Below the pieces are notes generated by a model, which saw nothing but the letters and a program-made list of their open reading frames with translations, did no database searches and was not told the DNA's origin. A stretch of DNA of 64,000 nt, taken from positions 64,001-128,000 of the forward strand of contig CAWKDB010000004.1 in assembly GCA_963848295.1 (NCBI GenBank), written 5' to 3'. The DNA is from an uncultured delta proteobacterium (GTDB taxonomy: Bacteria; Myxococcota_A; Polyangia; Haliangiales; Haliangiaceae). Below, piece after piece: positions 1-64,000 of the stretch. Position 1 is the stretch's first letter, and each line of letters starts with the position of its first letter. A program made the translations under genes and the position numbers.

Positions 1-330
1 TCTGCCGATCGCGGTGCCGCCGAGGCGGTGGAGTTGTTCGTGTATCGCGGCTCGCGCGCGATCGGTTCGCTCGCCGCCGCACTCGGCGGGCTCGACGCGC
101 TCGTGTTCACCGGAGGCATCGGAGAGAACAGTGCGCCGATCCGCAGCCGCATCGTCCACCAGCTCTCCTGGCTCGGAGCCCAGATCGACGAGCGGGCTCA
201 CGCTGACGGTCGCGCGGTGTTCAGCGACGCGTTGAGCCGGGTCTCCCTCGTCGTGTTGCCGACCGACGAGGAAGCGATGATCGCTCGCCATGTCGCCGCG
301 CTGTTACGCGACGGCGACCACGCATCGTGA
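1..330 (+). CDS. ackA: Acetate/propionate kinase, C-terminal part (5' truncated by window)
   Basis: LGGLDALVFTGGIGENS and C-terminal VLPTDEEAMIARH motifs of the acetate kinase family. Confidence 0.92.
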   Translation, partial: SADRGAAEAVELFVYRGSRAIGSLAAALGGLDALVFTGGIGENSAPIRSRIVHQLSWLGAQIDERAHADGRAVFSDALSRVSLVVLPTDEEAMIARHVAALLRDGDHAS

Positions 331-377
331 TCGTCGCGCGCGATCCTCACCGTGTGCGGTGCTCGTCGTCCGCTGCG

Positions 378-806
378 TCAGAGCACCGTCCGGACCACGA
401 ACACATTGCGGTCGGCGTGATTCACGACCTTCGCGGCGGTCGTGCCAAGCAGATGATCGATTCCGCCAAAGCCATGCGAGCCGATCACGATCACGTCGGC
501 ATCGCGCGTGCGCGCCGCACGAACGATGCCATCCCATGGCGTCGCATAGTCCGTGAAGATCTCCTCTACCATGCCGTGACGGAGCGTACTCGCCAGCTGG
601 TCGAGGTCCTCGTGCGCCTTGCGCTTGAGCGCGTCATCCAGGTTCGTATCCGTCGCGGCCAGCACTTCGCGCGGAAGATCGAGCGGGACGCCGATGGCGC
701 GGAACAAGACGAGCTTCGCATCGGCGAGCTCCGCGAGCCGAGCGGCAGCGGAGAGCACGAGCCCTGCGCGGGCCGATCCATCGAGGGCGACCAGAAGGCG
801 CTTCAT
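378..806 (-). CDS. Universal stress protein (UspA family), 142 aa
   Basis: MKRLLVALDGS start and DVIVIGSHGFGG..LLGTTAAKVV ATP-binding motif; ATG at 806 chosen over the longer ORF. Confidence 0.9.
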   Translation of the reverse strand: MKRLLVALDGSARAGLVLSAAARLAELADAKLVLFRAIGVPLDLPREVLAATDTNLDDALKRKAHEDLDQLASTLRHGMVEEIFTDYATPWDGIVRAARTRDADVIVIGSHGFGGIDHLLGTTAAKVVNHADRNVFVVRTVL

Positions 807-875
807 GGCGTCACCGCATTCGCATGCTCGACCGTGTACCGAGAGACCGGCGACATCAACATGAGGGATCCGAGT

Positions 876-890
876 TGCATGGCGCGTGCC
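876..890 (-). promoter_or_regulatory. Putative sigma54 -24/-12 promoter for USP
   Basis: Minus strand GG-CACGCGCCAT-GC-A (GG-N10-GC), about 70 nt upstream of the ATG. Confidence 0.55.
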
Positions 891-940
891 CGCGCGCGCG
901 GCTCGACTCGTGTGGCACGCCGCAATGATTGCGCTTCGCT

Positions 941-979
941 CTCGGGAGCGCGCTCCGCTTGCGCGGAGTAGCCCCCGAG
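941..979. repeat. Interrupted inverted repeat/hairpin between divergent genes
   Basis: CTCGGG(941-946)/CCCGAG(974-979) outer arms and CTCCGC-TTGC-GCGGAG inner stem. Confidence 0.35.
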
Positions 980-984
980 GAGCA

Positions 985-999
985 GGAACGAACATTGCT
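985..999 (+). promoter_or_regulatory. Putative sigma54 promoter abutting start codon
   Basis: GG-AACGAACATT-GC-T; the conserved C (998) is 14 nt before ATG 1012. Confidence 0.6.
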
Positions 1000-1011
1000 C
1001 TATCGGTCCTC

Positions 1012-1683
1012 ATGAGAAACTGTCTGCCACTCGTCGCGCTCGTGGCCGGGTGCGAAGGCTTGACCCCTGCGCCTCCGCCGTCGGTCCTGCCGTCGTTGCA
1101 GGGAGTTCTGATCGTGACCGAGTCGGACCGTGCATCACCGTCGGTGATCGACCGAATCGGCGAGTCGAGCCCCGAGTGCGTGGCAGATGCCTATGGCGGC
1201 ATCGAGCTTGTCGCCGATGTCGCGCCTAACCCCGGCAAAGAGACGGTGCTCGCCTCGTTCTCCCAGGGCGTCGTCGTCCTTGCAGCGGATGGCCACCGGA
1301 TCGCGTCGACACCCGGCTTCGACTGCACGGGCTCGCAAGACGACTTGGTTGCGGTGGAGATCGTGCGGACCTCGCTCGATACTCCGGTGATCGCCGTGGC
1401 GGCCAACCAGGGCGGTCGACGCGAGAGCTCGGCATGGCTCGAGCTCCTCGCGGTGGGCAAGTCCGATCACCTCGATCGGCTATTCGTGGGTGAGATCGAG
1501 CGATACGACGAACTGGGCACGCACACGGGGGGCGTCACGATCGTCCCGGGTGGCCTCGTGTATCGACATCCGATCGATGGCGTGAGCTTGTGGAGGTACG
1601 AGGTCCCGACTCACCGATACGTCAAGTGGCGATCGATCGAGCGCCCCAAGTCACGGGACCGTCGCTCGCCGGCTATCGACTGA
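1012..1683 (+). CDS. Hypothetical lipoprotein
   Basis: MRNCLPLVALVAGC lipobox-like N-terminus, Pro-rich linker, globular-looking remainder. Confidence 0.7.
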   Translation: MRNCLPLVALVAGCEGLTPAPPPSVLPSLQGVLIVTESDRASPSVIDRIGESSPECVADAYGGIELVADVAPNPGKETVLASFSQGVVVLAADGHRIASTPGFDCTGSQDDLVAVEIVRTSLDTPVIAVAANQGGRRESSAWLELLAVGKSDHLDRLFVGEIERYDELGTHTGGVTIVPGGLVYRHPIDGVSLWRYEVPTHRYVKWRSIERPKSRDRRSPAID

Positions 1684-1700
1684 CCCGACTCGCTACGCTG

Positions 1701-2702
1701 TCATGCCGTCACGAGCACCGCGGATCCGTCGAACCGGCCGGCACGCAGATCGTCGAGAGCCTGATTTGCGTCGGCGAGCGCATACGTCGTTACCTTGGGC
1801 CTCAGGCCGACCGTCGGTGCGAGCGCGAGCAACTCCTCGGCATCGCGACGCGTCAGATTCGCGACCGATCGGATCGTCCGCTCTTCCCATAACAGACGAT
1901 ATGGGAACGACGGGATGTCACTCATGTGGATGCCCGCGCAGACAACGACGCCGCCCGGTGCGACCGATGCGAGCGCCAACGGAACGAGCTCGCCGACCGG
2001 TGCAAAGATGATCGCCGCATCGAGCGCCGCCGGCGCGCGTTCATCCGATGCGCCACTCCATGTCGCGCCGAGCTCGCGCGCGAACGTTTGCCCGCGTGTA
2101 TCGCCGGCGCGCGTGAACGCGAACACTTCGCGTCCTTGGTGGAGCGCGATCTGCGCGATCTGATGGCCGGCAGATCCGAAGCCGTAGATCCCGAGTCGCG
2201 CTCCGCTGCCGGCGAGGTGCAACGCGCGATACCCGATCACCGCACCGCACAACAGCGGCGCGGCCTCGACCGCGGTGTAGTCGGCCGGAATACGGAATGC
2301 GTAGCGCGCGTCCGCGACGCACGCGTCCGCGAAGCCGCCGTCGCGGTGATAGCCCGTGAACCGCGCCGACCGGCACAAGTTCTCGCGGCCCTCACGACAG
2401 TAGCGGCACGCTCCGCAGGTCCAGCCGAGCCACGGCACGCCGACCCGCTCGCCGACGTGGAAGGTCGTGACCTCGGCGCCGAGCGCCGTGATGGTCCCGA
2501 CGATCTGGTGGCCCGGCACGCGTGGCAGTCCGCCTTCGGCGAGCTCGCCATCGACCACGTGCAGATCAGTCCGGCACACCGCGCACGCCTCGATCGCGAT
2601 TCCGACGTCGTTCGGTCCGGGGACCGGCGTTGACCGCGCGCGCAAGACGAGCGGCCCGCCGATCCGCTCGAGCACCATGGCGCGGGATGAGCTGGTAGTC
2701 AT
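1701..2702 (-). CDS. Zinc-dependent alcohol dehydrogenase family protein
   Basis: CRTDLH, PGHQIVG, structural Zn CGACRYC..ENLC, GIYGFGSAG Rossmann motif; start supported by the sigma54 motif spacing. Confidence 0.93.
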   Translation of the reverse strand: MTTSSSRAMVLERIGGPLVLRARSTPVPGPNDVGIAIEACAVCRTDLHVVDGELAEGGLPRVPGHQIVGTITALGAEVTTFHVGERVGVPWLGWTCGACRYCREGRENLCRSARFTGYHRDGGFADACVADARYAFRIPADYTAVEAAPLLCGAVIGYRALHLAGSGARLGIYGFGSAGHQIAQIALHQGREVFAFTRAGDTRGQTFARELGATWSGASDERAPAALDAAIIFAPVGELVPLALASVAPGGVVVCAGIHMSDIPSFPYRLLWEERTIRSVANLTRRDAEELLALAPTVGLRPKVTTYALADANQALDDLRAGRFDGSAVLVTA

Positions 2703-2715
2703 GACCGTCATGAGG

Positions 2716-2730
2716 GCAAGTGATGTACCG
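2716..2730 (-). promoter_or_regulatory. Putative sigma54 promoter abutting start codon
   Basis: Minus strand C-GG-TACATCACTT-GC; the C at 2716 is 14 nt before ATG 2702. Confidence 0.6.
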
Positions 2731-2832
2731 AGCCGACCATGCAACGCGCACTCGGTCAACGTACGTTCTGCATCGCGGCATCTGCCATGCGCATATTTCG
2801 CGCGAACGCGATCGCAGCAAGCTCCCGACGAA

Positions 2833-2848
2833 TGGCTCGGGTCGTGCA
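2833..2848 (+). promoter_or_regulatory. Putative sigma54 promoter abutting start codon
   Basis: T-GG-CTCGGGTCGT-GC-A; the C at 2847 is 14 nt before ATG 2861. Confidence 0.55.
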
Positions 2849-2860
2849 GCCGCGCTCACC

Positions 2861-3097
2861 ATGGTGACGCGTGAGCGCACAGACTCGGAGATCCTCGGAC
2901 GCATCGCCTATGTCGATCCGTCGAAACAATGGGGCTATCTTCATGGCCCGCGTGGCGAGCGTGTGTACTTCCACGCGACCGCGGTGCCCGACGGGATCGC
3001 GAACCTCGCGATCGCCACCGAGGTTCATTATCGGCTTGCCGACGGCGGCGATCAGCTTTGCGCGACGCACGTTCGGCGCGAGAGGCGTGGTCGATGA
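2861..3097 (+). CDS. Cold-shock (CSD/OB-fold) domain protein, 78 aa
   Basis: WGYL and VYFH resemble RNP1/RNP2; ATGA overlap with the next gene. Confidence 0.75.
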   Translation: MVTRERTDSEILGRIAYVDPSKQWGYLHGPRGERVYFHATAVPDGIANLAIATEVHYRLADGGDQLCATHVRRERRGR

Positions 3098-5793
3098 CCG
3101 AGGAGCCGGTCGAGGTGATCCTTCGCGACGGCACGTCGATCTCGATCCGCGCCGCGCGTCCCGATGACCGGGACCGCTTGCTCGCGTTGTTCGCGCGCAT
3201 GAGCTCGACCTCTGTACGTCACCGGTTCTTTGGAGCGAAGCGCCAGCTGACCGAATCCGATCTGAGTTACCTGACAAGTGACGACACCACCGTCGCCCTG
3301 GTGGCCACGATCCGACGCGGTTCGGAGCAGACCGTTCTCGGTACCGGGCGCTACGTCGTCATTCCAAAGACACCGACGGTCGCGGAGATCGCGTTCGACG
3401 TGGGCGACGCGGACCAGGGCCGCGGGATCGGAACGCTGCTGCTCGAGCATCTCGCCCGGATCGCGCGTGGCCGGGGCATCGCGACGTTTCGCGCCGAGGT
3501 CGAGGCCGACAACGGCCAGATGCTCGAGGTGTTCGCTCGCAGTGGCTTCGCGGTGCGCGAGTCCCTCGACGAGCGCATCTTTCACGTCGACATCCCCGTG
3601 GATGACACCGAGCGCTTCCTGAGCGCCGCCGCCGCACGCGAGCGGTTCGCCGTCGCCCAGAGCTTGCGCGCCATGTTCGCACCGGCGTCTGTCGCGGTGG
3701 TCGGGGCGTCGCGGAAGCAGGGCACGATCGGCCGCGCGATTCTCGACAATCTGATCGCCGACGGCTTTCGCGGAGCGATCTATCCGGTGAACCCGAAGGC
3801 TCCGGAGCTGGGAGGACGGCGATGCTACGCCTCGATCGCCGCGATCGGCACACCCATCGATCTTGCCGTCATCGCAGTTCCGTCACCGGCGGTCGAAGCC
3901 GTCGTCCGCGAGTGTGCGGCTTCGGGTGTGCGCGGCGTGGTCGTGATCACGGCGGGTTTTGCGGAGGTCTCGGCGTCGGGACGCGCCGCCGAGCACAGGC
4001 TTCGAGCGATCGCGCGCGGCGCGGGGATGCGGATGATCGGACCGAACTGCATGGGTGTGCTCTCGACCGATCCCGCGGTTAGCCTGAACGCGACCTTCAG
4101 CCCGGTGTTTCCGCCGGCCGGCAACGTGTCGATGGCGACGCAGAGCGGTGCGCTCGGCCTCGCGATGATCGACTACGCACGCGATCTAGAGCTCGGCATC
4201 GCCGAGTTTGCATCGATCGGCAACAAGGCCGACGTCTCGGTCAACGATCTGTTGTCGTACTGGCACGATGACCCTCGGACGCGCGTCATCGCGCTCTACC
4301 TCGAGAGCTTCGGCAACCCACGCACGTTCGCGAGGCTCGCACCCGAGATCGCGCGTGAGCGGCCGATCGTGGCGGTCAAGTCAGGACGCTCCGCCGCCGG
4401 GACGCGCGCCGCGTCGAGCCACTCGGCCGCGCTCGGAAGTCTCGACGTCGGGATCGACGCGCTGTTCGCCCAGACCGGCGTGATCCGCACCGATACGCTC
4501 GAGCAGCTGTTCGATGTCGTCTCGCTGCTCTCGAGCCAACCCGTCCCTGCGGGACCGCGGATCGGCGTCGTCACGAACGCGGGTGGGCCCGGCATCCTGC
4601 TCGCCGACGCGTGCGAGGCCCACGGCCTGACGTTGCCGACGCTCGAACCCCAGACCCTCGATGCGCTTCGCGCGTTCCTGCCTGCCCAGGCCGGCTTGTC
4701 GAATCCGATCGATATGATCGCGTCGGCGCCGGCCGAACACTACGAAGCCGCGATCGACCTCGTCGGTCGCGATCCCAACGTCGACGCGGTCGTCGTGATC
4801 TACGTACCCGTGCTCGTGACCGAGCCCGAGGCCATCGCGAGCGCGATCGCGCGCGGTGCGGCGGCGGTCCCGCGCGACAAGCCGATTGCCACCGTGTTCA
4901 TGTCGTCGAAGGGCACGCCGGCCGTGCTGTCGCAGGGCACACGAGGCGCGATTCCGTCGTACAGCTTCCCCGAGAACGCGGCGCTGGCGCTCGGCGCAGC
5001 CGTTCGCTACGGGACCTGGCGCAAGCGCCCGATCGGCGCTCGGCTCGTGCTGGCGCCCGAGCAAGAACAAGCGGTGCGCACGAAGGTCCGGGCGCTGCGC
5101 GCCGGGCGCGATGACGGATGGCTGGCTTTCGACGAGATCGCAGCCCTCCTGGAGATCGTCGGCGTACGCGTCGCACCGCACCGCACCGCGATGCCCGACG
5201 CACGCGCGGCCGCGGCTGCAGCAGGACAGCTCGGCTTTCCCGTGGTGCTCAAGGCGATCGCCCCGGGCTTGATCCACAAGACCGAAGCCGGCGGGGTCGT
5301 GCTCGATCTGGTCGACGCGAACGCGGTGACGATGGCCGCAGACGCGATGCGGACACGCTTCACCGCAGACGGCCGTGTTCTCGACGGCTTCCTGATCCAA
5401 CGCGAGGTTCCACGGGGACTCGAGGCGCTCGTCGGTGTCACGAGCGATCTGTCCCTCGGGCCGCTGCTCGTCGCGGGGATCGGCGGCGTCGCAGTCGAGC
5501 TCTATAAGGATGTCGCGTTCCGGGTGACGCCGGTGACCGACGTGGATGCCTCCGCGATGCTCGATCAGCTACGCGGCCGGGCGCTGCTCGACGGCTTTCG
5601 CGGAGCGCCGGCCGCGGACCGGGCGGCGTTACTCGACGTCTTGCTTCGCATTTCGGCGCTCGTGGAGCTCGTGCCCGAGCTCGTGGAGCTCGACCTCAAC
5701 CCGGTCATCGTTCTCGAGCGCGGCGCCGGCGCGGTCGTGGTCGATGCGCGCCTACGGCTGGGAGTCGACGCAGCTTCGAGGACGGCAACATGA
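3094..5793 (+). CDS. GNAT N-acetyltransferase fused to ADP-forming acyl-CoA synthetase domains (Pat-like, GNAT N-terminal), 899 aa
   Basis: QGRGIG GNAT motif; VAVVGAS CoA-binding; GPNCMG; SIGNKAD; TNAGGPG; NPID; ATP-grasp LGFPVVLK..HKTEAGGV..ELDLNPV. Confidence 0.93.
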   Translation: MTEEPVEVILRDGTSISIRAARPDDRDRLLALFARMSSTSVRHRFFGAKRQLTESDLSYLTSDDTTVALVATIRRGSEQTVLGTGRYVVIPKTPTVAEIAFDVGDADQGRGIGTLLLEHLARIARGRGIATFRAEVEADNGQMLEVFARSGFAVRESLDERIFHVDIPVDDTERFLSAAAARERFAVAQSLRAMFAPASVAVVGASRKQGTIGRAILDNLIADGFRGAIYPVNPKAPELGGRRCYASIAAIGTPIDLAVIAVPSPAVEAVVRECAASGVRGVVVITAGFAEVSASGRAAEHRLRAIARGAGMRMIGPNCMGVLSTDPAVSLNATFSPVFPPAGNVSMATQSGALGLAMIDYARDLELGIAEFASIGNKADVSVNDLLSYWHDDPRTRVIALYLESFGNPRTFARLAPEIARERPIVAVKSGRSAAGTRAASSHSAALGSLDVGIDALFAQTGVIRTDTLEQLFDVVSLLSSQPVPAGPRIGVVTNAGGPGILLADACEAHGLTLPTLEPQTLDALRAFLPAQAGLSNPIDMIASAPAEHYEAAIDLVGRDPNVDAVVVIYVPVLVTEPEAIASAIARGAAAVPRDKPIATVFMSSKGTPAVLSQGTRGAIPSYSFPENAALALGAAVRYGTWRKRPIGARLVLAPEQEQAVRTKVRALRAGRDDGWLAFDEIAALLEIVGVRVAPHRTAMPDARAAAAAAGQLGFPVVLKAIAPGLIHKTEAGGVVLDLVDANAVTMAADAMRTRFTADGRVLDGFLIQREVPRGLEALVGVTSDLSLGPLLVAGIGGVAVELYKDVAFRVTPVTDVDASAMLDQLRGRALLDGFRGAPAADRAALLDVLLRISALVELVPELVELDLNPVIVLERGAGAVVVDARLRLGVDAASRTAT

Positions 5794-5915
5794 CTGCGAC
5801 GTCTACGGCGGCGAGCTCCGACGCTCCTCGCGTTGCGGAGGTCGACCGAGCCATGCGGAACGCGAAGAGTGCCGCACTCTTTGCGTCACGGGGCCTGCCC
5901 AGCTACCATTGCGAC

Positions 5916-6539
5916 GTGCGCAAGATTGTCGTTGTCGTGATCGCAATGTTCAGCAGCGGCGCCTTCGCGCAGGTGTCCCCGGCCAGGCTCTACGAGGCGA
6001 CGGCCGCCTCGCGGAGCCGAGATGCGGACGCGCACCGCGATGCCGTCGCACTCGGAAATCTCGGGATCTCCGACGACGGGACCACAGCTTTTGAGCTCGT
6101 GCAGCTGGAGGCGTCGCCATCAAGTCCGGCTCGCGTCGTCGTGCGCGACTCCGGACGTCGTCGTCGTCCAGCGATTTTCTGGGTCGACGTGGGCCGCAAC
6201 GCCTCGGCCCGCTTCGTCACCAACAACAACCTGTTGATCGAGTCGAGCTGCGGTTCTTCGTGCTCGATCGCCGAGCTGCGCAGCTCCAGCGGCCGGCGGC
6301 TCGCATCGCTCGAGAACGCAGATGTCTCTCCCGACAAGCGGTTTGCGGCGAGTGTCAGGATCTTGAACTTGGAAAGCGGCGAGAGCGATCTGACGGTGGT
6401 CGATCTTGCTTCCGGTCGAACGTTGAAGACCTGGAAGAAGCAGGTCGGTGTTGCGAGCTGTGCATTGCACTGGCGCGGAAGCCGTTTGGAGTCGGGCGGC
6501 TGCGACGATGCGATCCCGGTGAAGCAGTTCTCCTGGTAA
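5916..6539 (+). CDS. Hypothetical secreted protein
   Basis: GTG start followed by signal peptide RKIVVVVIAMFSSGAFA; CGSSC motif; TACCAT -10 box 6 nt upstream. Confidence 0.65.
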   Translation: MRKIVVVVIAMFSSGAFAQVSPARLYEATAASRSRDADAHRDAVALGNLGISDDGTTAFELVQLEASPSSPARVVVRDSGRRRRPAIFWVDVGRNASARFVTNNNLLIESSCGSSCSIAELRSSSGRRLASLENADVSPDKRFAASVRILNLESGESDLTVVDLASGRTLKTWKKQVGVASCALHWRGSRLESGGCDDAIPVKQFSW

Positions 6540-6559
6540 ACGCCGCCCAGCTCGCCCTC

Positions 6560-8368
6560 CTAGCGGATCGACGACCAGGCCTCGTTGGCGGCGAGCGCAC
6601 GGCCGCGATCGCGGAGCGACCGAGCGAGGTCACCGGCGGCGGCGTGGGCGAACGCGTCGACGAGCTCTGCGGCCGACGCGAAGCGCTCGTCGACTTGCTT
6701 GGCAAGGCCGATCGCGAGCACGAGCTCGAGATCTGGGGCGAGCGTGACGAGCTCCGAGGGGCGGCGCGGCGCGGTGTGGACGACGCGATAGAGCGTCTCG
6801 GCCACCTCGCGCGCGGCAAACGGCGGCTGACCGGTGAGGCCGCGGTACGCGACCGCGGTGAGCGCGTAGAGATCGGTCCGGTGATCCACGGGCGCGCCAC
6901 GCGCTTGCTCGGGGGACATGTACGACGGCGTGCCGACGACCTGGCCGGAGGTCAGCGTGTCACCGTGCTCGGCTAGTCGCGCGACACCGAAGTCGAGGAT
7001 CTTCCAGCTACCGTGATGGAGGAACAGGTTCTGCGGCTTGATATCGCGATGGATCACGCCGGCGCTGGCGGCGGCTGCAAGGCCTTCCCCGACCTGGCGC
7101 ACGAGGTCGAGGACCTTTTCGACGCCGAGCGTGCGGCGGCCGCGCAGGATCTCGGCGAGGCTCTTGCCCTCGAGTCGCTCCATCACCAGGAACGGCACCG
7201 GGTGTTCGCCGACCTCGATCACGCGGACGACGTTCGGCGAGGAGATGCCGGCGGCGGTCTTGAGCTCCCGGAAGAACCGCTGGACGTGTTGCGGGTTGCC
7301 GAGCGACGTCTGCGACAACAGCTTGATCGCGACCGGCTCGCCGGTGCGCGGGTCGGCGGCGCCGTAGACCTCTCCCATCGCGCCGCGGCCGATCACGTCG
7401 CCGAGCTCGTAGCCGGCGATCACCTGATCGCTGAACCGGCCGCGGCCCGATCGCAGCGCGCGATCGAGCTCCGCCCGGGCCTCGAGGAGCAGCGCCTCGC
7501 GCTGGGTCGCGATCCGGATCGCGCGCTCGAGCTCTCCAACCGCGAGCAGTGCCGAGCGCCGCGACATTCGCGCCGTGATGAACGTACCGGCCATCACCAT
7601 CTGGACGAGCAGTTGGATCATCCACTGGACGCGTCCAGACAGCGCAGCGCCCGAGACCAGGCCGGTATCTCGCGTCACGCCGAGGATCACGAGTCCGGCG
7701 GTCGCCGCCTGGCTGACCGCGCACACCGACCACACCGCCGCGGCGAGTCGCACGCTCGAACCGAGCCCCGTGAAGTACACCGCGAGCACGACCAGCACGG
7801 GCGCGGGCGAGAACGCGCCGAAGTAGGGGATCGCGGCGGCAACCGCGAGCGTCGGCAAGAAGAAGCCGATCATCGTGGACGGCCGGCGGTACGCGATCGG
7901 ATCCGCGGTGCGGCGATACAGAAATGCGATCCCGCCGACCGACATCAACACCGCGATGATCAGCATCGTCGCCGCGGTCTGATCGCCGGGCACGAACAAC
8001 ACCGACGCGCCCCCGATGATCACCATCGCGAGCGCGACCAAGCAGAACCAGCGCGTGCGGAGGATCTCGTCGCGCTCGAGAGCCAGGAGCGGCGAGCCTA
8101 TCGTGGTCGCGCCGCCCCGGGTGAGCGATCCCGCCGAACGCGCGCTCTGCGCCATCGAGCCCGAGGTCGAGGGGCTGATGCTCGGCGACGAGGTTGGCGA
8201 TGGGGCACGTCGCGGCGGCGTCCCGGCGGCGGACCTATCATTAGCGCGTCCGCTGACCACGGCGGAGGCCACGGGATCCGCGACGGTCTGGCGCTCCGGG
8301 TCGTCATCGCCCTCGGTCGCGAGCAGCCCCGTGGCCTCGTCGTCGGGCGCGGCCTCTTCGGTCACCAC
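6560..8368 (-). CDS. Membrane Ser/Thr protein kinase (N-terminal multi-TM region, C-terminal Hanks kinase)
   Basis: IGRGAMGEVY, VAIK, HRDIKPQN, DFG, GTPSYMSPE; about 5-6 hydrophobic helices upstream; GTG start inferred from TATCCT -10 box. Confidence 0.9.
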   Translation of the reverse strand: MVTEEAAPDDEATGLLATEGDDDPERQTVADPVASAVVSGRANDRSAAGTPPRRAPSPTSSPSISPSTSGSMAQSARSAGSLTRGGATTIGSPLLALERDEILRTRWFCLVALAMVIIGGASVLFVPGDQTAATMLIIAVLMSVGGIAFLYRRTADPIAYRRPSTMIGFFLPTLAVAAAIPYFGAFSPAPVLVVLAVYFTGLGSSVRLAAAVWSVCAVSQAATAGLVILGVTRDTGLVSGAALSGRVQWMIQLLVQMVMAGTFITARMSRRSALLAVGELERAIRIATQREALLLEARAELDRALRSGRGRFSDQVIAGYELGDVIGRGAMGEVYGAADPRTGEPVAIKLLSQTSLGNPQHVQRFFRELKTAAGISSPNVVRVIEVGEHPVPFLVMERLEGKSLAEILRGRRTLGVEKVLDLVRQVGEGLAAAASAGVIHRDIKPQNLFLHHGSWKILDFGVARLAEHGDTLTSGQVVGTPSYMSPEQARGAPVDHRTDLYALTAVAYRGLTGQPPFAAREVAETLYRVVHTAPRRPSELVTLAPDLELVLAIGLAKQVDERFASAAELVDAFAHAAAGDLARSLRDRGRALAANEAWSSIR

Positions 8369-8502
8369 CGACGAGGATAGCGCGATTACGACAGCCAGTC
8401 GCGACTGAGTACCCGATGCTCTCGGGTACGTCGAGCCCGCGTAGATCGTCGGCGCCGATGAAAAGGCGAGCGCGAGCTGGCGGTTCGCCCTGCTCCGCGG
8501 GG

Positions 8503-9396
8503 TCAGTATCCATACTTGTTCGGGATGTCGAACGCGGCGGTGATCGTATAGGTCTGGGCGTGGACCGGGTCGCCGGCCACGTTGAACGAAACGCCGGCGG
8601 CGATGCGCGTGCCGCGATCGATCGGGCTCTTGAACGGACCCAAGAAGATTTCTGGCGCGATGAACAACGCCTCGGCGGGTGTCTTCGTCGCGCCCGGAGG
8701 GAGCGCGATCGAGCCATCGAGGTAGGTCGTGCTGTTCAGCTCGACGCTCGCGTAGACCGGAAAGCTCGAATGGATCGGCGTGAGGAGGACCGAGGCATAT
8801 GCCGTCTCGAGCAGCTGTCTCGCAGACGCCCCGTGAACGAGCGGTATCAACGCTGTGACGTTGCCCTCGAACACGAGCCGGTGGAAGAAGCGCTGAGCGG
8901 CATACGCGAACGGACCGACGAAGTAGTCGCCCGCGCTGATGTCGCCATGACCGGTCGGGAAGGTTCCCATCATCCCGATCGACAGCATGTCGTCGTGCTC
9001 CAACGAGCCCGACGCCAGGTACTGGAGCAGGAGTTGAGCGTCGCCGAAGCCCGTTGGCTGCTGATCGATGCCGATCTGGAACGGCACTGCCGCCACGATG
9101 CCGAGGTGCGGCGACAGGATCAACCCGAGCTCGGCCGATGGCACGTCGGCGCTGCCCTGGTTCCCGCGGGAGTACGCGTCGAAGATCTGGGCCTGTTGCT
9201 CCAGTTGTGGCGGCGCGCCGACGATCGGGAACGGAAAGAAAAGCTGCTCCCAGGTCGTCGGCTCCGGCTCTCCATCGTCGGCCCGCGTCGTTGACGACCA
9301 GGCGATCGCCGCCAGCAAACCGACCGCGGTGCCCAGGATCCTCGGCGTCTGGCCTTGGCCGAGCGAACAAGGGAACGACCTGCGATGCGGATTCAT
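8503..9396 (-). CDS. Putative outer-membrane beta-barrel protein
   Basis: Signal-like LGTAVGLLAAIAWSSTTRA, alternating amphipathic strands, GFGD and FPTG turns, aromatic C-terminus; start uncertain (9396 has TAGTGT 5 nt upstream). Confidence 0.6.
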   Translation of the reverse strand: MNPHRRSFPCSLGQGQTPRILGTAVGLLAAIAWSSTTRADDGEPEPTTWEQLFFPFPIVGAPPQLEQQAQIFDAYSRGNQGSADVPSAELGLILSPHLGIVAAVPFQIGIDQQPTGFGDAQLLLQYLASGSLEHDDMLSIGMMGTFPTGHGDISAGDYFVGPFAYAAQRFFHRLVFEGNVTALIPLVHGASARQLLETAYASVLLTPIHSSFPVYASVELNSTTYLDGSIALPPGATKTPAEALFIAPEIFLGPFKSPIDRGTRIAAGVSFNVAGDPVHAQTYTITAAFDIPNKYGY

Positions 9397-9429
9397 CTGA
9401 AACACTAGCCTTCGTTTACGGTAGCCGTC

Positions 9430-9442
9430 TATGGTTACCATA
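9430..9442. promoter_or_regulatory. Palindromic operator candidate in the divergent promoter region
   Basis: TATGGT-T-ACCATA perfect 6-bp arms immediately before the PadR ATG. Confidence 0.5.
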
Positions 9443-9443
9443 A

Positions 9444-9800
9444 ATGCTGGCAGCGGCCGACCGCGAGATCCGTCTTGGCATCTGGAAGATCCACATCCTT
9501 CATCACGCGGCGTCGCGCGAGGTGTGGGGCTTGTGGTTGCTCGAAGAGCTAGCGGAGCACGGCCACGAGCTCAGCCCGGGCACGCTGTATCCGGCGTTGG
9601 CGCGGATGGAGACGAATGGCTGGCTGCGCCGGCGCAAGACGAGCTCGCATCCGCGCGCGCGACAGGTCTATCGGATCACGCCGGCGGGCCGCGCGTTGCT
9701 GAAGACGCTGAAGCACGAGGTGGCCGAGCTCTATCGAGAGGTCGTGCTCGGCGAGGAGCCGGACCACGACGACGATCACCGCGCTGGTAACCGACGATGA
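9444..9800 (+). CDS. PadR-family transcriptional regulator
   Basis: IHILHHA..WGLWLLEEL..LSPGTLYPALARME..YRITPAGR. Confidence 0.9.
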   Translation: MLAAADREIRLGIWKIHILHHAASREVWGLWLLEELAEHGHELSPGTLYPALARMETNGWLRRRKTSSHPRARQVYRITPAGRALLKTLKHEVAELYREVVLGEEPDHDDDHRAGNRR

Positions 9801-10285
9801 CCCGGCCGGAGTGGATCGATCGCGTCCTCGGATCGCGCGCGCCGCGCGCCATCGCGCTCGTCCGGGCGGCGATCGGGTTCGTGTTTGTAACGGAGGGCAT
9901 CCTGAAGTTTCTCGACCCCGCCGCGTTTGGCGCGGGCCGATTCGCGAGGATCGGGATCCCGGCACCGGAGGTGATGGGGTCGTTCGTCGGCGTGGTCGAG
10001 ATCGCGGGGGGCGTCCTCGTCTCGCTCGGTCTGCTCACGCGACCTGCGGCGTTCGCGCTCGTGATCGACATGCTCGTCGCGATCGCGTCGACGAAGATAC
10101 CGATCCTGCTCGGCCAAGGGTTCCTCGGGTTCGCCGGTCCATCGGGAGCCTCTGGCTTCTGGCCGATGGCGCACGAGGCTCGGCTCGATCTCGCGATGCT
10201 GTTCGGGTGCGCGTGCCTGGTCGTGATCGGCGCCGGCCCGCTCTCATTCGACGCCCGGCTGTCCCGCCCGAGCGTCCGCCCCTAG
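9797..10285 (+). CDS. DoxX family membrane protein
   Basis: EGILKF, VEIAGG..LGLLTRPAA, IGAGPLSFD; ATGA overlap with padR. Confidence 0.88.
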   Translation: MTRPEWIDRVLGSRAPRAIALVRAAIGFVFVTEGILKFLDPAAFGAGRFARIGIPAPEVMGSFVGVVEIAGGVLVSLGLLTRPAAFALVIDMLVAIASTKIPILLGQGFLGFAGPSGASGFWPMAHEARLDLAMLFGCACLVVIGAGPLSFDARLSRPSVRP

Positions 10286-10509
10286 TCAGTACCGCTCGCG
10301 CTTTCAACGTCGCCGCGCTCGTGCTGCCGGGAGGGCCGACGCGACCGAGCTCGCGCAGCATCACGTGCAGCTCTTGCAGCCGGGCGATTTCATCCCGGAC
10401 ACCGAGATGCCTACCATGTCGGCGGCTTCTCTCGCGGCTCGGCCCTAGGCTGGCGGTGGTGTCGATCGCCGGTGCCGCCGCGAATGCGCGCGACAGGGAT
10501 CGCTCGCCC

Positions 10510-10650
10510 GGCTACCGCCTCATGGTCGGCGGCGACGCGGCGATCGTCGAGCGCATCGACCCGATCTTGCGGACGCTGGCACCGGGCGTCGCCGCCGCAC
10601 CGCGAACGCCCGGTCGCGACGGCGCCGAGACGACCGCCGAGCGCGGGTTA
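10510..10650 (+). pseudogene. Internal fragment of a decarboxylating 6-phosphogluconate dehydrogenase (gnd-like) gene
   Basis: GYRLMVGGDAAIVERIDPILRTLAPGVAAAPRTPGRDGAETTAERG resembles the middle of short-type Gnd; the N-terminal Rossmann start and C-terminal domain are absent. Confidence 0.65.
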
Positions 10651-10796
10651 TGTCTGTCGATGGACGGAACGGCGGCCAAGGCTATCGCCGAACAATTGAA
10701 GAACGCCGAGATAACAGCTTGATCATCGCTGATGGCGACGTAGCCGAATGACTGTTCGGTCGAATTCGTGTCACGGCAATGTTTCAAATGCTTTCA

Positions 10797-10825
10797 TTGA
10801 CTTGAGATGGCTACGATCGTATGGA
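10797..10825 (+). promoter_or_regulatory. sigma70-type promoter of the lipid-modification operon
   Basis: TTGACT-N17-TATGGA, 8 nt before ATG 10834. Confidence 0.55.
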
Positions 10826-10831
10826 TGTGCC

Positions 10832-10847
10832 GAATGAACGTTCATTC
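10832..10847. promoter_or_regulatory. TetR operator candidate overlapping the start codon
   Basis: Perfect 16-bp palindrome GAATGAACGTTCATTC; a 12/16 copy GAATGACTGTTCGGTC lies at 10746-10761. Confidence 0.75.
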
Positions 10848-11499
10848 CGGAAAGCGCCGAGCGACCGCCACCGCCGCCGAGACCCGCGGTCGCCAGGCGC
10901 ACGACGCCAAGCGCCGAGTTGTGCTGACCGCGGCGCTCGAGGCGTTCGCCGAACGCGGTTACTACGGAACGACCGTGCCCGACGTAGCAGCTGCTGCAGG
11001 CGTGGCGATCGGGACGCTCTATCACTACTTCGCGACCAAGGAGCGGCTCGTCAACGAGGTGTTCCGCGACGCCAAGCTCCGCATGCGCAGCGCACTGCTC
11101 GACGGCATCGCCGAGCCGGTGCTCGACAAACCGCAGGCGGTCGAGGCGTGGTTCTTCGAGATGTGGGGGCGGCTCGCCAGGTTCGTGCGCGCCGAGCCCG
11201 CCACGTTCCGGTTCCTCGAGATGCACGAGCACGTCGCGTACCTCGATCTCGAGAGCCGGCAGCACGAGCTCGCCACGGTCACGCCGATCTTCGCGGTGGT
11301 CCAGCGCGTCGCAGACCGCTCCGGCGGCGCGCGCGCCGACCTCATGGTCGCGCTGTCGTATGGCGCGTTCGTCGGGTTGTTCAGGGCCAGCCGGCACGGC
11401 TACGTGACACTCGACGACGCCAGCCTCACCGCCGCGGGCGCGATCGCGTGGCGGATGCTCGCGCCCGAGGCACTGCGCGCACTGGGAGAGCCGGAGTGA
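10834..11499 (+). CDS. TetR/AcrR family regulator
   Basis: AALEAFAERGYYGTTVPDVAAAAGVAIGTLYHYFATKERL HTH. Confidence 0.93.
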   Translation: MNVHSGKRRATATAAETRGRQAHDAKRRVVLTAALEAFAERGYYGTTVPDVAAAAGVAIGTLYHYFATKERLVNEVFRDAKLRMRSALLDGIAEPVLDKPQAVEAWFFEMWGRLARFVRAEPATFRFLEMHEHVAYLDLESRQHELATVTPIFAVVQRVADRSGGARADLMVALSYGAFVGLFRASRHGYVTLDDASLTAAGAIAWRMLAPEALRALGEPE

Positions 11500-12473
11500 C
11501 CGCCGCGACGCGCACCGGGCTGCTCCGCCATGCCGCCGATCGCCGCGCGGTCGGGCTCGCGCTCGCGCACGTCGCGCTGGTCGCCGCGACGCTCGCCGCG
11601 TATCGCGCGGGCTACCCACGCTGGCTGTTCGCCGCGGTCACGTTCCCGGTGCTGTCGGTATCGTCGTTCGTCCAGCTGATCTCGGTGCACAACGCGATGC
11701 ACTCGCCGGTGTTCGCGAAGAAGGCGCACAACCGGCTGTGGCAGTGCGCGTTGTCGATCTGTATCGGCTACCCGGTGAGCATCTACGTGCCGGTCCACAA
11801 CCTCAGCCACCACCTCGGGCTGCAGACCCCGCGCGACGTGCTGCGAACGACCGAGGTGCGCCACCGCTGGAACCTCGCAAATCTCGTCCACCACATGGCG
11901 ATGGGCACGCTCCACCTCCACCTGTTGCACTTCGCGTATCTCGCCGAGATGCGCAAGTCGCGGCCGAAGTGGCTCGGCCAGGCGGGCTGGGAGGCGCTCG
12001 CGGTCGCGCTCTATCTGACCGCGTGCGCGCTCGTCGTCGGGCCGCTCGCGATGCTGGTCCTCGTGTTCGTGCCGGCGATCGCGGGGCAGTGGTTGATGGT
12101 CGGCTTCGGCTACGTCCAGCACGACGGCTGCGATCACGACAGCGAGTACAACCACTCGCGCAATTTTCTGTCGCCACTTTTGAACTGGGTGATCTGCGAC
12201 AACGGCTATCACACCGCTCATCACAATCGGCCGGGCTTGCACTGGAGCCTCGGGCGAGCGGCGCATCGCGAGCGCGTCGTGCCTCACATGGATCCGGCGC
12301 TCGACGAGCCGTCGCTCGTCCTCTACATGTGGCGCACGTTCGTGTGGCCTGGCAAGCGCCTGCACTACGACGGCACGCGGGTCGTGCTTCCGGCGCAGCG
12401 CGCGCGGCGCGAGCTGTGGACGCCGCCGAGCGCGATCTCGACCGGCGCTTCGAGCGGCGCAGTGGACGGCTGA
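11496..12473 (+). CDS. Membrane fatty acid desaturase family protein, 325 aa
   Basis: His boxes HNAMH, HNLSHH, GYHTAHH; TM helices; GTGA overlap with tetR. Confidence 0.88.
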   Translation: MTAATRTGLLRHAADRRAVGLALAHVALVAATLAAYRAGYPRWLFAAVTFPVLSVSSFVQLISVHNAMHSPVFAKKAHNRLWQCALSICIGYPVSIYVPVHNLSHHLGLQTPRDVLRTTEVRHRWNLANLVHHMAMGTLHLHLLHFAYLAEMRKSRPKWLGQAGWEALAVALYLTACALVVGPLAMLVLVFVPAIAGQWLMVGFGYVQHDGCDHDSEYNHSRNFLSPLLNWVICDNGYHTAHHNRPGLHWSLGRAAHRERVVPHMDPALDEPSLVLYMWRTFVWPGKRLHYDGTRVVLPAQRARRELWTPPSAISTGASSGAVDG

Positions 12474-13768
12474 TGCGGACCTCGACGTCGATCGCGATCC
12501 TCGGCGCGGGTGCCTCGGGCCTCACGCTCGCACGCCGGCTCGCCGACCTCGGGTTCACGCGCGTCGTCCTGTTCGAACGCGCCGCCGAGGTCGGTGGCAA
12601 GTCGTGCACGGTCGACCTCGATGGCCGGCCTCACGATCTCGGCGCGACGATGGGTGTGCCGATCGACTATCGCGAGGTCGTCGAGCTTTCGACCGAGGCG
12701 AAGCTGGCGACCGCGCGGTTTCCGACCGAGCTGCACTTCGATCAGCGCGGCCGCGTGGTGCCGCCCGGGCCGCGTCGCGACCTGCCGCAGGTGCTCGCGC
12801 AGACTGCGAAGTACGTCGCGCTTCATCGCCGGACGTTCCGCGGCGAGCTGCACGAAGCCGATCGCGAGCTCGCCGAGCCGTGGAGTGACGTCGTCGCGCG
12901 CCACGGGCTCGAGCACGCGAGTCGCCGCATGCTGTGCTACCGCACCGGCTATGGCTATGGCTTCGACGACGAGGTCCCGGCCGCAATGTACGCGAGCTTG
13001 ATCCAGCCGCGCACGCTGCTCGGGCTCGCGACCGGTGCGCCATTCGTGTGGCAGGGTGGTACCCAGCCGATCTGGAAGGCGCTCGCCGCGAGGATCGCGT
13101 CGCGGGTCGAGATCCGCCGCGCGACTCCGGTCACGCGGATCTCGCGCGACGGCCATGGCGTGCGCGTGTGGACCGGCGCGCGCGTCGAGCCCTTCGATCG
13201 CCTCGTCATCACGTGCGATCCGAAGCACGCGCTCGGCGTGCTCGACGCGAACGCGACCGAGCAGCGCTGGTTCTCGCAGGTGCGCACGTACCCGTACGCG
13301 ACGTTCGCGTGCGAGGTCGAAGGCCTGAGCGAGGGCCGCGCGTCGGTCGGCTATCTCGACGCGAACATGCGGCGCGATCGCATGGGCCGGCCGATGGCGT
13401 GGGTCAAGCGCTACGCCGACCAAGACGTCTTCGTGTTTCACCTGTTCGCGCCCGACGCGATGCCGGATGCCGAGATCGCGCGGCGGATCGCGGGCGATGT
13501 CGCGCGCCTCGGCGGCCGGTTCGTCGCCATTCGCGCGTCGCGCCGCTGGTCGTTCTTTCCGCACTTCTCGTGCGACGCGGTGCGTGGCGGCGCGCTCACC
13601 GAGATCGATCGCTGGCAGGGTGAGCGGCGCACGTATCTCGCCGGCGAGGCCCTGTCGTTCGCGACGATGGCCCGCGTGGTCGAGCTCGCGACGAAGCTCG
13701 CGCATCGCATCGCGCGCGAGCGCGAAGGCGTGTCGACCGTCGTGCCCGCGGCGCAGGTGGCGTCATGA
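12473..13768 (+). CDS. FAD-dependent oxidoreductase, polyunsaturated fatty acid isomerase (PAI)-like, 431 aa
   Basis: IAILGAGASG..FER..VGGK FAD motif; GATMGVP, GYG..VPAA, WxGGTQ, FFPH and QG.R.TYLAGE.LSF recall the Cutibacterium acnes linoleate isomerase; TGATG overlap. Confidence 0.75.
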   Translation: MRTSTSIAILGAGASGLTLARRLADLGFTRVVLFERAAEVGGKSCTVDLDGRPHDLGATMGVPIDYREVVELSTEAKLATARFPTELHFDQRGRVVPPGPRRDLPQVLAQTAKYVALHRRTFRGELHEADRELAEPWSDVVARHGLEHASRRMLCYRTGYGYGFDDEVPAAMYASLIQPRTLLGLATGAPFVWQGGTQPIWKALAARIASRVEIRRATPVTRISRDGHGVRVWTGARVEPFDRLVITCDPKHALGVLDANATEQRWFSQVRTYPYATFACEVEGLSEGRASVGYLDANMRRDRMGRPMAWVKRYADQDVFVFHLFAPDAMPDAEIARRIAGDVARLGGRFVAIRASRRWSFFPHFSCDAVRGGALTEIDRWQGERRTYLAGEALSFATMARVVELATKLAHRIAREREGVSTVVPAAQVAS

Positions 13769-14997
13769 GCGAGGCCACTGCGACCCCGACGTTCACGCTG
13801 GCGGAAGTGCGCGAGCGCGGGCTGGTCGTCGTCGGCGACGACGTCTACGACATCACCAAGTTCGCCGCGAAACACCCCGGCGGCCCCGAGATCACGCAGC
13901 TGTGCGGCAGCGACGCGACGTTCCCGCTGATCAACGCACACGGCATCCGCGGCGAGTTGCCCAAGCTGCCCAAGAAGCTGCGCATCGGCACGATCGACCA
14001 CGCGACGCTCAAGCCCGCCGATCGCGACCTCCGCGCGATGTGGGCCGACTTCCGCGAGCGCGGGCTGTTCCGCTACAAGCCGTGGTGGTTCGCGCTCGAC
14101 CTCGTGCGCGGGCTCGGCTTCTTCCTGCTCGGCTGGCTCGTCATGGATCGCTCGCCGGTCGCGGCGTTCTTCGCGCTGCTCGTCGCGCGGCTCAACGTGA
14201 TGTGGTGGGTCCACGACGCCTGTCACGACTCGGTGTTCACCGATCGCAAGGTCGCGAAGCGCTGGGCGGAGTTCATGTCGCTGCTGTTCGTCGGCACGTC
14301 GGTGCTCGAGTACCAGTACGTGGTGCATCGCATGCACCACGGGTTTACGAACACGATCGGCGCCGATCAGGCGATCCAGACCGGCCCGGTCGTGTGGCAC
14401 GAGATGATGCGCGCGCGCACGAGCGACACGTTCGTGCCGGTGCAATCGATCTTCTGGTTCGCGGTCGTGCTGCCGCTGACGCTGCCGTACTTCATCTACA
14501 TCGGGTTTCGCCACTCGATCCGCGAGCGCGCCTACTGGACGATGCTCGGCGTCGTCGTGCGCTGGGGGATCGCGCTGTGGGTGTTCGACGATCACCTCGT
14601 GATGTTTCTCGGCTCGAGCATCTTGGCGGCGTACATCCTCGGGCTGACCGCGAGCCTCAACCACTTTCACCGGCCGATGTCGTCGCAGACCGACTGGAGC
14701 TTCGCGCGCTCGGTCACCTGCGTGACCCAGAACTTCGGCGGGCGCAACCGGGTCACGGGCTGGCTCGTCGGTGGCTTGTCGTTTCATATCGAGCATCACT
14801 TCTTCGCGACGATGCCACGCCGCAACTACCGCAAGATCGCGGCCGAGATCCGCGCGTACTGCGAGCGCCATCACCTCGCCTACGAGACCGTCTCGCTCGG
14901 CCACGCGGTCGCCACGCTGTGGCGCAAGCTCCGCCATCCGTACGACAACAACGTGCCGCCGAGCCGGCCGAGCATGGAGCTCCGCCGTGGCGGCTAG
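13765..14997 (+). CDS. Cytochrome b5-fused fatty acid desaturase, 410 aa
   Basis: VYDITKF..HPGG..G.DAT..H b5 domain; His boxes HDACH, HRMHH, HIEHH. Confidence 0.9.
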   Translation: MSEATATPTFTLAEVRERGLVVVGDDVYDITKFAAKHPGGPEITQLCGSDATFPLINAHGIRGELPKLPKKLRIGTIDHATLKPADRDLRAMWADFRERGLFRYKPWWFALDLVRGLGFFLLGWLVMDRSPVAAFFALLVARLNVMWWVHDACHDSVFTDRKVAKRWAEFMSLLFVGTSVLEYQYVVHRMHHGFTNTIGADQAIQTGPVVWHEMMRARTSDTFVPVQSIFWFAVVLPLTLPYFIYIGFRHSIRERAYWTMLGVVVRWGIALWVFDDHLVMFLGSSILAAYILGLTASLNHFHRPMSSQTDWSFARSVTCVTQNFGGRNRVTGWLVGGLSFHIEHHFFATMPRRNYRKIAAEIRAYCERHHLAYETVSLGHAVATLWRKLRHPYDNNVPPSRPSMELRRGG

Positions 14998-15745
14998 GCG
15001 CGGCCCGAATCGCGCCGACCTCGCACCGGCGCTCGTGATCACCGGGGGCGTCGCGCTCGCGTTGGTTCCGTTCGCGATCGCGCTTCCCGCGGCGGTGCTC
15101 GCCCCCGTGTGGCTGGCCTCGTTCGTCGCGCGCAGCATCGCACCCGTGCACCAGCACTGCCACGCGCACGCGAAGGTCTTCCGGAGCGCGGTGCTCGATG
15201 CGACGTACGACACGATCCTCATGCTCGCGGCCGGCAACACGACCGCGGTATGGGAGCTCCAGCACGTGCGCGGTCATCACCGCACGTACCTCGGCCGGGT
15301 CGGCGATCCCGCGAATAACGATCGGTTCGGCGGCGGTCGCGTGCGGTTCACGGTCCTCGGCGATGCGGCGTCGATCGCTGACTCGCTCCGCATCGCGCGG
15401 GGCGATCACAGCGCGCGCCGGCGCCTCGTCGCTCAGCTCGCGCTCCAGCTCGCCGTGATCGTGGCGCTCGCGATCGTCCACCCCGGTCTCGCGCTCGCGT
15501 TCTTCCTGGTGCCGTGGCTGCTCCTCCGCTGGGCCGTCTTCTGGTTCAGCTTCGCGCAACACGATTCCGTGCCCATGCACGACGTCTACAGCGGATCGGT
15601 GACTCGGTTTGGCTGGACCAACCGCATGTACCTGAACGTCGGCCATCACACCGCGCATCACGAGAAGCCGACGCTGCACTGGACGCAGCTGCCGGCGCGC
15701 ACCGACAAGATCGTGGAAAGGATCCCGGCGTCGTGCTTGCGCTGA
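14987..15745 (+). CDS. Membrane fatty acid desaturase family protein, 252 aa
   Basis: His boxes HQHCH, HVRGHH, GHHTAHH; GGAG SD before GTG 14987. Confidence 0.85.
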   Translation: MAARRGPNRADLAPALVITGGVALALVPFAIALPAAVLAPVWLASFVARSIAPVHQHCHAHAKVFRSAVLDATYDTILMLAAGNTTAVWELQHVRGHHRTYLGRVGDPANNDRFGGGRVRFTVLGDAASIADSLRIARGDHSARRRLVAQLALQLAVIVALAIVHPGLALAFFLVPWLLLRWAVFWFSFAQHDSVPMHDVYSGSVTRFGWTNRMYLNVGHHTAHHEKPTLHWTQLPARTDKIVERIPASCLR

Positions 15746-16923
15746 CCATCCGACCGTTCGAGCGGCTTGCCGAGCACACGGTGCGCCGCGCGTTCGAGAC
15801 CGCCGACATCGCGGTCGGCGGATCGCGTCCGTGGGACGTGCGGGTCCGCGCTCCGAGCTTCTACACGCGGCTCGCGCGTAATCCCGCGTTCCAGCTCGGC
15901 GACACGTACCTCGACGACCTGTGGGAATGCGACGCGATCGACGAGCTGCTCTACCGGTTGCTCGCGTCGGGCGTCGCGCGCGATAGCGAACGGCGCGGCA
16001 CATTCCATCTGCGTTCCGCGTGGGCGCGCCTGCGCAACCGGCAGTCGGTCGCGCGCGCGACCGACGTCGCGACCGCCCACTACGACCTCGACACCGAGCT
16101 GTACCGCCGGATGCTCGACGATTCGCTCACGTACACCTGCGCGTACTTCCGGTCGCCGACCGACGAGCTCGGAGCCGCCCAGCGCAACAAGCTCGCGATG
16201 GTGTGCGACAAGCTCGCGCTCCAGCCTGGCGAGACCCTGCTCGACATCGGCTGCGGGTTCGGCGGGCTCGCCGCGTTCGCAGCGCGCAATTACGGCGTGC
16301 ACGTCGTCGGGGTCACCAACTCGGTGCAGCATCATCGCGTCGCACGCGAGCGCTATGCCGACCTGCCGATCGAGTTCTTGCTGCTCGACTATCGCGAGCT
16401 GCCCGGCCTGCACCGCCGGTTCGACAAGATCGCGTCGATCGAGATGATCGAGGCGGTCGGTCCGAAGAACTTCGCGACGTTCATGGCGATCGCGCACGAC
16501 TGCCTCGCGCCCGACGGCCGATTCCTGTTGCAGTCGTTCATCTCCCCGACGAGCCGGTATGTGTGCAACGAGTGGTTCGATCGCTACATCTTTCCCAACG
16601 GCGTCTCGCCCTCGTTCGCGCAGCTCGCGCGCGCGACCCGGCGCAACTTCGGTGCGCCGCAGCACGTCGAGGACCTCGGCGCGCACTATTCGCCGACGCT
16701 GCTCGCATGGGATCGCAACCTCCGCGGCGCGTGGACGGACCTCGAGGCCGCGCTCGGCCGGCGGTACGACGCTCGGTTCCGCCGGATGTGGCACTTCTAT
16801 CTGACGTGCCTGGCCGGCGCATTCCGTGCCGAGGATCTCCGGCTGTGCCAGACCGTCTATGCGAACGAGCCGGTCGGCGAGCTGGCTCGGCTCGAGCCAA
16901 ATGCGGCTACGCCGGTTGGGTAA
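15733..16923 (+). CDS. cfa: Cyclopropane-fatty-acyl-phospholipid synthase family SAM methyltransferase
   Basis: HYDL, YTCAYF, LDIGCGFGG, DYR..FDKIASIEMIEAVG, YIFPNG, HYSPTL..W, RMWHFYL..C.GAF; N-terminal RPWDVRV region as in E. coli Cfa. Confidence 0.9.
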   Translation: MLALTIRPFERLAEHTVRRAFETADIAVGGSRPWDVRVRAPSFYTRLARNPAFQLGDTYLDDLWECDAIDELLYRLLASGVARDSERRGTFHLRSAWARLRNRQSVARATDVATAHYDLDTELYRRMLDDSLTYTCAYFRSPTDELGAAQRNKLAMVCDKLALQPGETLLDIGCGFGGLAAFAARNYGVHVVGVTNSVQHHRVARERYADLPIEFLLLDYRELPGLHRRFDKIASIEMIEAVGPKNFATFMAIAHDCLAPDGRFLLQSFISPTSRYVCNEWFDRYIFPNGVSPSFAQLARATRRNFGAPQHVEDLGAHYSPTLLAWDRNLRGAWTDLEAALGRRYDARFRRMWHFYLTCLAGAFRAEDLRLCQTVYANEPVGELARLEPNAATPVG

Positions 16924-18370
16924 GCGACGGTACGTCGCCGGTTCGCGCGAGCTCGGCGAACCAGCGCGCACTCGCTTTGGGCGTGCGACGCATCGTGGCT
17001 CGATCGACGTGCACGAGTCCGAAGCTGGCTTCGGGATGGTAGCCGTGCTCCCACTCGTAGTTGTCGAGAAACGTCCACGCGAAGTAGGCCTCGACGGGCA
17101 CGCTGGCGCGCACCGCCTTGAGGACGCGCTCGACGTGCTCGGTCAGATAGGCGATGCGGCGGTTGTCGGGCGTCATCGTGCCTGTGTCGTCGAACTTGGG
17201 CTTCTCCGCCATGCCATTCTCCGACACGTAGACGCGCTTGAGCCCGTAGCTACGATAGGCGTGCCAGACCTGGTGAAGCATGTCGTAGATCGCCGTCGGG
17301 TAGTACGGCGGGACAAAGATCGGCCAGCCCAGGTCGTTGGTCGGCGCGTCCTTGATCAGGCACGACCGATAACGCAGCTCGGCGCTCGGATCGTCTTCGA
17401 CCATGAGACCGTAGTAGTTGTTGATGCCGATGAAGTGGCAGCGAGCGCCGATCTTGATCTGGCGCATGTCGGCTTCCCCCACCGGCGGTAGGTGAGCGGC
17501 CATGAGCTCTGCGAGCTCGGCCGGGTACGTGCCGAGAAAGACCGGATCGAGGAACCACGCGTTGGACATCCCATCCGCGATCCGCGCAGCGCGCAGATCG
17601 TCCTCGCTCGAGGTCATCGCATAGCAAGGCATCGTGCTGAGCACCGGGCCGAGCCGAGCGTCGGGCCGGTGGCGCCAGACCTCCTCGGCCATCGCGCCGC
17701 CGGCGAGCAGGAGGTGATGCGCCGCCGCGAATGCGCGCGACAGCGATCTCTCGCCCGGCGCATGCACCCCTTGATGATATCCGAGGAAGGCGGCACACCA
17801 CGGTTCGTTGATCGTGAAGTACTCGTCGATCAGATCGCCTAACGAGTCTGCGACGACGGCGGCGTGTCGCGCGAGCAGATCGACGGTGTCGCGATTGGCC
17901 CAGCCGCCCGCATCTTGAGCGTACTGGGGCAGCTCCCAGTGATAGAGCGTCACGTAGGTGCGGATGCCGCGGTCGTGCAGACCGCCGAGGAATCGGCGAT
18001 ACCAGGCCAACGCGCGGTCGTTTGGACTTCCGTCACGGTGCAGGACGCGTGCGACCGACACCGAGGTGCGGAAGTGCCGGATCCCGAGGGTCGCGAGCAG
18101 GTCGAGATCCGCCTCCCAGCGGTGAAACCGATCGACTCCCGCGAGCGTCGAGTCGGCGTGGCGCGCCTCGGAGAACCGCAGCCACATCGATGGTTCTGAT
18201 CCCTCTTCGTCGAGGGTGTGGCGCTCGCCGATCACTTGCAGGTCAGAGTCACCGAGCCCGAACCGAAACCCGTCTGGAAACGCGGGGCGCATGGTCGGAG
18301 CGTAGTCCGACGCTGGCCATAGGGAAGCCAGTCGGGCGACGATCTCAGGACGCACGTAGTTGGCATTCAT
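16907..18370 (-). CDS. Glycoside hydrolase family 1 beta-glucosidase
   Basis: TLYHWELP, TINEP (acid/base), VSENG (nucleophile), DNYEW, FGLVHVD; start uncertain (18403/18370/18292); 3' end overlaps cfa by 17 nt. Confidence 0.9.
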   Translation of the reverse strand: MNANYVRPEIVARLASLWPASDYAPTMRPAFPDGFRFGLGDSDLQVIGERHTLDEEGSEPSMWLRFSEARHADSTLAGVDRFHRWEADLDLLATLGIRHFRTSVSVARVLHRDGSPNDRALAWYRRFLGGLHDRGIRTYVTLYHWELPQYAQDAGGWANRDTVDLLARHAAVVADSLGDLIDEYFTINEPWCAAFLGYHQGVHAPGERSLSRAFAAAHHLLLAGGAMAEEVWRHRPDARLGPVLSTMPCYAMTSSEDDLRAARIADGMSNAWFLDPVFLGTYPAELAELMAAHLPPVGEADMRQIKIGARCHFIGINNYYGLMVEDDPSAELRYRSCLIKDAPTNDLGWPIFVPPYYPTAIYDMLHQVWHAYRSYGLKRVYVSENGMAEKPKFDDTGTMTPDNRRIAYLTEHVERVLKAVRASVPVEAYFAWTFLDNYEWEHGYHPEASFGLVHVDRATMRRTPKASARWFAELARTGDVPSLTQPA

Positions 18371-19874
18371 TACCGTCGCGATCGAGGCGGACGCTCGAAG
18401 CATAGGTCACGATCGCCTGGCGCCAGACCCAGAGGATGGCGAACCGAACCAAGCACAGCGCGAACGCCGCGGCGGTGCCGGCGACCAGATTGGTCACGGC
18501 CATCGTCGCGCATGCGGCGAGCAGGCACGCACCGAGCGCGAGCTCGGTCAGCATCCAGCGAAGTTGTCCCGGCACCACGTGGGCGATGAACTTGTTCGTG
18601 CGCACGAACCGCGAGTGTCGGTTCCACAGGCACGACAGCCAGCTGAGCGAGAAGATCCAGCCGAGGCCAAGGTGTGTCGTGTAGGCGCGCATCACGTCGC
18701 GGTACGTGCAGCCGTCGCGTCGCAGCCCGACCGCGATCGTGACGAAGCGCAGCACGAAGAACGAGAGCAACGTGGCCGCGCTGAGATAGATCGCGACGTC
18801 CTGCACCGGCGCGAGCGGCCCGACCGCCGCCGCGATCGCGAGTACGATCAGGGATAGCGACGGGATCAGGTTGAAGTTGAACCACGCCGTCATGTGGGCA
18901 CAGATCCCGAGCTTCTGCCGCCACGCGAGCTCGCGTCCGAACAAGAGCTGACGCCATGATGCGCGCAGGATCTGTGCGTTGCCGAAGGCCCAGCGCCAGC
19001 GCTGCTTCTTGATCCCGGCGAGATCGAGCGGCATGAGCCCGGCACCGGCGGGCTCGTCGACATAGACCGTGCGGTAGCCGTGGCGTAGGAAGCGCAGGCC
19101 CAGCTCGGCATCCTCCGTGATCACCTCGGTATCGAATCCGCCCACGGCTCGAAGCGCGCGGAGATCGATCAGCGTCAGGGTTCCCGTCGAGGGGACGCAA
19201 TCGAGTCGATTCGCCATGTGCATGTAGCTCGCGAAGTAATGCCGGAACTCGAGAGCGAGGCCGGCGTTGTCGCGGGCGATGTTGCGATAGCCCTGCGGGA
19301 ACTGGACGACCGCGACGCGATCGCCGGTGACGTAGGTGAACGCGCGCCGCAGACAATCGGGAACCACCTGGTAGTCGGCGTCGACGACGAAGATGTACTC
19401 GGCGCGCCGATCGATGTAGGCGCGCGCCCAGTTCAACGCGCCGGCCTTGGCACCGGGAAGCCCTTCGACGTGCAGGAAGCGAAATCGCGGGCCGAGCTCG
19501 GCACACGCGCGCGCCACCGGACGCCAGATCGCCGGATCGACCGTGTTGTTATCGATCACGACGACCTCGTAGGCCGACCATTCGAGGCGCGCCAGGCTGC
19601 GTAGCGTTTCGATCAGGACGTCCGGGGGCTCGTCATGAGCCGGAACCTGGATCGACACGAACGGCTCGCGTGGGTTGGACACGGCTCGCGAAGGCCGTTT
19701 GCGCGGCAGAGACATGAGCGCGGCCTGCAGACCGACCACGCAGAGATTCGCGACGAGGTTGCACAGCACCAGCACGGCGAGTGCGACCGGGCAAAGCCAC
19801 GCGAGGACGACGCCGATGGTCGCGGCCGCGAGAGCCATCCACCGCGGGGGGCCGTGTCGACGGAGATGCTTCAT
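18345..19874 (-). CDS. GT2 processive glycosyltransferase (NdvB/cellulose synthase-like), 509 aa
   Basis: VSIQVPAHDEPP, IDNNT, KAGALN, DADY, QFPQ, ITED, QRWRW; N- and C-terminal TM helices. Confidence 0.92.
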   Translation of the reverse strand: MKHLRRHGPPRWMALAAATIGVVLAWLCPVALAVLVLCNLVANLCVVGLQAALMSLPRKRPSRAVSNPREPFVSIQVPAHDEPPDVLIETLRSLARLEWSAYEVVVIDNNTVDPAIWRPVARACAELGPRFRFLHVEGLPGAKAGALNWARAYIDRRAEYIFVVDADYQVVPDCLRRAFTYVTGDRVAVVQFPQGYRNIARDNAGLALEFRHYFASYMHMANRLDCVPSTGTLTLIDLRALRAVGGFDTEVITEDAELGLRFLRHGYRTVYVDEPAGAGLMPLDLAGIKKQRWRWAFGNAQILRASWRQLLFGRELAWRQKLGICAHMTAWFNFNLIPSLSLIVLAIAAAVGPLAPVQDVAIYLSAATLLSFFVLRFVTIAVGLRRDGCTYRDVMRAYTTHLGLGWIFSLSWLSCLWNRHSRFVRTNKFIAHVVPGQLRWMLTELALGACLLAACATMAVTNLVAGTAAAFALCLVRFAILWVWRQAIVTYASSVRLDRDGNECQLRAS

Positions 19875-19876
19875 CG

Positions 19877-20104
19877 CTAGGCCACCGCGCAAGGATCGCG
19901 GGATGCGTTGCCGCACCACACCGCGCCGTCGATGCGCAATCGGATCGCGAGCCCTCGGTCGACGTAGGCCACCCTGGACGGCGAGCGAGCCGAGTAGCAG
20001 CGCGTCCACGCTCCACGCTCGACTTCTTGCAACGTGATTTCGCGCGCGCTCGCGACGTCGAGCCGCTCGAACACGATGACCAACCCTAGGTGACCGAGCT
20101 CCAA
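19877..20104 (-). CDS. Small hypothetical protein, 75 aa
   Basis: Fills the space between the sigma54 motif and the GT2 ATG (stop 2 nt before it); TTG start; no recognisable motif. Confidence 0.35.
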   Translation of the reverse strand: MELGHLGLVIVFERLDVASAREITLQEVERGAWTRCYSARSPSRVAYVDRGLAIRLRIDGAVWCGNASRDPCAVA

Positions 20105-20119
20105 TGTAGTCGCCGTTAC

Positions 20120-20135
20120 AGCACGCTCTGTGCCA
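20120..20135 (-). promoter_or_regulatory. sigma54 promoter for the GT2-GH1 unit
   Basis: Minus strand TGGCACAGAGCGTGCT (TGGCAC-N5-GTGC). Confidence 0.7.
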
Positions 20136-20183
20136 ACGGCGGGCTACGGAACCCGGGTGGTTGCGGAGGCCCGAGCGCGTCGA

Positions 20184-20202
20184 GTCTTGCAGATCGCAAG
20201 AC
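20184..20202. promoter_or_regulatory. Candidate enhancer (UAS) palindrome
   Basis: GTCTTGC-AGATC-GCAAGAC perfect 7-bp arms about 50 nt upstream of the -24 element. Confidence 0.6.
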
Positions 20203-20205
20203 CGC

Positions 20206-21551
<1,346 letters not shown>

Positions 21552-21555
<4 letters not shown>

Positions 21556-23579
21556 GATGCCACCGGCCACGCGACGCGCACGCGGGTTCCCGCGCCGGGT
21601 GCGCTCTCGAGCTCGATCTCTGCCGAGTGGGTGCGAACGATCTGGGCGACGACCCAGAGGCCCAGGCCCGTCCCTTGCCCGCGCTTCTTGGTCGTGAAGA
21701 ACGGGTCGAACACCTGCGGCTGGATCTCGGCCGCGATGCCATGGCCATCATCGCGCACCTCGAGCACGACGGTCTTGCCCCGGCGGGTGGCCGAAATCTC
21801 GACGTGACCCGCCGGACCGCAAGCATCCAGCGCGTTCAGGACGAGGTTGATCATCACCTGCTGTACCTGATCGGGATTGGCACGGATCGGCGGCACGGGC
21901 TTGGAGACGTGGACCTCCACCGCGACGCCGCGCTTGGTCGCTTGCGCGTGCAGCAGCTCGCGCACCGCGTGAAGGCTCGCGGCTAGATCGAGCGGCAGCA
22001 TGGCCTCGGGGGCGGGGCGCACGTAGTCGAGCAGCTGCTGGATCATCCGGGTGACGCGATCGATCTGATCCATCGCGACGCGATGATTCGACGCCTCGGC
22101 ATGCTCGTTGCCAAGGTGGGAGAGCGCGAGCTCGACACGTCCACGCGCCACGTTGAGCGGTGTGCCCACCTCGTGCGCGATGCCGGCGGCTAGTTGTCCC
22201 GCGGTCACGAGCTTCTCCGAATGCAAGAGTCGCTCCTCGATCCGACGCAGCTGGGTGAGGTCCTCGAACACCAGCAGTGCGCTGACGTCTGCGATCGCTC
22301 GCTCGAGCGGGACCGCATGGAGGTTGAGCCAGGCCTCTTGCGCGAAGAGGCCGCAGCGGATGCGATGCAGCGACTGGGGCTCGTGCGATTCGAGCGCGGT
22401 GTCGACGAGCTTCGTGACGAGCGCCGCATCTCGGACGTTGCGACTGGCAAACACTTCGTCCAGGCGTCGGCCGATGATGTCGCCTGCGAACCGTTCGCTG
22501 AACGAGCGGTTGGCGCCGGTGACGCGGCCATCCTCCGAAACCATGAGTACGCCGCTGGGGATGTGGTCGACGATCTTCTCGGCTCGCTCGGTGAGGTGCT
22601 CGAGGCGCGCGGTGCTGCGCACCCGTTCGCGCAGCATCGCGGCACGGCGCGCATTATGAATCACGTATCCAGCGGCCACGAGCAGCAGGATCAGCACCAG
22701 CCCGCTGCCGACCAGGACGCGATGGACGACGAGCTGTTCCTGCTCGTCGAGCGGGCTCGTCGAGGACACGACGACGATCGTCCACGGCCTCCCATGCTCG
22801 ACGTTCACGGTCGCCGAGATCGCGACCGCAGGCGCGGCCGGTAACCCGACGGATCGGGCGACGGCCGCATCGACGATGCGCGGCGATCCGATGCCGGCTT
22901 CAGGTCTCGTCCACGGGGCGCGCGAACCATCGCCGACCAAGGCTGCCAGCTTCGGATCGCTCGACGGCGTTGCCACACCGTCGGGTCCAAGGACCACGGT
23001 GCGCGAGAACGGATCGCGCGGCAGCTTCACTCTCGTCAGCAGCAGCTTGGTGTCGACCAAGATCGCGATCGTAACGCGATGCTGGGGCGAGTGCCGAGCG
23101 TACACGCGGTACCACGCGGCGCCGTCGTCGCCGCCGCGCAGCGCGGCCGACACCTGGAGCGTATCGGGTGTAGCGGCCGCCTGGTCGAGTGTCTTCATCA
23201 TCTGCGTGCGTAGGAGGTCGGCGATCGCCGGCGGCGCATCGAACGCGACGACCTCGATCGTGTCCGCGGCCGACGTCCGCGAGTCCATCACGACATATTC
23301 ACGCTTGATCGTCGCGATCGCGTGCAACTCGCGTTCGGCGACTTGTGGCGACTCTGCTCGTTCCATCAGCGTCACGGCGAGATCGAAGTCTTCGTTGAGG
23401 TCGGCCAGATCGGCGGCAAATCCGCGCGCAGCCTCGGTGACTTCCTGAGCCCGCTCCTTCGCGTAGCGATCGTAAAGGTCTTGACGGTCGCGACTCACGA
23501 CATGCTGGCCGACGAAGATCAGCACGATCAACGCGGCGATCGACGCCAGCACGACGACGAAGACGGGCCGGTAGCTCAT
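21552..23579 (-). CDS. Sensor histidine kinase (2 TM, periplasmic domain, PAS, HisKA, HATPase)
   Basis: AHEVGTPL H-box, NLVLNA, DDGHGI, FDPFFTTK, GTGLGL. Confidence 0.94.
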
Positions 23580-23728
23580 CAGCGAGCCACTAGATGTACC
23601 ACTCTCGCGGCTTTCGCCCCTCTCGCGGTTTGCGAGGGTGGTCTTGCATTTTGCGTCGGTCGGCTACGTGGTGTGCGTGAACGCTCGCTTCGCCGTGGTC
23701 GACCGCCGTGTTCGATCGGGCGGAATGC

Positions 23729-24082
23729 TCAGTCGAACGTGCGGTCGGTCGCGTACTCGAGCGCGACGACCTCCCAGCCGGCCGCGACTTTGTGGGCGAT
23801 CGCGAACGCGTGCAGGATGAGCGCCCCGGCCTTGTAGCGCATCCGGAGCCGCGCGCTTACCGCCGCGCAGTCGCCGACCACGAGCTCGTGATGATCGTAG
23901 TCGCTGCCCTCCTTCGACGTCACGACCTGGAGGTCGAGCTTGGTCCAGCGCGCGAGCAGCTTGCTCGTCGCGGCGGCGCCTCTCGCGTGATCGGCTGCGG
24001 ACGTACCGTAGACCGTGACCGCCGGATCGGTCGACAGGTGCTTGGCGATCTCGGCCGGGTGCGCGAGCCAGCCGACGAGCAC
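23729..24082 (-). pseudogene. Probable C-terminal remnant of a hypothetical protein (possibly SnoaL-like)
   Basis: Protein-like composition ending GWEVVALEY; in-frame stop about 50 nt upstream and no convincing start or signal. Confidence 0.35.
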
Positions 24083-24164
24083 TGACGGCGATGGTTCGGC
24101 CGGCAGCTCCTTGATGTCATCGGACTGATGCGACTACTCCCGTTCTGGCACGTCTGACCAGGTA

Positions 24165-25607
24165 ATGAAGCTATACGCGGCACTGTTCGCGTTGACGTTC
24201 GCGCGTCTCGCGATCGCCGGGGCAGGTGCGCATCCGCCGGTGGGTGCGAACTCCGAGATCGATCATCTCGTCGCAACGGTCGCCGGCGCGCCGATCTGGC
24301 AAAGCGAGCTCGACGAGCGCGGGCAGGGCGTCGACGAAGCGGTCGATGACGAGGTCGTGATCGGCCAGGTCGACGCGAGCTATACCAGCGTGAGTCCCGG
24401 CGAGCTCGACCAGGCCGTCGCCACGGTGGCGCGGCAGAACAACGTCGACGACGCCGGACTCGACGCGTTGCTCGCGAGCCGTCGCCTGACCCGTGCGACG
24501 TTCCGCGCCGCGGTCGAGCGCCAGCTGCTCGTGATCAAGGAGCTGCGGCTCGCGCTGGGCGACCAGCTGACCGCGACCCCGAAAGGAGACGCCGCGCGCC
24601 GCCAGTGGATCAGCGCGCAGCGCGAGCTCGTCCACGTCGCGGTCGCGCGGGCGCCGGTCCTGACCGGACGCGTGGTCGATTGGACCGCGCTCGTCGGACC
24701 GATTCGCGCCGTCGGGATCACCGGAGCGACCGCGCCGGTGCGGACCGCGGCCCACGACATCCTCGCAGCCGAGGTCGGCGCTTCCCTCGATCGCGCGCGC
24801 CTGCGCGGCGAGCTCGCACGCGTGCTGGCGCTGCCGGGCCTGGCCGATGTCGCGGTGACCGGTGCCCAGCGCGCGGACGGAATTGCCCTGTCCGTCGCGT
24901 TGTCTCCCGAGCCGATCCTTCACGCGTTCGCGGTGCGCGAGCGCGGATCGCCACCGGATCCGGCGCTGTCAGCTTCCAGTATCGTGACCGGCCAGCCACT
25001 CGATCCGTCGCTGCTAGATACCCTGACGAACGCGCTGCGCGATTCCTACTTAGAGCGCGGCTATCGCAACGCGCGCGCGACGTGGACGCTCGCGCCCGCG
25101 GCCGCGGGACAGGTCGATGCCGCCGTCGAGCTCGACCCCGGTCAGGCCTTCGTCATCGACGCGATCGAGATGAAAGGCAATACCCGGACTCCCCGCGCCG
25201 CGCTCGTCAAGGCACTCGACAGCAACGTGATCGTGGGCGGTCCGTGGCTCGACGATCACGTCGAGCGCGCGAAGTGGCTGGTCCTGGCGTACTACTACGA
25301 TCACGGGTTCGTGATGGCGCACGTCGACACCGAGGAACCGACGGCGCCGCACGGCAAGCTCGTGTTCGACATCCGCGAAGGCAGCCAGTACCGGATCGGA
25401 ACCGTCACGTTCCCCGGCGTGCCGGCGGCCGACGCCAAGCGCTACCTCGCGATCTCCGCGTTGCATCCGCATGACGTGTTCTCGCGGACGGCGATGACCG
25501 ACACGTCGACTCGCGTGCGCGATGCAGCCCACGCGGCGACCGCGACGCCGACGACGATCGTCGACGAGGCTCATCACCTCATCGATGTCCGCATCGAGCT
25601 CGAGTAA
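24165..25607 (+). CDS. Secreted SurA N-terminal-like plus tandem POTRA domain protein, no beta-barrel
   Basis: Signal peptide; DHLVATVAGAPIWQSEL..ELDQAVATVARQNN (SurA-N); POTRA motifs YLERGY, IEMKGN, YYDHGF, IREGSQYRIGTVTF. Confidence 0.72.
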   Translation: MKLYAALFALTFARLAIAGAGAHPPVGANSEIDHLVATVAGAPIWQSELDERGQGVDEAVDDEVVIGQVDASYTSVSPGELDQAVATVARQNNVDDAGLDALLASRRLTRATFRAAVERQLLVIKELRLALGDQLTATPKGDAARRQWISAQRELVHVAVARAPVLTGRVVDWTALVGPIRAVGITGATAPVRTAAHDILAAEVGASLDRARLRGELARVLALPGLADVAVTGAQRADGIALSVALSPEPILHAFAVRERGSPPDPALSASSIVTGQPLDPSLLDTLTNALRDSYLERGYRNARATWTLAPAAAGQVDAAVELDPGQAFVIDAIEMKGNTRTPRAALVKALDSNVIVGGPWLDDHVERAKWLVLAYYYDHGFVMAHVDTEEPTAPHGKLVFDIREGSQYRIGTVTFPGVPAADAKRYLAISALHPHDVFSRTAMTDTSTRVRDAAHAATATPTTIVDEAHHLIDVRIELE

Positions 25608-25644
25608 CGGGACGTCGTACGAAGACATCCTCGACGCATCACGG

Positions 25645-25971
25645 CTACGGATACGCGCAGGCGACCGTCACGATGCCGCTCGAAACTTCGCAGCCAGGCG
25701 TGGCGCCGCTGCATGTCGGCACACTCGGGATGACGCACGCGCAGGTCGGCGTCGCGGCGCAGCCGGGTGGCAGCGGATTGCAGCCGATCTGTTGGGCTGC
25801 GACCGATGCGGTGATCGCGCCGACGGACTGCATGTAGCAATATTGGTCCGCGGAGCAGGTCTGGCCGTTGCACGGTCCGAGCGCCGCCGCGGCATCGGGA
25901 GATGATGGAATCGACTCGCGGTGACTGCACGCGCACACCACGACGAGCACAGCGAAGATGAGGTGCCGCAT
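25645..25971 (-). CDS. Small Cys-rich lipoprotein
   Basis: MRHLIFAVLVVVCAC lipobox, 10 further Cys; TACAGT 7 nt upstream. Confidence 0.7.
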   Translation of the reverse strand: MRHLIFAVLVVVCACSHRESIPSSPDAAAALGPCNGQTCSADQYCYMQSVGAITASVAAQQIGCNPLPPGCAATPTCACVIPSVPTCSGATPGCEVSSGIVTVACAYP

Positions 25972-26089
25972 CGCAGCGACTGTAGATCGGCTGGCCTCGC
26001 TCCGGGTGTGCAAACATCTGCACAGCCCTCCGGTCGAACCTATCGCGAACCACGCGTTGCGGTTGTCCATCAGCTAGGCTCGGCGGAAC

Positions 26090-26512
26090 ATGACGGCGAA
26101 ACGCGCTCCGGCCAGCTCGGCGGCCTCGAAGAACATCACCAAGCGGATCCGCGAGCTCGGCGACTGGCGCGGCGACACGCTCGCGCGGGTTCGCCGGCTG
26201 ATCCACGAGGCGGATCCGGAGATCATCGAGGAGTGGAAATGGATGGGGACTCCGGTGTGGGAGCACGATGGTGGGGTGTGCACGGGCGAGTCGTACAAGC
26301 AGGTCGTGAAGCTGACGTTCCACCGAGGCGCTTCGCTCGACGACCCGAAGCAGCTGTTCAACTCCAGCCTCGAGGGGAACGTGCGGCGCGCGATCGACCT
26401 TCGCGAAGGCGAGAAGATCAACGAAGCCGCGTTCAAGACCTTGATCCGCACCGCGGTGGCGGCCAACGCCGCGGCTCGGGCCGGACGCGCGGCGGCGAAG
26501 AAGAAGAGATAG
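26090..26512 (+). CDS. DUF1801 (YdhG-like) protein
   Basis: DWRG.TL..VR.LI.EADP.IIEEWKW.GTPVW..VKLTF..GASL.DP..LFNSSLEGN.RRAID. Confidence 0.88.
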   Translation: MTAKRAPASSAASKNITKRIRELGDWRGDTLARVRRLIHEADPEIIEEWKWMGTPVWEHDGGVCTGESYKQVVKLTFHRGASLDDPKQLFNSSLEGNVRRAIDLREGEKINEAAFKTLIRTAVAANAAARAGRAAAKKKR

Positions 26513-27874
26513 CTAGCCCGCCGGTTCGGCGGCGAGCACGGCCTCGACCTTGGGCTCGAGCAGCTGGATGCGCTTCCAGGCGCCGCTCTTGAACCGGACG
26601 GCCAGCGCGATCGCGAGCACCGCGAGATAGCCGACCAGGCACGCCATCGCGCCGTTCGCGCCGCCGTGCCACACGCGCACGACGAGCAGCGAGCCCGGCA
26701 CGAACAGCCCCCACGCGATCGCGACGCGGATCGTCGCGGTCCACGCGGTATCACCGGCGGCGCGCAACGTCTCGTTGAGGCTCATCCCGGTCGCGTCGAA
26801 CACCTGCCAGATCGCGCTGATCATCAGCATCGGTACGCCGGTCGCGATCAGCGTCGCGCCACCGCCGGACGGTGCGAACCACGAGAACACGTGCTCGGGT
26901 ACGAGCACGTACAGCAACGCCATCGCGCCTTCCCAGACGATCGTGCACGCGAGCGTGAGCTTGACGTGCGACCACACCCGATCCTTGTCACCGGCGCCGA
27001 TCGATTGCCCCGCGAGGATCGATCCGGCGACCGCGAGTCCGAACGCCGGCATGAACGCGAGCGAGTTGACCGCGATCACGATGTTGAGCGCGGCGACGGT
27101 CACCGCGCCGAGCTTCGCGATGACGACGTTGACGAACAGCGCGAAGGCCGCGAACTCCAAGAACCAGTTGAGGCCGTTCGGCAATCCGAACCGCGCGACC
27201 CGCCACAGCTCGCGGCGCGATAGCCCGAGCGGTTCGTGCTGCTTCGGCGCGCCGCCCCAGCCGCGCCAGAACGCGACGCCGAGAAACCCGAAGCCCAGCC
27301 ACGTCGCGATCACGCATGCGATCGCGGCGCCGTCGACGCCGAAGTGCGGGATCAGGATCGCGTTGCCGACCACGGCGAGCACCATCGTGATGAACCCCGC
27401 GATCATGGCCATCCAGGTGTTGCCGAGCCCGCCGTACCAGCTGCCGAGCGCCTCGATGCCCACCGCCGCCATCACCGACAACAAGCGGATCTGCATGTAG
27501 CTCGCCATCAGCTCGCGGACATCGTCCGGATAGCTGACGAGGCCGAGCACGGGCAAGACGAGCGGAATCGCGATCGCCGCCACGATCCCGGCGATCAGCG
27601 CGAACCCGAGCCCGTACCACGCGAACCGCCGCGTCTCTTTGAAGTCACCGCGGCCGACGAGCTGGGCGACGAAGCTCTGCACGATGAACGTGATCCCGGT
27701 CGGCAGCATCACGAAGGTCATCGCGTTGAGCCCACCGGTGGCGACCGCCGCGATCGACTTCTCGCCGAGGTTCTTGACCTGGAGCACATCGGCGAACGTC
27801 ATGACCGACTGACTCGCGCGCGCCAGCACCATCGGCGCTGCGAGCGAGAGTAGGGTCGCGAGCCGCGAGCGCAT
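26513..27874 (-). CDS. MATE family efflux transporter
   Basis: About 12 TM helices, two-fold internal repeat, LRAAGDT motif. Confidence 0.9.
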   Translation of the reverse strand: MRSRLATLLSLAAPMVLARASQSVMTFADVLQVKNLGEKSIAAVATGGLNAMTFVMLPTGITFIVQSFVAQLVGRGDFKETRRFAWYGLGFALIAGIVAAIAIPLVLPVLGLVSYPDDVRELMASYMQIRLLSVMAAVGIEALGSWYGGLGNTWMAMIAGFITMVLAVVGNAILIPHFGVDGAAIACVIATWLGFGFLGVAFWRGWGGAPKQHEPLGLSRRELWRVARFGLPNGLNWFLEFAAFALFVNVVIAKLGAVTVAALNIVIAVNSLAFMPAFGLAVAGSILAGQSIGAGDKDRVWSHVKLTLACTIVWEGAMALLYVLVPEHVFSWFAPSGGGATLIATGVPMLMISAIWQVFDATGMSLNETLRAAGDTAWTATIRVAIAWGLFVPGSLLVVRVWHGGANGAMACLVGYLAVLAIALAVRFKSGAWKRIQLLEPKVEAVLAAEPAG

Positions 27875-27933
27875 GGCCGCGAACCATGCGGCCTAGCCGT
27901 CGCTCGCGCAAGGATCCGGGAGCGCGATGGAGG

Positions 27934-28716
27934 TCAGCGCGAGATCGTGACGTACGCCGGTAGCTTCGCGCTGCGACCGTCGCCGAGCGTCTTGCCGCGC
28001 AACCGTCGCCATGCCCACGGCACGAAGAAGTCGCGGCCCCACGCGAGATCGTCGGCGAGTCGCGCCGCGAGCGTCGGCGGTGGCTCGTCGGGGAACGGCG
28101 TGCGCCAATGCTCGTCGCTGCCCGGGACCTCGAGCGCGTGAGCGAGCGCGGCGGCGCTGCGCGCGTGGCCTTCGGCGTTGAGGTGCAGGCGGTCTCGACT
28201 CCATAGCCGTCGATCGCGCGCGAGCTCGAACGCGCCGAGGTCGACGACCTGCGCACCGTTCGCGCGCGTGACCTCGCGCAGCGCGATGTTGAGCGCGCGC
28301 GTGCGCGTCGACAGCAGGCGCGACACCGGTCCGACCGCGAGTCGATGCGATAGATCCGGAATCGTCACGGTGACGACGTGGCACCCCGCCGCGCCGAGCG
28401 CGCGCTGGATCGTGCCGACCTCGGCGGCGACGGCCCGAGCGTCGTAGCTGAAACCCAGCAGATCGTTCATCCCGGCGACGACGGTCGCGAGGTCCGGCGC
28501 GAGTGCGAGCGCCGGTTCGAGCTGCTGCTCGCAGATCTCGCGCGCGGTCCGCCCGCGCACCGCCAGATTCGCGTACGCGATCGGCGCGCGTTGCCCGATC
28601 GCGAGTCGCTCGGCGAGCCGGTCGGCCCAGCCGCGATAACCACCCGCACCGTCGGGGTCTTCGAGCCCTTCGGTGGTGCTGTCGCCGAGCGCGACGTAGC
28701 GCGCGAACCGCCTCAA
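27934..28716 (-). CDS. SGNH/GDSL hydrolase
   Basis: ALGDSTTEG, NLAVRG, GMND, DRLH catalytic blocks; overlaps the upstream stop. Confidence 0.92.
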   Translation of the reverse strand: MRRFARYVALGDSTTEGLEDPDGAGGYRGWADRLAERLAIGQRAPIAYANLAVRGRTAREICEQQLEPALALAPDLATVVAGMNDLLGFSYDARAVAAEVGTIQRALGAAGCHVVTVTIPDLSHRLAVGPVSRLLSTRTRALNIALREVTRANGAQVVDLGAFELARDRRLWSRDRLHLNAEGHARSAAALAHALEVPGSDEHWRTPFPDEPPPTLAARLADDLAWGRDFFVPWAWRRLRGKTLGDGRSAKLPAYVTISR

Positions 28717-29753
28717 GGAAACACGAGGATGTGCGGGCCGATCAAGTCGGGCTCATCGATGCCCTTGATCTTGCCGGCGAGCGAGACCTCGGTGCCGCTG
28801 CTCCACGCGGCCTTGAGGTCGACCTTGATCGGCGATGGGTTATCGCCTTCCTCGTCGTGCGACAGCTCGATGTTGCTCGCGGATGGCACCTTCGACGCGC
28901 CGACGCCGATCGCGACGATGCCGGTCTCGGTGAACGAGGTCGAGTCGACCCCAGTCTCGGTCCCGGTCGTGCACTCGCCCGAGTAGTGCAGGGGCACGTG
29001 CAGTGTCGCGCCGGTGACGGTCGCCGCATCGAGCGCGACGTCCGAGCTGCACTTGAGCGTATCGAGGCCGTCCACGACCGAGAACACGTACCAACCGGCC
29101 GGTAGCTTTGCCGCGACGAGCGTCTCGAGGTGGCCTCCGAACCCACCGGAGTTGCAGCCGCGCGTGAGCTTCTCGAGCTGTTGGAACGGCGCGATCAGCT
29201 TGCCGCCGACGTCGATCGCCTTGTCGCCGCACGTGCAGTCGGCTTCGCCGGCATCGGTGTCGACCACGCGGCCCTTGCAGTACGCCGCGATCGAAGCAAA
29301 GGGCCCATCGAACTTCGCCGGCACCAGCGAATCGGCGGCGGCCGCCGCGACCGGATCGAGCTTCGCGAGCGCGGCCCTCACCACGCGATGGGGTCGAGCC
29401 GCGAGCGATTGTTTGTAGGCCTCGATCGCGCCCTGCTTATCGCCGCGCGCTTCGCGGATCAGCCCGAGGTTGTAGAGCGAGGCGCCGCGGATGCTCGGCG
29501 TGCCCTGACCCGCGAGCGACTTGCGGGTCAGGGTCTCGGCCTTCGCATAGTCCTTCGCGAGATACGCCGCGAAGCCGGCCTCGGAGGCGAGCGTCGGATC
29601 GTCGGGCGCATCCTTGAGCGCCGCTTCGAACACGGCCACGGCCGCGGCGTACTTCTTGTGGTTCGCGAGCTGGCGACCCTTCGCGAGCGACTGCTTCACG
29701 GTGTCGGCGTGGGCGAGGCTGGCCACGAGCAAGAGGGCGACGGCGGCGCGCAT
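28713..29753 (-). CDS. Secreted tetratricopeptide-repeat protein with unknown C-terminal domain
   Basis: Signal peptide ..SLAHA; TPR helices (YNLGLI..AIEAYKQSL); TAGTCT 7 nt upstream. Confidence 0.8.
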   Translation of the reverse strand: MRAAVALLLVASLAHADTVKQSLAKGRQLANHKKYAAAVAVFEAALKDAPDDPTLASEAGFAAYLAKDYAKAETLTRKSLAGQGTPSIRGASLYNLGLIREARGDKQGAIEAYKQSLAARPHRVVRAALAKLDPVAAAAADSLVPAKFDGPFASIAAYCKGRVVDTDAGEADCTCGDKAIDVGGKLIAPFQQLEKLTRGCNSGGFGGHLETLVAAKLPAGWYVFSVVDGLDTLKCSSDVALDAATVTGATLHVPLHYSGECTTGTETGVDSTSFTETGIVAIGVGASKVPSASNIELSHDEEGDNPSPIKVDLKAAWSSGTEVSLAGKIKGIDEPDLIGPHILVFP

Positions 29754-29815
29754 GGAGCCGAGACTAGCGGATGAGCGGATCGGTTACCAACCACAGCGCT
29801 CGTGGTAGCGGTGCG

Positions 29816-31459
29816 CTAACGCTCGACGCGGTAGACGATGAAGTAGCGGTCGCCATCGAACGCGATCGGCGCGGCGATCGCGGCGGCACTCCGCTCGACG
29901 ACGAGATAGTCAGCGCCGAACGATCGCGCGATCGCGAGGCGGCGCGGTCCAGGGACATCGGCCCATCGGTGCTCGACCTCCTCGTGCGTCGCAGCGTCGG
30001 GAACGTCCACGACCCGACACAACCGGCGATACCAGGCGACGAGCTCGTCGGGGATCAGCGGCGGCGACCACGTATCGGCGACCAACGCGCGCCGCGCGAG
30101 CAAGCGGAAGCGACCGAAGCCAGGTGGCGTCAGGAACAGCGCGTCGACCGCGGTCGATCGCCTCGCCCACAGGGTCACCGGATCGACCGCGGCGGCGATC
30201 CGCGGAGCGCACAACGCGGCGCGGCGATGACCGACCGCGATCGCGCACGACGCCACCGCGAGCGCGATCGGCACGTAGTCGCGCACCGCGGCAGGAAGCG
30301 CGCGCGCCGCGATCACGACGAGCGAGGCGAGACCGAGCACGATGTAGGCTTCGCGAGGTGGGACGATGTGGCGTTGGGCGACGATCGCGACGATCGCCGC
30401 TGCGAGCGCGATGCGCCGCCACCGCGGGACAAGGCGCAGGCGAGCCGGCTGCTCGATGACCGCGATCATCGCGACCGCGGCGACGAGCTGACACGCGAGT
30501 TGCGCGAACGGACCCGTGCGCCAGACAAATAGCCGCGTCAGTCCGAGCGTGCTCGGGATCCAGATCACCGCACCGGTGACGAGGCAGATCGCGCTCGCGA
30601 CCCACGCGAAGCGCCAGAGCCGGTCGAGCACGGTCGCCCGCGCGAGCGGCCGGGCGAGTGGCAACGCCGCCCATGCCGCGATCAACCAGCCGACCAACGA
30701 CAGCGCGGAGAACGTGACGCGGTACGGATCGTAGTGCCCGGGCGCGTGGAACTTCTCGAGGATGCGCAACGCGAGATCCGGATCGTTTGCGCTCGCGGTG
30801 AGCTCGGGCACGAACCACACGAGGACGAGGAGCTGCGGCACGACGAGCGTCGCGACTCGTCGCCAGTCCAGCGGGTGCGTCGCGAGCTCGGCCGCCGCGA
30901 ACAGGCCGACGCCGAGGACGAGAAAGTTCACGTGCAGCGCGCCGGCGCACGCGAGCGCGATCCCGGCGACGAACGTTCGGCCGCGCAGCCAGGCAACGAG
31001 CGCGATCAGCCAGCCTAGCGTCGCGAGCGAAGACGGCTGGAGATACCCGGACCACAGATACGAACCGGCGAGCGCTCGACCTTCGGTCAACGCGAGCCAG
31101 GCTGCGAGCACCGCGAACAGCGCGAGCGCGCCGCGTGACACGACCGTCGTGACGGCGTAGTAGACAGCGACGTAGGTCGCGACCGAGACCACGAGCTGCG
31201 CGATGAAGAACGCGACCGCGCCATCGTCGTCGAGACGAAACAGCCAAGCGGCGAGCCACGCGAATACCGGGTGATACGCGGTCGTGTGAGTCACGAGCCA
31301 GTCGTTGCGATAGAGCTCCGGGTGGGCGAGGCGCAACGGCTCGACCAAGTAGGTCAGCTGCGTCTTCGTGGCGAAGCAGCTCGCGTACGCGATCGACAGC
31401 ACGACTGCGATCGCGATCACGGTGGCGGCGATCAGCCATCGCCGGTCCTCCAGTCTCAT
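29816..31459 (-). CDS. Polytopic membrane protein, DUF6798-like (possible GT-C fold)
   Basis: PELYRNDWL, many TM helices, C-terminal FLTPP..FRLLARRALVAD..SPP..FGADYLV. Confidence 0.65.
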   Translation of the reverse strand: MRLEDRRWLIAATVIAIAVVLSIAYASCFATKTQLTYLVEPLRLAHPELYRNDWLVTHTTAYHPVFAWLAAWLFRLDDDGAVAFFIAQLVVSVATYVAVYYAVTTVVSRGALALFAVLAAWLALTEGRALAGSYLWSGYLQPSSLATLGWLIALVAWLRGRTFVAGIALACAGALHVNFLVLGVGLFAAAELATHPLDWRRVATLVVPQLLVLVWFVPELTASANDPDLALRILEKFHAPGHYDPYRVTFSALSLVGWLIAAWAALPLARPLARATVLDRLWRFAWVASAICLVTGAVIWIPSTLGLTRLFVWRTGPFAQLACQLVAAVAMIAVIEQPARLRLVPRWRRIALAAAIVAIVAQRHIVPPREAYIVLGLASLVVIAARALPAAVRDYVPIALAVASCAIAVGHRRAALCAPRIAAAVDPVTLWARRSTAVDALFLTPPGFGRFRLLARRALVADTWSPPLIPDELVAWYRRLCRVVDVPDAATHEEVEHRWADVPGPRRLAIARSFGADYLVVERSAAAIAAPIAFDGDRYFIVYRVER

Positions 31460-31473
31460 CGGCGCGCAGCAAG

Positions 31474-31489
31474 AGCAATGGCTGTACCA
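31474..31489 (-). promoter_or_regulatory. Putative sigma54 promoter
   Basis: Minus strand TGGTACAGCCATTGCT; conserved C is 16 nt before ATG 31459. Confidence 0.6.
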
Positions 31490-31605
31490 GCGCGAGTGGA
31501 TGCAATTTCACCGAGCTGCGATTTTCGTCGACTCGGATCACTGGCAGGACGCGGCAGTGATGTCGCGAACGCATCCGCGCGTTCGTGCATTTCTCACGGC
31601 GGTGA

Positions 31606-32571
31606 CTAGCTCGTCGGCGCGTCGATCGTGATCGCGAGCTTGCCGCGGATATCGCCGATGCGTTGCCGCTCGAGCGCGGTCGGCAGCTCGGCGAGGGGAA
31701 AGCTCGCGTCGAGGATCGGCTCGAGCTTGGCTTCGTCGAACCAGGTCGCGAGCTGCGCGAAGTCGGCGGCGACGGGCTTGACGATGATGAACGTGCAGCG
31801 CTTCGACGAGAACCACGAGCGCGCGATGCCGAGGAACAGCCCCGGCCCGGGCAACAACGCGACGTAGGTGCCGCCACGGTCGAGCAGCGGCGCGCACGTC
31901 CCGAACGTCGACGTCGAGGCGACGTCGAACACGACCGCGAAGCGCTCCTCGATCGCGCGCAGTGGCGTCGTCTTGTAGTCGTAGACCCGGTCGGCGCCGA
32001 GGCCCTTGACGTAGTCGACCTTGCCGCCGCTCGCCGTCGCGATCACGGTCGCGCCGAGCGTCTTCGCGATCTGGACCGCGTAGCTGCCGACGCCGCCCGA
32101 GGCGCCGTTGATCAACACGGTCTGGCCCGCCGCGAGCTTCGCCTTGTGGAGCGCTTGCAGCGCGGTCGCGGCGCTGGTCGCGGCCGCGGCGGCTTGCTCG
32201 TGCGAGAGCTTGCGCGGCTTCGGCCCGGCCGTGGCTTCGCTCACCGCGACGTACTCGGCGTAGGTCCCGTTCGTCGTGCTGCGCGCGTACGGCAGGAACC
32301 CGTAGACCTCGTCGCCCACTTTGTAGGCGCTCGTGCTCGCGCCGACCTCGGTGACGACGCCGCTGTAGTCGTAGCCGAGGACGAGCGGAAACTTCGAGGC
32401 GTGCAGGAAGCTGCCGCCATCGCGATGACCGAGCACCTTCAGGTCTGCGGGATTGACGGCCGCGGCGCGGACGTTGACGACGATCTGACCCGGCGCCGCG
32501 GTCGGCTTGTCGATCTCGCGCAAAGTGAGGTTGGCGATCTCGCCGAACTTGTCGCTGGCAAATGCACGCAT
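31606..32571 (-). CDS. NADPH:quinone reductase-like MDR oxidoreductase
   Basis: AAVNPAD, GYDYSG, GTYAEY, VLINGASGGVG. Confidence 0.9.
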   Translation of the reverse strand: MRAFASDKFGEIANLTLREIDKPTAAPGQIVVNVRAAAVNPADLKVLGHRDGGSFLHASKFPLVLGYDYSGVVTEVGASTSAYKVGDEVYGFLPYARSTTNGTYAEYVAVSEATAGPKPRKLSHEQAAAAATSAATALQALHKAKLAAGQTVLINGASGGVGSYAVQIAKTLGATVIATASGGKVDYVKGLGADRVYDYKTTPLRAIEERFAVVFDVASTSTFGTCAPLLDRGGTYVALLPGPGLFLGIARSWFSSKRCTFIIVKPVAADFAQLATWFDEAKLEPILDASFPLAELPTALERQRIGDIRGKLAITIDAPTS

Positions 32572-32621
32572 GCCGTCGCGTACCGCGTGGCCTCGCGCAC
32601 GGCAAGCAAACGCAACCGCGA

Positions 32622-33707
32622 TCACGCCTGCGTCAGCGTCAGCAGCGCGATCTCCGACGACGTGCCGACGCGCATCGGCGGCCCCCAGAAGCCGGTGCCC
32701 TCGCTGATGTACAACCAGGTGGCGCCGAACCGCGCGAGCCCCGCGACGTGCGGCTCGAACAGGCGGACGAGCCAACCGGGCGGCAGCAGCTGGCCGCCGT
32801 GGGTGTGGCCCGAGAGTTGGAGGTCGACCTCGGCGGCGACGGTGCGCGCGATCGTACGCGGATGGTGAGCGAGCAGCACGACCGGGAGGTTCGGGTTGCG
32901 GCCGGCGACCGCGCGCGGCACGTCTTCGTCAGCACTCGAGTCGTCGGTGCCCGCGAGCTCGAACGCGTCGCGGATCGTGACGTGCTCGTTGCGCAGGATC
33001 CGGATGCCGAGCGAGCGCAGGTGCTCGAGCCAGGCATCGGCGTGCCAGTAGTACTCGTGGTTGCCGGTCACCGCGTAGACGCCGTCGCGCGCGCTCAGCT
33101 CGCGCAGCGGTTCGACATGCCGGCGCAGCTCGTCGAGCCGGCCGTCGACGAGGTCGCCGGTGATGACGATGAGATCGGGCGCGAGCGCGTTGACCCGTGC
33201 GACGACGTTCGCGGCGAAGCGCTCTCCGAGCAACGGTCCGATGTGCACGTCGCTGAGCTGGACGATCGTATAGCCCTCAGCGCTCGCCGGCAGCTTCGCG
33301 AGCGGGATCCGGACGCGTCGCACGATCGGCCCGCGCGCCATGTGAACGAGTCCGTAGAGCACGGTCGCCGCCGCCGCTGCAACGCCGACGATCGCGCCGG
33401 TGCGCGCATCGACACTCGCGATCGTGCACACGAGATCGGTGACCGCCGCCGCGAGCAGCAAGTACACCGCGAACCCGAACCACGTGTAGGCGAGCCACAC
33501 CCAGGGCCGCGCGGCCGCCCTCGGCAGCCGGCGCAGGCCAAACGTCACGACCGGCAAGCTCGGCGCGAGAACGACGATCGCGATCGTCGCGAGCCCGTAC
33601 CAAGGCGACGGCAGATGCGTCGCTCTCACGAACCGCAACCAGATGTAGTAGTGGGCCGAGCCGAGGATCGCCATGACGATCAGCAGGCGAGTCCGTAACC
33701 GGCGCAC
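32622..33707 (-). CDS. Membrane-anchored metallophosphoesterase (YkuE-like)
   Basis: SDVH, TGDLVD, TGNHE, LLAHHP, SGHTHGGQ; N-terminal TM helices. Confidence 0.92.
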   Translation of the reverse strand: MRRLRTRLLIVMAILGSAHYYIWLRFVRATHLPSPWYGLATIAIVVLAPSLPVVTFGLRRLPRAAARPWVWLAYTWFGFAVYLLLAAAVTDLVCTIASVDARTGAIVGVAAAAATVLYGLVHMARGPIVRRVRIPLAKLPASAEGYTIVQLSDVHIGPLLGERFAANVVARVNALAPDLIVITGDLVDGRLDELRRHVEPLRELSARDGVYAVTGNHEYYWHADAWLEHLRSLGIRILRNEHVTIRDAFELAGTDDSSADEDVPRAVAGRNPNLPVVLLAHHPRTIARTVAAEVDLQLSGHTHGGQLLPPGWLVRLFEPHVAGLARFGATWLYISEGTGFWGPPMRVGTSSEIALLTLTQA

Positions 33708-33723
33708 GGCGGAGGTGTAGCAC

Positions 33724-34821
33724 CTAGCGCGGCGCCGCGACGAGCAGGACCGGCGGGTTGCTCGGCAGAGTAACGACGAGCTGGCTCGGACTCGTGAACC
33801 GAGGATCCTCGACCGCGATCATGAACCGGTCGGCGGAGAAGCTAGACAGCTGAAACAGCCCCTGGGCGTCGGTCGTCGCGGTCGCGCTTGCCGCGAGGCG
33901 CGATAACGAGATCTCGTGCTCGGGCCGCACCGCGACCGTGACGTGCGCGAGTGGGTTGCCGTGGGGGTCGACGACACGTCCGTGGTACAGGCCGTTCGGC
34001 CGGATTCGCAGCTCGTGGATCTGCGTGCCGACGTGATCGACGAGCGCCGGCGCGTCGAGGTTCCGGCGACAGCTCGGCGCGAGCGAGACCCGACCGTGCG
34101 GCGCCATCACGATGACTTGGCCGTCGCGATCGGTGATCCGTTCGACGCGGCCGATCGTGACGCGGCAGCCCGCGAGCGGCTTGCGGTCGAGGCCGGCGAT
34201 GCGCACGACGAGCGGCCACAGTCGGCGCAAGGCGACCCGCTGGACCGGCTTCGTGAAGTCGGGGGTCGTGCCGCCGCCTTCATAGCCGTTCGCACTGACC
34301 TCGAACTCGTCGCCCGACCGATCGTCGCGGCCGACAAACGTCGCGCTGCCATCCGCGGGGACGTCGACCGGATCACCGAACCGCGGCGGGGTGACGGTCG
34401 CACCTTCGATCGGACGCTGGGTCTCGCTGTCGACGACGACGACCTTCACCGCGACTCCGGGCCGCAGCCGCAAGATCGGCGGCACGTAGCCGGCGGTCCC
34501 TTCGGGGACGCTGACGACCTCGTTCGACGACGAGAACCCTTGCGCGTGGGCCACGCCGCGCAGGCGCAACAGCTTGACGCCCGGTCGCGTGTAGCCGCCG
34601 CCCGGGATCACGAACCGACCGTCGGCTTCGGCGTAATACGTGCGGTCGGGAAAGTGATCGGCGACCGCGTGGTTGTCCGGATCCCAGAAATCGACCGTGT
34701 AGTAGACCTCGCCCTTCACCGGCTTGCCGTCGGGGCTGACGATCCGGCCGCTCAGCGTTCGCGGTGTCGGATCGGCCGAGGCGATCGCGCTCGTCACGAG
34801 CAACAAGACCAGGGCGCGCAC
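33724..34821 (-). CDS. Secreted protein with carboxypeptidase-regulatory-like (prealbumin-fold) repeats
   Basis: Signal peptide; repeated G-R-V-V-D-x-x-G-x-P and TD..G.F motifs. Confidence 0.75.
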   Translation of the reverse strand: MRALVLLLVTSAIASADPTPRTLSGRIVSPDGKPVKGEVYYTVDFWDPDNHAVADHFPDRTYYAEADGRFVIPGGGYTRPGVKLLRLRGVAHAQGFSSSNEVVSVPEGTAGYVPPILRLRPGVAVKVVVVDSETQRPIEGATVTPPRFGDPVDVPADGSATFVGRDDRSGDEFEVSANGYEGGGTTPDFTKPVQRVALRRLWPLVVRIAGLDRKPLAGCRVTIGRVERITDRDGQVIVMAPHGRVSLAPSCRRNLDAPALVDHVGTQIHELRIRPNGLYHGRVVDPHGNPLAHVTVAVRPEHEISLSRLAASATATTDAQGLFQLSSFSADRFMIAVEDPRFTSPSQLVVTLPSNPPVLLVAAPR

Positions 34822-34860
34822 GGCCTGGATTGTGCCGTGTTCTCGCTGTTTATCGCGAAA

Positions 34861-34910
34861 TATACCGTGTGATATATTTGTTCCTTGCGGATTATCTCGG
34901 TCGGTATAAT
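34861..34910. promoter_or_regulatory. Paired imperfect palindromes plus TATAAT -10 box upstream of the OYE-TetR-MDR operon
   Basis: TATACCGTGTGATATA (34861) and TATCTCGGTCGGTATA (34893); TATAAT at 34905-34910. Confidence 0.55.
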
Positions 34911-34919
34911 CCTGGCCGC

Positions 34920-36131
34920 ATGCCGAACCTAGACACGCCGCTGCACCTGAGATCGGGAGCCGCGCTCCCCAACCGGATCGCGAAAGCGGCGATGTCCGAG
35001 GTGCTCGGCGACGCGACCGGCGCGCCGACCGATGCGCTGGTCCGGCTGTACGAGCGCTGGGCCCGCAGCGGCGCAGGCCTCCTCATCACCGGTCACGTCA
35101 TCGTCGATCGCGGCGGCCGCGCCGAGCCCAACAACGTCGTGATCGACGGAGCCGCTGCAGCTCGATTTCGCGCTTGGGCGAGCGCCGGTCAGGCGCACGG
35201 GGCGCGCATGTGGATGCAGCTCAACCATGCCGGGCGTCAATCGCCGCGACGACTGTCGCCGGTGCCGGTCGCTCCGTCGGCGGTCGCGGTGGCCGGATTC
35301 TTCGGCGCGTTCGCGAAGCCGCGCGCGCTGGCGGCGCACGAGATCGAGGCGTTGGTCGCGAAGTTCGCGGCCGCGGCCGTCGTCGCGCGCGATGCCGGCT
35401 TTGCCGGGGTTCAGATCCACGCGGCGCACGGTTATCTGGTGTCGCAGTTTCTCTCGGCGCGCACGAACACGCGCGACGACGCGTGGGGTGGCGATGCGGT
35501 GCGCCGTCGCCGGTTCTTGCTCGAGATCGTGCGAGCGATTCGCGCGGCGGTCGGCGCGGCGTTCCCGATCGGAGTCAAGTTGAATTCGGCAGACTTCCAG
35601 CGCGGCGGCTTCGCGATCGAGGAGGCGATGGACGTCGCGCGCGCGCTCGACGTCGCGGGCATCGACCTGCTCGAGGTCTCCGGTGGCAATTACGAGAGCC
35701 CGGCGATGACCGGCTCGGGCGAGCTGCCGAGCGAGCAACGGCAGAGCTCTCGCGATCGCGAAGCGTACTTCCTCGATTACGCGCGGCGGATTCGCACCGT
35801 CGTCTCGACCCCGATCCTGCTGACCGGCGGCATGCGCAGCCGAACCGTGATGGAAGCGGCGCTCGCGTCGCGTGACGTCGATGTCATCGGCCTCGGTCGC
35901 CCGATGACGCACACGCCGGACTTGCCTGCGAAGTTGCTCGCTCGTTCGTTGGAGGTCGCACCGAGCGTGCAGATCCGCAGTCGTGTCCGGCTGTTCGATG
36001 ACGCGCTTCAGACGATGTGGTTTCAGGCGCAGATCCACGAGCTGGCGAGCGGCCGCGAGCCCGACCTCCAGCTCGCGAAGTGGACGGCGCTGTGTCGCGG
36101 TGTACGCACGCTGACCGGAGCGCCGGCATGA
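34920..36131 (+). CDS. NADH:flavin oxidoreductase (Old Yellow Enzyme family)
   Basis: NRIAKAAMSE, QLNHAGRQ, QIHAAHGYLVSQFLS, N.R.D.WGG, KLNSADF. Confidence 0.93.
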   Translation: MPNLDTPLHLRSGAALPNRIAKAAMSEVLGDATGAPTDALVRLYERWARSGAGLLITGHVIVDRGGRAEPNNVVIDGAAAARFRAWASAGQAHGARMWMQLNHAGRQSPRRLSPVPVAPSAVAVAGFFGAFAKPRALAAHEIEALVAKFAAAAVVARDAGFAGVQIHAAHGYLVSQFLSARTNTRDDAWGGDAVRRRRFLLEIVRAIRAAVGAAFPIGVKLNSADFQRGGFAIEEAMDVARALDVAGIDLLEVSGGNYESPAMTGSGELPSEQRQSSRDREAYFLDYARRIRTVVSTPILLTGGMRSRTVMEAALASRDVDVIGLGRPMTHTPDLPAKLLARSLEVAPSVQIRSRVRLFDDALQTMWFQAQIHELASGREPDLQLAKWTALCRGVRTLTGAPA

Positions 36132-36727
36132 TCTCCCATCCGTCGAAAGGCGAGCGCACGCGCAAGAAGCTGGTCGATGCGACCGGCGAGCTGCTGCGCC
36201 GCCAAGGGTTTCACGCGACCGGGTTATCGGACATCGTCGCCGAGAGCGGGGCGCCGCGCGGCTCGCTGTACTTCTATTTCCCCGGCGGCAAAGACCAGCT
36301 CGCGCGTGCCGCGCTCGAGGCCACCGGCGCGCAGTGGCGCGATCGCATCGGAGCCGCGGTCGCTGCGGCGCCGGATGTCGATGGTGCGATCGCGGCGATC
36401 ATCGAGCTGCTCGGTGATGACCTCGAGGCCTCGAACTTCGAGAACGGCTGCCCGGTCGCGGCGGTCGCGCTCGAGAATCCGTCGGAGCCGGTACACGAGG
36501 CGATCGTCGCGCACTACGCGGAGTGGGAGCGTTGGATCGCGGCCTATCTCGCCGCCGCAGGGGTCGCGGCGCGGTCCGCGCATCAGCTCGCGGTCGTCGC
36601 GCTCGCCGCGATCGAAGGGGCGTTGCTGCTCGCCCGGGTGCAACGCAGCCGCGCTCCGCTCACCGCGGTCGGCGTAGCGCTCCGCGCGATGATGACGGCC
36701 GCAGCGCCCAGGAAGCGACCGCGATGA
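36128..36727 (+). CDS. TetR family regulator (LmrA/YxaF-like)
   Basis: QGFHATGLSDI..SGAPRGSLYFYFPGGK, GCPVAAVALE. Confidence 0.92.
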   Translation: MISHPSKGERTRKKLVDATGELLRRQGFHATGLSDIVAESGAPRGSLYFYFPGGKDQLARAALEATGAQWRDRIGAAVAAAPDVDGAIAAIIELLGDDLEASNFENGCPVAAVALENPSEPVHEAIVAHYAEWERWIAAYLAAAGVAARSAHQLAVVALAAIEGALLLARVQRSRAPLTAVGVALRAMMTAAAPRKRPR

Positions 36728-37758
36728 AGTTGCTATCGAGCCACTCCTTGCCGACCACGATGCAAGCGCTCGCGACCGTCGTGGGTGGCGTCGAATTGGT
36801 CGAACGTCCGGTGCCGACGCCGCGGCGCGGTCAGGTGCTCGTCCACATGCGCGCCGCGCCGATCAACCCGAACGACCTGTTATTGCTCGATGACGACTAC
36901 GAGGTGAAGCGGCCACTCGGCGCGATCGCGGGTTTCGAAGGCACGGGCACGGTCGTCGCGAGCGGTGGTGGAGCGTTCGCGCGCTTCATGCTCGGGCGCG
37001 AAGTGGCATGCGCGGCCGGCGCCGGCGACGGCACGTGGGCCGAGTATGCGGTGGTCGATGCGCTGCGCGCCGCTCCGCTCGCGAAGTCCACCGACCCCCA
37101 ACAAGCTGCGATGCTGCTGACCAACCCGCTCACGGCGAGCGTGCTGCTCCAGACCGCGCGGCGGGCCGGTCATCGCGCGTTCGTGCAGAACGCCGCCGCC
37201 GGCGCGCTCGGCAAGATGATCGTTCGCCTGTGCCTGCGCGCCGGCTTGCCGCTCGTCAACATCGTGCGCCGGCCCGAGCAGGCCGCCGCACTGCGCGCGA
37301 TCGGCGCGGAGCACATCGTCGTGACGAGCGAGCCCGGTGCGGATGCCGCGTTGCGCGCGCTCTGCGATCAGCTCGGCGTGCGCTTCGGGTTCGATGCGAT
37401 CGCGGGCGAGGCGACCGGCCAGCTCGCGCGCGCGATCGGGCGCGATGGCCGGATCCTCGTCTACGGCAAGCTGTCCGGCAAGCCGTGTCAGATCGATGTC
37501 GATCCGTTGGTGTTCCACAGCCTCCGCGTCGACGGCTTCACGATGTACGCATGGGTCGAGCGCACGTCGCTGCTCGGGCAGCTCCGCACGCTCGGCGCGG
37601 CGCAACGCCGGCTGGGTGATGATCTGCGCTCCGAGGTTCGCGCGACCAAGCGGCTCGCCGAGCACGGCGAAGCCCTCGCGCTTGCCCGCGGCGCGACCAG
37701 CGATGGCAAGGTCTTGTTCACCCTGCGCGCCGGCCTTGACTCGCGAGATATCCGATGA
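36724..37758 (+). CDS. MDR-family dehydrogenase/enoyl reductase-like
   Basis: [32 protein letters not shown]. Confidence 0.88.
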
Positions 37759-37772
37759 TATCTATCGAATAT
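37736..37772 (+). promoter_or_regulatory. sigma70-type leaderless promoter overlaid with 10-bp-spaced GATATC repeats
   Basis: TTGACT-N17-TATCTA-N6-ATG; GATATC at 37747 and 37757, GAATAT at 37767. Confidence 0.65.
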
Positions 37773-38205
37773 GTCCAGACGAGCTCCAGCGGCGCCCGAG
37801 GGCGCGCTCTACGTCCGCTTGCCCGCTGCCGCGGTCGACAAGCTCGACCGGGCATCCGAGGTGCTCGGCGTCCACAAGAAGGATCTGATCGCCGGGTTGG
37901 TCGCGAAATATATCGATCCCGACACGAAGCGCGGCCTGTCTGCGCTCGGGGCGCTCGCTCAACCGCGGCGAGTCACCGTCGAGCTGGGCGACTCCGCGCC
38001 GACGCTCGGGGCGTACTCGTTCCATCCGTACGATCCGCCCGAGGTGATGAACGCCGTGCAGACCGCCGAGCTGCTCCAGCTCGCCGACAAGGTGGTGATC
38101 GAGCTCGCCGAGGCGGGCAGACTGCCCGGCCGCAAGATGGGGAGCGAGTGGCGATTCTCTCGCGCGGCCGTGATCGCCTGGCTCGCGGGCCCCGAGAAGC
38201 GGTGA
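37771..38205 (+). CDS. DNA-binding protein: ribbon-helix-helix-like N-terminus plus excisionase-type HTH C-terminus
   Basis: [24 protein letters not shown] (RHH pattern); [29 protein letters not shown] (HTH_17/Xis). Confidence 0.8.
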
Positions 38206-38831
38206 TGGGATATTCATCGCATATGTCGAGGTTGCTCGTGCCGACCGTGGTCGAGCAAAGCCAGCGCGGCGAGCGCGGCTGGGACATCTTCTCGCGCCTG
38301 CTCAAGGACCGCGTCATCTTCCTCGGCACCGAGATCGATGACGACGTCGCGAACGTGGTGATCGCGCAGCTGCTGTTCCTCGACTCCGAGGACTCGGCCA
38401 ACGACATCATGATGTACGTCAACTCGCCCGGCGGCTCGGTGTCCGCGGGGCTCGCGATCTACGACACGATGCAATTCCTACACTGCGACGTGTCGACGTA
38501 CTGCATGGGCCAAGCAGCATCGATGGGCAGCTTCCTGCTCGCCGCCGGCTCGCCGGGCAAACGCTATGCGTTGCCGCACGCCCGCGTGATGATCCACCAG
38601 CCGCTCGCCGGTGTCCGCGGCCAGGCGAGCGACATCGCGATCCACGCGCGCGAGGTCTTGAACGCGCGCGCGACGCTGAACGAGCTGCTCGCGAGGCACA
38701 CCGGTCACTCGATCGCGGCGATCCGGCGCGACACCGAGCGCGACAACTTCATGTCCGCGGCCGAGGCGAAGGACTACGGTCTGATCGACGAAGTGCTGAC
38801 TCGGCCGAAGTCGTACGCCGGGGCGCCGTAG
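38205..38831 (+). CDS. clpP: ATP-dependent Clp protease proteolytic subunit
   Basis: [21 protein letters not shown] (Ser), MIHQP (His), ERDNFM (Asp); start 38205 (TGATG) or 38223. Confidence 0.95.
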
Positions 38832-38839
38832 GCGGGAAG

Positions 38840-39442
38840 TCAGAGCGGATCGTCGGCGAGCGGAAACGGCTTCCCGCTCTTGAAGTCGAAGTGCCACCAC
38901 TCGGTGGCTAGGCCGACGAAGCCGGCGGCGGTCATCGCGGCCTCGAGCGTGCGCGCTTCTGCGCCGTGCTCGCCCGCGAGCGCGCGATCGCGAAACGCGT
39001 CGCGGGTGGCGGCGTCGTAGGCGGTCGGCAGCACGACGGGCTTGCCGTCGAGATCGACGAGGCCGACGTCGACCGCGGCGCCGCGACTGTGGACCGAGCC
39101 GACCTTCGGATCGGCGACGAACCGCGGGTCGGGGTCGTGCTGCCACAAGATCTGCTGGACCGACGCCGGGCGGTAGCAGTCCCACAGCAGCAGCCGGCGA
39201 TGGTGCGCGCGTAGGCGCCTCGCGGCATCGGCGAGCTTGTCCGCGACGACGTGGCGCAGCTTGCAGGTCGCGTGCGCGTACAGCTTTTCGCCCGTGAAGT
39301 TGTCGGTCGATGCGTAGCGCAGATCGAGCACCGCATCCGGGACCGCCTTGGCGACATCGACGAAGTCATCCGGGCGCGGCTCGGCGTACGCCGCGGCGGC
39401 ACCGGCGAGCGTGCACAGCGTGACCAGCAGACGTGCGCTCAT
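38840..39442 (-). CDS. D-Ala-D-Ala dipeptidase (M15, VanX/DdpX family) with signal peptide
   Basis: DLRYA..NFTG, DCYRP, SVHSRGAAVD, EWWHF. Confidence 0.9.
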   Translation of the reverse strand: MSARLLVTLCTLAGAAAAYAEPRPDDFVDVAKAVPDAVLDLRYASTDNFTGEKLYAHATCKLRHVVADKLADAARRLRAHHRRLLLWDCYRPASVQQILWQHDPDPRFVADPKVGSVHSRGAAVDVGLVDLDGKPVVLPTAYDAATRDAFRDRALAGEHGAEARTLEAAMTAAGFVGLATEWWHFDFKSGKPFPLADDPL

Positions 39443-39452
39443 CTCGACGCCA

Positions 39453-40709
39453 TCATTCGTCGATCAGCCCGAGCTCGGCGTAGCGCGGTCGGCTGACGAC
39501 GCGCAGGCCGGGCAGGGCGCGCCGGAAGGTCAGCGCGCACGCGAGCAGGCCCGCTCCCGAGATCGCGAACGCGTGGATCGGTCCGAGCGCGCTCGCGATC
39601 GAGCCGACGAGCAGCGCACCGACCGGGGCACCCGCGAAGAACGCGACGGCGTACAAGCTCATCACGCGTCCGAGCTTGTCATCGAGGACGAGCGTCTGGA
39701 CGAGCGTGTTCGTCGACGCCCATTGCACCATCAGGCACATGCCGACGACGAACAGGATCGGCAGCGCGGTCCACACTCCCGGCGCGGCCTCGAGCGCGAT
39801 CAAGCCGAGGCTCAAGCCGAGGCAGCAGTTCGCGACCACGCCGGTCAGCCCGCTCACGCTCTCGCGACTCGCGAGGAAGAGCGTGCCGACCAGCGCGCCT
39901 GCGCCGCCCGCACCCATCAGCCAGCCGAGCGCGTGCGGGCCGCCGTGCATCTGATCGGCGACCGCGGGCAGCATCGAGATGTACGCGCCGCCGAGCACGC
40001 TCGTCGCGGCGAGCAACAGCAACAACGATCGAACCATCGGCACGCCGCGGACGTAGCGCAAGCCATCGAGTAGCTCGTCGCGGACACGGCCGCCGCGGAT
40101 GCGAGCCGGCTGCTTCGCGACCCGCATCGCGACGAGCGATCCGATCACGGCGAGGTAGCTCAACGCATCGATGCCGAAGCACCAGCCGATCCCGACGAGA
40201 TCGACGATGACCGCCGCGACGATCGGGCCGACCAACCGCGCGCCGTTGACCATCGACGAGTTGAGCGCGATCGCGTTCGGCAGATCCGCGCGATCGTCGA
40301 CCATCTGGCGCAGGAACGATTGCCGCGCCGGCATGTCGAACGCGTTGATCACTGCTTGAACCGCGCCGAGCACCATCAGGTGCCAGATCGTGATCGAGGT
40401 CAGTGCGAACACGGCGAGCGCGGCCGATTGCAACATCGCCGCGGTCTGCGTGACGATCAGCGTGCGGTGGCGGTCCCAGCGGTCGACCATCACGCCCGCG
40501 ACGGGCGCGATCAGCGCGGTCGGCGCCTGGCTGAAGAACGCGACGAGGCCGAGCTGGAACGCGGAGTGCGACAGCGCGAACGCCTCGTAGCCGATCGCGA
40601 AGCGAGTCAGCCACGTCCCGACGAGCGACGTCCCTTGACCCGCGAAGAACAACCGGTAGTTGCGGTGGCGAAGCGCGCGCCCGAGCCGCAACCGGCGGGA
40701 CTGGGTCAT
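39453..40709 (-). CDS. MFS transporter
   Basis: ALRHRNYRLFF.GQ, GVMVDRWDR motif A, PARQS, GRVMS; about 12 TM helices. Confidence 0.92.
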   Translation of the reverse strand: MTQSRRLRLGRALRHRNYRLFFAGQGTSLVGTWLTRFAIGYEAFALSHSAFQLGLVAFFSQAPTALIAPVAGVMVDRWDRHRTLIVTQTAAMLQSAALAVFALTSITIWHLMVLGAVQAVINAFDMPARQSFLRQMVDDRADLPNAIALNSSMVNGARLVGPIVAAVIVDLVGIGWCFGIDALSYLAVIGSLVAMRVAKQPARIRGGRVRDELLDGLRYVRGVPMVRSLLLLLAATSVLGGAYISMLPAVADQMHGGPHALGWLMGAGGAGALVGTLFLASRESVSGLTGVVANCCLGLSLGLIALEAAPGVWTALPILFVVGMCLMVQWASTNTLVQTLVLDDKLGRVMSLYAVAFFAGAPVGALLVGSIASALGPIHAFAISGAGLLACALTFRRALPGLRVVSRPRYAELGLIDE

Positions 40710-41260
40710 GACGCCAATTTCGCGAGGACGTCGGCGGTTGTCCCGGTCTCGCCGAGCCGCGGGAAGATCCGCTCGACGCTGCTGCGATGGCTCTCGAGAA
40801 CCATGTCGGTCATCGCATCGACGACGAGCGTGAGATGGTAGCCGTGCTCGTGGGCGGCGCGCGCGGTGGACTCGACCCCGGCCGAGGTCGCGACCCCGCA
40901 CAACACGATCTGCGTCACGCCGCGCCGGCGCAACATCATGTCCAGCGGCGTGCCGTAGAACGCGCCCCAGGTGTACTTGGTGACGAGGAGGTCGGTCGGC
41001 TGCCGGTCGAGCTCCGGCGCGAGCTCCATCCAGTTCGCGGCGGGCGGCAGGGTTGGACTCTTCGCGTCGGTGCGACCGGGCGCTCGGCCGGCGGCGGTGA
41101 CGAGCACGACCGGAAGCTCGCGGCGGCGAAATGCCTTGGCGAGCGCGGCGGCGTTCGCGACGACCCCGGCGATCGGATGCACGGTGGGATAGCCGAGGAT
41201 GCCGAGCTGGAGGTCGATGACGACGAGCGCGGTGGTGGAATCGAGGGTGGTGATCGGCAT
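40706..41260 (-). CDS. Isochorismatase/cysteine hydrolase family protein
   Basis: ALVVIDLQ, K..WGAF, GVATSAGVESTAR. Confidence 0.9.
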   Translation of the reverse strand: MPITTLDSTTALVVIDLQLGILGYPTVHPIAGVVANAAALAKAFRRRELPVVLVTAAGRAPGRTDAKSPTLPPAANWMELAPELDRQPTDLLVTKYTWGAFYGTPLDMMLRRRGVTQIVLCGVATSAGVESTARAAHEHGYHLTLVVDAMTDMVLESHRSSVERIFPRLGETGTTADVLAKLAS

Positions 41261-41279
41261 CGTCAGTCCTTTGCGGCGG

Positions 41280-41705
41280 TCACGCCGCGGCGATCCTGCG
41301 CAAGAGCTCCAGCGCGGCGAGCAGCGAGCGTTGCTCGTCGCCGTCGAGCTCCTTGTCGATCGCGCGGGCGAGCCAACTCTGGCGCGCGGCCCGGCCGTCC
41401 GCGAGCACGCGACTGCCGGCGCGGGTCACCGACACGAGCCGGCGCCGGCCGTCGGTTCGGTCGTCGCTGCGGGCGACCATGCCGGCCGCTTCGAGCTCGG
41501 CGACGATCGAGCCCATCGATTGCGGCGTCACGTGGTTCGCGCGGGCGAGATCCGCGGTCGTCATCTCGCCGCCTTCTTCGAGCCGACGCAAGACCGACGC
41601 TTGCGGCCACGACAGGCCTTGACCGGACGATTCGACGCGACCGCGCCGGACGATCGCGCCGACCACGTGGCGGAGTTGCTCGGCGGCTTGCTCGGCGCGA
41701 GTCAC
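41280..41705 (-). CDS. MarR family regulator
   Basis: ADLARANHVTPQSM..LEAAGMV.R..DGRR..VT..G; GTG start fixed by the promoter. Confidence 0.9.
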   Translation of the reverse strand: MTRAEQAAEQLRHVVGAIVRRGRVESSGQGLSWPQASVLRRLEEGGEMTTADLARANHVTPQSMGSIVAELEAAGMVARSDDRTDGRRRLVSVTRAGSRVLADGRAARQSWLARAIDKELDGDEQRSLLAALELLRRIAAA

Positions 41706-41711
41706 GACAAC

Positions 41712-41740
41712 ACTGTAGCGAATAGAATCTAAACTTGCAA
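41712..41740 (-). promoter_or_regulatory. sigma70-type leaderless promoter of marR-isochorismatase-MFS
   Basis: TTGCAA-N17-TACAGT-N6-GTG. Confidence 0.75.
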
Positions 41741-41829
41741 GGTGCTGTTCCAATATCCCGGCGTGCCGGAGGCCACACAACGCGTGGCTTCGCCTGCTCC
41801 TGCGGCGAGGATGGCGGTAAAGTCAGCTG

Positions 41830-42942
41830 ATGCGAGCGATCTCGTACGCGATCGCGCTATGCGCGGGTTGCTCGTTCACCGAGCCGGCCGGCGCCATCGA
41901 TGCGCCGCGACCGCCGATCGACGCGCCGAGGTTCGATGCGCCACCGGTCGACGCGATGTTGGGCCCGTGCACGGGCACGCTGGTCGGCACCGGCTTTCAG
42001 ATCTGCCTGCTCGAGCCGCCGACGCAGATGCTGATGGTCCCGGCCGGGACGATCGCGACCGAGACCTCGGCGGCGTGCGCGCCGGCATCGGCCTACACGT
42101 CTTCACCCGACGTCTGCCTCCTGCTCGGCACCTCGGTGAACATCCCGATGAACGTCGTCGCGACGGGCCGGCGGCCGCTCGCGATCGTCGCGACCAATGG
42201 CGCCGTGATGATCGGCGGCGCCGGCGGGGTCGACGTGTCGAGCCACGACGCCGTGCTCGGTGCCGGCACCCGGTCGACGTGCCCGGGCGGCACGGCGCCG
42301 GACAGCGGCGGCGGCACCTCGGGTGGCGGGTTCGCGGGAAGCTACGGCGGCGTCGGCGGCGACGGCGGCCGAGGCGCGAGCGGCGGCAACGGCGGGATCG
42401 CGGCGACGCCGGGAGGATTCACGCGGGTCGAAGGCGGATGCCCCGGTGGACCCGGTGCCGGCACGGGCGCGGGAGCCGGTGGCGCGGGTGGCGGTGCGGT
42501 GTGGATCATCGCGACCACGAAGATCCAGATCGATGGCTCGATCGACGCGTCGGGTGGCGCGGGCGGCGGCTCGACGAGAGGCGATAACGCCGGCGGCGGT
42601 GGCGCCGGTGCCGGCGGCCTGATCGGGCTCGACGCACCGCAGCTGATGGGCACCGGCAACGTGTTCGCGAACGGCGGCGGAGGCGGCGAAGGGTGCGGCA
42701 GCGCCACCGACGGCAACCCGGGCGGAGTCTCACTGGGCCCGACCATGGCCGCGCTCGGCGGAACCGGCGGCGGCAACGGCGGCGACGGCGGCGGCGGATC
42801 GTCCGGCGCGACCCTGTTCGGGGTGAACGGCTTCGACGGTACCGGCGGTGACGGCGGCGGCGGTGGCGGTGGCGGCGCCGGTGTCGTGTGGGTGCGAACC
42901 GGCGTCGCGGGCTCAGAAAACTTCGCGCCTCCTCCAAGCTGA
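41830..42942 (+). CDS. Glycine-rich lipoprotein
   Basis: MRAISYAIALCAGC lipobox, IDAP repeats, GGGAGG-rich repeats with short beta segments; TAAAGT 6 nt upstream. Confidence 0.8.
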   Translation: MRAISYAIALCAGCSFTEPAGAIDAPRPPIDAPRFDAPPVDAMLGPCTGTLVGTGFQICLLEPPTQMLMVPAGTIATETSAACAPASAYTSSPDVCLLLGTSVNIPMNVVATGRRPLAIVATNGAVMIGGAGGVDVSSHDAVLGAGTRSTCPGGTAPDSGGGTSGGGFAGSYGGVGGDGGRGASGGNGGIAATPGGFTRVEGGCPGGPGAGTGAGAGGAGGGAVWIIATTKIQIDGSIDASGGAGGGSTRGDNAGGGGAGAGGLIGLDAPQLMGTGNVFANGGGGGEGCGSATDGNPGGVSLGPTMAALGGTGGGNGGDGGGGSSGATLFGVNGFDGTGGDGGGGGGGGAGVVWVRTGVAGSENFAPPPS

Positions 42943-43015
42943 CAGAATTGTGGGTATACGTCCGGCGCCGCCGGCCGATGATGACTGCGTGACGCCGCTC
43001 GAGAATCCCGTCCCC

Positions 43016-43156
43016 ATGTTGATGACCGATCCGCTCGAGACCGCCCTGTGGATCGATGCGATGGCCGATCACGCGCCTGCGCAGGGGATCATCAGGACTC
43101 AGCTCGATGATCTCGTCGAGTACCTGCGGCGCTATCGCCCGCGCGCTCGGGCCTGA
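43016..43156 (+). CDS. Possible small protein, 46 aa
   Basis: MLMTDPLETALWIDAMADH..LVEYLRRYRPRARA, amphipathic helical look; fills the gap before eboA. Confidence 0.3.
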   Translation: MLMTDPLETALWIDAMADHAPAQGIIRTQLDDLVEYLRRYRPRARA

Positions 43157-43179
43157 CCGGCTCGTGCTATAGCGCGTGC

Positions 43180-43755
43180 GTGCTCGACGACGCGCTGCCC
43201 GCCGCCGTGAAGACATGGCTCGGCGCGCTGGTCCTGACCGACAAGACGGCGTTGCTCGCCGCGTTCTCCGGTGCGGCGCGCGCGCTCGGCAAGGCGGCGA
43301 TCCCGATCATCGGGCGCGGCACGTGGGGCAGCGACGAGCTCGGTCGCGCCGCGCTGCTCGTGCGTGCGTTCCCGCTGCTGCAACCCGCCGAGCTGTGGGC
43401 GCACGGCGACAATCGCGAGCGTCAGGCCGTGCTCAAGGCGTTGCCGCTGTTGCCCGAGCCCGCGCAGTTCGTGGCGCTCGCGATCGAAGCGTGTCGCGCG
43501 AACGTGCTCACCGTGTTCGAAGCGATCGCCTGTGACAACCCGTACCCGGCCGAGCACTTCCCCGAGCTCGCGTTCAATCAGCTCGTGCTGAAGGCCGCGT
43601 TCAACGACTTCGCGCTCGCCCGGATCATCGGCCTCGGCGCGCGGCGCAACGCCGAGCTCGCGCGGATGGCCACGGACTTCGCGGCCGAACGTCGCGCCGC
43701 CGGTCGGCCGGTGCCCGCCGATCTCGATCTCGCGATAAAGGGAGCCGCTCCATGA
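43180..43755 (+). CDS. eboA: EboA-like protein
   Basis: GDNRERQAVLKALPLL, F.AIACDNPYPAEHF..FNQLVLKA.F, ERRAAGRPVP. Confidence 0.85.
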   Translation: MLDDALPAAVKTWLGALVLTDKTALLAAFSGAARALGKAAIPIIGRGTWGSDELGRAALLVRAFPLLQPAELWAHGDNRERQAVLKALPLLPEPAQFVALAIEACRANVLTVFEAIACDNPYPAEHFPELAFNQLVLKAAFNDFALARIIGLGARRNAELARMATDFAAERRAAGRPVPADLDLAIKGAAP

Positions 43756-44633
43756 AGCTATTCGATCCGCACATCCACATGACGAGCCGGACGACCGACG
43801 ACTACGAAGCGATGGCCGCCGCCGGCATTCGCGCGATCGTCGAGCCCGCGTTCTGGCTCGGCCAGCCGCGCACGCACGTCGGCACGTTCGACGACTACTT
43901 CCAGGCGCTGGTCGGCTGGGAGCGGTTTCGCGCGAGCCAGTTCGGCATCGCCCACTTCTGCACCATCGGGCTCAATCCGAAAGAAGCGAACAACCCGGCG
44001 GTCGCCGATGGCGTGCTCGAGCTGTGCGCGCACTACCTCGGCAAGGATGGCGTCGTCGCGGTCGGCGAGATCGGCTATGACGATCAGACCGCGGCGGAAG
44101 ACAAATACTTCGCCGCGCAGATCGAGCTCGCCCGCAAGTTCGACCTGCCGGTGCTGATCCACACGCCGCATCGCGACAAGAAGCGCGGCACCGAGCGCAC
44201 GATCGCGGCGGTGCGCGAGCAGAGCTTCCCCGAGGAGCGCGTGCTGATCGACCACAATAATGAAGAGACGCTGCCGCTCGTGCTCGCGACCGGTTGCTGG
44301 GCCGGCCATTCGATCTACCCGAACACGAAGATGGACGAGCCGCGGATGGCGGCGCTGGTCAAGAAGTACGGAGCGTCGCGGATCATCGTGAACAGCGCGG
44401 CCGACTGGGGCGTGAGCGATCCGCTCAAGGTGCCGAAGACGGTCGCGGCGATGCGCGCGGCCGGGATCGGTGAACGCGAGATCGAAACGATCGTGTGGGC
44501 GAACCCGATCGCGTTCTTCGGTCAGACCGGGCGGCTCGCCGCGAGCGATCTCGAAGCACCCGCGCGCTTCGACCAGGCCGAGCTGTTCGAAGGCAACTCG
44601 GTCTTGCGTGGCCAATCGGCGCGGAAGTCTTGA
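43752..44633 (+). CDS. eboB: EboB, TatD-family metal-dependent hydrolase
   Basis: DPHIHMTSRTTDDY, EPAFWLGQPRT, LNPKEAN, HTPHRDK, NSAADWG.SDPL.VPKT. Confidence 0.9.
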   Translation: MKLFDPHIHMTSRTTDDYEAMAAAGIRAIVEPAFWLGQPRTHVGTFDDYFQALVGWERFRASQFGIAHFCTIGLNPKEANNPAVADGVLELCAHYLGKDGVVAVGEIGYDDQTAAEDKYFAAQIELARKFDLPVLIHTPHRDKKRGTERTIAAVREQSFPEERVLIDHNNEETLPLVLATGCWAGHSIYPNTKMDEPRMAALVKKYGASRIIVNSAADWGVSDPLKVPKTVAAMRAAGIGEREIETIVWANPIAFFGQTGRLAASDLEAPARFDQAELFEGNSVLRGQSARKS

Positions 44634-44651
44634 TGTAACTTCGTACATCAA
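44630..44651. repeat. Perfect 8-bp inverted repeat at the eboB stop
   Basis: TTGATGTA-ACTTCG-TACATCAA. Confidence 0.7.
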
Positions 44652-44738
44652 CCGTTGTCGCCGCCGCCTGATCGAGCCGGCGATTCGAGTTGCCGGCTGC
44701 CGCGGTTTCAACTTCCCGTAGTTGCGTTCACACGCGCG

Positions 44739-44754
44739 CGGCACGTGCTTTGCG
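44739..44754 (+). promoter_or_regulatory. Putative sigma54 promoter
   Basis: CGGCACGTGCTTTGCG (GG-N10-GC with TTGC). Confidence 0.68.
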
Positions 44755-44832
44755 TTCGGCGTGCGCATCATGCGCAGCTTGTTTCACTTATTCCTGCGAC
44801 GAACCGACACGTCGGTGCGTCTGGACGAGGCC

Positions 44833-47655
44833 ATGACCTCGCCTCTTCGCGCTTCGCTCTATCTCGGCGGCCTGTCTGCGGTGCTCGCGAGTTGCACCGG
44901 CACCGCGCCGCCTCCGCCGATCACGACCGTCGACTGCGTCGCCGACAAGTGCGACGGCACCGCGGTCGTGCCGGGTGTCGCCGAGCAGCGGGTGTTCCCG
45001 AACCTGACGTTCAACTTTCCGGTCCAGATGGTGTTCTCGCCGTCGGACAACCATCGTGCGTTCGTCGTCGAGCACAGCGGCACGGTGCGCACGTTCGACG
45101 TGACGTCCGCGAATTCCGCCGACATCGCACTCGATATCTCGAACCGCGTCCACATGGATCCGCCGCCGCACAGCGAAGCGGGCCTGAACGCGATCGCGAT
45201 CGATCCGACCGCGAACGTGATGTACGTCACCTACGACGCGATCAGCCCCGACGATCCGAACAACGCGTTGCGCATGCGCTGGCGGTTGTCGCGGTTCACG
45301 AGCAGCGACGGCAAGTCGTTCGATGCAAACAGCGAGCAGATCCTGATCGAGATGGACAAGAACGCCGACGAGCACAACGCGGGGATGCTCGCGTTCGGCC
45401 AGGACGGCTTCCTCTACGTCTCGGTCGGCGACGGCGGTCCGTCGTTCGATCCGAACTCGTTCGGTCAGAACACGTTCGCGCTCTACGGCAAGATGTTGCG
45501 GCTCGACGTCCACACGACCGCGGCCGACCCGACCGATCCGGTCAAAGGCCCCGACCTGTTTCGGTTTCGCGCGGCGGCGGGTGGCGGTCGCGTGCTGATC
45601 GATCACGACACGACGGACGGCAACGGGACGCGCACGCTGCCATACGGCATCCCGAGCGACAACCCGTTCTCGGATGGCTCGAGCGGTCGCCCGGAGGTCT
45701 ACGCATACGGTCTGCGCAACCCGTGGCGCTGGAGCTTCGACGCCGACGGCACGCTGTGGGAAGGCGACGTCGGCCAAGACGCGTACGAGGAGATCAATCA
45801 GATCACGAAGGGCGGCAACTTCGGTTGGGGCGTGCTCGAAGCCAATCACTGCGCGCCGGGCCACAACCCGTGCCCGCTCGATGGCGCGATCGCTCCGATC
45901 ACCGAGATCCAGCACGGCCCGACGATGAACGCGGTGATCGGCGGCTACAAGTATCGCGGCACCGCGATGCCGCTGCTCGTCGGCGACTACGTGTTCGCGA
46001 ACTTCTCGCCCGGCACGATCTACGGCGTGTTCGACGAGAACGGTACGCAAGCGCCCGAGGTCCTCGGCGGCTTGCCGCAATCGATCTCTGGCATGGCCGA
46101 GGATCCGGACGGCGAGCTCTACGTCATGGATCTGCTCAAGGGCGGCATCTACGAGCTCGTCGCGGGCCCGACGCACTCCGCGACCGGCCAGGCGCCGCCG
46201 TACAAGTTCCTGATGCGCGCCGGCATCGGCACCGACGCAGGTGCGCGCGCATACTACGCCTCGATCATCCCGAACCTCGATCCGACGACGCTGACGATCA
46301 ACGGCGCGCCGTTCACCGAGCAGCAATGGGAAGCGCAGACGTTCGGCTCGCTGCCGACCGTCGCGGGCTACTACCAGAACGCGCTCGACCTCGGGTTCTG
46401 GCGCGACATGGTGTGCACGACGACGATCACGCCGGGCAGCGGCGGTTGCCGCGTTCGCAACTATCGCAACGAGGCCGACAAGAACCCGGCGCTCACCGGC
46501 AACCTCGGTACGGTGACGATGGACGTCAGCCCTCAGGGCTTCACGCGGTTCTACGTGTTCGGCCCGGACAGCACGCTCAGCCCGTTCGCGGTGCTCGACG
46601 ACGAAGGCAAGAAGTTCGTGCCCGAGTTGTGCACGACGTGTCACGCCGGCAAGTACACCGGCGCCGGCTCGAGCCCAGATCTCGGCTCGATGTTCCGCGA
46701 GTTCGAGCCGCGGTCCGACGAGTTCGTCGCGGTCTCTCCGGACCCCGGCAACCTGGCGCCGGTGCTGGTCGAGGAGTCGGACTTGACGCGCGATCAAGCC
46801 GAGGAGCAGTGGGCCGCGCTCAACGACGCCGCGCACGCCGCGAACGCTTCGATCCACACCGAAGCGCAGGGCGCGCCGGTCGGCACCGATCACGCGGTCG
46901 CCGCGACGAACGCGTACATCGAGGCGCTCTACTCGGGGCGCAACCCGGTCGTCGTCCGGCCACCGGACGACCCGGCGCTCATGCCGGAGTCGTGGGGCCC
47001 CCGCACCGGCGAAGACGCCACGCTGGTCGCGACCAAAGCGACGACGTGGGTCCAGCTGTCCTCGCGCTACTGCATGGGCTGCCATCGCTCGAACGCGCTC
47101 GACTTCGCCGATTACGCGAACTTCCAGGCGCTGTCGTCGACGCTCGGCACCGAATCGGTGCTCGACCACTACATGATCGACGACCGGAACGACCCGACCC
47201 GCGCGACGACGCTGTACATGCCGCAGGCCGAGCTCGCGTTCAATCGGTTGCAGCAAGACGTGTCGACGCGCTTCGACTCGGACGACTGGGCGAACCAGGC
47301 GAATTCGCCGACCGTGCCGGTGACCGAGCTCAGCATCGAGGTCGACGGTGCGGCGTTCACGTCGCCTGGCCAAGACGTGTGGATCACCGGCAACATCTCG
47401 CAGCTCGGCAACTGGAATCCCGCGGGCGGCGTGCTGCTGCAGGGAACGCCGATCAACGGGCAATGGACCGGCGTGTGGAAGGGCTCGGTCGTCGTGCCGC
47501 AAGGCATGAACATCCAGTGGAAGGCGACGATCCTCGACAACAGCGGCAAGACCCTGCAATGGGAGCCCGATCTGCCGACGAACAGCCATAACCGCGAATT
47601 CAGCGTGCCGTCGGCCGACGCGTCGAGCGTCACCGTGACCTGGGGGCAGCCATGA
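44833..47655 (+). CDS. Lipoprotein: glucose/sorbosone (PQQ-type) dehydrogenase propeller + two CxxCH heme motifs + CBM20, 940 aa
   Basis: GAGG SD and VLASC lipobox; HNAG.LAFG.DG.LY..GDGG, IP.DNPF, YGLRNPWR.SFD, DVGQ..EEI..GGNFGW; CTTCH at 46630 and CMGCH at 47071; C-terminal GQDVWITGN..QLGNWNP..W..QWK..WE..NR. Confidence 0.85.
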   Translation: MTSPLRASLYLGGLSAVLASCTGTAPPPPITTVDCVADKCDGTAVVPGVAEQRVFPNLTFNFPVQMVFSPSDNHRAFVVEHSGTVRTFDVTSANSADIALDISNRVHMDPPPHSEAGLNAIAIDPTANVMYVTYDAISPDDPNNALRMRWRLSRFTSSDGKSFDANSEQILIEMDKNADEHNAGMLAFGQDGFLYVSVGDGGPSFDPNSFGQNTFALYGKMLRLDVHTTAADPTDPVKGPDLFRFRAAAGGGRVLIDHDTTDGNGTRTLPYGIPSDNPFSDGSSGRPEVYAYGLRNPWRWSFDADGTLWEGDVGQDAYEEINQITKGGNFGWGVLEANHCAPGHNPCPLDGAIAPITEIQHGPTMNAVIGGYKYRGTAMPLLVGDYVFANFSPGTIYGVFDENGTQAPEVLGGLPQSISGMAEDPDGELYVMDLLKGGIYELVAGPTHSATGQAPPYKFLMRAGIGTDAGARAYYASIIPNLDPTTLTINGAPFTEQQWEAQTFGSLPTVAGYYQNALDLGFWRDMVCTTTITPGSGGCRVRNYRNEADKNPALTGNLGTVTMDVSPQGFTRFYVFGPDSTLSPFAVLDDEGKKFVPELCTTCHAGKYTGAGSSPDLGSMFREFEPRSDEFVAVSPDPGNLAPVLVEESDLTRDQAEEQWAALNDAAHAANASIHTEAQGAPVGTDHAVAATNAYIEALYSGRNPVVVRPPDDPALMPESWGPRTGEDATLVATKATTWVQLSSRYCMGCHRSNALDFADYANFQALSSTLGTESVLDHYMIDDRNDPTRATTLYMPQAELAFNRLQQDVSTRFDSDDWANQANSPTVPVTELSIEVDGAAFTSPGQDVWITGNISQLGNWNPAGGVLLQGTPINGQWTGVWKGSVVVPQGMNIQWKATILDNSGKTLQWEPDLPTNSHNREFSVPSADASSVTVTWGQP

Positions 47656-47693
47656 CCCGCGCGGCGACCGCGATTTGCGGCGATACTCGACCG

Positions 47694-48863
47694 ATGACCG
47701 TATCGATCATCCAGCGCGTCGCTGTGATGGTCGAGTATCCGGTCGTGTTCACGCGCGGCGCGTTCGATCTCGCGAACCCCGTGCTCGCCGAGACGCTCGC
47801 GCGACGCGAGCCGGATCGCCGGCATCGGTTCGTCGCCGTGATCGATAGCGGCGTCGCGGCGCGGTGGCCGACGCTCGCCGCCGACATCGCGGCGTATGCG
47901 CGGCGCTACGAGCTCGAGCTCGCCGCGCCGCCGTGGGTGATCCCCGGTGGCGAGGACGCGAAGCGCGACGACGTGCTCGCGCAGCTGCATCGTGCGCTCG
48001 CCGGGCTGCGCATCGATCGTCACTCCTACGTGATCGCGATCGGCGGCGGCGCGATGCTCGACGTCGTCGGCTATGCGGCGGCGACGTTGCATCGCGGCGT
48101 TCGGCTCGTGCGGATGCCGACGACCGTGCTCGCGCAGAACGACGCGGGGGTCGGCGTCAAGAACGGGATCAACGCGTTCGGCGCGAAGAACTTCCTCGGC
48201 ACGTTCGCGGCGCCGTTCGCGGTGATCGACGACAGCGACTTCCTGGCGACGCTCGAGCCGCGCGATCGCATCGCAGGCATGGCGGAAGCGGTCAAGGTCG
48301 CGCTGATCCGCGACGCGGCGTTCTTTCGCTGGCTGGTCGACCACGCGGCCGAGCTCGCGGTGTTCGACACCGAGGCGGTCGAGTACATGATCCGGCGCTG
48401 CGCCGAGCTCCACCTCGCGCACATCGCGGGCGGCGGCGATCCGTTCGAGCAGGGCAACGCGCGTCCGCTCGATTTCGGCCATTGGTCGGCGCACAAGCTC
48501 GAGCTCATGTCGCACCACGCGCTTCGCCACGGCGAGGCGGTCGCGATCGGCATCGCGCTCGACAGCGCGTACTCGGCCGAGGCCGGCCTGCTCGCGCCCG
48601 CCGACTTCGACGCGATCGTGGGCCTGCTCGTCGCGCTCGGACTGCCGACCGCACATGCGCTGCTCCGTGACCCCGCGCTGCTCGAAGGGCTCGCCGAGTT
48701 CCGCGAGCACCTCGGCGGCGAGCTGTGCATCCCGTTGCTCGCCGGCATCGGCCAGGTCGTCGAGGCCAACGACCTCGCCGAGGCCACGCTCCGCCGCGCC
48801 ATCGAACGAATCACGCAGGCCGTTGCCGAAATCAACGCGCCTGTCTCTGCGGCGTCGGTCTAG
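47694..48863 (+). CDS. eboD: EboD, 3-dehydroquinate synthase-like sugar-phosphate cyclase
   Basis: IGGGAMLD, PTTVLAQND, KNG.N, RPLDFGHWSAHKLE, HGEAVAIG; ebo context; alternative start 47652. Confidence 0.88.
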   Translation: MTVSIIQRVAVMVEYPVVFTRGAFDLANPVLAETLARREPDRRHRFVAVIDSGVAARWPTLAADIAAYARRYELELAAPPWVIPGGEDAKRDDVLAQLHRALAGLRIDRHSYVIAIGGGAMLDVVGYAAATLHRGVRLVRMPTTVLAQNDAGVGVKNGINAFGAKNFLGTFAAPFAVIDDSDFLATLEPRDRIAGMAEAVKVALIRDAAFFRWLVDHAAELAVFDTEAVEYMIRRCAELHLAHIAGGGDPFEQGNARPLDFGHWSAHKLELMSHHALRHGEAVAIGIALDSAYSAEAGLLAPADFDAIVGLLVALGLPTAHALLRDPALLEGLAEFREHLGGELCIPLLAGIGQVVEANDLAEATLRRAIERITQAVAEINAPVSAASV

Positions 48864-48895
48864 CCGCCATTTCCTCGTTTTCAGGAGCGCGGCGA

Positions 48896-48911
48896 TGGCA
48901 CATCGCGTGCT
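48896..48911 (+). promoter_or_regulatory. Putative sigma54 promoter
   Basis: TGGCACATCGCGTGCT; conserved C is 18 nt before ATG 48928. Confidence 0.65.
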
Positions 48912-48927
48912 CCAAGCAGGTTCGCTC

Positions 48928-51924
48928 ATGCGTCTCTCCCCGTTGCTCGTCCTCTTGACCCTAGGCATCGCCGCGGGCGCCGCTCGCGCCGATACCGGCG
49001 TCGGGAACGCGTGGCACATCCCGACCGGCGCGGAGCCGGGGATCGCCACGATGCGCGGCCCGGTCCACGGCATCGTCGCCGGCACCGCGGTCAGCGTGTA
49101 CAGCGGCAATCAGTTTCAGGGTGCCGGCAACGCCGGCAACCAGCTCCAGACCGGCAGCGCGGTGATCTACAAGCACCTCGCCGACGCGAGCTGGACGAGC
49201 GCGCCGATGACGTTCGTCTCGCAGAGCGGCAACAACAAGTACTTCGTCGCGACGATCCCGGGCACCGCGCTGAGCTCGGGCGACGTCATCGAGTATTACC
49301 TGCAGATCGCGTACAGCGATCACGCGACGACGTTCCTGTTCGGCGGCGACGACGGCTCGCAGGCGACGCTCGACGAAGCGACCGCGCGAGCCGGCGCGTT
49401 CGCGTTCGGGGTCGAGTGGCCGCTCGCGCCGAGCGGTGACGCCGCCGAGGCCTCGAGCGGGGTGTGGCAGGCCAAGCTCTACACCGCGTCGGGCCACATC
49501 GGCCTCGTGCAAGCCCGCGGCACCGAGATCGATCTCGCGCCGCCGAGCGCGAAGCTCGCCGACAATTGGCTGCCGATCGGCGCCGTTGTCAACCAGTCGG
49601 CGCTCAGCGATGGCTTGCAGCTCGAGCAGACCTGGGGAACGCGCACGGTCACCGCGCAGCTCCGGTTCACGGCCGAAGGCGTACTGCACTACGAGGTCAC
49701 CGACTGGGGCGGCAGCGCGCCGACCGAGACCCAGATCGCGGCAGCGAGCACGAGCGACGAGCACTTCTACGGCTTCGGCGAGAAGTTCGACGGCCTCGAT
49801 CAAGCCGGCAAGTCGGTCCACATCTTGACGACGGATCATCCGGGCGCGAAGGGCGATAACTCGTACGCGGTCGCGCCGTGGTTCATCAGCAGCCACGGCT
49901 ATGGCTTTCAGCTCGACTCGACCGCCGAGGCGCAGCTCGACATGCGAGCCTCCGCCGCCGATCGGTTCACCGCGCATCTGTCGTTCGGCAAGCTCGCGAT
50001 CAACCTCGTCGGTGGCCCGGCGCCGCGCGACGTGCTGACGCGCTACACCGGCTACGCCGGTCGAGCCGCGTTGCCGCCGGCGTGGGCGTTCGGCCCGTGG
50101 ATCTCGTCGGACGTCTGGCACGACGGCGGCGAGGTTCGCTACGTCGTGACCAAGGAGCTCCAGCTCGGCATTCCCGCGTCGGTGTTCGTGTTCGATTCGC
50201 CGTGGGAGCTCGCCTACAACGACTTTCAATGGAACATGACGCAGTTCTCGGCGGGCGGGACGTTCGAAGGTCAGGCGTACGCCGGGTTCGCGTCGGCCGC
50301 CGACATGCTCGCGTTCCTGCGCGCGAGTGGTCTGCGCGTCGTCGTGTGGCTCACGCCGTTCGTCGACACGTCGTCGTACGACGAAGGCATCGCGGGCGCG
50401 AACCTCGGCCAGGCCTCGACCTACGATGCGGCTGCGAGCAACGGCTTCTTCGTGCGATCGAGCCCCGGCGGCGCGCCGCTCGTCACGACGTGGTGGAAGG
50501 GCGTGGGCAGCCCGGTCGACTTCACGAACCCGGCGGCGGCGTCGTGGTTCACGCAGCAGCTCCAGCAGGTGGTCAGCGACAGCAACGGCACGATCGGCGG
50601 GTTCAAGACCGACGACGGCGAAGCCGACTACATCCCGCTGACCGCGAGCTACGCCGACGGCCGTACCGGCGTCGAGATGAAGAACGGGTTTTGCGTCGAA
50701 TATCTCAAGGCGGTGTGGAACGTGCTCGGCAGCGACGGCCTGGTGTTCGCGCGCAGCGGCTTCACCGGCACGCAGGCGTATCCCGGCATGTGGGCCGGCG
50801 ACAACGAGCCGAACTTCGGCACCGACAACGGCTTGCCGACCGTCGTGTCGGCCGGGATGTCGGCGGCGATGTCGGGCTACGCGATCTGGGGCAGCGATAT
50901 CGGCGGCTATCAAGACGTCAACCCGAGCTCGACGCCCGAAGATCTGTTCATGCGCTGGACCCAGTTCGGCGCGCTGTCGCCGGTGATGCAGATGCATCGC
51001 CAAGTCACCGCGGGCAAGCAGTATCCGTGGAGCTACGGCGACGCGGCGCTCGCGAACTTCAAGGCCTACGCGCAGCTGCACACGACGCTGTTCCCGTATC
51101 TATATTCCGCTGCGAAGCAAGCGACGGTCGACGGCATCCCGGTGATGCAGCCGCTACCGCTGGTCGCCCCTGGCGATGCGACCGCTGCGACGATCGGCGA
51201 CGAGTACATGCTCGGCGATGCGCTGCTCGTCGCGCCGGTGATCACGCAGAGCGTGACGACGCGCTCGGTGTATCTGCCGGCGGGCGGTTGGTTCGATTTC
51301 TGGACGAACGCCCACGTCGATGGCGGCCAGACCGTCACGTGGACCGGCACCGACTCGACGCAGACGCCGATCTACGTCAAGGACGGCGGTATCGTCACGC
51401 GGCTGCCGCCCGGTGTGCAGTCGCTCAACGATGCGACCTATGTCGGTAATGCGGCGATCGCGACGAGCGACGGCTCGCTCGACTTTCTGGTGTACCCGGC
51501 TGGCAGCTCCGAGGCGACGCTGTACGACGGCACGACGCTGACGTCGAACGCGAGTGACAGCACGACGACGCTGACGCTGACCGGTGGGACTCGTGGCGTG
51601 ACGTTCGAGGTCTACTCCTCGGCGCATCCCACCGGCGTGCTGCGCGATGGCGCGACGCTGCCCGAGGTTGCGCCCGGAGCGCTCGTCGCCGATTCGTGGT
51701 CCTATGACGGCACGTTCGTGAACATCGCGCTGTCGAGCGCGACGACGACGACGCTCGTGCTCGACGGCACCGCGGGCCCTGGCAAGGGCGACGGCGACGA
51801 CTCGGCGACGACACCGGGCGGATGCGGCGGATGCGCGACCGGCGGCAGCGGCGGTGCGGGTTGGCTCGCGCTCGTCGCGGTGGTCGCGGGCTCGCTCCGA
51901 CGGCGCCGGCGGCGTAACGTCTGA
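48928..51924 (+). CDS. Secreted GH31 alpha-glycosidase with N-terminal beta-sandwich and MYXO-CTERM-type tail, 998 aa
   Basis: Signal peptide; FYGFGEKF, FKTDDGE nucleophile, WAGDN acid/base, WGSDIGG, RWTQFG, YMLGDALLVAP; GGCGGC + hydrophobic helix + RRRRRR tail. Confidence 0.9.
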   Translation: MRLSPLLVLLTLGIAAGAARADTGVGNAWHIPTGAEPGIATMRGPVHGIVAGTAVSVYSGNQFQGAGNAGNQLQTGSAVIYKHLADASWTSAPMTFVSQSGNNKYFVATIPGTALSSGDVIEYYLQIAYSDHATTFLFGGDDGSQATLDEATARAGAFAFGVEWPLAPSGDAAEASSGVWQAKLYTASGHIGLVQARGTEIDLAPPSAKLADNWLPIGAVVNQSALSDGLQLEQTWGTRTVTAQLRFTAEGVLHYEVTDWGGSAPTETQIAAASTSDEHFYGFGEKFDGLDQAGKSVHILTTDHPGAKGDNSYAVAPWFISSHGYGFQLDSTAEAQLDMRASAADRFTAHLSFGKLAINLVGGPAPRDVLTRYTGYAGRAALPPAWAFGPWISSDVWHDGGEVRYVVTKELQLGIPASVFVFDSPWELAYNDFQWNMTQFSAGGTFEGQAYAGFASAADMLAFLRASGLRVVVWLTPFVDTSSYDEGIAGANLGQASTYDAAASNGFFVRSSPGGAPLVTTWWKGVGSPVDFTNPAAASWFTQQLQQVVSDSNGTIGGFKTDDGEADYIPLTASYADGRTGVEMKNGFCVEYLKAVWNVLGSDGLVFARSGFTGTQAYPGMWAGDNEPNFGTDNGLPTVVSAGMSAAMSGYAIWGSDIGGYQDVNPSSTPEDLFMRWTQFGALSPVMQMHRQVTAGKQYPWSYGDAALANFKAYAQLHTTLFPYLYSAAKQATVDGIPVMQPLPLVAPGDATAATIGDEYMLGDALLVAPVITQSVTTRSVYLPAGGWFDFWTNAHVDGGQTVTWTGTDSTQTPIYVKDGGIVTRLPPGVQSLNDATYVGNAAIATSDGSLDFLVYPAGSSEATLYDGTTLTSNASDSTTTLTLTGGTRGVTFEVYSSAHPTGVLRDGATLPEVAPGALVADSWSYDGTFVNIALSSATTTTLVLDGTAGPGKGDGDDSATTPGGCGGCATGGSGGAGWLALVAVVAGSLRRRRRRNV

Positions 51925-51926
51925 GC

Positions 51927-53045
51927 ATGCAGCTCGCGTCGTCCGACGGTCGGGTCGCCGAGCTCGGGTATTGCTACAACGTGCTGCCGGGCGAGAGCGT
52001 CGCGGCGCTCGTCGACCAGCTCCGGCGGATCTGCGGCCCGGTCCGCGCGCGGCTCGGCGTCGCCCGGCTCGGGGTGGGGTTGTGGATCGCGCGCGATGCC
52101 GCGACCGAGCTCGTCCGCGATCCAACGGCGCGGCGTCGGCTCGCGAGCGCGCTCGCCGCGGAGCAGCTGTACTGCTTCACGCTCAACGGTTTTCCATACG
52201 GCGGGTTTCACGCGCCGCGGGTCAAGGAGCAGGTGTTCGAGCCGAGCTGGGCGCAACCGGCGCGGGTCGACTACACGCTCGATCTCGCGCTGATCCTCGC
52301 CGAGTTGCTGCCCGATGACGTCGAGGCCGGCTCGATCTCGACCGTGCCGATCGGTTCGGCGCAGACCGATCGCGCGGCGGCTCGCGACGGCCTGGCGCGC
52401 GCCGCCGACGGGCTCGAAGCGATCGCGCGACGCACGGGGCGGCGGATCGAGCTCGCGGTCGAGCCCGAGCCCGGTGCTGGCTTCGAGCGCGCGACCGAGC
52501 TCGCGACGTATCTGCGCGGCTCGAGCATCGCCGTGTGCTTCGACTGCTGTCACGCCGCAGTGGTCGGTGAGGATCCCGCGACGGCGTTGCACGCCATGGC
52601 TGATGCGGGCGTGCGCTGCGCGAAGATCCAGATCTCGAGCGCGCTGGTCGCTCGCGAGCCAGAGCGCGAGGCGCCGGCGCTCGCCGCACTCGCCGAGCCG
52701 CGTTACTTCCATCAAGTGCGCAGCGATCGCGGCGGCGCGATGGATCTACCCGACGCGCTCGCCACGCTCGATCGCGGCTCGCCGTGGCGCATCCACTTCC
52801 ACGTACCGGTGCATCGCGCCGAGCTCGCCGGGTTCGCGACGACCCGCGAGGCGATCGCGCCGGTGCTCGCCGCGGCGCTCGCGATGCCGGGGCCGTTGCC
52901 GCACCTCGAGGTCGAGACGTACACGTGGGGCGTGCTTCCGACCGCGGATCGCGCGACCGGCGATGGCGCGCTCGTCGACGGCATCGCGCACGAGCTGCGC
53001 TGGGCGATCGCGGAGCTCGCGACACATGGGGTGCACCCGCGATGA
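51927..53045 (+). CDS. eboE: EboE, xylose-isomerase-like TIM barrel
   Basis: YC.NV.PGE, TLNGFPYGGFH..VKEQV, GSISTVP, EPEPG, RYFHQ, WRIHFHVP, HLEVETYTW. Confidence 0.9.
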   Translation: MQLASSDGRVAELGYCYNVLPGESVAALVDQLRRICGPVRARLGVARLGVGLWIARDAATELVRDPTARRRLASALAAEQLYCFTLNGFPYGGFHAPRVKEQVFEPSWAQPARVDYTLDLALILAELLPDDVEAGSISTVPIGSAQTDRAAARDGLARAADGLEAIARRTGRRIELAVEPEPGAGFERATELATYLRGSSIAVCFDCCHAAVVGEDPATALHAMADAGVRCAKIQISSALVAREPEREAPALAALAEPRYFHQVRSDRGGAMDLPDALATLDRGSPWRIHFHVPVHRAELAGFATTREAIAPVLAAALAMPGPLPHLEVETYTWGVLPTADRATGDGALVDGIAHELRWAIAELATHGVHPR

Positions 53046-54403
53046 CCAAGCTCGCGATCATCGACATCGTCGGGCTGACCCCGAAGCTGCTCGCGCACAT
53101 GCCGCGCGTTGCCGCGGTCGCGACCGGCGGGTTTCGCGCCGAGCTCGGCACGGTGCTGCCCGCGGTGACTTGCTCGGTGCAGTCGACACTGCTGACCGGG
53201 ACGCTGCCGCGCGATCACGGCGTCGTCGGCAACGGCTGGTTGTTTCGCGATCAGTCCGAGATCTGGTTGTGGCGCCAGTCGAACAAGCTCGTCGCCGGCG
53301 AAAAACTATGGGACGCCGCGCGCCGCGTGCTCGGGCGCGACGTGACCTGCGCGAACCTGTGCTGGTGGTACGCGATGGGCTCGACCGCCGACATCGCGGT
53401 GACGCCGCGGCCGGTCTACTACGCCGATGGCCGCAAGGCGCCGGGCGCGTACACCCAGCCGGCGAGCGTCGGCGCGGATCTGGTCAAGCACCTCGGCGAG
53501 TTCCCGCTGTTTCAGTTTTGGGGCCCGGGCGCGGGCCTGGCGTCGTCGGCGTGGATCGCCGCCGCGGCGCGCCGCGTGTTCGATGCGCACCATCCCGACC
53601 TCTCGCTCGTCTACCTGCCGCACCTCGACTACGACTTGCAGCGCTATGGCTCGAGCGGACCGGAGGCGATTCGCGCGGCGATCGAGCTCGATGTCGTCGC
53701 CGGCGAGCTGATCGATTACTTTCGCGCGCGAGACGTCACGGTCGTCGTGTTGTCGGAGTACGGCATCACCGACGTCGCGCGGCCGGTCCACGTCAACCGC
53801 CGGTTGCGCGAAGCGGGCCTGCTCGACGTCGCGTGGAACGACGCGGGCGAATTGCTCGATACGTTCACCTCCCGCGCGTTCGCGGTCGCCGATCATCAAG
53901 TCGCCCATGTCTATACGTCGGACCCGGACGCGACGGCCGCCGCCCGCGCCGCGCTCGCCGATCTCCCGGGCATCGCCGAGATCCTCGACGACGACGGCAA
54001 GCGCGCCGCCGGGCTCGATCATCCGCGCGCCGGCGAGCTCGTGCTCGTCGCCGAGCCCGACGCGTGGTTCACGTACTACTACTGGCTCGACGATCTCCGC
54101 GCGCCCGACTTCGCGCCGACCGTCGAGATCCATCGCAAGCCTGGGTACGATCCGGCCGAGCTGCTGTTCGCCGATGGCAAGGCGAAGGCGCGCGCGGTGT
54201 TGCGGCTCGCACAGAAGGCGCTCGGCTTTCGCTACGTGATGGACGTCATCCCGATCGACGGCGATCGCGTCCGCGGCTCGCACGGCCGGATCCCGGCGAC
54301 GCCCGACGACGGCCCGGTCCTGCTGTGCAGCGATCCGCGGTTCGCGCGCGCGAAGCTCGACGCGACCGACGTGATGGAGCTCGCGCTCGATCTGATGCGC
54401 TGA
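53042..54403 (+). CDS. eboF: EboF, alkaline phosphatase/nucleotide pyrophosphatase superfamily
   Basis: DIVGLT, PAVTCSVQS, HGVVGNGW, YLPHLDYDLQR, SEYGI, DHQVAH, IHRKPGYDP, GSHG. Confidence 0.9.
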   Translation: MTKLAIIDIVGLTPKLLAHMPRVAAVATGGFRAELGTVLPAVTCSVQSTLLTGTLPRDHGVVGNGWLFRDQSEIWLWRQSNKLVAGEKLWDAARRVLGRDVTCANLCWWYAMGSTADIAVTPRPVYYADGRKAPGAYTQPASVGADLVKHLGEFPLFQFWGPGAGLASSAWIAAAARRVFDAHHPDLSLVYLPHLDYDLQRYGSSGPEAIRAAIELDVVAGELIDYFRARDVTVVVLSEYGITDVARPVHVNRRLREAGLLDVAWNDAGELLDTFTSRAFAVADHQVAHVYTSDPDATAAARAALADLPGIAEILDDDGKRAAGLDHPRAGELVLVAEPDAWFTYYYWLDDLRAPDFAPTVEIHRKPGYDPAELLFADGKAKARAVLRLAQKALGFRYVMDVIPIDGDRVRGSHGRIPATPDDGPVLLCSDPRFARAKLDATDVMELALDLMR

Positions 54404-54408
54404 GCGCG

Positions 54409-55293
54409 TCAGGTCGGCGAGAAGAACTGCTTGAGCAACAGCGCTGGAAACACGAGCAACGCGACGGTCAGCGCCCAGAACGGCTCGCCGGCGACGGCGC
54501 AGACCGCCGCGTCGATCACCGGGATCAGCATGATGCCGCCGCCGATCGCGCGCCCGGTCGACCGGCCGTCGTGGCGATACCACACCGGCGACCAGTTCAG
54601 CCAACCGAGCGCGAGCGCGAGCGCGATCCACGGCCACGCCCAGCGCGTCGCGGGAATGCCCGGCGCGGTGACCAGCGCGATCACGACGGTGATCGCGAGC
54701 ACCGCGAGGAACGCGAGCCCGGTCCGCGCCCGCCGCCTCGTGTTGCCGTCGACCTCGTCGCGCGCGATGTACGTCAAGCCGGTCACGTAGAGCGCGAGCA
54801 CGATCGGGCCGGCGAGCGCGATCGGCGGCCACGCGGCGGACAGCGACAGCCCGGTCGAGATCGCGAGCGCGAGATCCAGCCCGCGGCACGCGCCCATGAC
54901 GAGCGGACCGATCGGCGTTGCCTTCGCGCCGGCGTCGTAGACCAGGATGCACGCGGCCAGCACGACCGCGAGCGTGCCGGGTGCGCGGCCGATCCACGCC
55001 GCGATCAGGATGCCGGCGGCCATGAGGCCCGCGCCGAGCAGCGCCGCGGTCGCGACCGAGACCGCGCCGCTCGGGATCGGCCGGGTCGGACGCTCGCGGG
55101 CGTCGATCTCGCGATCGAGCACGTCGTTGAGCACGATGCCGGCGAGGTACAGGCAGCCCGACGCGAGCAGGATCGCGCAACCGCGGTCCGGCACCGCGAT
55201 GCCGAGCGCGAGCAACACGACCAGACCGGCGAGCGCATCGGCGAACGCGGTGAACAGGTTTGGCGGGCGAAGCAAGGCGAGCAAGCTCGTCAT
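54409..55293 (-). CDS. eboC: EboC-like UbiA family prenyltransferase
   Basis: RPPNLFTA.AD, LNDVLDREIDARERPTRPIPSG, YD..K, MGACRG; TGATG overlap with the upstream gene. Confidence 0.85.
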   Translation of the reverse strand: MTSLLALLRPPNLFTAFADALAGLVVLLALGIAVPDRGCAILLASGCLYLAGIVLNDVLDREIDARERPTRPIPSGAVSVATAALLGAGLMAAGILIAAWIGRAPGTLAVVLAACILVYDAGAKATPIGPLVMGACRGLDLALAISTGLSLSAAWPPIALAGPIVLALYVTGLTYIARDEVDGNTRRRARTGLAFLAVLAITVVIALVTAPGIPATRWAWPWIALALALGWLNWSPVWYRHDGRSTGRAIGGGIMLIPVIDAAVCAVAGEPFWALTVALLVFPALLLKQFFSPT

Positions 55294-56207
55294 CACGGCT
55301 TCTTCGCCGGCGCTGCCGCCTCGTCCTGAAGCGACGCCGGCAACGGAGGCAGCTCGTTGATCGCCGGCAACAGCACGATCTCGATGCGGCGGTTCTTCTG
55401 CCGTCCGTCCGCGGTGGTGTTCGCCGCGATCGGATCATGCTCGCCGACGCCCGCGGGGATCAGGTTCTTCGCGTCCATGCCGGCGGTCACCAGCACGCGC
55501 GTCACGGTCAGCGCGCGCTCGGTCGACAGCTCCCAGTTGTCCTTCGGCACGCACGCGGCCGCCGCGGCGTCGTTCGCCTTCGGCTTCGCGAAGTCTTGAT
55601 TGTCGGTGTGGCCGACGACGAGGAACCGGCGATCCGCGAACTTCTTCAGCACCGCCGCGACCTCGACGACGGCGTACTCGCCCTGCTTCGACAGCACGCT
55701 CGATCCCGAAGGGAACAGGACCTCGGACGGCAGCGATACGACCAGCGCACCGCGCCGCGCCACGACGCGCAGCTGACCGGTATCGATCATCTTCGCGAAC
55801 TGCTTCTGGATGTCGTCGATCGCGGCCATCCGCTTGTCGGCCTCGGCTTTCTGCGCGCGGAGCTGGGTCAGCTCGTCCTTCGTCGCGTTGAAGTTCTTCG
55901 CGAGATCACCGCTCTGACTCTCGAGCCCGCTCGCCTTGCTCGTCTCGGTCGCGAGCGCGGTCTTGCACTCGCTCGCTTGCTTCGCGGCCGTCGCGCTCTG
56001 GGCTTGCGCGCTCGTCAGACTCTTCGCGCATTCGCCTTGGTCGTCGGCGGCCTGGTGCGCGGCCTGGCGGTAAGTCCATGCGAAGTAGCCGCCGGCACCC
56101 GCGGCGCCGGTGACGATGATCGCGTAGAGCCAGAGCCGCCACGGGAACCGGCGGGGCGGTTTGGCGAACCTGTCGGTAGCGGGTACGGCGGGCGGACGTT
56201 GGGCCAT
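55293..56207 (-). CDS. MotB/OmpA-family peptidoglycan-binding protein (TM + coiled coil + OmpA C-terminal domain)
   Basis: VLFPSGS, VVGHTDN, NWELSTERA, NRRIEI; AGGAGG SD. Confidence 0.88.
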   Translation of the reverse strand: MAQRPPAVPATDRFAKPPRRFPWRLWLYAIIVTGAAGAGGYFAWTYRQAAHQAADDQGECAKSLTSAQAQSATAAKQASECKTALATETSKASGLESQSGDLAKNFNATKDELTQLRAQKAEADKRMAAIDDIQKQFAKMIDTGQLRVVARRGALVVSLPSEVLFPSGSSVLSKQGEYAVVEVAAVLKKFADRRFLVVGHTDNQDFAKPKANDAAAAACVPKDNWELSTERALTVTRVLVTAGMDAKNLIPAGVGEHDPIAANTTADGRQKNRRIEIVLLPAINELPPLPASLQDEAAAPAKKP

Positions 56208-56251
56208 GGCGCCTCCTCGCCTGACGATACCGTCGTTAGCGGCCGGCGTCG

Positions 56252-59200
56252 CTACCCGCCGGCAGGTCGGTGGAGCTCGACGAGCAAGCCGGTACAGCCA
56301 TCGGTGACCTGCACCGTTGCGTCGTCGATCGCGGCCACGCCGGTGAGACAGCGCGTCACGCTCGCGGGGAACGTGTCGCGCGGCTGCGCGCCGTAGATCG
56401 TGCGCACGGTTCCGGAGCCGTCGACCACGCCGCTGGGGTCCGCCGCGAGCTGCCGCACCGTCGAGGTCGAGCTCGTGTAAACGTTGCCAAGCGCGTCGCA
56501 GCTGAGGCCGCGCGGGGCATCGACGGGGAACGTCGCGGCGGGGCCGCCATCGCCCGACGAGTCGGCGACGCCGTTGCCGAGCACGGTCGAGATCACACTG
56601 TGGGAGTCGATCCGCCGGATCCGGTGATTGCCCGTGTCGGCGATGAACAGGTCACCGTCAGGGCACACCGCGATCGCCTGAGGCTGGTAGAGCAGGGCGT
56701 TGGTCGCAGCGCCACCGTCGCCATCGTACCCGAGCGTCGCCGGTGTGCCGGCGATCGTAGCGATGGTGCTCGCGCCGAGATCGATCGCGCGGATCACGTG
56801 GTTGCCGGTGTCGGCGACGTAGAGCCGATGCGTGGCCGCGTCGAGATAGAGCCCGGTGGGCGAGCGAAACATCGCGGTGGCGACGGCGCCGTCGGCGAAA
56901 CCGGTCGCGCCCGCGGTGTTCGCGAACGGCGCGATCGTCCACGTATCGGCGTCGTTCGGGTCGACCACGGTGATCGCGTCGATGCGATTCGTCGACGACT
57001 CGACGACATAGAGCACACTCGCCGCCGCATCGAAGGCGATACCGGAGACGGTTCCGAAGCTCGAAGCGCGAAACCGCGCGAGCTGCCCGGTCGCGGTGCC
57101 TTGGGGATAGCGCCCGGCGATCACTGCGACCACCGAGGTCGTCGTCCCGAGACCTTCGACCGTGCCGCTGATCCCGCCGGCGATCAGGGTCTCGGGCAAC
57201 CCCGGACCGGCGATCAGCGCCTGCGGGTTCGCGAGGTGGGCCTGCGCGATCGGGCCCGTGCCCTCGGGATCGACCTGGCCGGCCACCGTGTCGATGATGC
57301 CGGTCGCGGGATCGACGCGGCGAATCCTCTGGTTCTCGTAGTCGGCCACATAGATCGCGCCGGTCGCGTCGATCGCGACGTCCTGCGGCGAGAACAACGA
57401 GGCCGAGGTGGCGAGCCCACCGTCCCCGATGAACGAATACTGGCCGCCACCGCCGACGACGGTCGTGATGATGTTGGTGGTCGCGTCGAGGCGCCGGATC
57501 TTGTCGCTGTACGAGGCGCAGATGTAGGCGTTTCCCGCCGCATCGACCGCGACGCACGACGGGTGATCGACCTGCGCCGCGGTTCCGGGCCCGCCGTCGC
57601 CCATCGACCCCTGGGTCCCGAGGCCCGCGACGGTCGAGATCAGGCCGGCGGCAGTCACCCGGCGCACACGGTTGTTGTCGTTGTCGGCGATCCAGAGATT
57701 TCCGGCGCTATCGACCGCGATCCCGAGCGGGTAGTTCAGCATCGCGCTCGTCGCCGCGACGTTCTCACCCGCGTAGCCTGCGGTTCCGTTGCCGGCCACG
57801 GTCGAGATCACGCCGGTCGTCGCGTCGACGCGGCGGATCCGCTGGTTGCTCGAGTCCGAGATGAAGATATTGCCGTGGCCGTCGATCGCGAGGCCGACCG
57901 GCCCGTCGAGCGCAGCGCTGGTCGCCGGACCGCCGTCGCCGGAGAACCCGGTCGTGCCGTTGCCGGCGACGGTCGTGATGATCGAGGTCACCGCGTCCAC
58001 CCGGCGGACGAGATCGTTGTCGAGGTCGACGAAGTAGAGGTTGCCGGCGGCATCGAAGCGGACGCTGATCGGCTCACCGGCGTTGGCGTCGACCGCGAGC
58101 CCGCCATCGCCGAGCGTGGCAAAGAGGTCGCCGCCGGCGATCGTCGAGATCACGCCGGTCGCCGGGTCGACGCTGCGAACCCGGCTGTTGCCGGAGTCCG
58201 CGACCGCGATATCGCCGGCCGCGTTCACCGCGATGCTCGTGGGATAACTCAACGGTGCGGCGGTCGCGGCGCCACCGTCGCCGGAGTAACCGCGCGAGCC
58301 CGTGCCGGCCGCGGTCGCGATCACGCCCGACGGGCTGACCTCGCGGACGCGCTGGTTGTTGCCGTCCGCGATGAACATGTTGCCGGCGGAATCGACCGCG
58401 ACGCTGAAGGCCGAGATCGCTGCTGCGGTCGCGAGACCGCCGTCGCCACCGAACCCGGTCGCGTTGCTACCCGCGACGGTCGAGATCAGGTGTGTGGTCG
58501 CGTCCACTCGACGGATGCGGGAGTTGCCGTAGTCGGCGATATAGAGATTGCCCGCGCGGTCGAGCGCGATGCCCTGCGGGTTCTGGAGCTGCGCCGCGGT
58601 CGCCGGACCGTTGTCTCCGGAGAACCCGGCCGTACCGATGCCCGCGTACGTCGTGATGATGCCGGTCGCTGCGTCGACGCGTCGGACGCGATGACCGTAC
58701 TGCTCGGACACGAACATGTTGCCCGCCGCGTCGAACACGACGCCGTAGGGCGAGCTCACGGTCGCGGCGGTCGCGACGCCGCCATCACCGGCCGAGGCGC
58801 CGTTGCCGACGCCGACGACGGTGCTGATCAACCCGGTGTCGACATCGACGCGGCGAACCCGGCCGTTCTGCGTATCGGCGATGTAGAGATCTCCGAGGCC
58901 GTCGACCGCGACTCCGAAAGGATGCCACAACGACGCACTCGTCGCCGGGACACCGTCGCCCGAGACGAACGCATGGTCGTCGTCGCCGGCGACCGTCGTG
59001 ATGATCCCGGTGATCGCATCGATCCGGCGGATGCGATTGTTGCCGTTGTCGGCGACGAAGATGTTGCCGAGCCCGTCGACGGCGAGCGCCGCGGCATACG
59101 CGAACTGCGCGTAGATCGCAGGGCCACCGTCGCCGGCGAATCCGTCGACGCCGCTGCCCGCGACGGTCGTGACCACGCCGGTCGCCGCGTCGATCCGGAG

Positions 59201-59659
59201 CACGAGCGCGTCGCCGCTGTCGATGACATACGTGTTGCCCTCGCGATCGACCGCGACGCCTTCGGGCAGCCAGAGTCCGGTCGCGGTCGCCTTCGCATCG
59301 CCGCCGACGAGCGCGTTCGCGGTCCAACTCGTGACCATGCACGCGTTACAGCCGTCGGCGGGATTGTCGTTGCCGTCGTCGCATTCCTCGCCGGCTTCGA
59401 CGACTCCGTCGCCGCAGAACTGGATACACACGCCATCGAGGCACGTGCCGGGCGCGCTCGACGTCGGGGTGCAAGCGGCCCCATCGGGAACGCCCATGCA
59501 TGCGTCGATCTGATCCTGCGCGACACACGCGTCACCGTCGGGCGAGCACACGTCGTTCGCGGGACACAGCGTGGCGCCGCACGACACGAGATTGTCTCGG
59601 ATGCACCCTCCGGCCGCTAGCGCAAGCGCGATCCCGGCGAGCGCGGGCCGCGACACCAC
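56252..59659 (-). CDS. Large lipoprotein with a myxobacterial Cys-rich repeat and about 18 NHL repeats
   Basis: LALAAGGC lipobox; CGDGVVEAGEECDDGN..DGC; recurring VAG.G..G..GDGG.AT.A.L..P.G.A.D..GN.YIAD..N.RIRR. Confidence 0.88.
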   Translation of the reverse strand: MVSRPALAGIALALAAGGCIRDNLVSCGATLCPANDVCSPDGDACVAQDQIDACMGVPDGAACTPTSSAPGTCLDGVCIQFCGDGVVEAGEECDDGNDNPADGCNACMVTSWTANALVGGDAKATATGLWLPEGVAVDREGNTYVIDSGDALVLRIDAATGVVTTVAGSGVDGFAGDGGPAIYAQFAYAAALAVDGLGNIFVADNGNNRIRRIDAITGIITTVAGDDDHAFVSGDGVPATSASLWHPFGVAVDGLGDLYIADTQNGRVRRVDVDTGLISTVVGVGNGASAGDGGVATAATVSSPYGVVFDAAGNMFVSEQYGHRVRRVDAATGIITTYAGIGTAGFSGDNGPATAAQLQNPQGIALDRAGNLYIADYGNSRIRRVDATTHLISTVAGSNATGFGGDGGLATAAAISAFSVAVDSAGNMFIADGNNQRVREVSPSGVIATAAGTGSRGYSGDGGAATAAPLSYPTSIAVNAAGDIAVADSGNSRVRSVDPATGVISTIAGGDLFATLGDGGLAVDANAGEPISVRFDAAGNLYFVDLDNDLVRRVDAVTSIITTVAGNGTTGFSGDGGPATSAALDGPVGLAIDGHGNIFISDSSNQRIRRVDATTGVISTVAGNGTAGYAGENVAATSAMLNYPLGIAVDSAGNLWIADNDNNRVRRVTAAGLISTVAGLGTQGSMGDGGPGTAAQVDHPSCVAVDAAGNAYICASYSDKIRRLDATTNIITTVVGGGGQYSFIGDGGLATSASLFSPQDVAIDATGAIYVADYENQRIRRVDPATGIIDTVAGQVDPEGTGPIAQAHLANPQALIAGPGLPETLIAGGISGTVEGLGTTTSVVAVIAGRYPQGTATGQLARFRASSFGTVSGIAFDAAASVLYVVESSTNRIDAITVVDPNDADTWTIAPFANTAGATGFADGAVATAMFRSPTGLYLDAATHRLYVADTGNHVIRAIDLGASTIATIAGTPATLGYDGDGGAATNALLYQPQAIAVCPDGDLFIADTGNHRIRRIDSHSVISTVLGNGVADSSGDGGPAATFPVDAPRGLSCDALGNVYTSSTSTVRQLAADPSGVVDGSGTVRTIYGAQPRDTFPASVTRCLTGVAAIDDATVQVTDGCTGLLVELHRPAGG

Positions 59660-59661
59660 GC

Positions 59662-60513
59662 TCAGCGCAAGCCGAGGCTGCGGCCCAGCTCGATCGCGAG
59701 CGCCGACTCCGGGTGGCGTTCGATCCGCTTCGCGCGCGGCTTGTGGCGCGCGGGCAGGTCGGTCAACGACATCGCGATCTCCGGCTTGCGCGCGGGAATC
59801 TGCGGTGGGTCGTCGCCGTCGCCATCGCCGTCGTCTTCCGCTGCCACCGCGACATCGGGATCGAGCGAATCGTCGATGCGCAGCGTCTTGACCACGGTCT
59901 GACCGAGGCGCTCGACGGTGATCTGGACCTCGAGGCTGTCCTTGTCGCGACCGAATGCCGCGACGGCTTGCTCGATCGTCGACACGGCGACGCCGTCGAT
60001 CTTGCGAATCACGTCGCCCTCGGCGAGCGTGCCGAGGCCGAACCACGACGACGGCACCATGACGCCGGATGGCGCGCCGCCGGCGGTGACTTGGGTGAAC
60101 GTATGGCTCTTGTTCGTCACGAGATCGCGGAACCGCTCGAACTGCTGGACGCGGTCGCGGTACCGATCGCGCGAGATCGTCGCCTCGGCGGCGTCGAGCT
60201 TGACCGCGACGCGGACCACGATGGCCTGCGTGCCGCGCATGACATCGAGATAGAAGATCGCTCCGCCGTTGTTCAGCATCGTCAGCCGGGTAGCCGGCTG
60301 GCCATTGATCGCCCGAACGAGATCGCCTTTGACGAGCCCGAGCGATGGGTTGTCGCGCAACGCGAGTAAGCCGACGGGCTCGTCGTGTTGTTCGATCAAC
60401 CCGGGCACCGCCGCGGCCATATCGTTCGCGGTGATCGCTCGGTCGATCACATCCGCTCGGGTCGCTCGGGCGAGCCCGACGACGAGGACGACGACGAACA
60501 AGAGTGTCCTCAT
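59662..60513 (-). CDS. Secreted tandem PDZ-like protein (GspC PDZ-like)
   Basis: Signal peptide; LGLVKGDLVRAING and LAEGDVIRKIDG..ITVERLGQ; acidic tail. Confidence 0.7.
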   Translation of the reverse strand: MRTLLFVVVLVVGLARATRADVIDRAITANDMAAAVPGLIEQHDEPVGLLALRDNPSLGLVKGDLVRAINGQPATRLTMLNNGGAIFYLDVMRGTQAIVVRVAVKLDAAEATISRDRYRDRVQQFERFRDLVTNKSHTFTQVTAGGAPSGVMVPSSWFGLGTLAEGDVIRKIDGVAVSTIEQAVAAFGRDKDSLEVQITVERLGQTVVKTLRIDDSLDPDVAVAAEDDGDGDGDDPPQIPARKPEIAMSLTDLPARHKPRAKRIERHPESALAIELGRSLGLR

Positions 60514-60760
60514 CGTTCCAAATTATCACAGCGAGCAATTCCCCCGCGGATCTTGCGATGCCTTCATCGGCCTACATCGGCGCTGCCGTAGGTCGTGCCC
60601 GGCGTGCGGCCGTCGCGCACGCGTCCGATGATCGTGATCAGCTCGAGCGCGGCCACGGCCGAGCATAGCCGGGTGGACGGCCGTCGGCCGATCGTGTGCC
60701 GACACCCGGGGAAGTCTCAGAAGTCTGAGGACCAGCTAAACCCGTTCGGCCAGTTACGCG

Positions 60761-60775
60761 GGCACTGATCTTGCT
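60761..60775 (+). promoter_or_regulatory. Putative sigma54 promoter abutting start codon
   Basis: GG-CACTGATCTT-GC-T; the C at 60774 is 14 nt before ATG 60788. Confidence 0.7.
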
Positions 60776-60787
60776 GCTCGTCACGCC

Positions 60788-61153
60788 ATGCGCCTTCGAT
60801 TCGCCGCTCCGTGCGTCGTCGCGGCATGCACCAGCCTCAGCCCGCCCGCGACGACCGCGGGAACGTGTACTCCGCCGTTGTCGTGCAGCGGGCCCGAGTG
60901 CCAGCTCGCCACCGCCGAGACCGACGGCAGCCTGTGCCCGGCGTTCGAGCAGCACTATGGGGATTATACGATCATCACCCAACAGGGTACGGATACCGAG
61001 ACCGCGCTCTACTATGACGCGACCGGCAACCTGGCGGCGTCGGTGCACACCGAGCCCAGCGGCAAGTCCGACTGTGCCGGCTCCGCCGCTTTCACCGCAG
61101 AGGCATGCCAGACGCCAACGACGATGCTCGCGGTGTGCGGCGCCCAGCCGTGA
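60788..61153 (+). CDS. Small Cys-containing lipoprotein
   Basis: VVAAC lipobox; YYDATGNL motif; several Cys. Confidence 0.6.
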   Translation: MRLRFAAPCVVAACTSLSPPATTAGTCTPPLSCSGPECQLATAETDGSLCPAFEQHYGDYTIITQQGTDTETALYYDATGNLAASVHTEPSGKSDCAGSAAFTAEACQTPTTMLAVCGAQP

Positions 61154-61200
61154 GACGGCCCCGAACGCAATAGCGCCGGTTGCTCGGGCGTTCGCCTGTC

Positions 61201-61923
61201 ATGCTCGGTCGGCTCGCACTCGCGGTGGTCGGGGTCGCGGCCGCCGGCTCGATCGCGGCGGCCGATCCGCTCGAGCTCGCCGCGATGGACGGTCCATATC
61301 CGACGCTGCGCACGTTCTGCGAGCGCACCGTGCTCGGCGCCGCGGGCTTGCTTGTTGTCGGCGAGTGCCCGATCTCGAAGGTGACCCCTCTCGATGCCCC
61401 GTGGAGCGCAGGGACGTTCGTCCGGTTCGACGTCCACGCCGGCGAGCCGATGTGGTACGCGGCGATCTTCGCGCGCGACGGCTGGTACGTCACCGACGTG
61501 CCGATCTGCAGCGGTCGCGGCTGCGAGCCGTTCATCGGCCCGATCGCGATGTTCGACACCGACGGCGGTCCACAGCTCGCGAAGTTCTCCGCTGGCTGGC
61601 TCCAGCCGGAGCGCCCGGGACCGATCCCGTACAGCTTGGAGCAGCGAGTCGACCTGATCTGCGCGCCCGGGTCGGGGGCGGCGCCGGCGTGTACGAGCGT
61701 ACCGGTCAAGATCGCGATCACTCAAGATACGGATCCCGACGCCGCGCCGCGGACTCGGATCGCCGCGCGCACGAACCTGCGGGTGGCGGCGCGTTGGCGT
61801 TCCGATCGGCTCGTGTTGAGAGTGTCCGGCACGCACCGCGTCACCGGCCACAATCGCGAAGCGACCGGGTGGCGCAAGACCATCGCGTCGATCGTCGGTC
61901 GTCACGTCCTGCCGCTGCCGTGA
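61201..61923 (+). CDS. Hypothetical secreted protein
   Basis: Signal peptide ..SIAAAD; paired cysteines. Confidence 0.6.
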   Translation: MLGRLALAVVGVAAAGSIAAADPLELAAMDGPYPTLRTFCERTVLGAAGLLVVGECPISKVTPLDAPWSAGTFVRFDVHAGEPMWYAAIFARDGWYVTDVPICSGRGCEPFIGPIAMFDTDGGPQLAKFSAGWLQPERPGPIPYSLEQRVDLICAPGSGAAPACTSVPVKIAITQDTDPDAAPRTRIAARTNLRVAARWRSDRLVLRVSGTHRVTGHNREATGWRKTIASIVGRHVLPLP

Positions 61924-61924
61924 G

Positions 61925-63679
61925 TCACTTCGCAGCGAGGACCGATTCGACCATCTGTTGCGACATCGGGTGGTACGACGCCCGGCACTTCGCGTAGCTC
62001 GCGATCGCGAGATCGCGCGTGCGCGGATCGGCGGCGAGCGCGGTGTAGAGCGGTCGCAGATACTTCATCCGGCCGACCTCGGCGACCACTTGCTCGACCC
62101 GCGGCACGACCGCGTGATACCCCGACTTCAACGCGAGCGTCAGCCAGGCGACGAGCACGTCGTAGTTCTTGCTCGCGGTCAGCGCGAACCGTTCGTCGAG
62201 CGCGCGACACGTCGCGTCCGACGCCGGCCGCGGCACGTTCTCGATGAACAGCGACCACTCGGTCGCGTTCCACTTCGCCGCCACCTCGGTCGCCGGCAGC
62301 TCGCCGCGCAGCGCTTCGATCGCATCGAGCCGCGCGGACTTCGGCACCACCGCGCTCGCGGGCAGACCCTCGCCGTCGAGCCACTCGTCGGCGTTCGCCT
62401 TCGCGAGCACACCGGGCAGCGCGGCCTCGATGTGCCGCTCGAAGTCCTCGGTCGTGATCGCGCCGAACCGGAACGCGGCGAGATAGCTGCGCAACCAGCT
62501 CGTGAACGCCTCCCGCCCGACCACGGCTTCGATCACGCACAAGAACATGTAGCCCTTCTCGTACGGGATCAGCGAATAGCACTCGTCGGGGTCGATGCCG
62601 TCGAGGTGCGTGCGCAGCCGCGTCATCCCGGGCCGATCTTTGAACCGCTCGAGCGATTCGTCGAGCTCGCGCCGGCCGAGCGCGGCCGACAGCGCCGCCA
62701 TGTCCGGGCCTTCGAGCGCCTCGGTGATCCGCCGCTCCGCGTACATCGTGAACCCTTCGTTGAGCCAGAAGTGCTCGGCGTTCGCGTTCGTGACGAGGTT
62801 GCCGGTCCACGAGTGCGCCAGCTCGTGGGCGATCACCGAGACGAGCGAACGGTCGCCGGCGACGACGGTCGGTGTGATGAACGTCAGCCGCGGATTCTCC
62901 ATCCCGCCGTACGGAAACGACGGCGGCATCGTCAAGATGTCGAATCGCTCCCAATCGTAAGGGCCGAACAGCGCCTCGGCGGCGTCGATCATCGCCTCGG
63001 CGTCGGCGAACTCGTACGCGGCGGCATCGACGACCGCGGGCTCGGCCCACACCCGACAGCGCGGCGACAGGTCGCGCGATTCGAGATCGCCGATCGCGAG
63101 CGCGAACAGGTACGGCGGGATCGGCTGCGGCATCTCGAAGCGATGGGTCGCGGTCGCACTCTGGTCGCGCCGGCCGCGGTCCGCCGCCGCCATCACGCAG
63201 CGCAGCTCGACCGGGAACACGAGCTCGGCGGTGTAGCGCACGCGCAGCCGCGGCGTGTCTTGCAACGGGATCACCGATCGCGCGTGGATCGCCTGACACT
63301 GCGAGAACAGATATGGCCGCACACCACCGCGGGTCTGGGCCGGCGATAACCACTGCAGCGCGGACGCCTCGGGCGACGTGCGGTAGCCGATCTTGACCGA
63401 AAGTGTCGGCGCGCCGATCTCGATCTCGAGGCGCGATCCGAGATGCGGCTCGGCCGGATGCAGCGTGAAGCGCAGCGGACGCCCGGACGCGTCCGTGACG
63501 TAGTTGATCGCGAGGTCGCGCGTATCGAGATCGAGGCGACCACTGCCCGGTGCGCGGAACGTCAAGACGACCTCCGCCGCGATCGAGCGCGTCGCGAAGT
63601 CGACCTGCGCGTGGAGCATGAACGAGTCGGTCTGCGGCTGGGAGTCGTCGGCGTACGAGTGCGGATCGCGGCGCGTCAT
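61925..63679 (-). CDS. M1 family aminopeptidase (leukotriene A4 hydrolase-like)
   Basis: DPHSY, SQCQAIHARS, YGGMENP, HELAH..WLNEG, PYEKG, VGRMKY. Confidence 0.95.
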   Translation of the reverse strand: MTRRDPHSYADDSQPQTDSFMLHAQVDFATRSIAAEVVLTFRAPGSGRLDLDTRDLAINYVTDASGRPLRFTLHPAEPHLGSRLEIEIGAPTLSVKIGYRTSPEASALQWLSPAQTRGGVRPYLFSQCQAIHARSVIPLQDTPRLRVRYTAELVFPVELRCVMAAADRGRRDQSATATHRFEMPQPIPPYLFALAIGDLESRDLSPRCRVWAEPAVVDAAAYEFADAEAMIDAAEALFGPYDWERFDILTMPPSFPYGGMENPRLTFITPTVVAGDRSLVSVIAHELAHSWTGNLVTNANAEHFWLNEGFTMYAERRITEALEGPDMAALSAALGRRELDESLERFKDRPGMTRLRTHLDGIDPDECYSLIPYEKGYMFLCVIEAVVGREAFTSWLRSYLAAFRFGAITTEDFERHIEAALPGVLAKANADEWLDGEGLPASAVVPKSARLDAIEALRGELPATEVAAKWNATEWSLFIENVPRPASDATCRALDERFALTASKNYDVLVAWLTLALKSGYHAVVPRVEQVVAEVGRMKYLRPLYTALAADPRTRDLAIASYAKCRASYHPMSQQMVESVLAAK

Positions 63680-63715
63680 GGCGGCATGGTTGCACGGAAG
63701 CCGGCGAGCCGTCGT

Positions 63716-64000
63716 CTAGTGACCCGCGGCGATCACCGCGGCCACCGCTTCGTCCGGATCATCGACGATCTGGATGAGCTCGAGATCGGCCTCGGCGATC
63801 TTGCCGCCGGCGAGCACGGTCGTGCGCAACCAGTCGAGCAACCCGGCCCAGTAGGCGCGGCTGTACAGCACGACCGGGAAGTGCGAGATCTTGCCGGTCT
63901 GGATCAGCACCAGCGCCTCGAGCAGCTCGTCGAGCGTGCCGAATCCGCCGGGGAAGATGACGAACGCCGACGAGTACTTGATGAACATCGTCTTGCGCAC
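63716..64000 (-). CDS. LOG family phosphoribohydrolase, C-terminal part (truncated by window end)
   Basis: RKTMF..PGGFGTLDE. Confidence 0.88.
   Translation of the reverse strand: MRKTMFIKYSSAFVIFPGGFGTLDELLEALVLIQTGKISHFPVVLYSRAYWAGLLDWLRTTVLAGGKIAEADLELIQIVDDPDEAVAAVIAAGH

Follow-up and report, generated by a model that had tools for sequence, protein, structure and literature searches.

What does a protein do when one chain combines a sugar-dehydrogenase-like propeller with two heme-attachment motifs and a domain for binding starch? The question is raised by one gene in a 64,000-nucleotide stretch of DNA from an uncultured delta proteobacterium (the window). For the oxidative attack on polysaccharides, we know of no protein partner that is established in bacteria. 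We tentatively favor the reading that the protein is an alpha-glucan-targeted dehydrogenase using scavenged PQQ, the main rival being a PQQ-less propeller with a working heme module. If the favored reading is true, the protein would be to bacteria and starch what the AA12/CDH enzymes are to fungi, and maltodextrin sensors based on direct electron transfer could be built on it as a candidate.

A predicted lipoprotein with three modules in fixed order

The open reading frame at 44833-47655 (+) is free of stops and translates into 940 amino acids. A purine-rich stretch, GGACGAGG, precedes the ATG at 44833, and GC3 along the gene, counted from 44872 onward, is 0.86-0.94. An alternative upstream TTG start (44722) is ruled out by homologue N-termini and by the purine-rich stretch before 44833. 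The gene comprises the following features.

44833..47655, + strand: whole gene, a 940-residue predicted lipoprotein (propeller, diheme module and CBM20)
44833..44895, + strand: predicted signal peptide II with lipobox L-A-S-C21
44965..46173, + strand: six-bladed GSDH/HHIP-like beta-propeller, residues 45-447
46180..47310, + strand: unnamed diheme module, residues 450-826, with a beta-sheet half ending in the first CxxCH and a helical half holding the second CxxCH and Met-Pro
46630..46644, + strand: heme-attachment motif 1, C600-T-T-C603-H604, conserved in 162/162 module proteins
47071..47085, + strand: heme-attachment motif 2, C747-M-G-C750-H751, conserved in 160/162, the remaining 2 being gaps
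47218..47223, + strand: M796-P797, by its spacing the likely sixth ligand of heme 2, 159/162
47320..47646, + strand: CBM20 starch-binding domain with site-1 residues W861, K897 and W910

An earlier note, made from the DNA letters, had described a lipobox, two heme motifs in the central region and a C-terminal CBM20, all of which we recovered. L-A-S-C21 is present, with C21 at least 90% conserved across 34 homologues and a lipobox-like Cys, by a loose pattern, in 38 of 49 full-architecture proteins. The CTTCH and CMGCH motifs lie at 600-604 and 747-751, and none of 20,000 shuffles of the protein sequence gave two CxxCH. Pfam matched GSDH (E 1.1e-33) and CBM_20 at 837-933 (E 1.3e-15), with Cytochrom_C matching only below cut-off. 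All 49 retrieved proteins with the three parts have them in the order propeller, module, CBM20, down to 28% identity. The modules, their fixed order and the residues that are conserved or lost are seen directly in the sequences.

Two homologues (P0004 and P0016) bear the source name 'Glutamate synthase large chain', which we rejected because their Pfam matches are GSDH and CBM20 only. In an Atlas search, three clusters without a name scored 0.95-0.96, and none of the named families reached 0.9. The full-length structure model has a pTM of 0.53, and a complex prediction of propeller (45-447), module (450-826), two hemes and Ca scored 0.00 and is not counted as evidence.

The CBM20 domain scores 57.4 bits against a gathering threshold of 23.3, and its PDB matches are maltotetraohydrolase, glucoamylase and CGTase. 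In motif and spacing, W861 (kept in 34/34), K897 (34/34) and W910 (31/34) match the CBM20 site-1 residues W543, K578 and W590 named in passages of PMC9069913. Predicted binding of starch or another alpha-glucan through this domain is strongly supported.

The propeller retains half of the usual PQQ site

The propeller motifs had been called full. The GSDH propeller itself is confirmed (PF07995, E 1e-33; Foldseek to 1c9u, E 4.5e-18), but the fullness is not: the positions of sGDH K377, R406 and R408 are occupied by S392, S417 and S419, and TIGR03606 scores 53.8 bits, below its curated cut-off of 434.55. By alignment, H181, R295, N296 and G314 correspond to sGDH H144, R228, N229 and G247, and all 42 propellers keep them, while E320 (sGDH E253), which we take to belong with Gly247 to the calcium region, is kept in 38/42. 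Neither K377 nor R408 is kept in any of the 42, R406 persists in three, with Lys in two more, and a Trp (W298) next to R295-N296 replaces sGDH Q231 in all 42. Published work assigns R408 and K377 of sGDH to PQQ binding. The usual cofactor site is half intact, so enzyme activity is unproven.

Both by sequence and by fold, the closest solved structure is HHIP. In our tree the propeller falls among the HHIP-like 'RNPW' propellers, and sGDH/YliI occupy a separate branch (support 100/100), both of these reference rows being long branches. Such 'RNPW' propellers are routinely annotated as PQQ sugar dehydrogenases, and under either main reading this one protein bears on whether they bind PQQ at all. 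Stand-alone propellers from the same genomes keep the His/Arg/Asn set in 10/10 rows (9 distinct), which marks it as a subfamily trait and not as proof of catalysis here. The metal motifs NERD, NGRD and HGRD do not occur in the 940-residue translation.

We found pqqC in 0/5 carrier genomes (73-94% complete) versus 8/147 order genomes over cut-off, and four of the five carriers gave no long 8-bladed PQQ enzyme match. The carrier G047 holds two long 8-bladed PQQ-family matches and no pqqC, which makes PQQ scavenging plausible in this genus. The earlier interpretation of a PQQ-dependent, starch-binding quinohemoprotein therefore divides: conservation gives good support to alpha-glucan binding and to two c-hemes, whereas PQQ dependence faces a half-missing site, an HHIP-like grouping and the lack of pqqC in the five carriers.

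If the protein is an alpha-glucan dehydrogenase, the predicted membrane-anchored lipoprotein would likely bind starch or glycogen through CBM20, and the His/Arg/Asn site would likely oxidize the reducing ends of alpha-glucan sugars. The propeller would have to rely on scavenged PQQ and bind it in an unusual manner, electrons would pass to the two predicted c-hemes, and a neighboring GH31 may supply or remodel malto-oligosaccharides. Judged from sequence, the case for sugar oxidation, PQQ use and this electron route is weak to moderate. Precedents point both ways: passages on AA12 enzymes describe tight PQQ binding despite several missing sGDH PQQ residues (PMC4133262, PMC6881789), and another report describes a GSDH-like portion of TERTU_3803 that neither bound PQQ in ITC nor oxidized glucose (PMC10916295).

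The latter precedent, the loss of all three basic PQQ anchors and the failure to find pqqC speak for the main rival. Here the propeller would be a PQQ-free sugar-binding part or scaffold, and the diheme module would do the work. Its heme 1, P460/c'-beta-like and in an open, polar pocket, would bind or turn over a small ligand such as peroxide or NO and be connected to a heme 2 with His/Met ligands, and CBM20 would place the whole on alpha-glucan. We consider this a real possibility, if a doubtful one; it leaves the invariant propeller His/Arg/Asn without explanation, and its other evidence comes from the module.

The diheme module is the newest part of the finding

The central module, about 375 residues long, spans 488 clusters and has no Pfam family; under either main reading, the same protein bears on the role of that family. 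Attachment of two c-hemes at the CxxCH sites is a strongly supported prediction. The features by which a c-type cytochrome is recognized, namely conserved CxxCH in an exported (lipobox) protein and maturation genes in the genome, are both present, the latter as three cytochrome c assembly (PF01578) matches, one with a WGxxWxWD-type motif. M796-P797 presumably follows the class I cytochrome c pattern, and His/Met ligation of heme 2 is moderately supported.

The module's fold is predicted with confidence (pLDDT 93), and its matches to known structures are weak. PDB sequence searches with the module gave nothing significant, Pfam on 28 module members gave only CxxCH matches, all below cut-off, and Foldseek gave no match at E<=0.001, the highest-probability row being 7ead (0.51). 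In a wide fold search of 48,161 chains, the top 5 were all cytochrome P460 or c'-beta, covering some 100-116 residues in the first half of the module, and the matches listed included no MauG, SoxA, TsdA, peroxidase or class I cytochrome. This ranking, with 7ead, favors a PQQ-free propeller with a working heme module; against it, the structural likeness is weak (Z 2.8-4.0, less than the 7-8 that the tool gives as its chance range; rmsd 3.5-4.8 A), PF16694 (P460) was matched by 0/28 module members, and hhalign against 28 P460-family domains gave a probability of 10-29% on CxxCH only and <1% once this was masked. With P460/c'-beta the module may share a beta-sheet followed by CxxCH; unlike those monoheme proteins of about 135-160 residues, it adds a second CxxCH and Met-Pro. 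Sections of a P460/c'-beta review describe very low sequence similarity even among members of the superfamily, and the words 'diheme' and 'fused' do not occur in those sections.

Of the 162 module proteins, 157-162 keep N516, R524, N543, D589 and K594, a conservation that seems to exceed the needs of an electron-transfer heme and is consistent with a working heme 1, although M563 (159/162) or M526 (151/162) could occupy its sixth site. The hemes had earlier been read as a simple electron relay. Two heme motifs are there, but a relay fits less well with the weak P460/c'-beta likeness of the first half and with a module that mostly occurs without a dehydrogenase: both propeller and CBM20 are missing from 103/162 module proteins, and in 4 more CBM20 is present but the propeller is not. 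This distribution, too, favors a PQQ-free propeller. Other fusion partners are lysyl-oxidase-like, Kelch and PA14 domains; the first carry HxHxH, Lys and Tyr motifs, which we take to be functional motifs of lysyl oxidase, and fusion to them is as expected of a plug-in redox partner. A search of the protein's own genome for a module paralogue gave one marginal match, at E 0.003, and no other.

On a bolder and unlikely reading, the module would be an undescribed diheme enzyme class in which a P460/c'-beta-like heme, set in a conserved polar pocket, is connected to a second heme with His/Met ligands, bolted onto unrelated oxidase-type domains (GSDH propellers, lysyl-oxidase-like, Kelch) and carbohydrate binders, and here forming a starch-tethered redox enzyme without free PQQ. 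If true, this would also give the large HHIP-like propeller subfamily a function.

In the way that MauG works, the diheme module might install or regenerate in the domain fused to it a quinone other than PQQ, perhaps one derived from the protein, the propeller then oxidizing sugar without free PQQ. That would account for the lost carboxylate anchors and missing pqqC alongside the kept His/Arg/Asn, and it agrees with the invariant W298 beside R295-N296 and with lysyl-oxidase-like and Kelch propeller domains among the other partners. We nevertheless find it very unlikely, as the same Trp stands in 10/10 stand-alone propeller rows without the module and the fold matches listed include no MauG or peroxidase chain.

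Comparison with known systems

Coprinopsis cinerea pyranose dehydrogenase (AA8-AA12-CBM1) likewise carries a six-bladed propeller, a heme domain and a polysaccharide-binding module on one secreted chain and conserves the catalytic His, with a PQQ site unlike that of sGDH. It differs in being fungal, with one b-type heme and a cellulose-binding CBM1, and in our fold search AA12 chains (E 2e-10 to 2e-8) rank under HHIP, sGDH and Asd (4e-21 to 3e-14). Acinetobacter sGDH and E. coli YliI/Asd share fold and Pfam family with the candidate, including equivalents of H144, R228, N229, G247 and E253, but the candidate lacks those of K377, R406, R408 and Q231, and sGDH/Asd lack fused hemes or a CBM. HHIP, which matches best in both sequence and structure, is likewise without several of the PQQ-binding residues, and in the alignment has His-Asp where the candidate keeps Arg-Asn. 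Passages of a preprint on bacterial AA12-like PQQ propellers (bioRxiv 10.64898/2026.07.10.737718) place these beside or fused to c-type cytochromes and in carbohydrate gene clusters; they are defined there by nine AA12 residues and the NERD/NGRD/HGRD motifs, and the candidate is without these motifs.

Further bacterial designs, from PMC10916295, are Teredinibacter turnerae TERTU_3803 and Cellvibrio japonicus Cbp2D, both secreted, with several domains that include CBMs and c-type hemes; the likeness of TERTU_3803 extends, by annotation, to a glucose/sorbosone dehydrogenase-like part. They carry CBM2/CBM10, not CBM20, and heme domains named X183/X132. The earlier statement that no characterized bacterial counterpart was known holds for alpha-glucan, since literature searches found no alpha-glucan-targeted hemoprotein dehydrogenase, but not more broadly, the cellulose-binding TERTU_3803 having been tested and found PQQ-negative (PMC10916295).

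Their common design of CBM plus c-hemes, and the slow reduction of an LPMO by an X183 domain described in the same sections (PMC10916295), suggest that the protein might work outside the cell, donating electrons to a polysaccharide monooxygenase or to some other acceptor at the surface. We give this little credence, because its own genome (85% complete) has no AA10 LPMO match and no CBM20 gene found other than the lipoprotein gene.

The gene lies within an ebo cluster and beside a GH31

The surroundings, absent from the earlier note, are an ebo cluster and a GH31 gene.

43180..43755, + strand: eboA (NF035938 over cut-off)
43752..44633, + strand: eboB (TatD-like)
47652..48863, + strand: eboD-like sugar phosphate cyclase, its start overlapping the lipoprotein gene stop
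48931..51924, + strand: secreted GH31 glycosidase with MYXO-CTERM; nearest solved relative, the cycloalternan-forming enzyme Lmo2446
51927..53045, + strand: eboE (NF035939 over cut-off)
53042..54403, + strand: eboF (phosphodiesterase/alkaline phosphatase family)
54409..55296, - strand: eboC UbiA-like prenyltransferase (best match NF035940, below its cut-off)

The lipoprotein gene is not one of eboA-F and is apparently an insertion within the cluster. Its position between eboB and eboD, with the stop overlapping the eboD start, recurs in G034, G101 and L041, and eboE is present in 5/5 carriers versus 34/147 order genomes, the carriers being kin and not independent. A preprint (bioRxiv 10.64898/2026.05.21.724671) leaves the oxidation that turns saccharoquinoline into thallusin without a known enzyme. 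These points would suit an enzyme that serves the ebo pathway in an accessory role, tailoring its product by oxidizing a cyclitol or quinoline, and not a starch enzyme. Such a role seems a slim prospect: in G047, whose ebo cluster is 68-85% identical, eboB, eboD and eboE are contiguous and the lipoprotein gene copy lies elsewhere; the gene is in 0/10 ebo regions retrieved from other genomes (one, G034, being a 3.6-kb contig); and CBM20 would be left without explanation. L042 and L044 link the lipoprotein gene to GH31 with no ebo genes, and a GH31 orthologue lies at most two genes away in 4/7 informative loci.

A predicted three-part lipoprotein and its family

Translation of the open reading frame gave a 940-residue protein and, together with the domain matches, bore out an earlier note's description of a lipoprotein carrying a propeller of the Pfam family GSDH, two CxxCH motifs and a CBM20. 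The gene and its start codon were backed by codon-position GC and a purine-rich stretch upstream, and none of 20,000 shuffles produced two CxxCH motifs by chance.

44833..47655, + strand: gene of the predicted lipoprotein (lipobox cysteine C21)
Residues 45-447: propeller (GSDH match, E 1e-33)
Residues 450-826: diheme module, with CxxCH motifs at residues 600 and 747
Residues 837-933: CBM20 (Pfam, E 1e-15)

A central-region query returned 57 proteins and a second query with the region alone returned 10; an exhaustive module search reached 488 clusters (E<=0.001), and 150 of these were drawn on. The resulting family set comprised the 162 of 200 proteins that cover at least 280 residues of the module, the other 38 being left out as partial. 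In this sample, which is skewed towards the query, the domain-architecture check proposed in the earlier note found propeller, module and CBM20 together in 49 proteins, in identical order in all 49 and at 28-100% identity to the query. Six further proteins combined propeller and module, four combined module and CBM20, and 103, some of them fragments, had neither propeller nor CBM20.

Within the host's order, module matches occurred in 26 of 147 genomes, two of which (the unpublished G037 and G038) contributed single weak rows each and carry no conclusion by themselves, and strong matches in five: the host genome (G000), G101, G034, G047 and G016, hereafter the carriers. The G016 protein, at 788 residues, stops after the module; two ORFs from its propeller-module gene in G016 lies an MbnB/TglH/ChrH-type RiPP modification enzyme (L035:1181-2491).

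The propeller and the PQQ question

The best PDB match of the propeller, by sequence as well as by fold, was HHIP, followed in the fold ranking closely by sGDH, then Asd and AA12, the fungal PQQ pyranose dehydrogenases. We aligned 42 family propellers with Acinetobacter baumannii sGDH and Escherichia coli YliI. The "full propeller motifs" of the earlier note proved only partly correct: equivalents of sGDH H144, R228, N229 and G247 were present in 42/42 and of E253 in 38/42, but those of K377 and R408 in none and of R406 in three, while the Q231 position was Trp throughout. In sGDH, K377 and R408 contact PQQ and H144 is catalytic, as described in PMC6881789. No conserved basic residue was found at the lost anchor positions in the family alignment. 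Loss of K377 and R408 is not fatal in principle, because AA12 is reported to bind PQQ at 1 nM through other residues (PMC4133262).

In a 28-row tree (16 of 55 fused propellers, 10 stand-alone rows and two references), fused and stand-alone "RNPW" propellers formed one group, separated from sGDH and YliI with 100/100 support, although each of the two references sits on a long branch, and the stand-alone proteins kept and lost the same residues as the fused ones. The only other GSDH-family gene in the host genome (L093; G000:C11:294607-295728) encodes a stand-alone predicted lipoprotein propeller of this type, likewise without K377, R406 and R408; G047 carries three such genes in tandem on contig C7.

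The biosynthesis gene pqqC was found in none of the five carriers and exceeded the cut-off in 8 of 147 order genomes; among carriers, only G047 had long matches to the 8-bladed PQQ family. For the nearest tested bacterial analogue, TERTU_3803 of Teredinibacter turnerae, PMC10916295 describes a GSDH-like portion that neither bound PQQ nor oxidised glucose. On these results we consider PQQ dependence of the propeller close to even. The main rival reading, in which the propeller works without PQQ and the diheme module is the active part, is possible if rather doubtful. That the diheme module itself makes a quinone appears quite improbable.

The diheme module

By sequence, residues 450-826 matched neither a Pfam family nor any protein in the PDB. 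A predicted structure from a 94-row alignment (pLDDT 93, pTM 0.91) has a beta-sheet half ending in the first CxxCH and a helical half holding the second. Across the 162 module proteins the first CxxCH was invariant, the second was present in 160 and M796-P797 in 159, and N516, R524, N543, M563, D589 and K594 each in 157-162. The Met-Pro pair, 45 residues past the second CxxCH, presumably indicates a His/Met heme.

Foldseek gave no significant match with the module. In a wide fold search the best five of 48,161 chains were all cytochrome c'-beta or P460, at chance-range scores (Z 4.0, 3.4, 3.4, 3.0 and 2.8; rmsd 3.5-4.8 A over 101-116 residues), and profile alignment with P460-family domains added nothing. 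Despite those scores, we regard five heme-c beta-sheet proteins heading the list as a real lead from the predicted model. Hemes of this superfamily are described as having a proximal His only and as binding gases or oxidising hydroxylamine, and Nitrosomonas europaea c'-beta as carrying a Met where the cross-link would be and an Arg that caps the site (PMC11928373); M563 and R524, invariant in the module, may be their counterparts. Of 301 genomes sampled from the phylum, 69 matched the P460-family profile PF16694, whereas the host genome gave no match.

Among 54 larger relatives scanned, module partners include GSDH, lysyl-oxidase-like, Kelch, PA14, CBM6, PKD/Ig and carboxypeptidase-regulatory domains; P0035 joins PA14, module and CBM20 without a dehydrogenase. 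HxHxH and downstream Lys/Tyr motifs were intact in five of the seven lysyl-oxidase-like partners among those listed. In P0029, P0032, P0033, P0036 and P0071 a lysyl-oxidase-like domain with intact-looking copper and quinone motifs precedes the module, followed by PKD and P-domains; this bacterial lysyl oxidase-diheme fusion merits study of its own.

Predicted starch binding and the proposed mechanism

The CBM20 was the only one found in the host genome (85% complete). Its W861 (34/34), K897 (34/34) and W910 (31/34) match site 1 of glucoamylase CBM20 by motif and spacing, as that site is described in PMC9069913, and binding of alpha-glucan through this domain is the best-supported functional inference.

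Our preferred reading, held tentatively, is a membrane-anchored lipoprotein targeted to alpha-glucan, whose propeller dehydrogenase would use PQQ scavenged from outside and pass electrons to the hemes of its own diheme module. By analogy it may work like an AA12/CDH-type modular redox protein: fungal AA12 and TERTU_3803 share the propeller, heme and CBM design, whereas by the membership test the protein falls outside sGDH/Asd. Bacterial PQQ propellers fused to hemes have been noted (bioRxiv 10.64898/2026.07.10.737718, 2026 preprint); searches of the open-access literature turned up neither a variant with CBM20 nor the present diheme module. The host genome carries cytochrome c assembly genes, and no AA10 LPMO was found in it at 85% completeness; that the protein donates electrons to an LPMO seems a very slim prospect.

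Genomic neighbourhood

43180..55296: complete ebo set, six genes, eboC on the opposite strand
48931..51924: secreted GH31 with MYXO-CTERM and an N-terminal domain of ~200 residues without a Pfam match

The local order is eboA-eboB-[gene]-eboD-[GH31]-eboE-eboF. With all six ebo genes present, the host, most likely a myxobacterium given the MYXO-CTERM of a neighbouring gene, therefore carries the genes that recent work links to thallusin/saccharoquinoline synthesis, for which a preprint leaves the oxidative step without an assigned enzyme (bioRxiv 10.64898/2026.05.21.724671, 2026). A tailoring role in that pathway would suit this position, and eboE occurs in 5/5 carriers versus 34/147 order genomes. 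The gene and GH31 nevertheless look like insertions, because the ebo cluster of G047 (68-85% identical) is uninterrupted and the gene was in none of 10 other ebo regions examined; we consider the tailoring role highly unlikely.

G034 reproduced the host order through GH31, as did the near-identical kin G101 and L041 up to their contig ends. At L042 and L044 a GH31 orthologue follows the gene immediately and ebo genes are absent, and in G047, G016 and L043 neither flanks it. GH31 is thus the more consistent partner (4/7 informative loci). Among solved relatives, the GH31 scored best against the cycloalternan-forming enzyme Lmo2446 (E 4e-74) and nearly as well against YicI, an alpha-xylosidase (E 8e-68), so any assignment of its substrate is tentative. 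Three further GH31 paralogues lie on contig C10.

Other genes in the window were as follows.

41830..42942: very Gly-rich predicted lipoprotein, 370 residues, just upstream of eboA, with no Pfam or NCBIfam match
37771..38831: small HTH_17 gene and, immediately after it, an ORF that looks ClpP-like by sequence inspection
13624..16920: a pair of fatty acid desaturase genes, one of which includes a cytochrome b5 domain, then a cyclopropane synthase-type methyltransferase
16910..23663, - strand: one run with a GH1 glycosidase, a cellulose-synthase-like GT2 and a sigma-54 two-component pair
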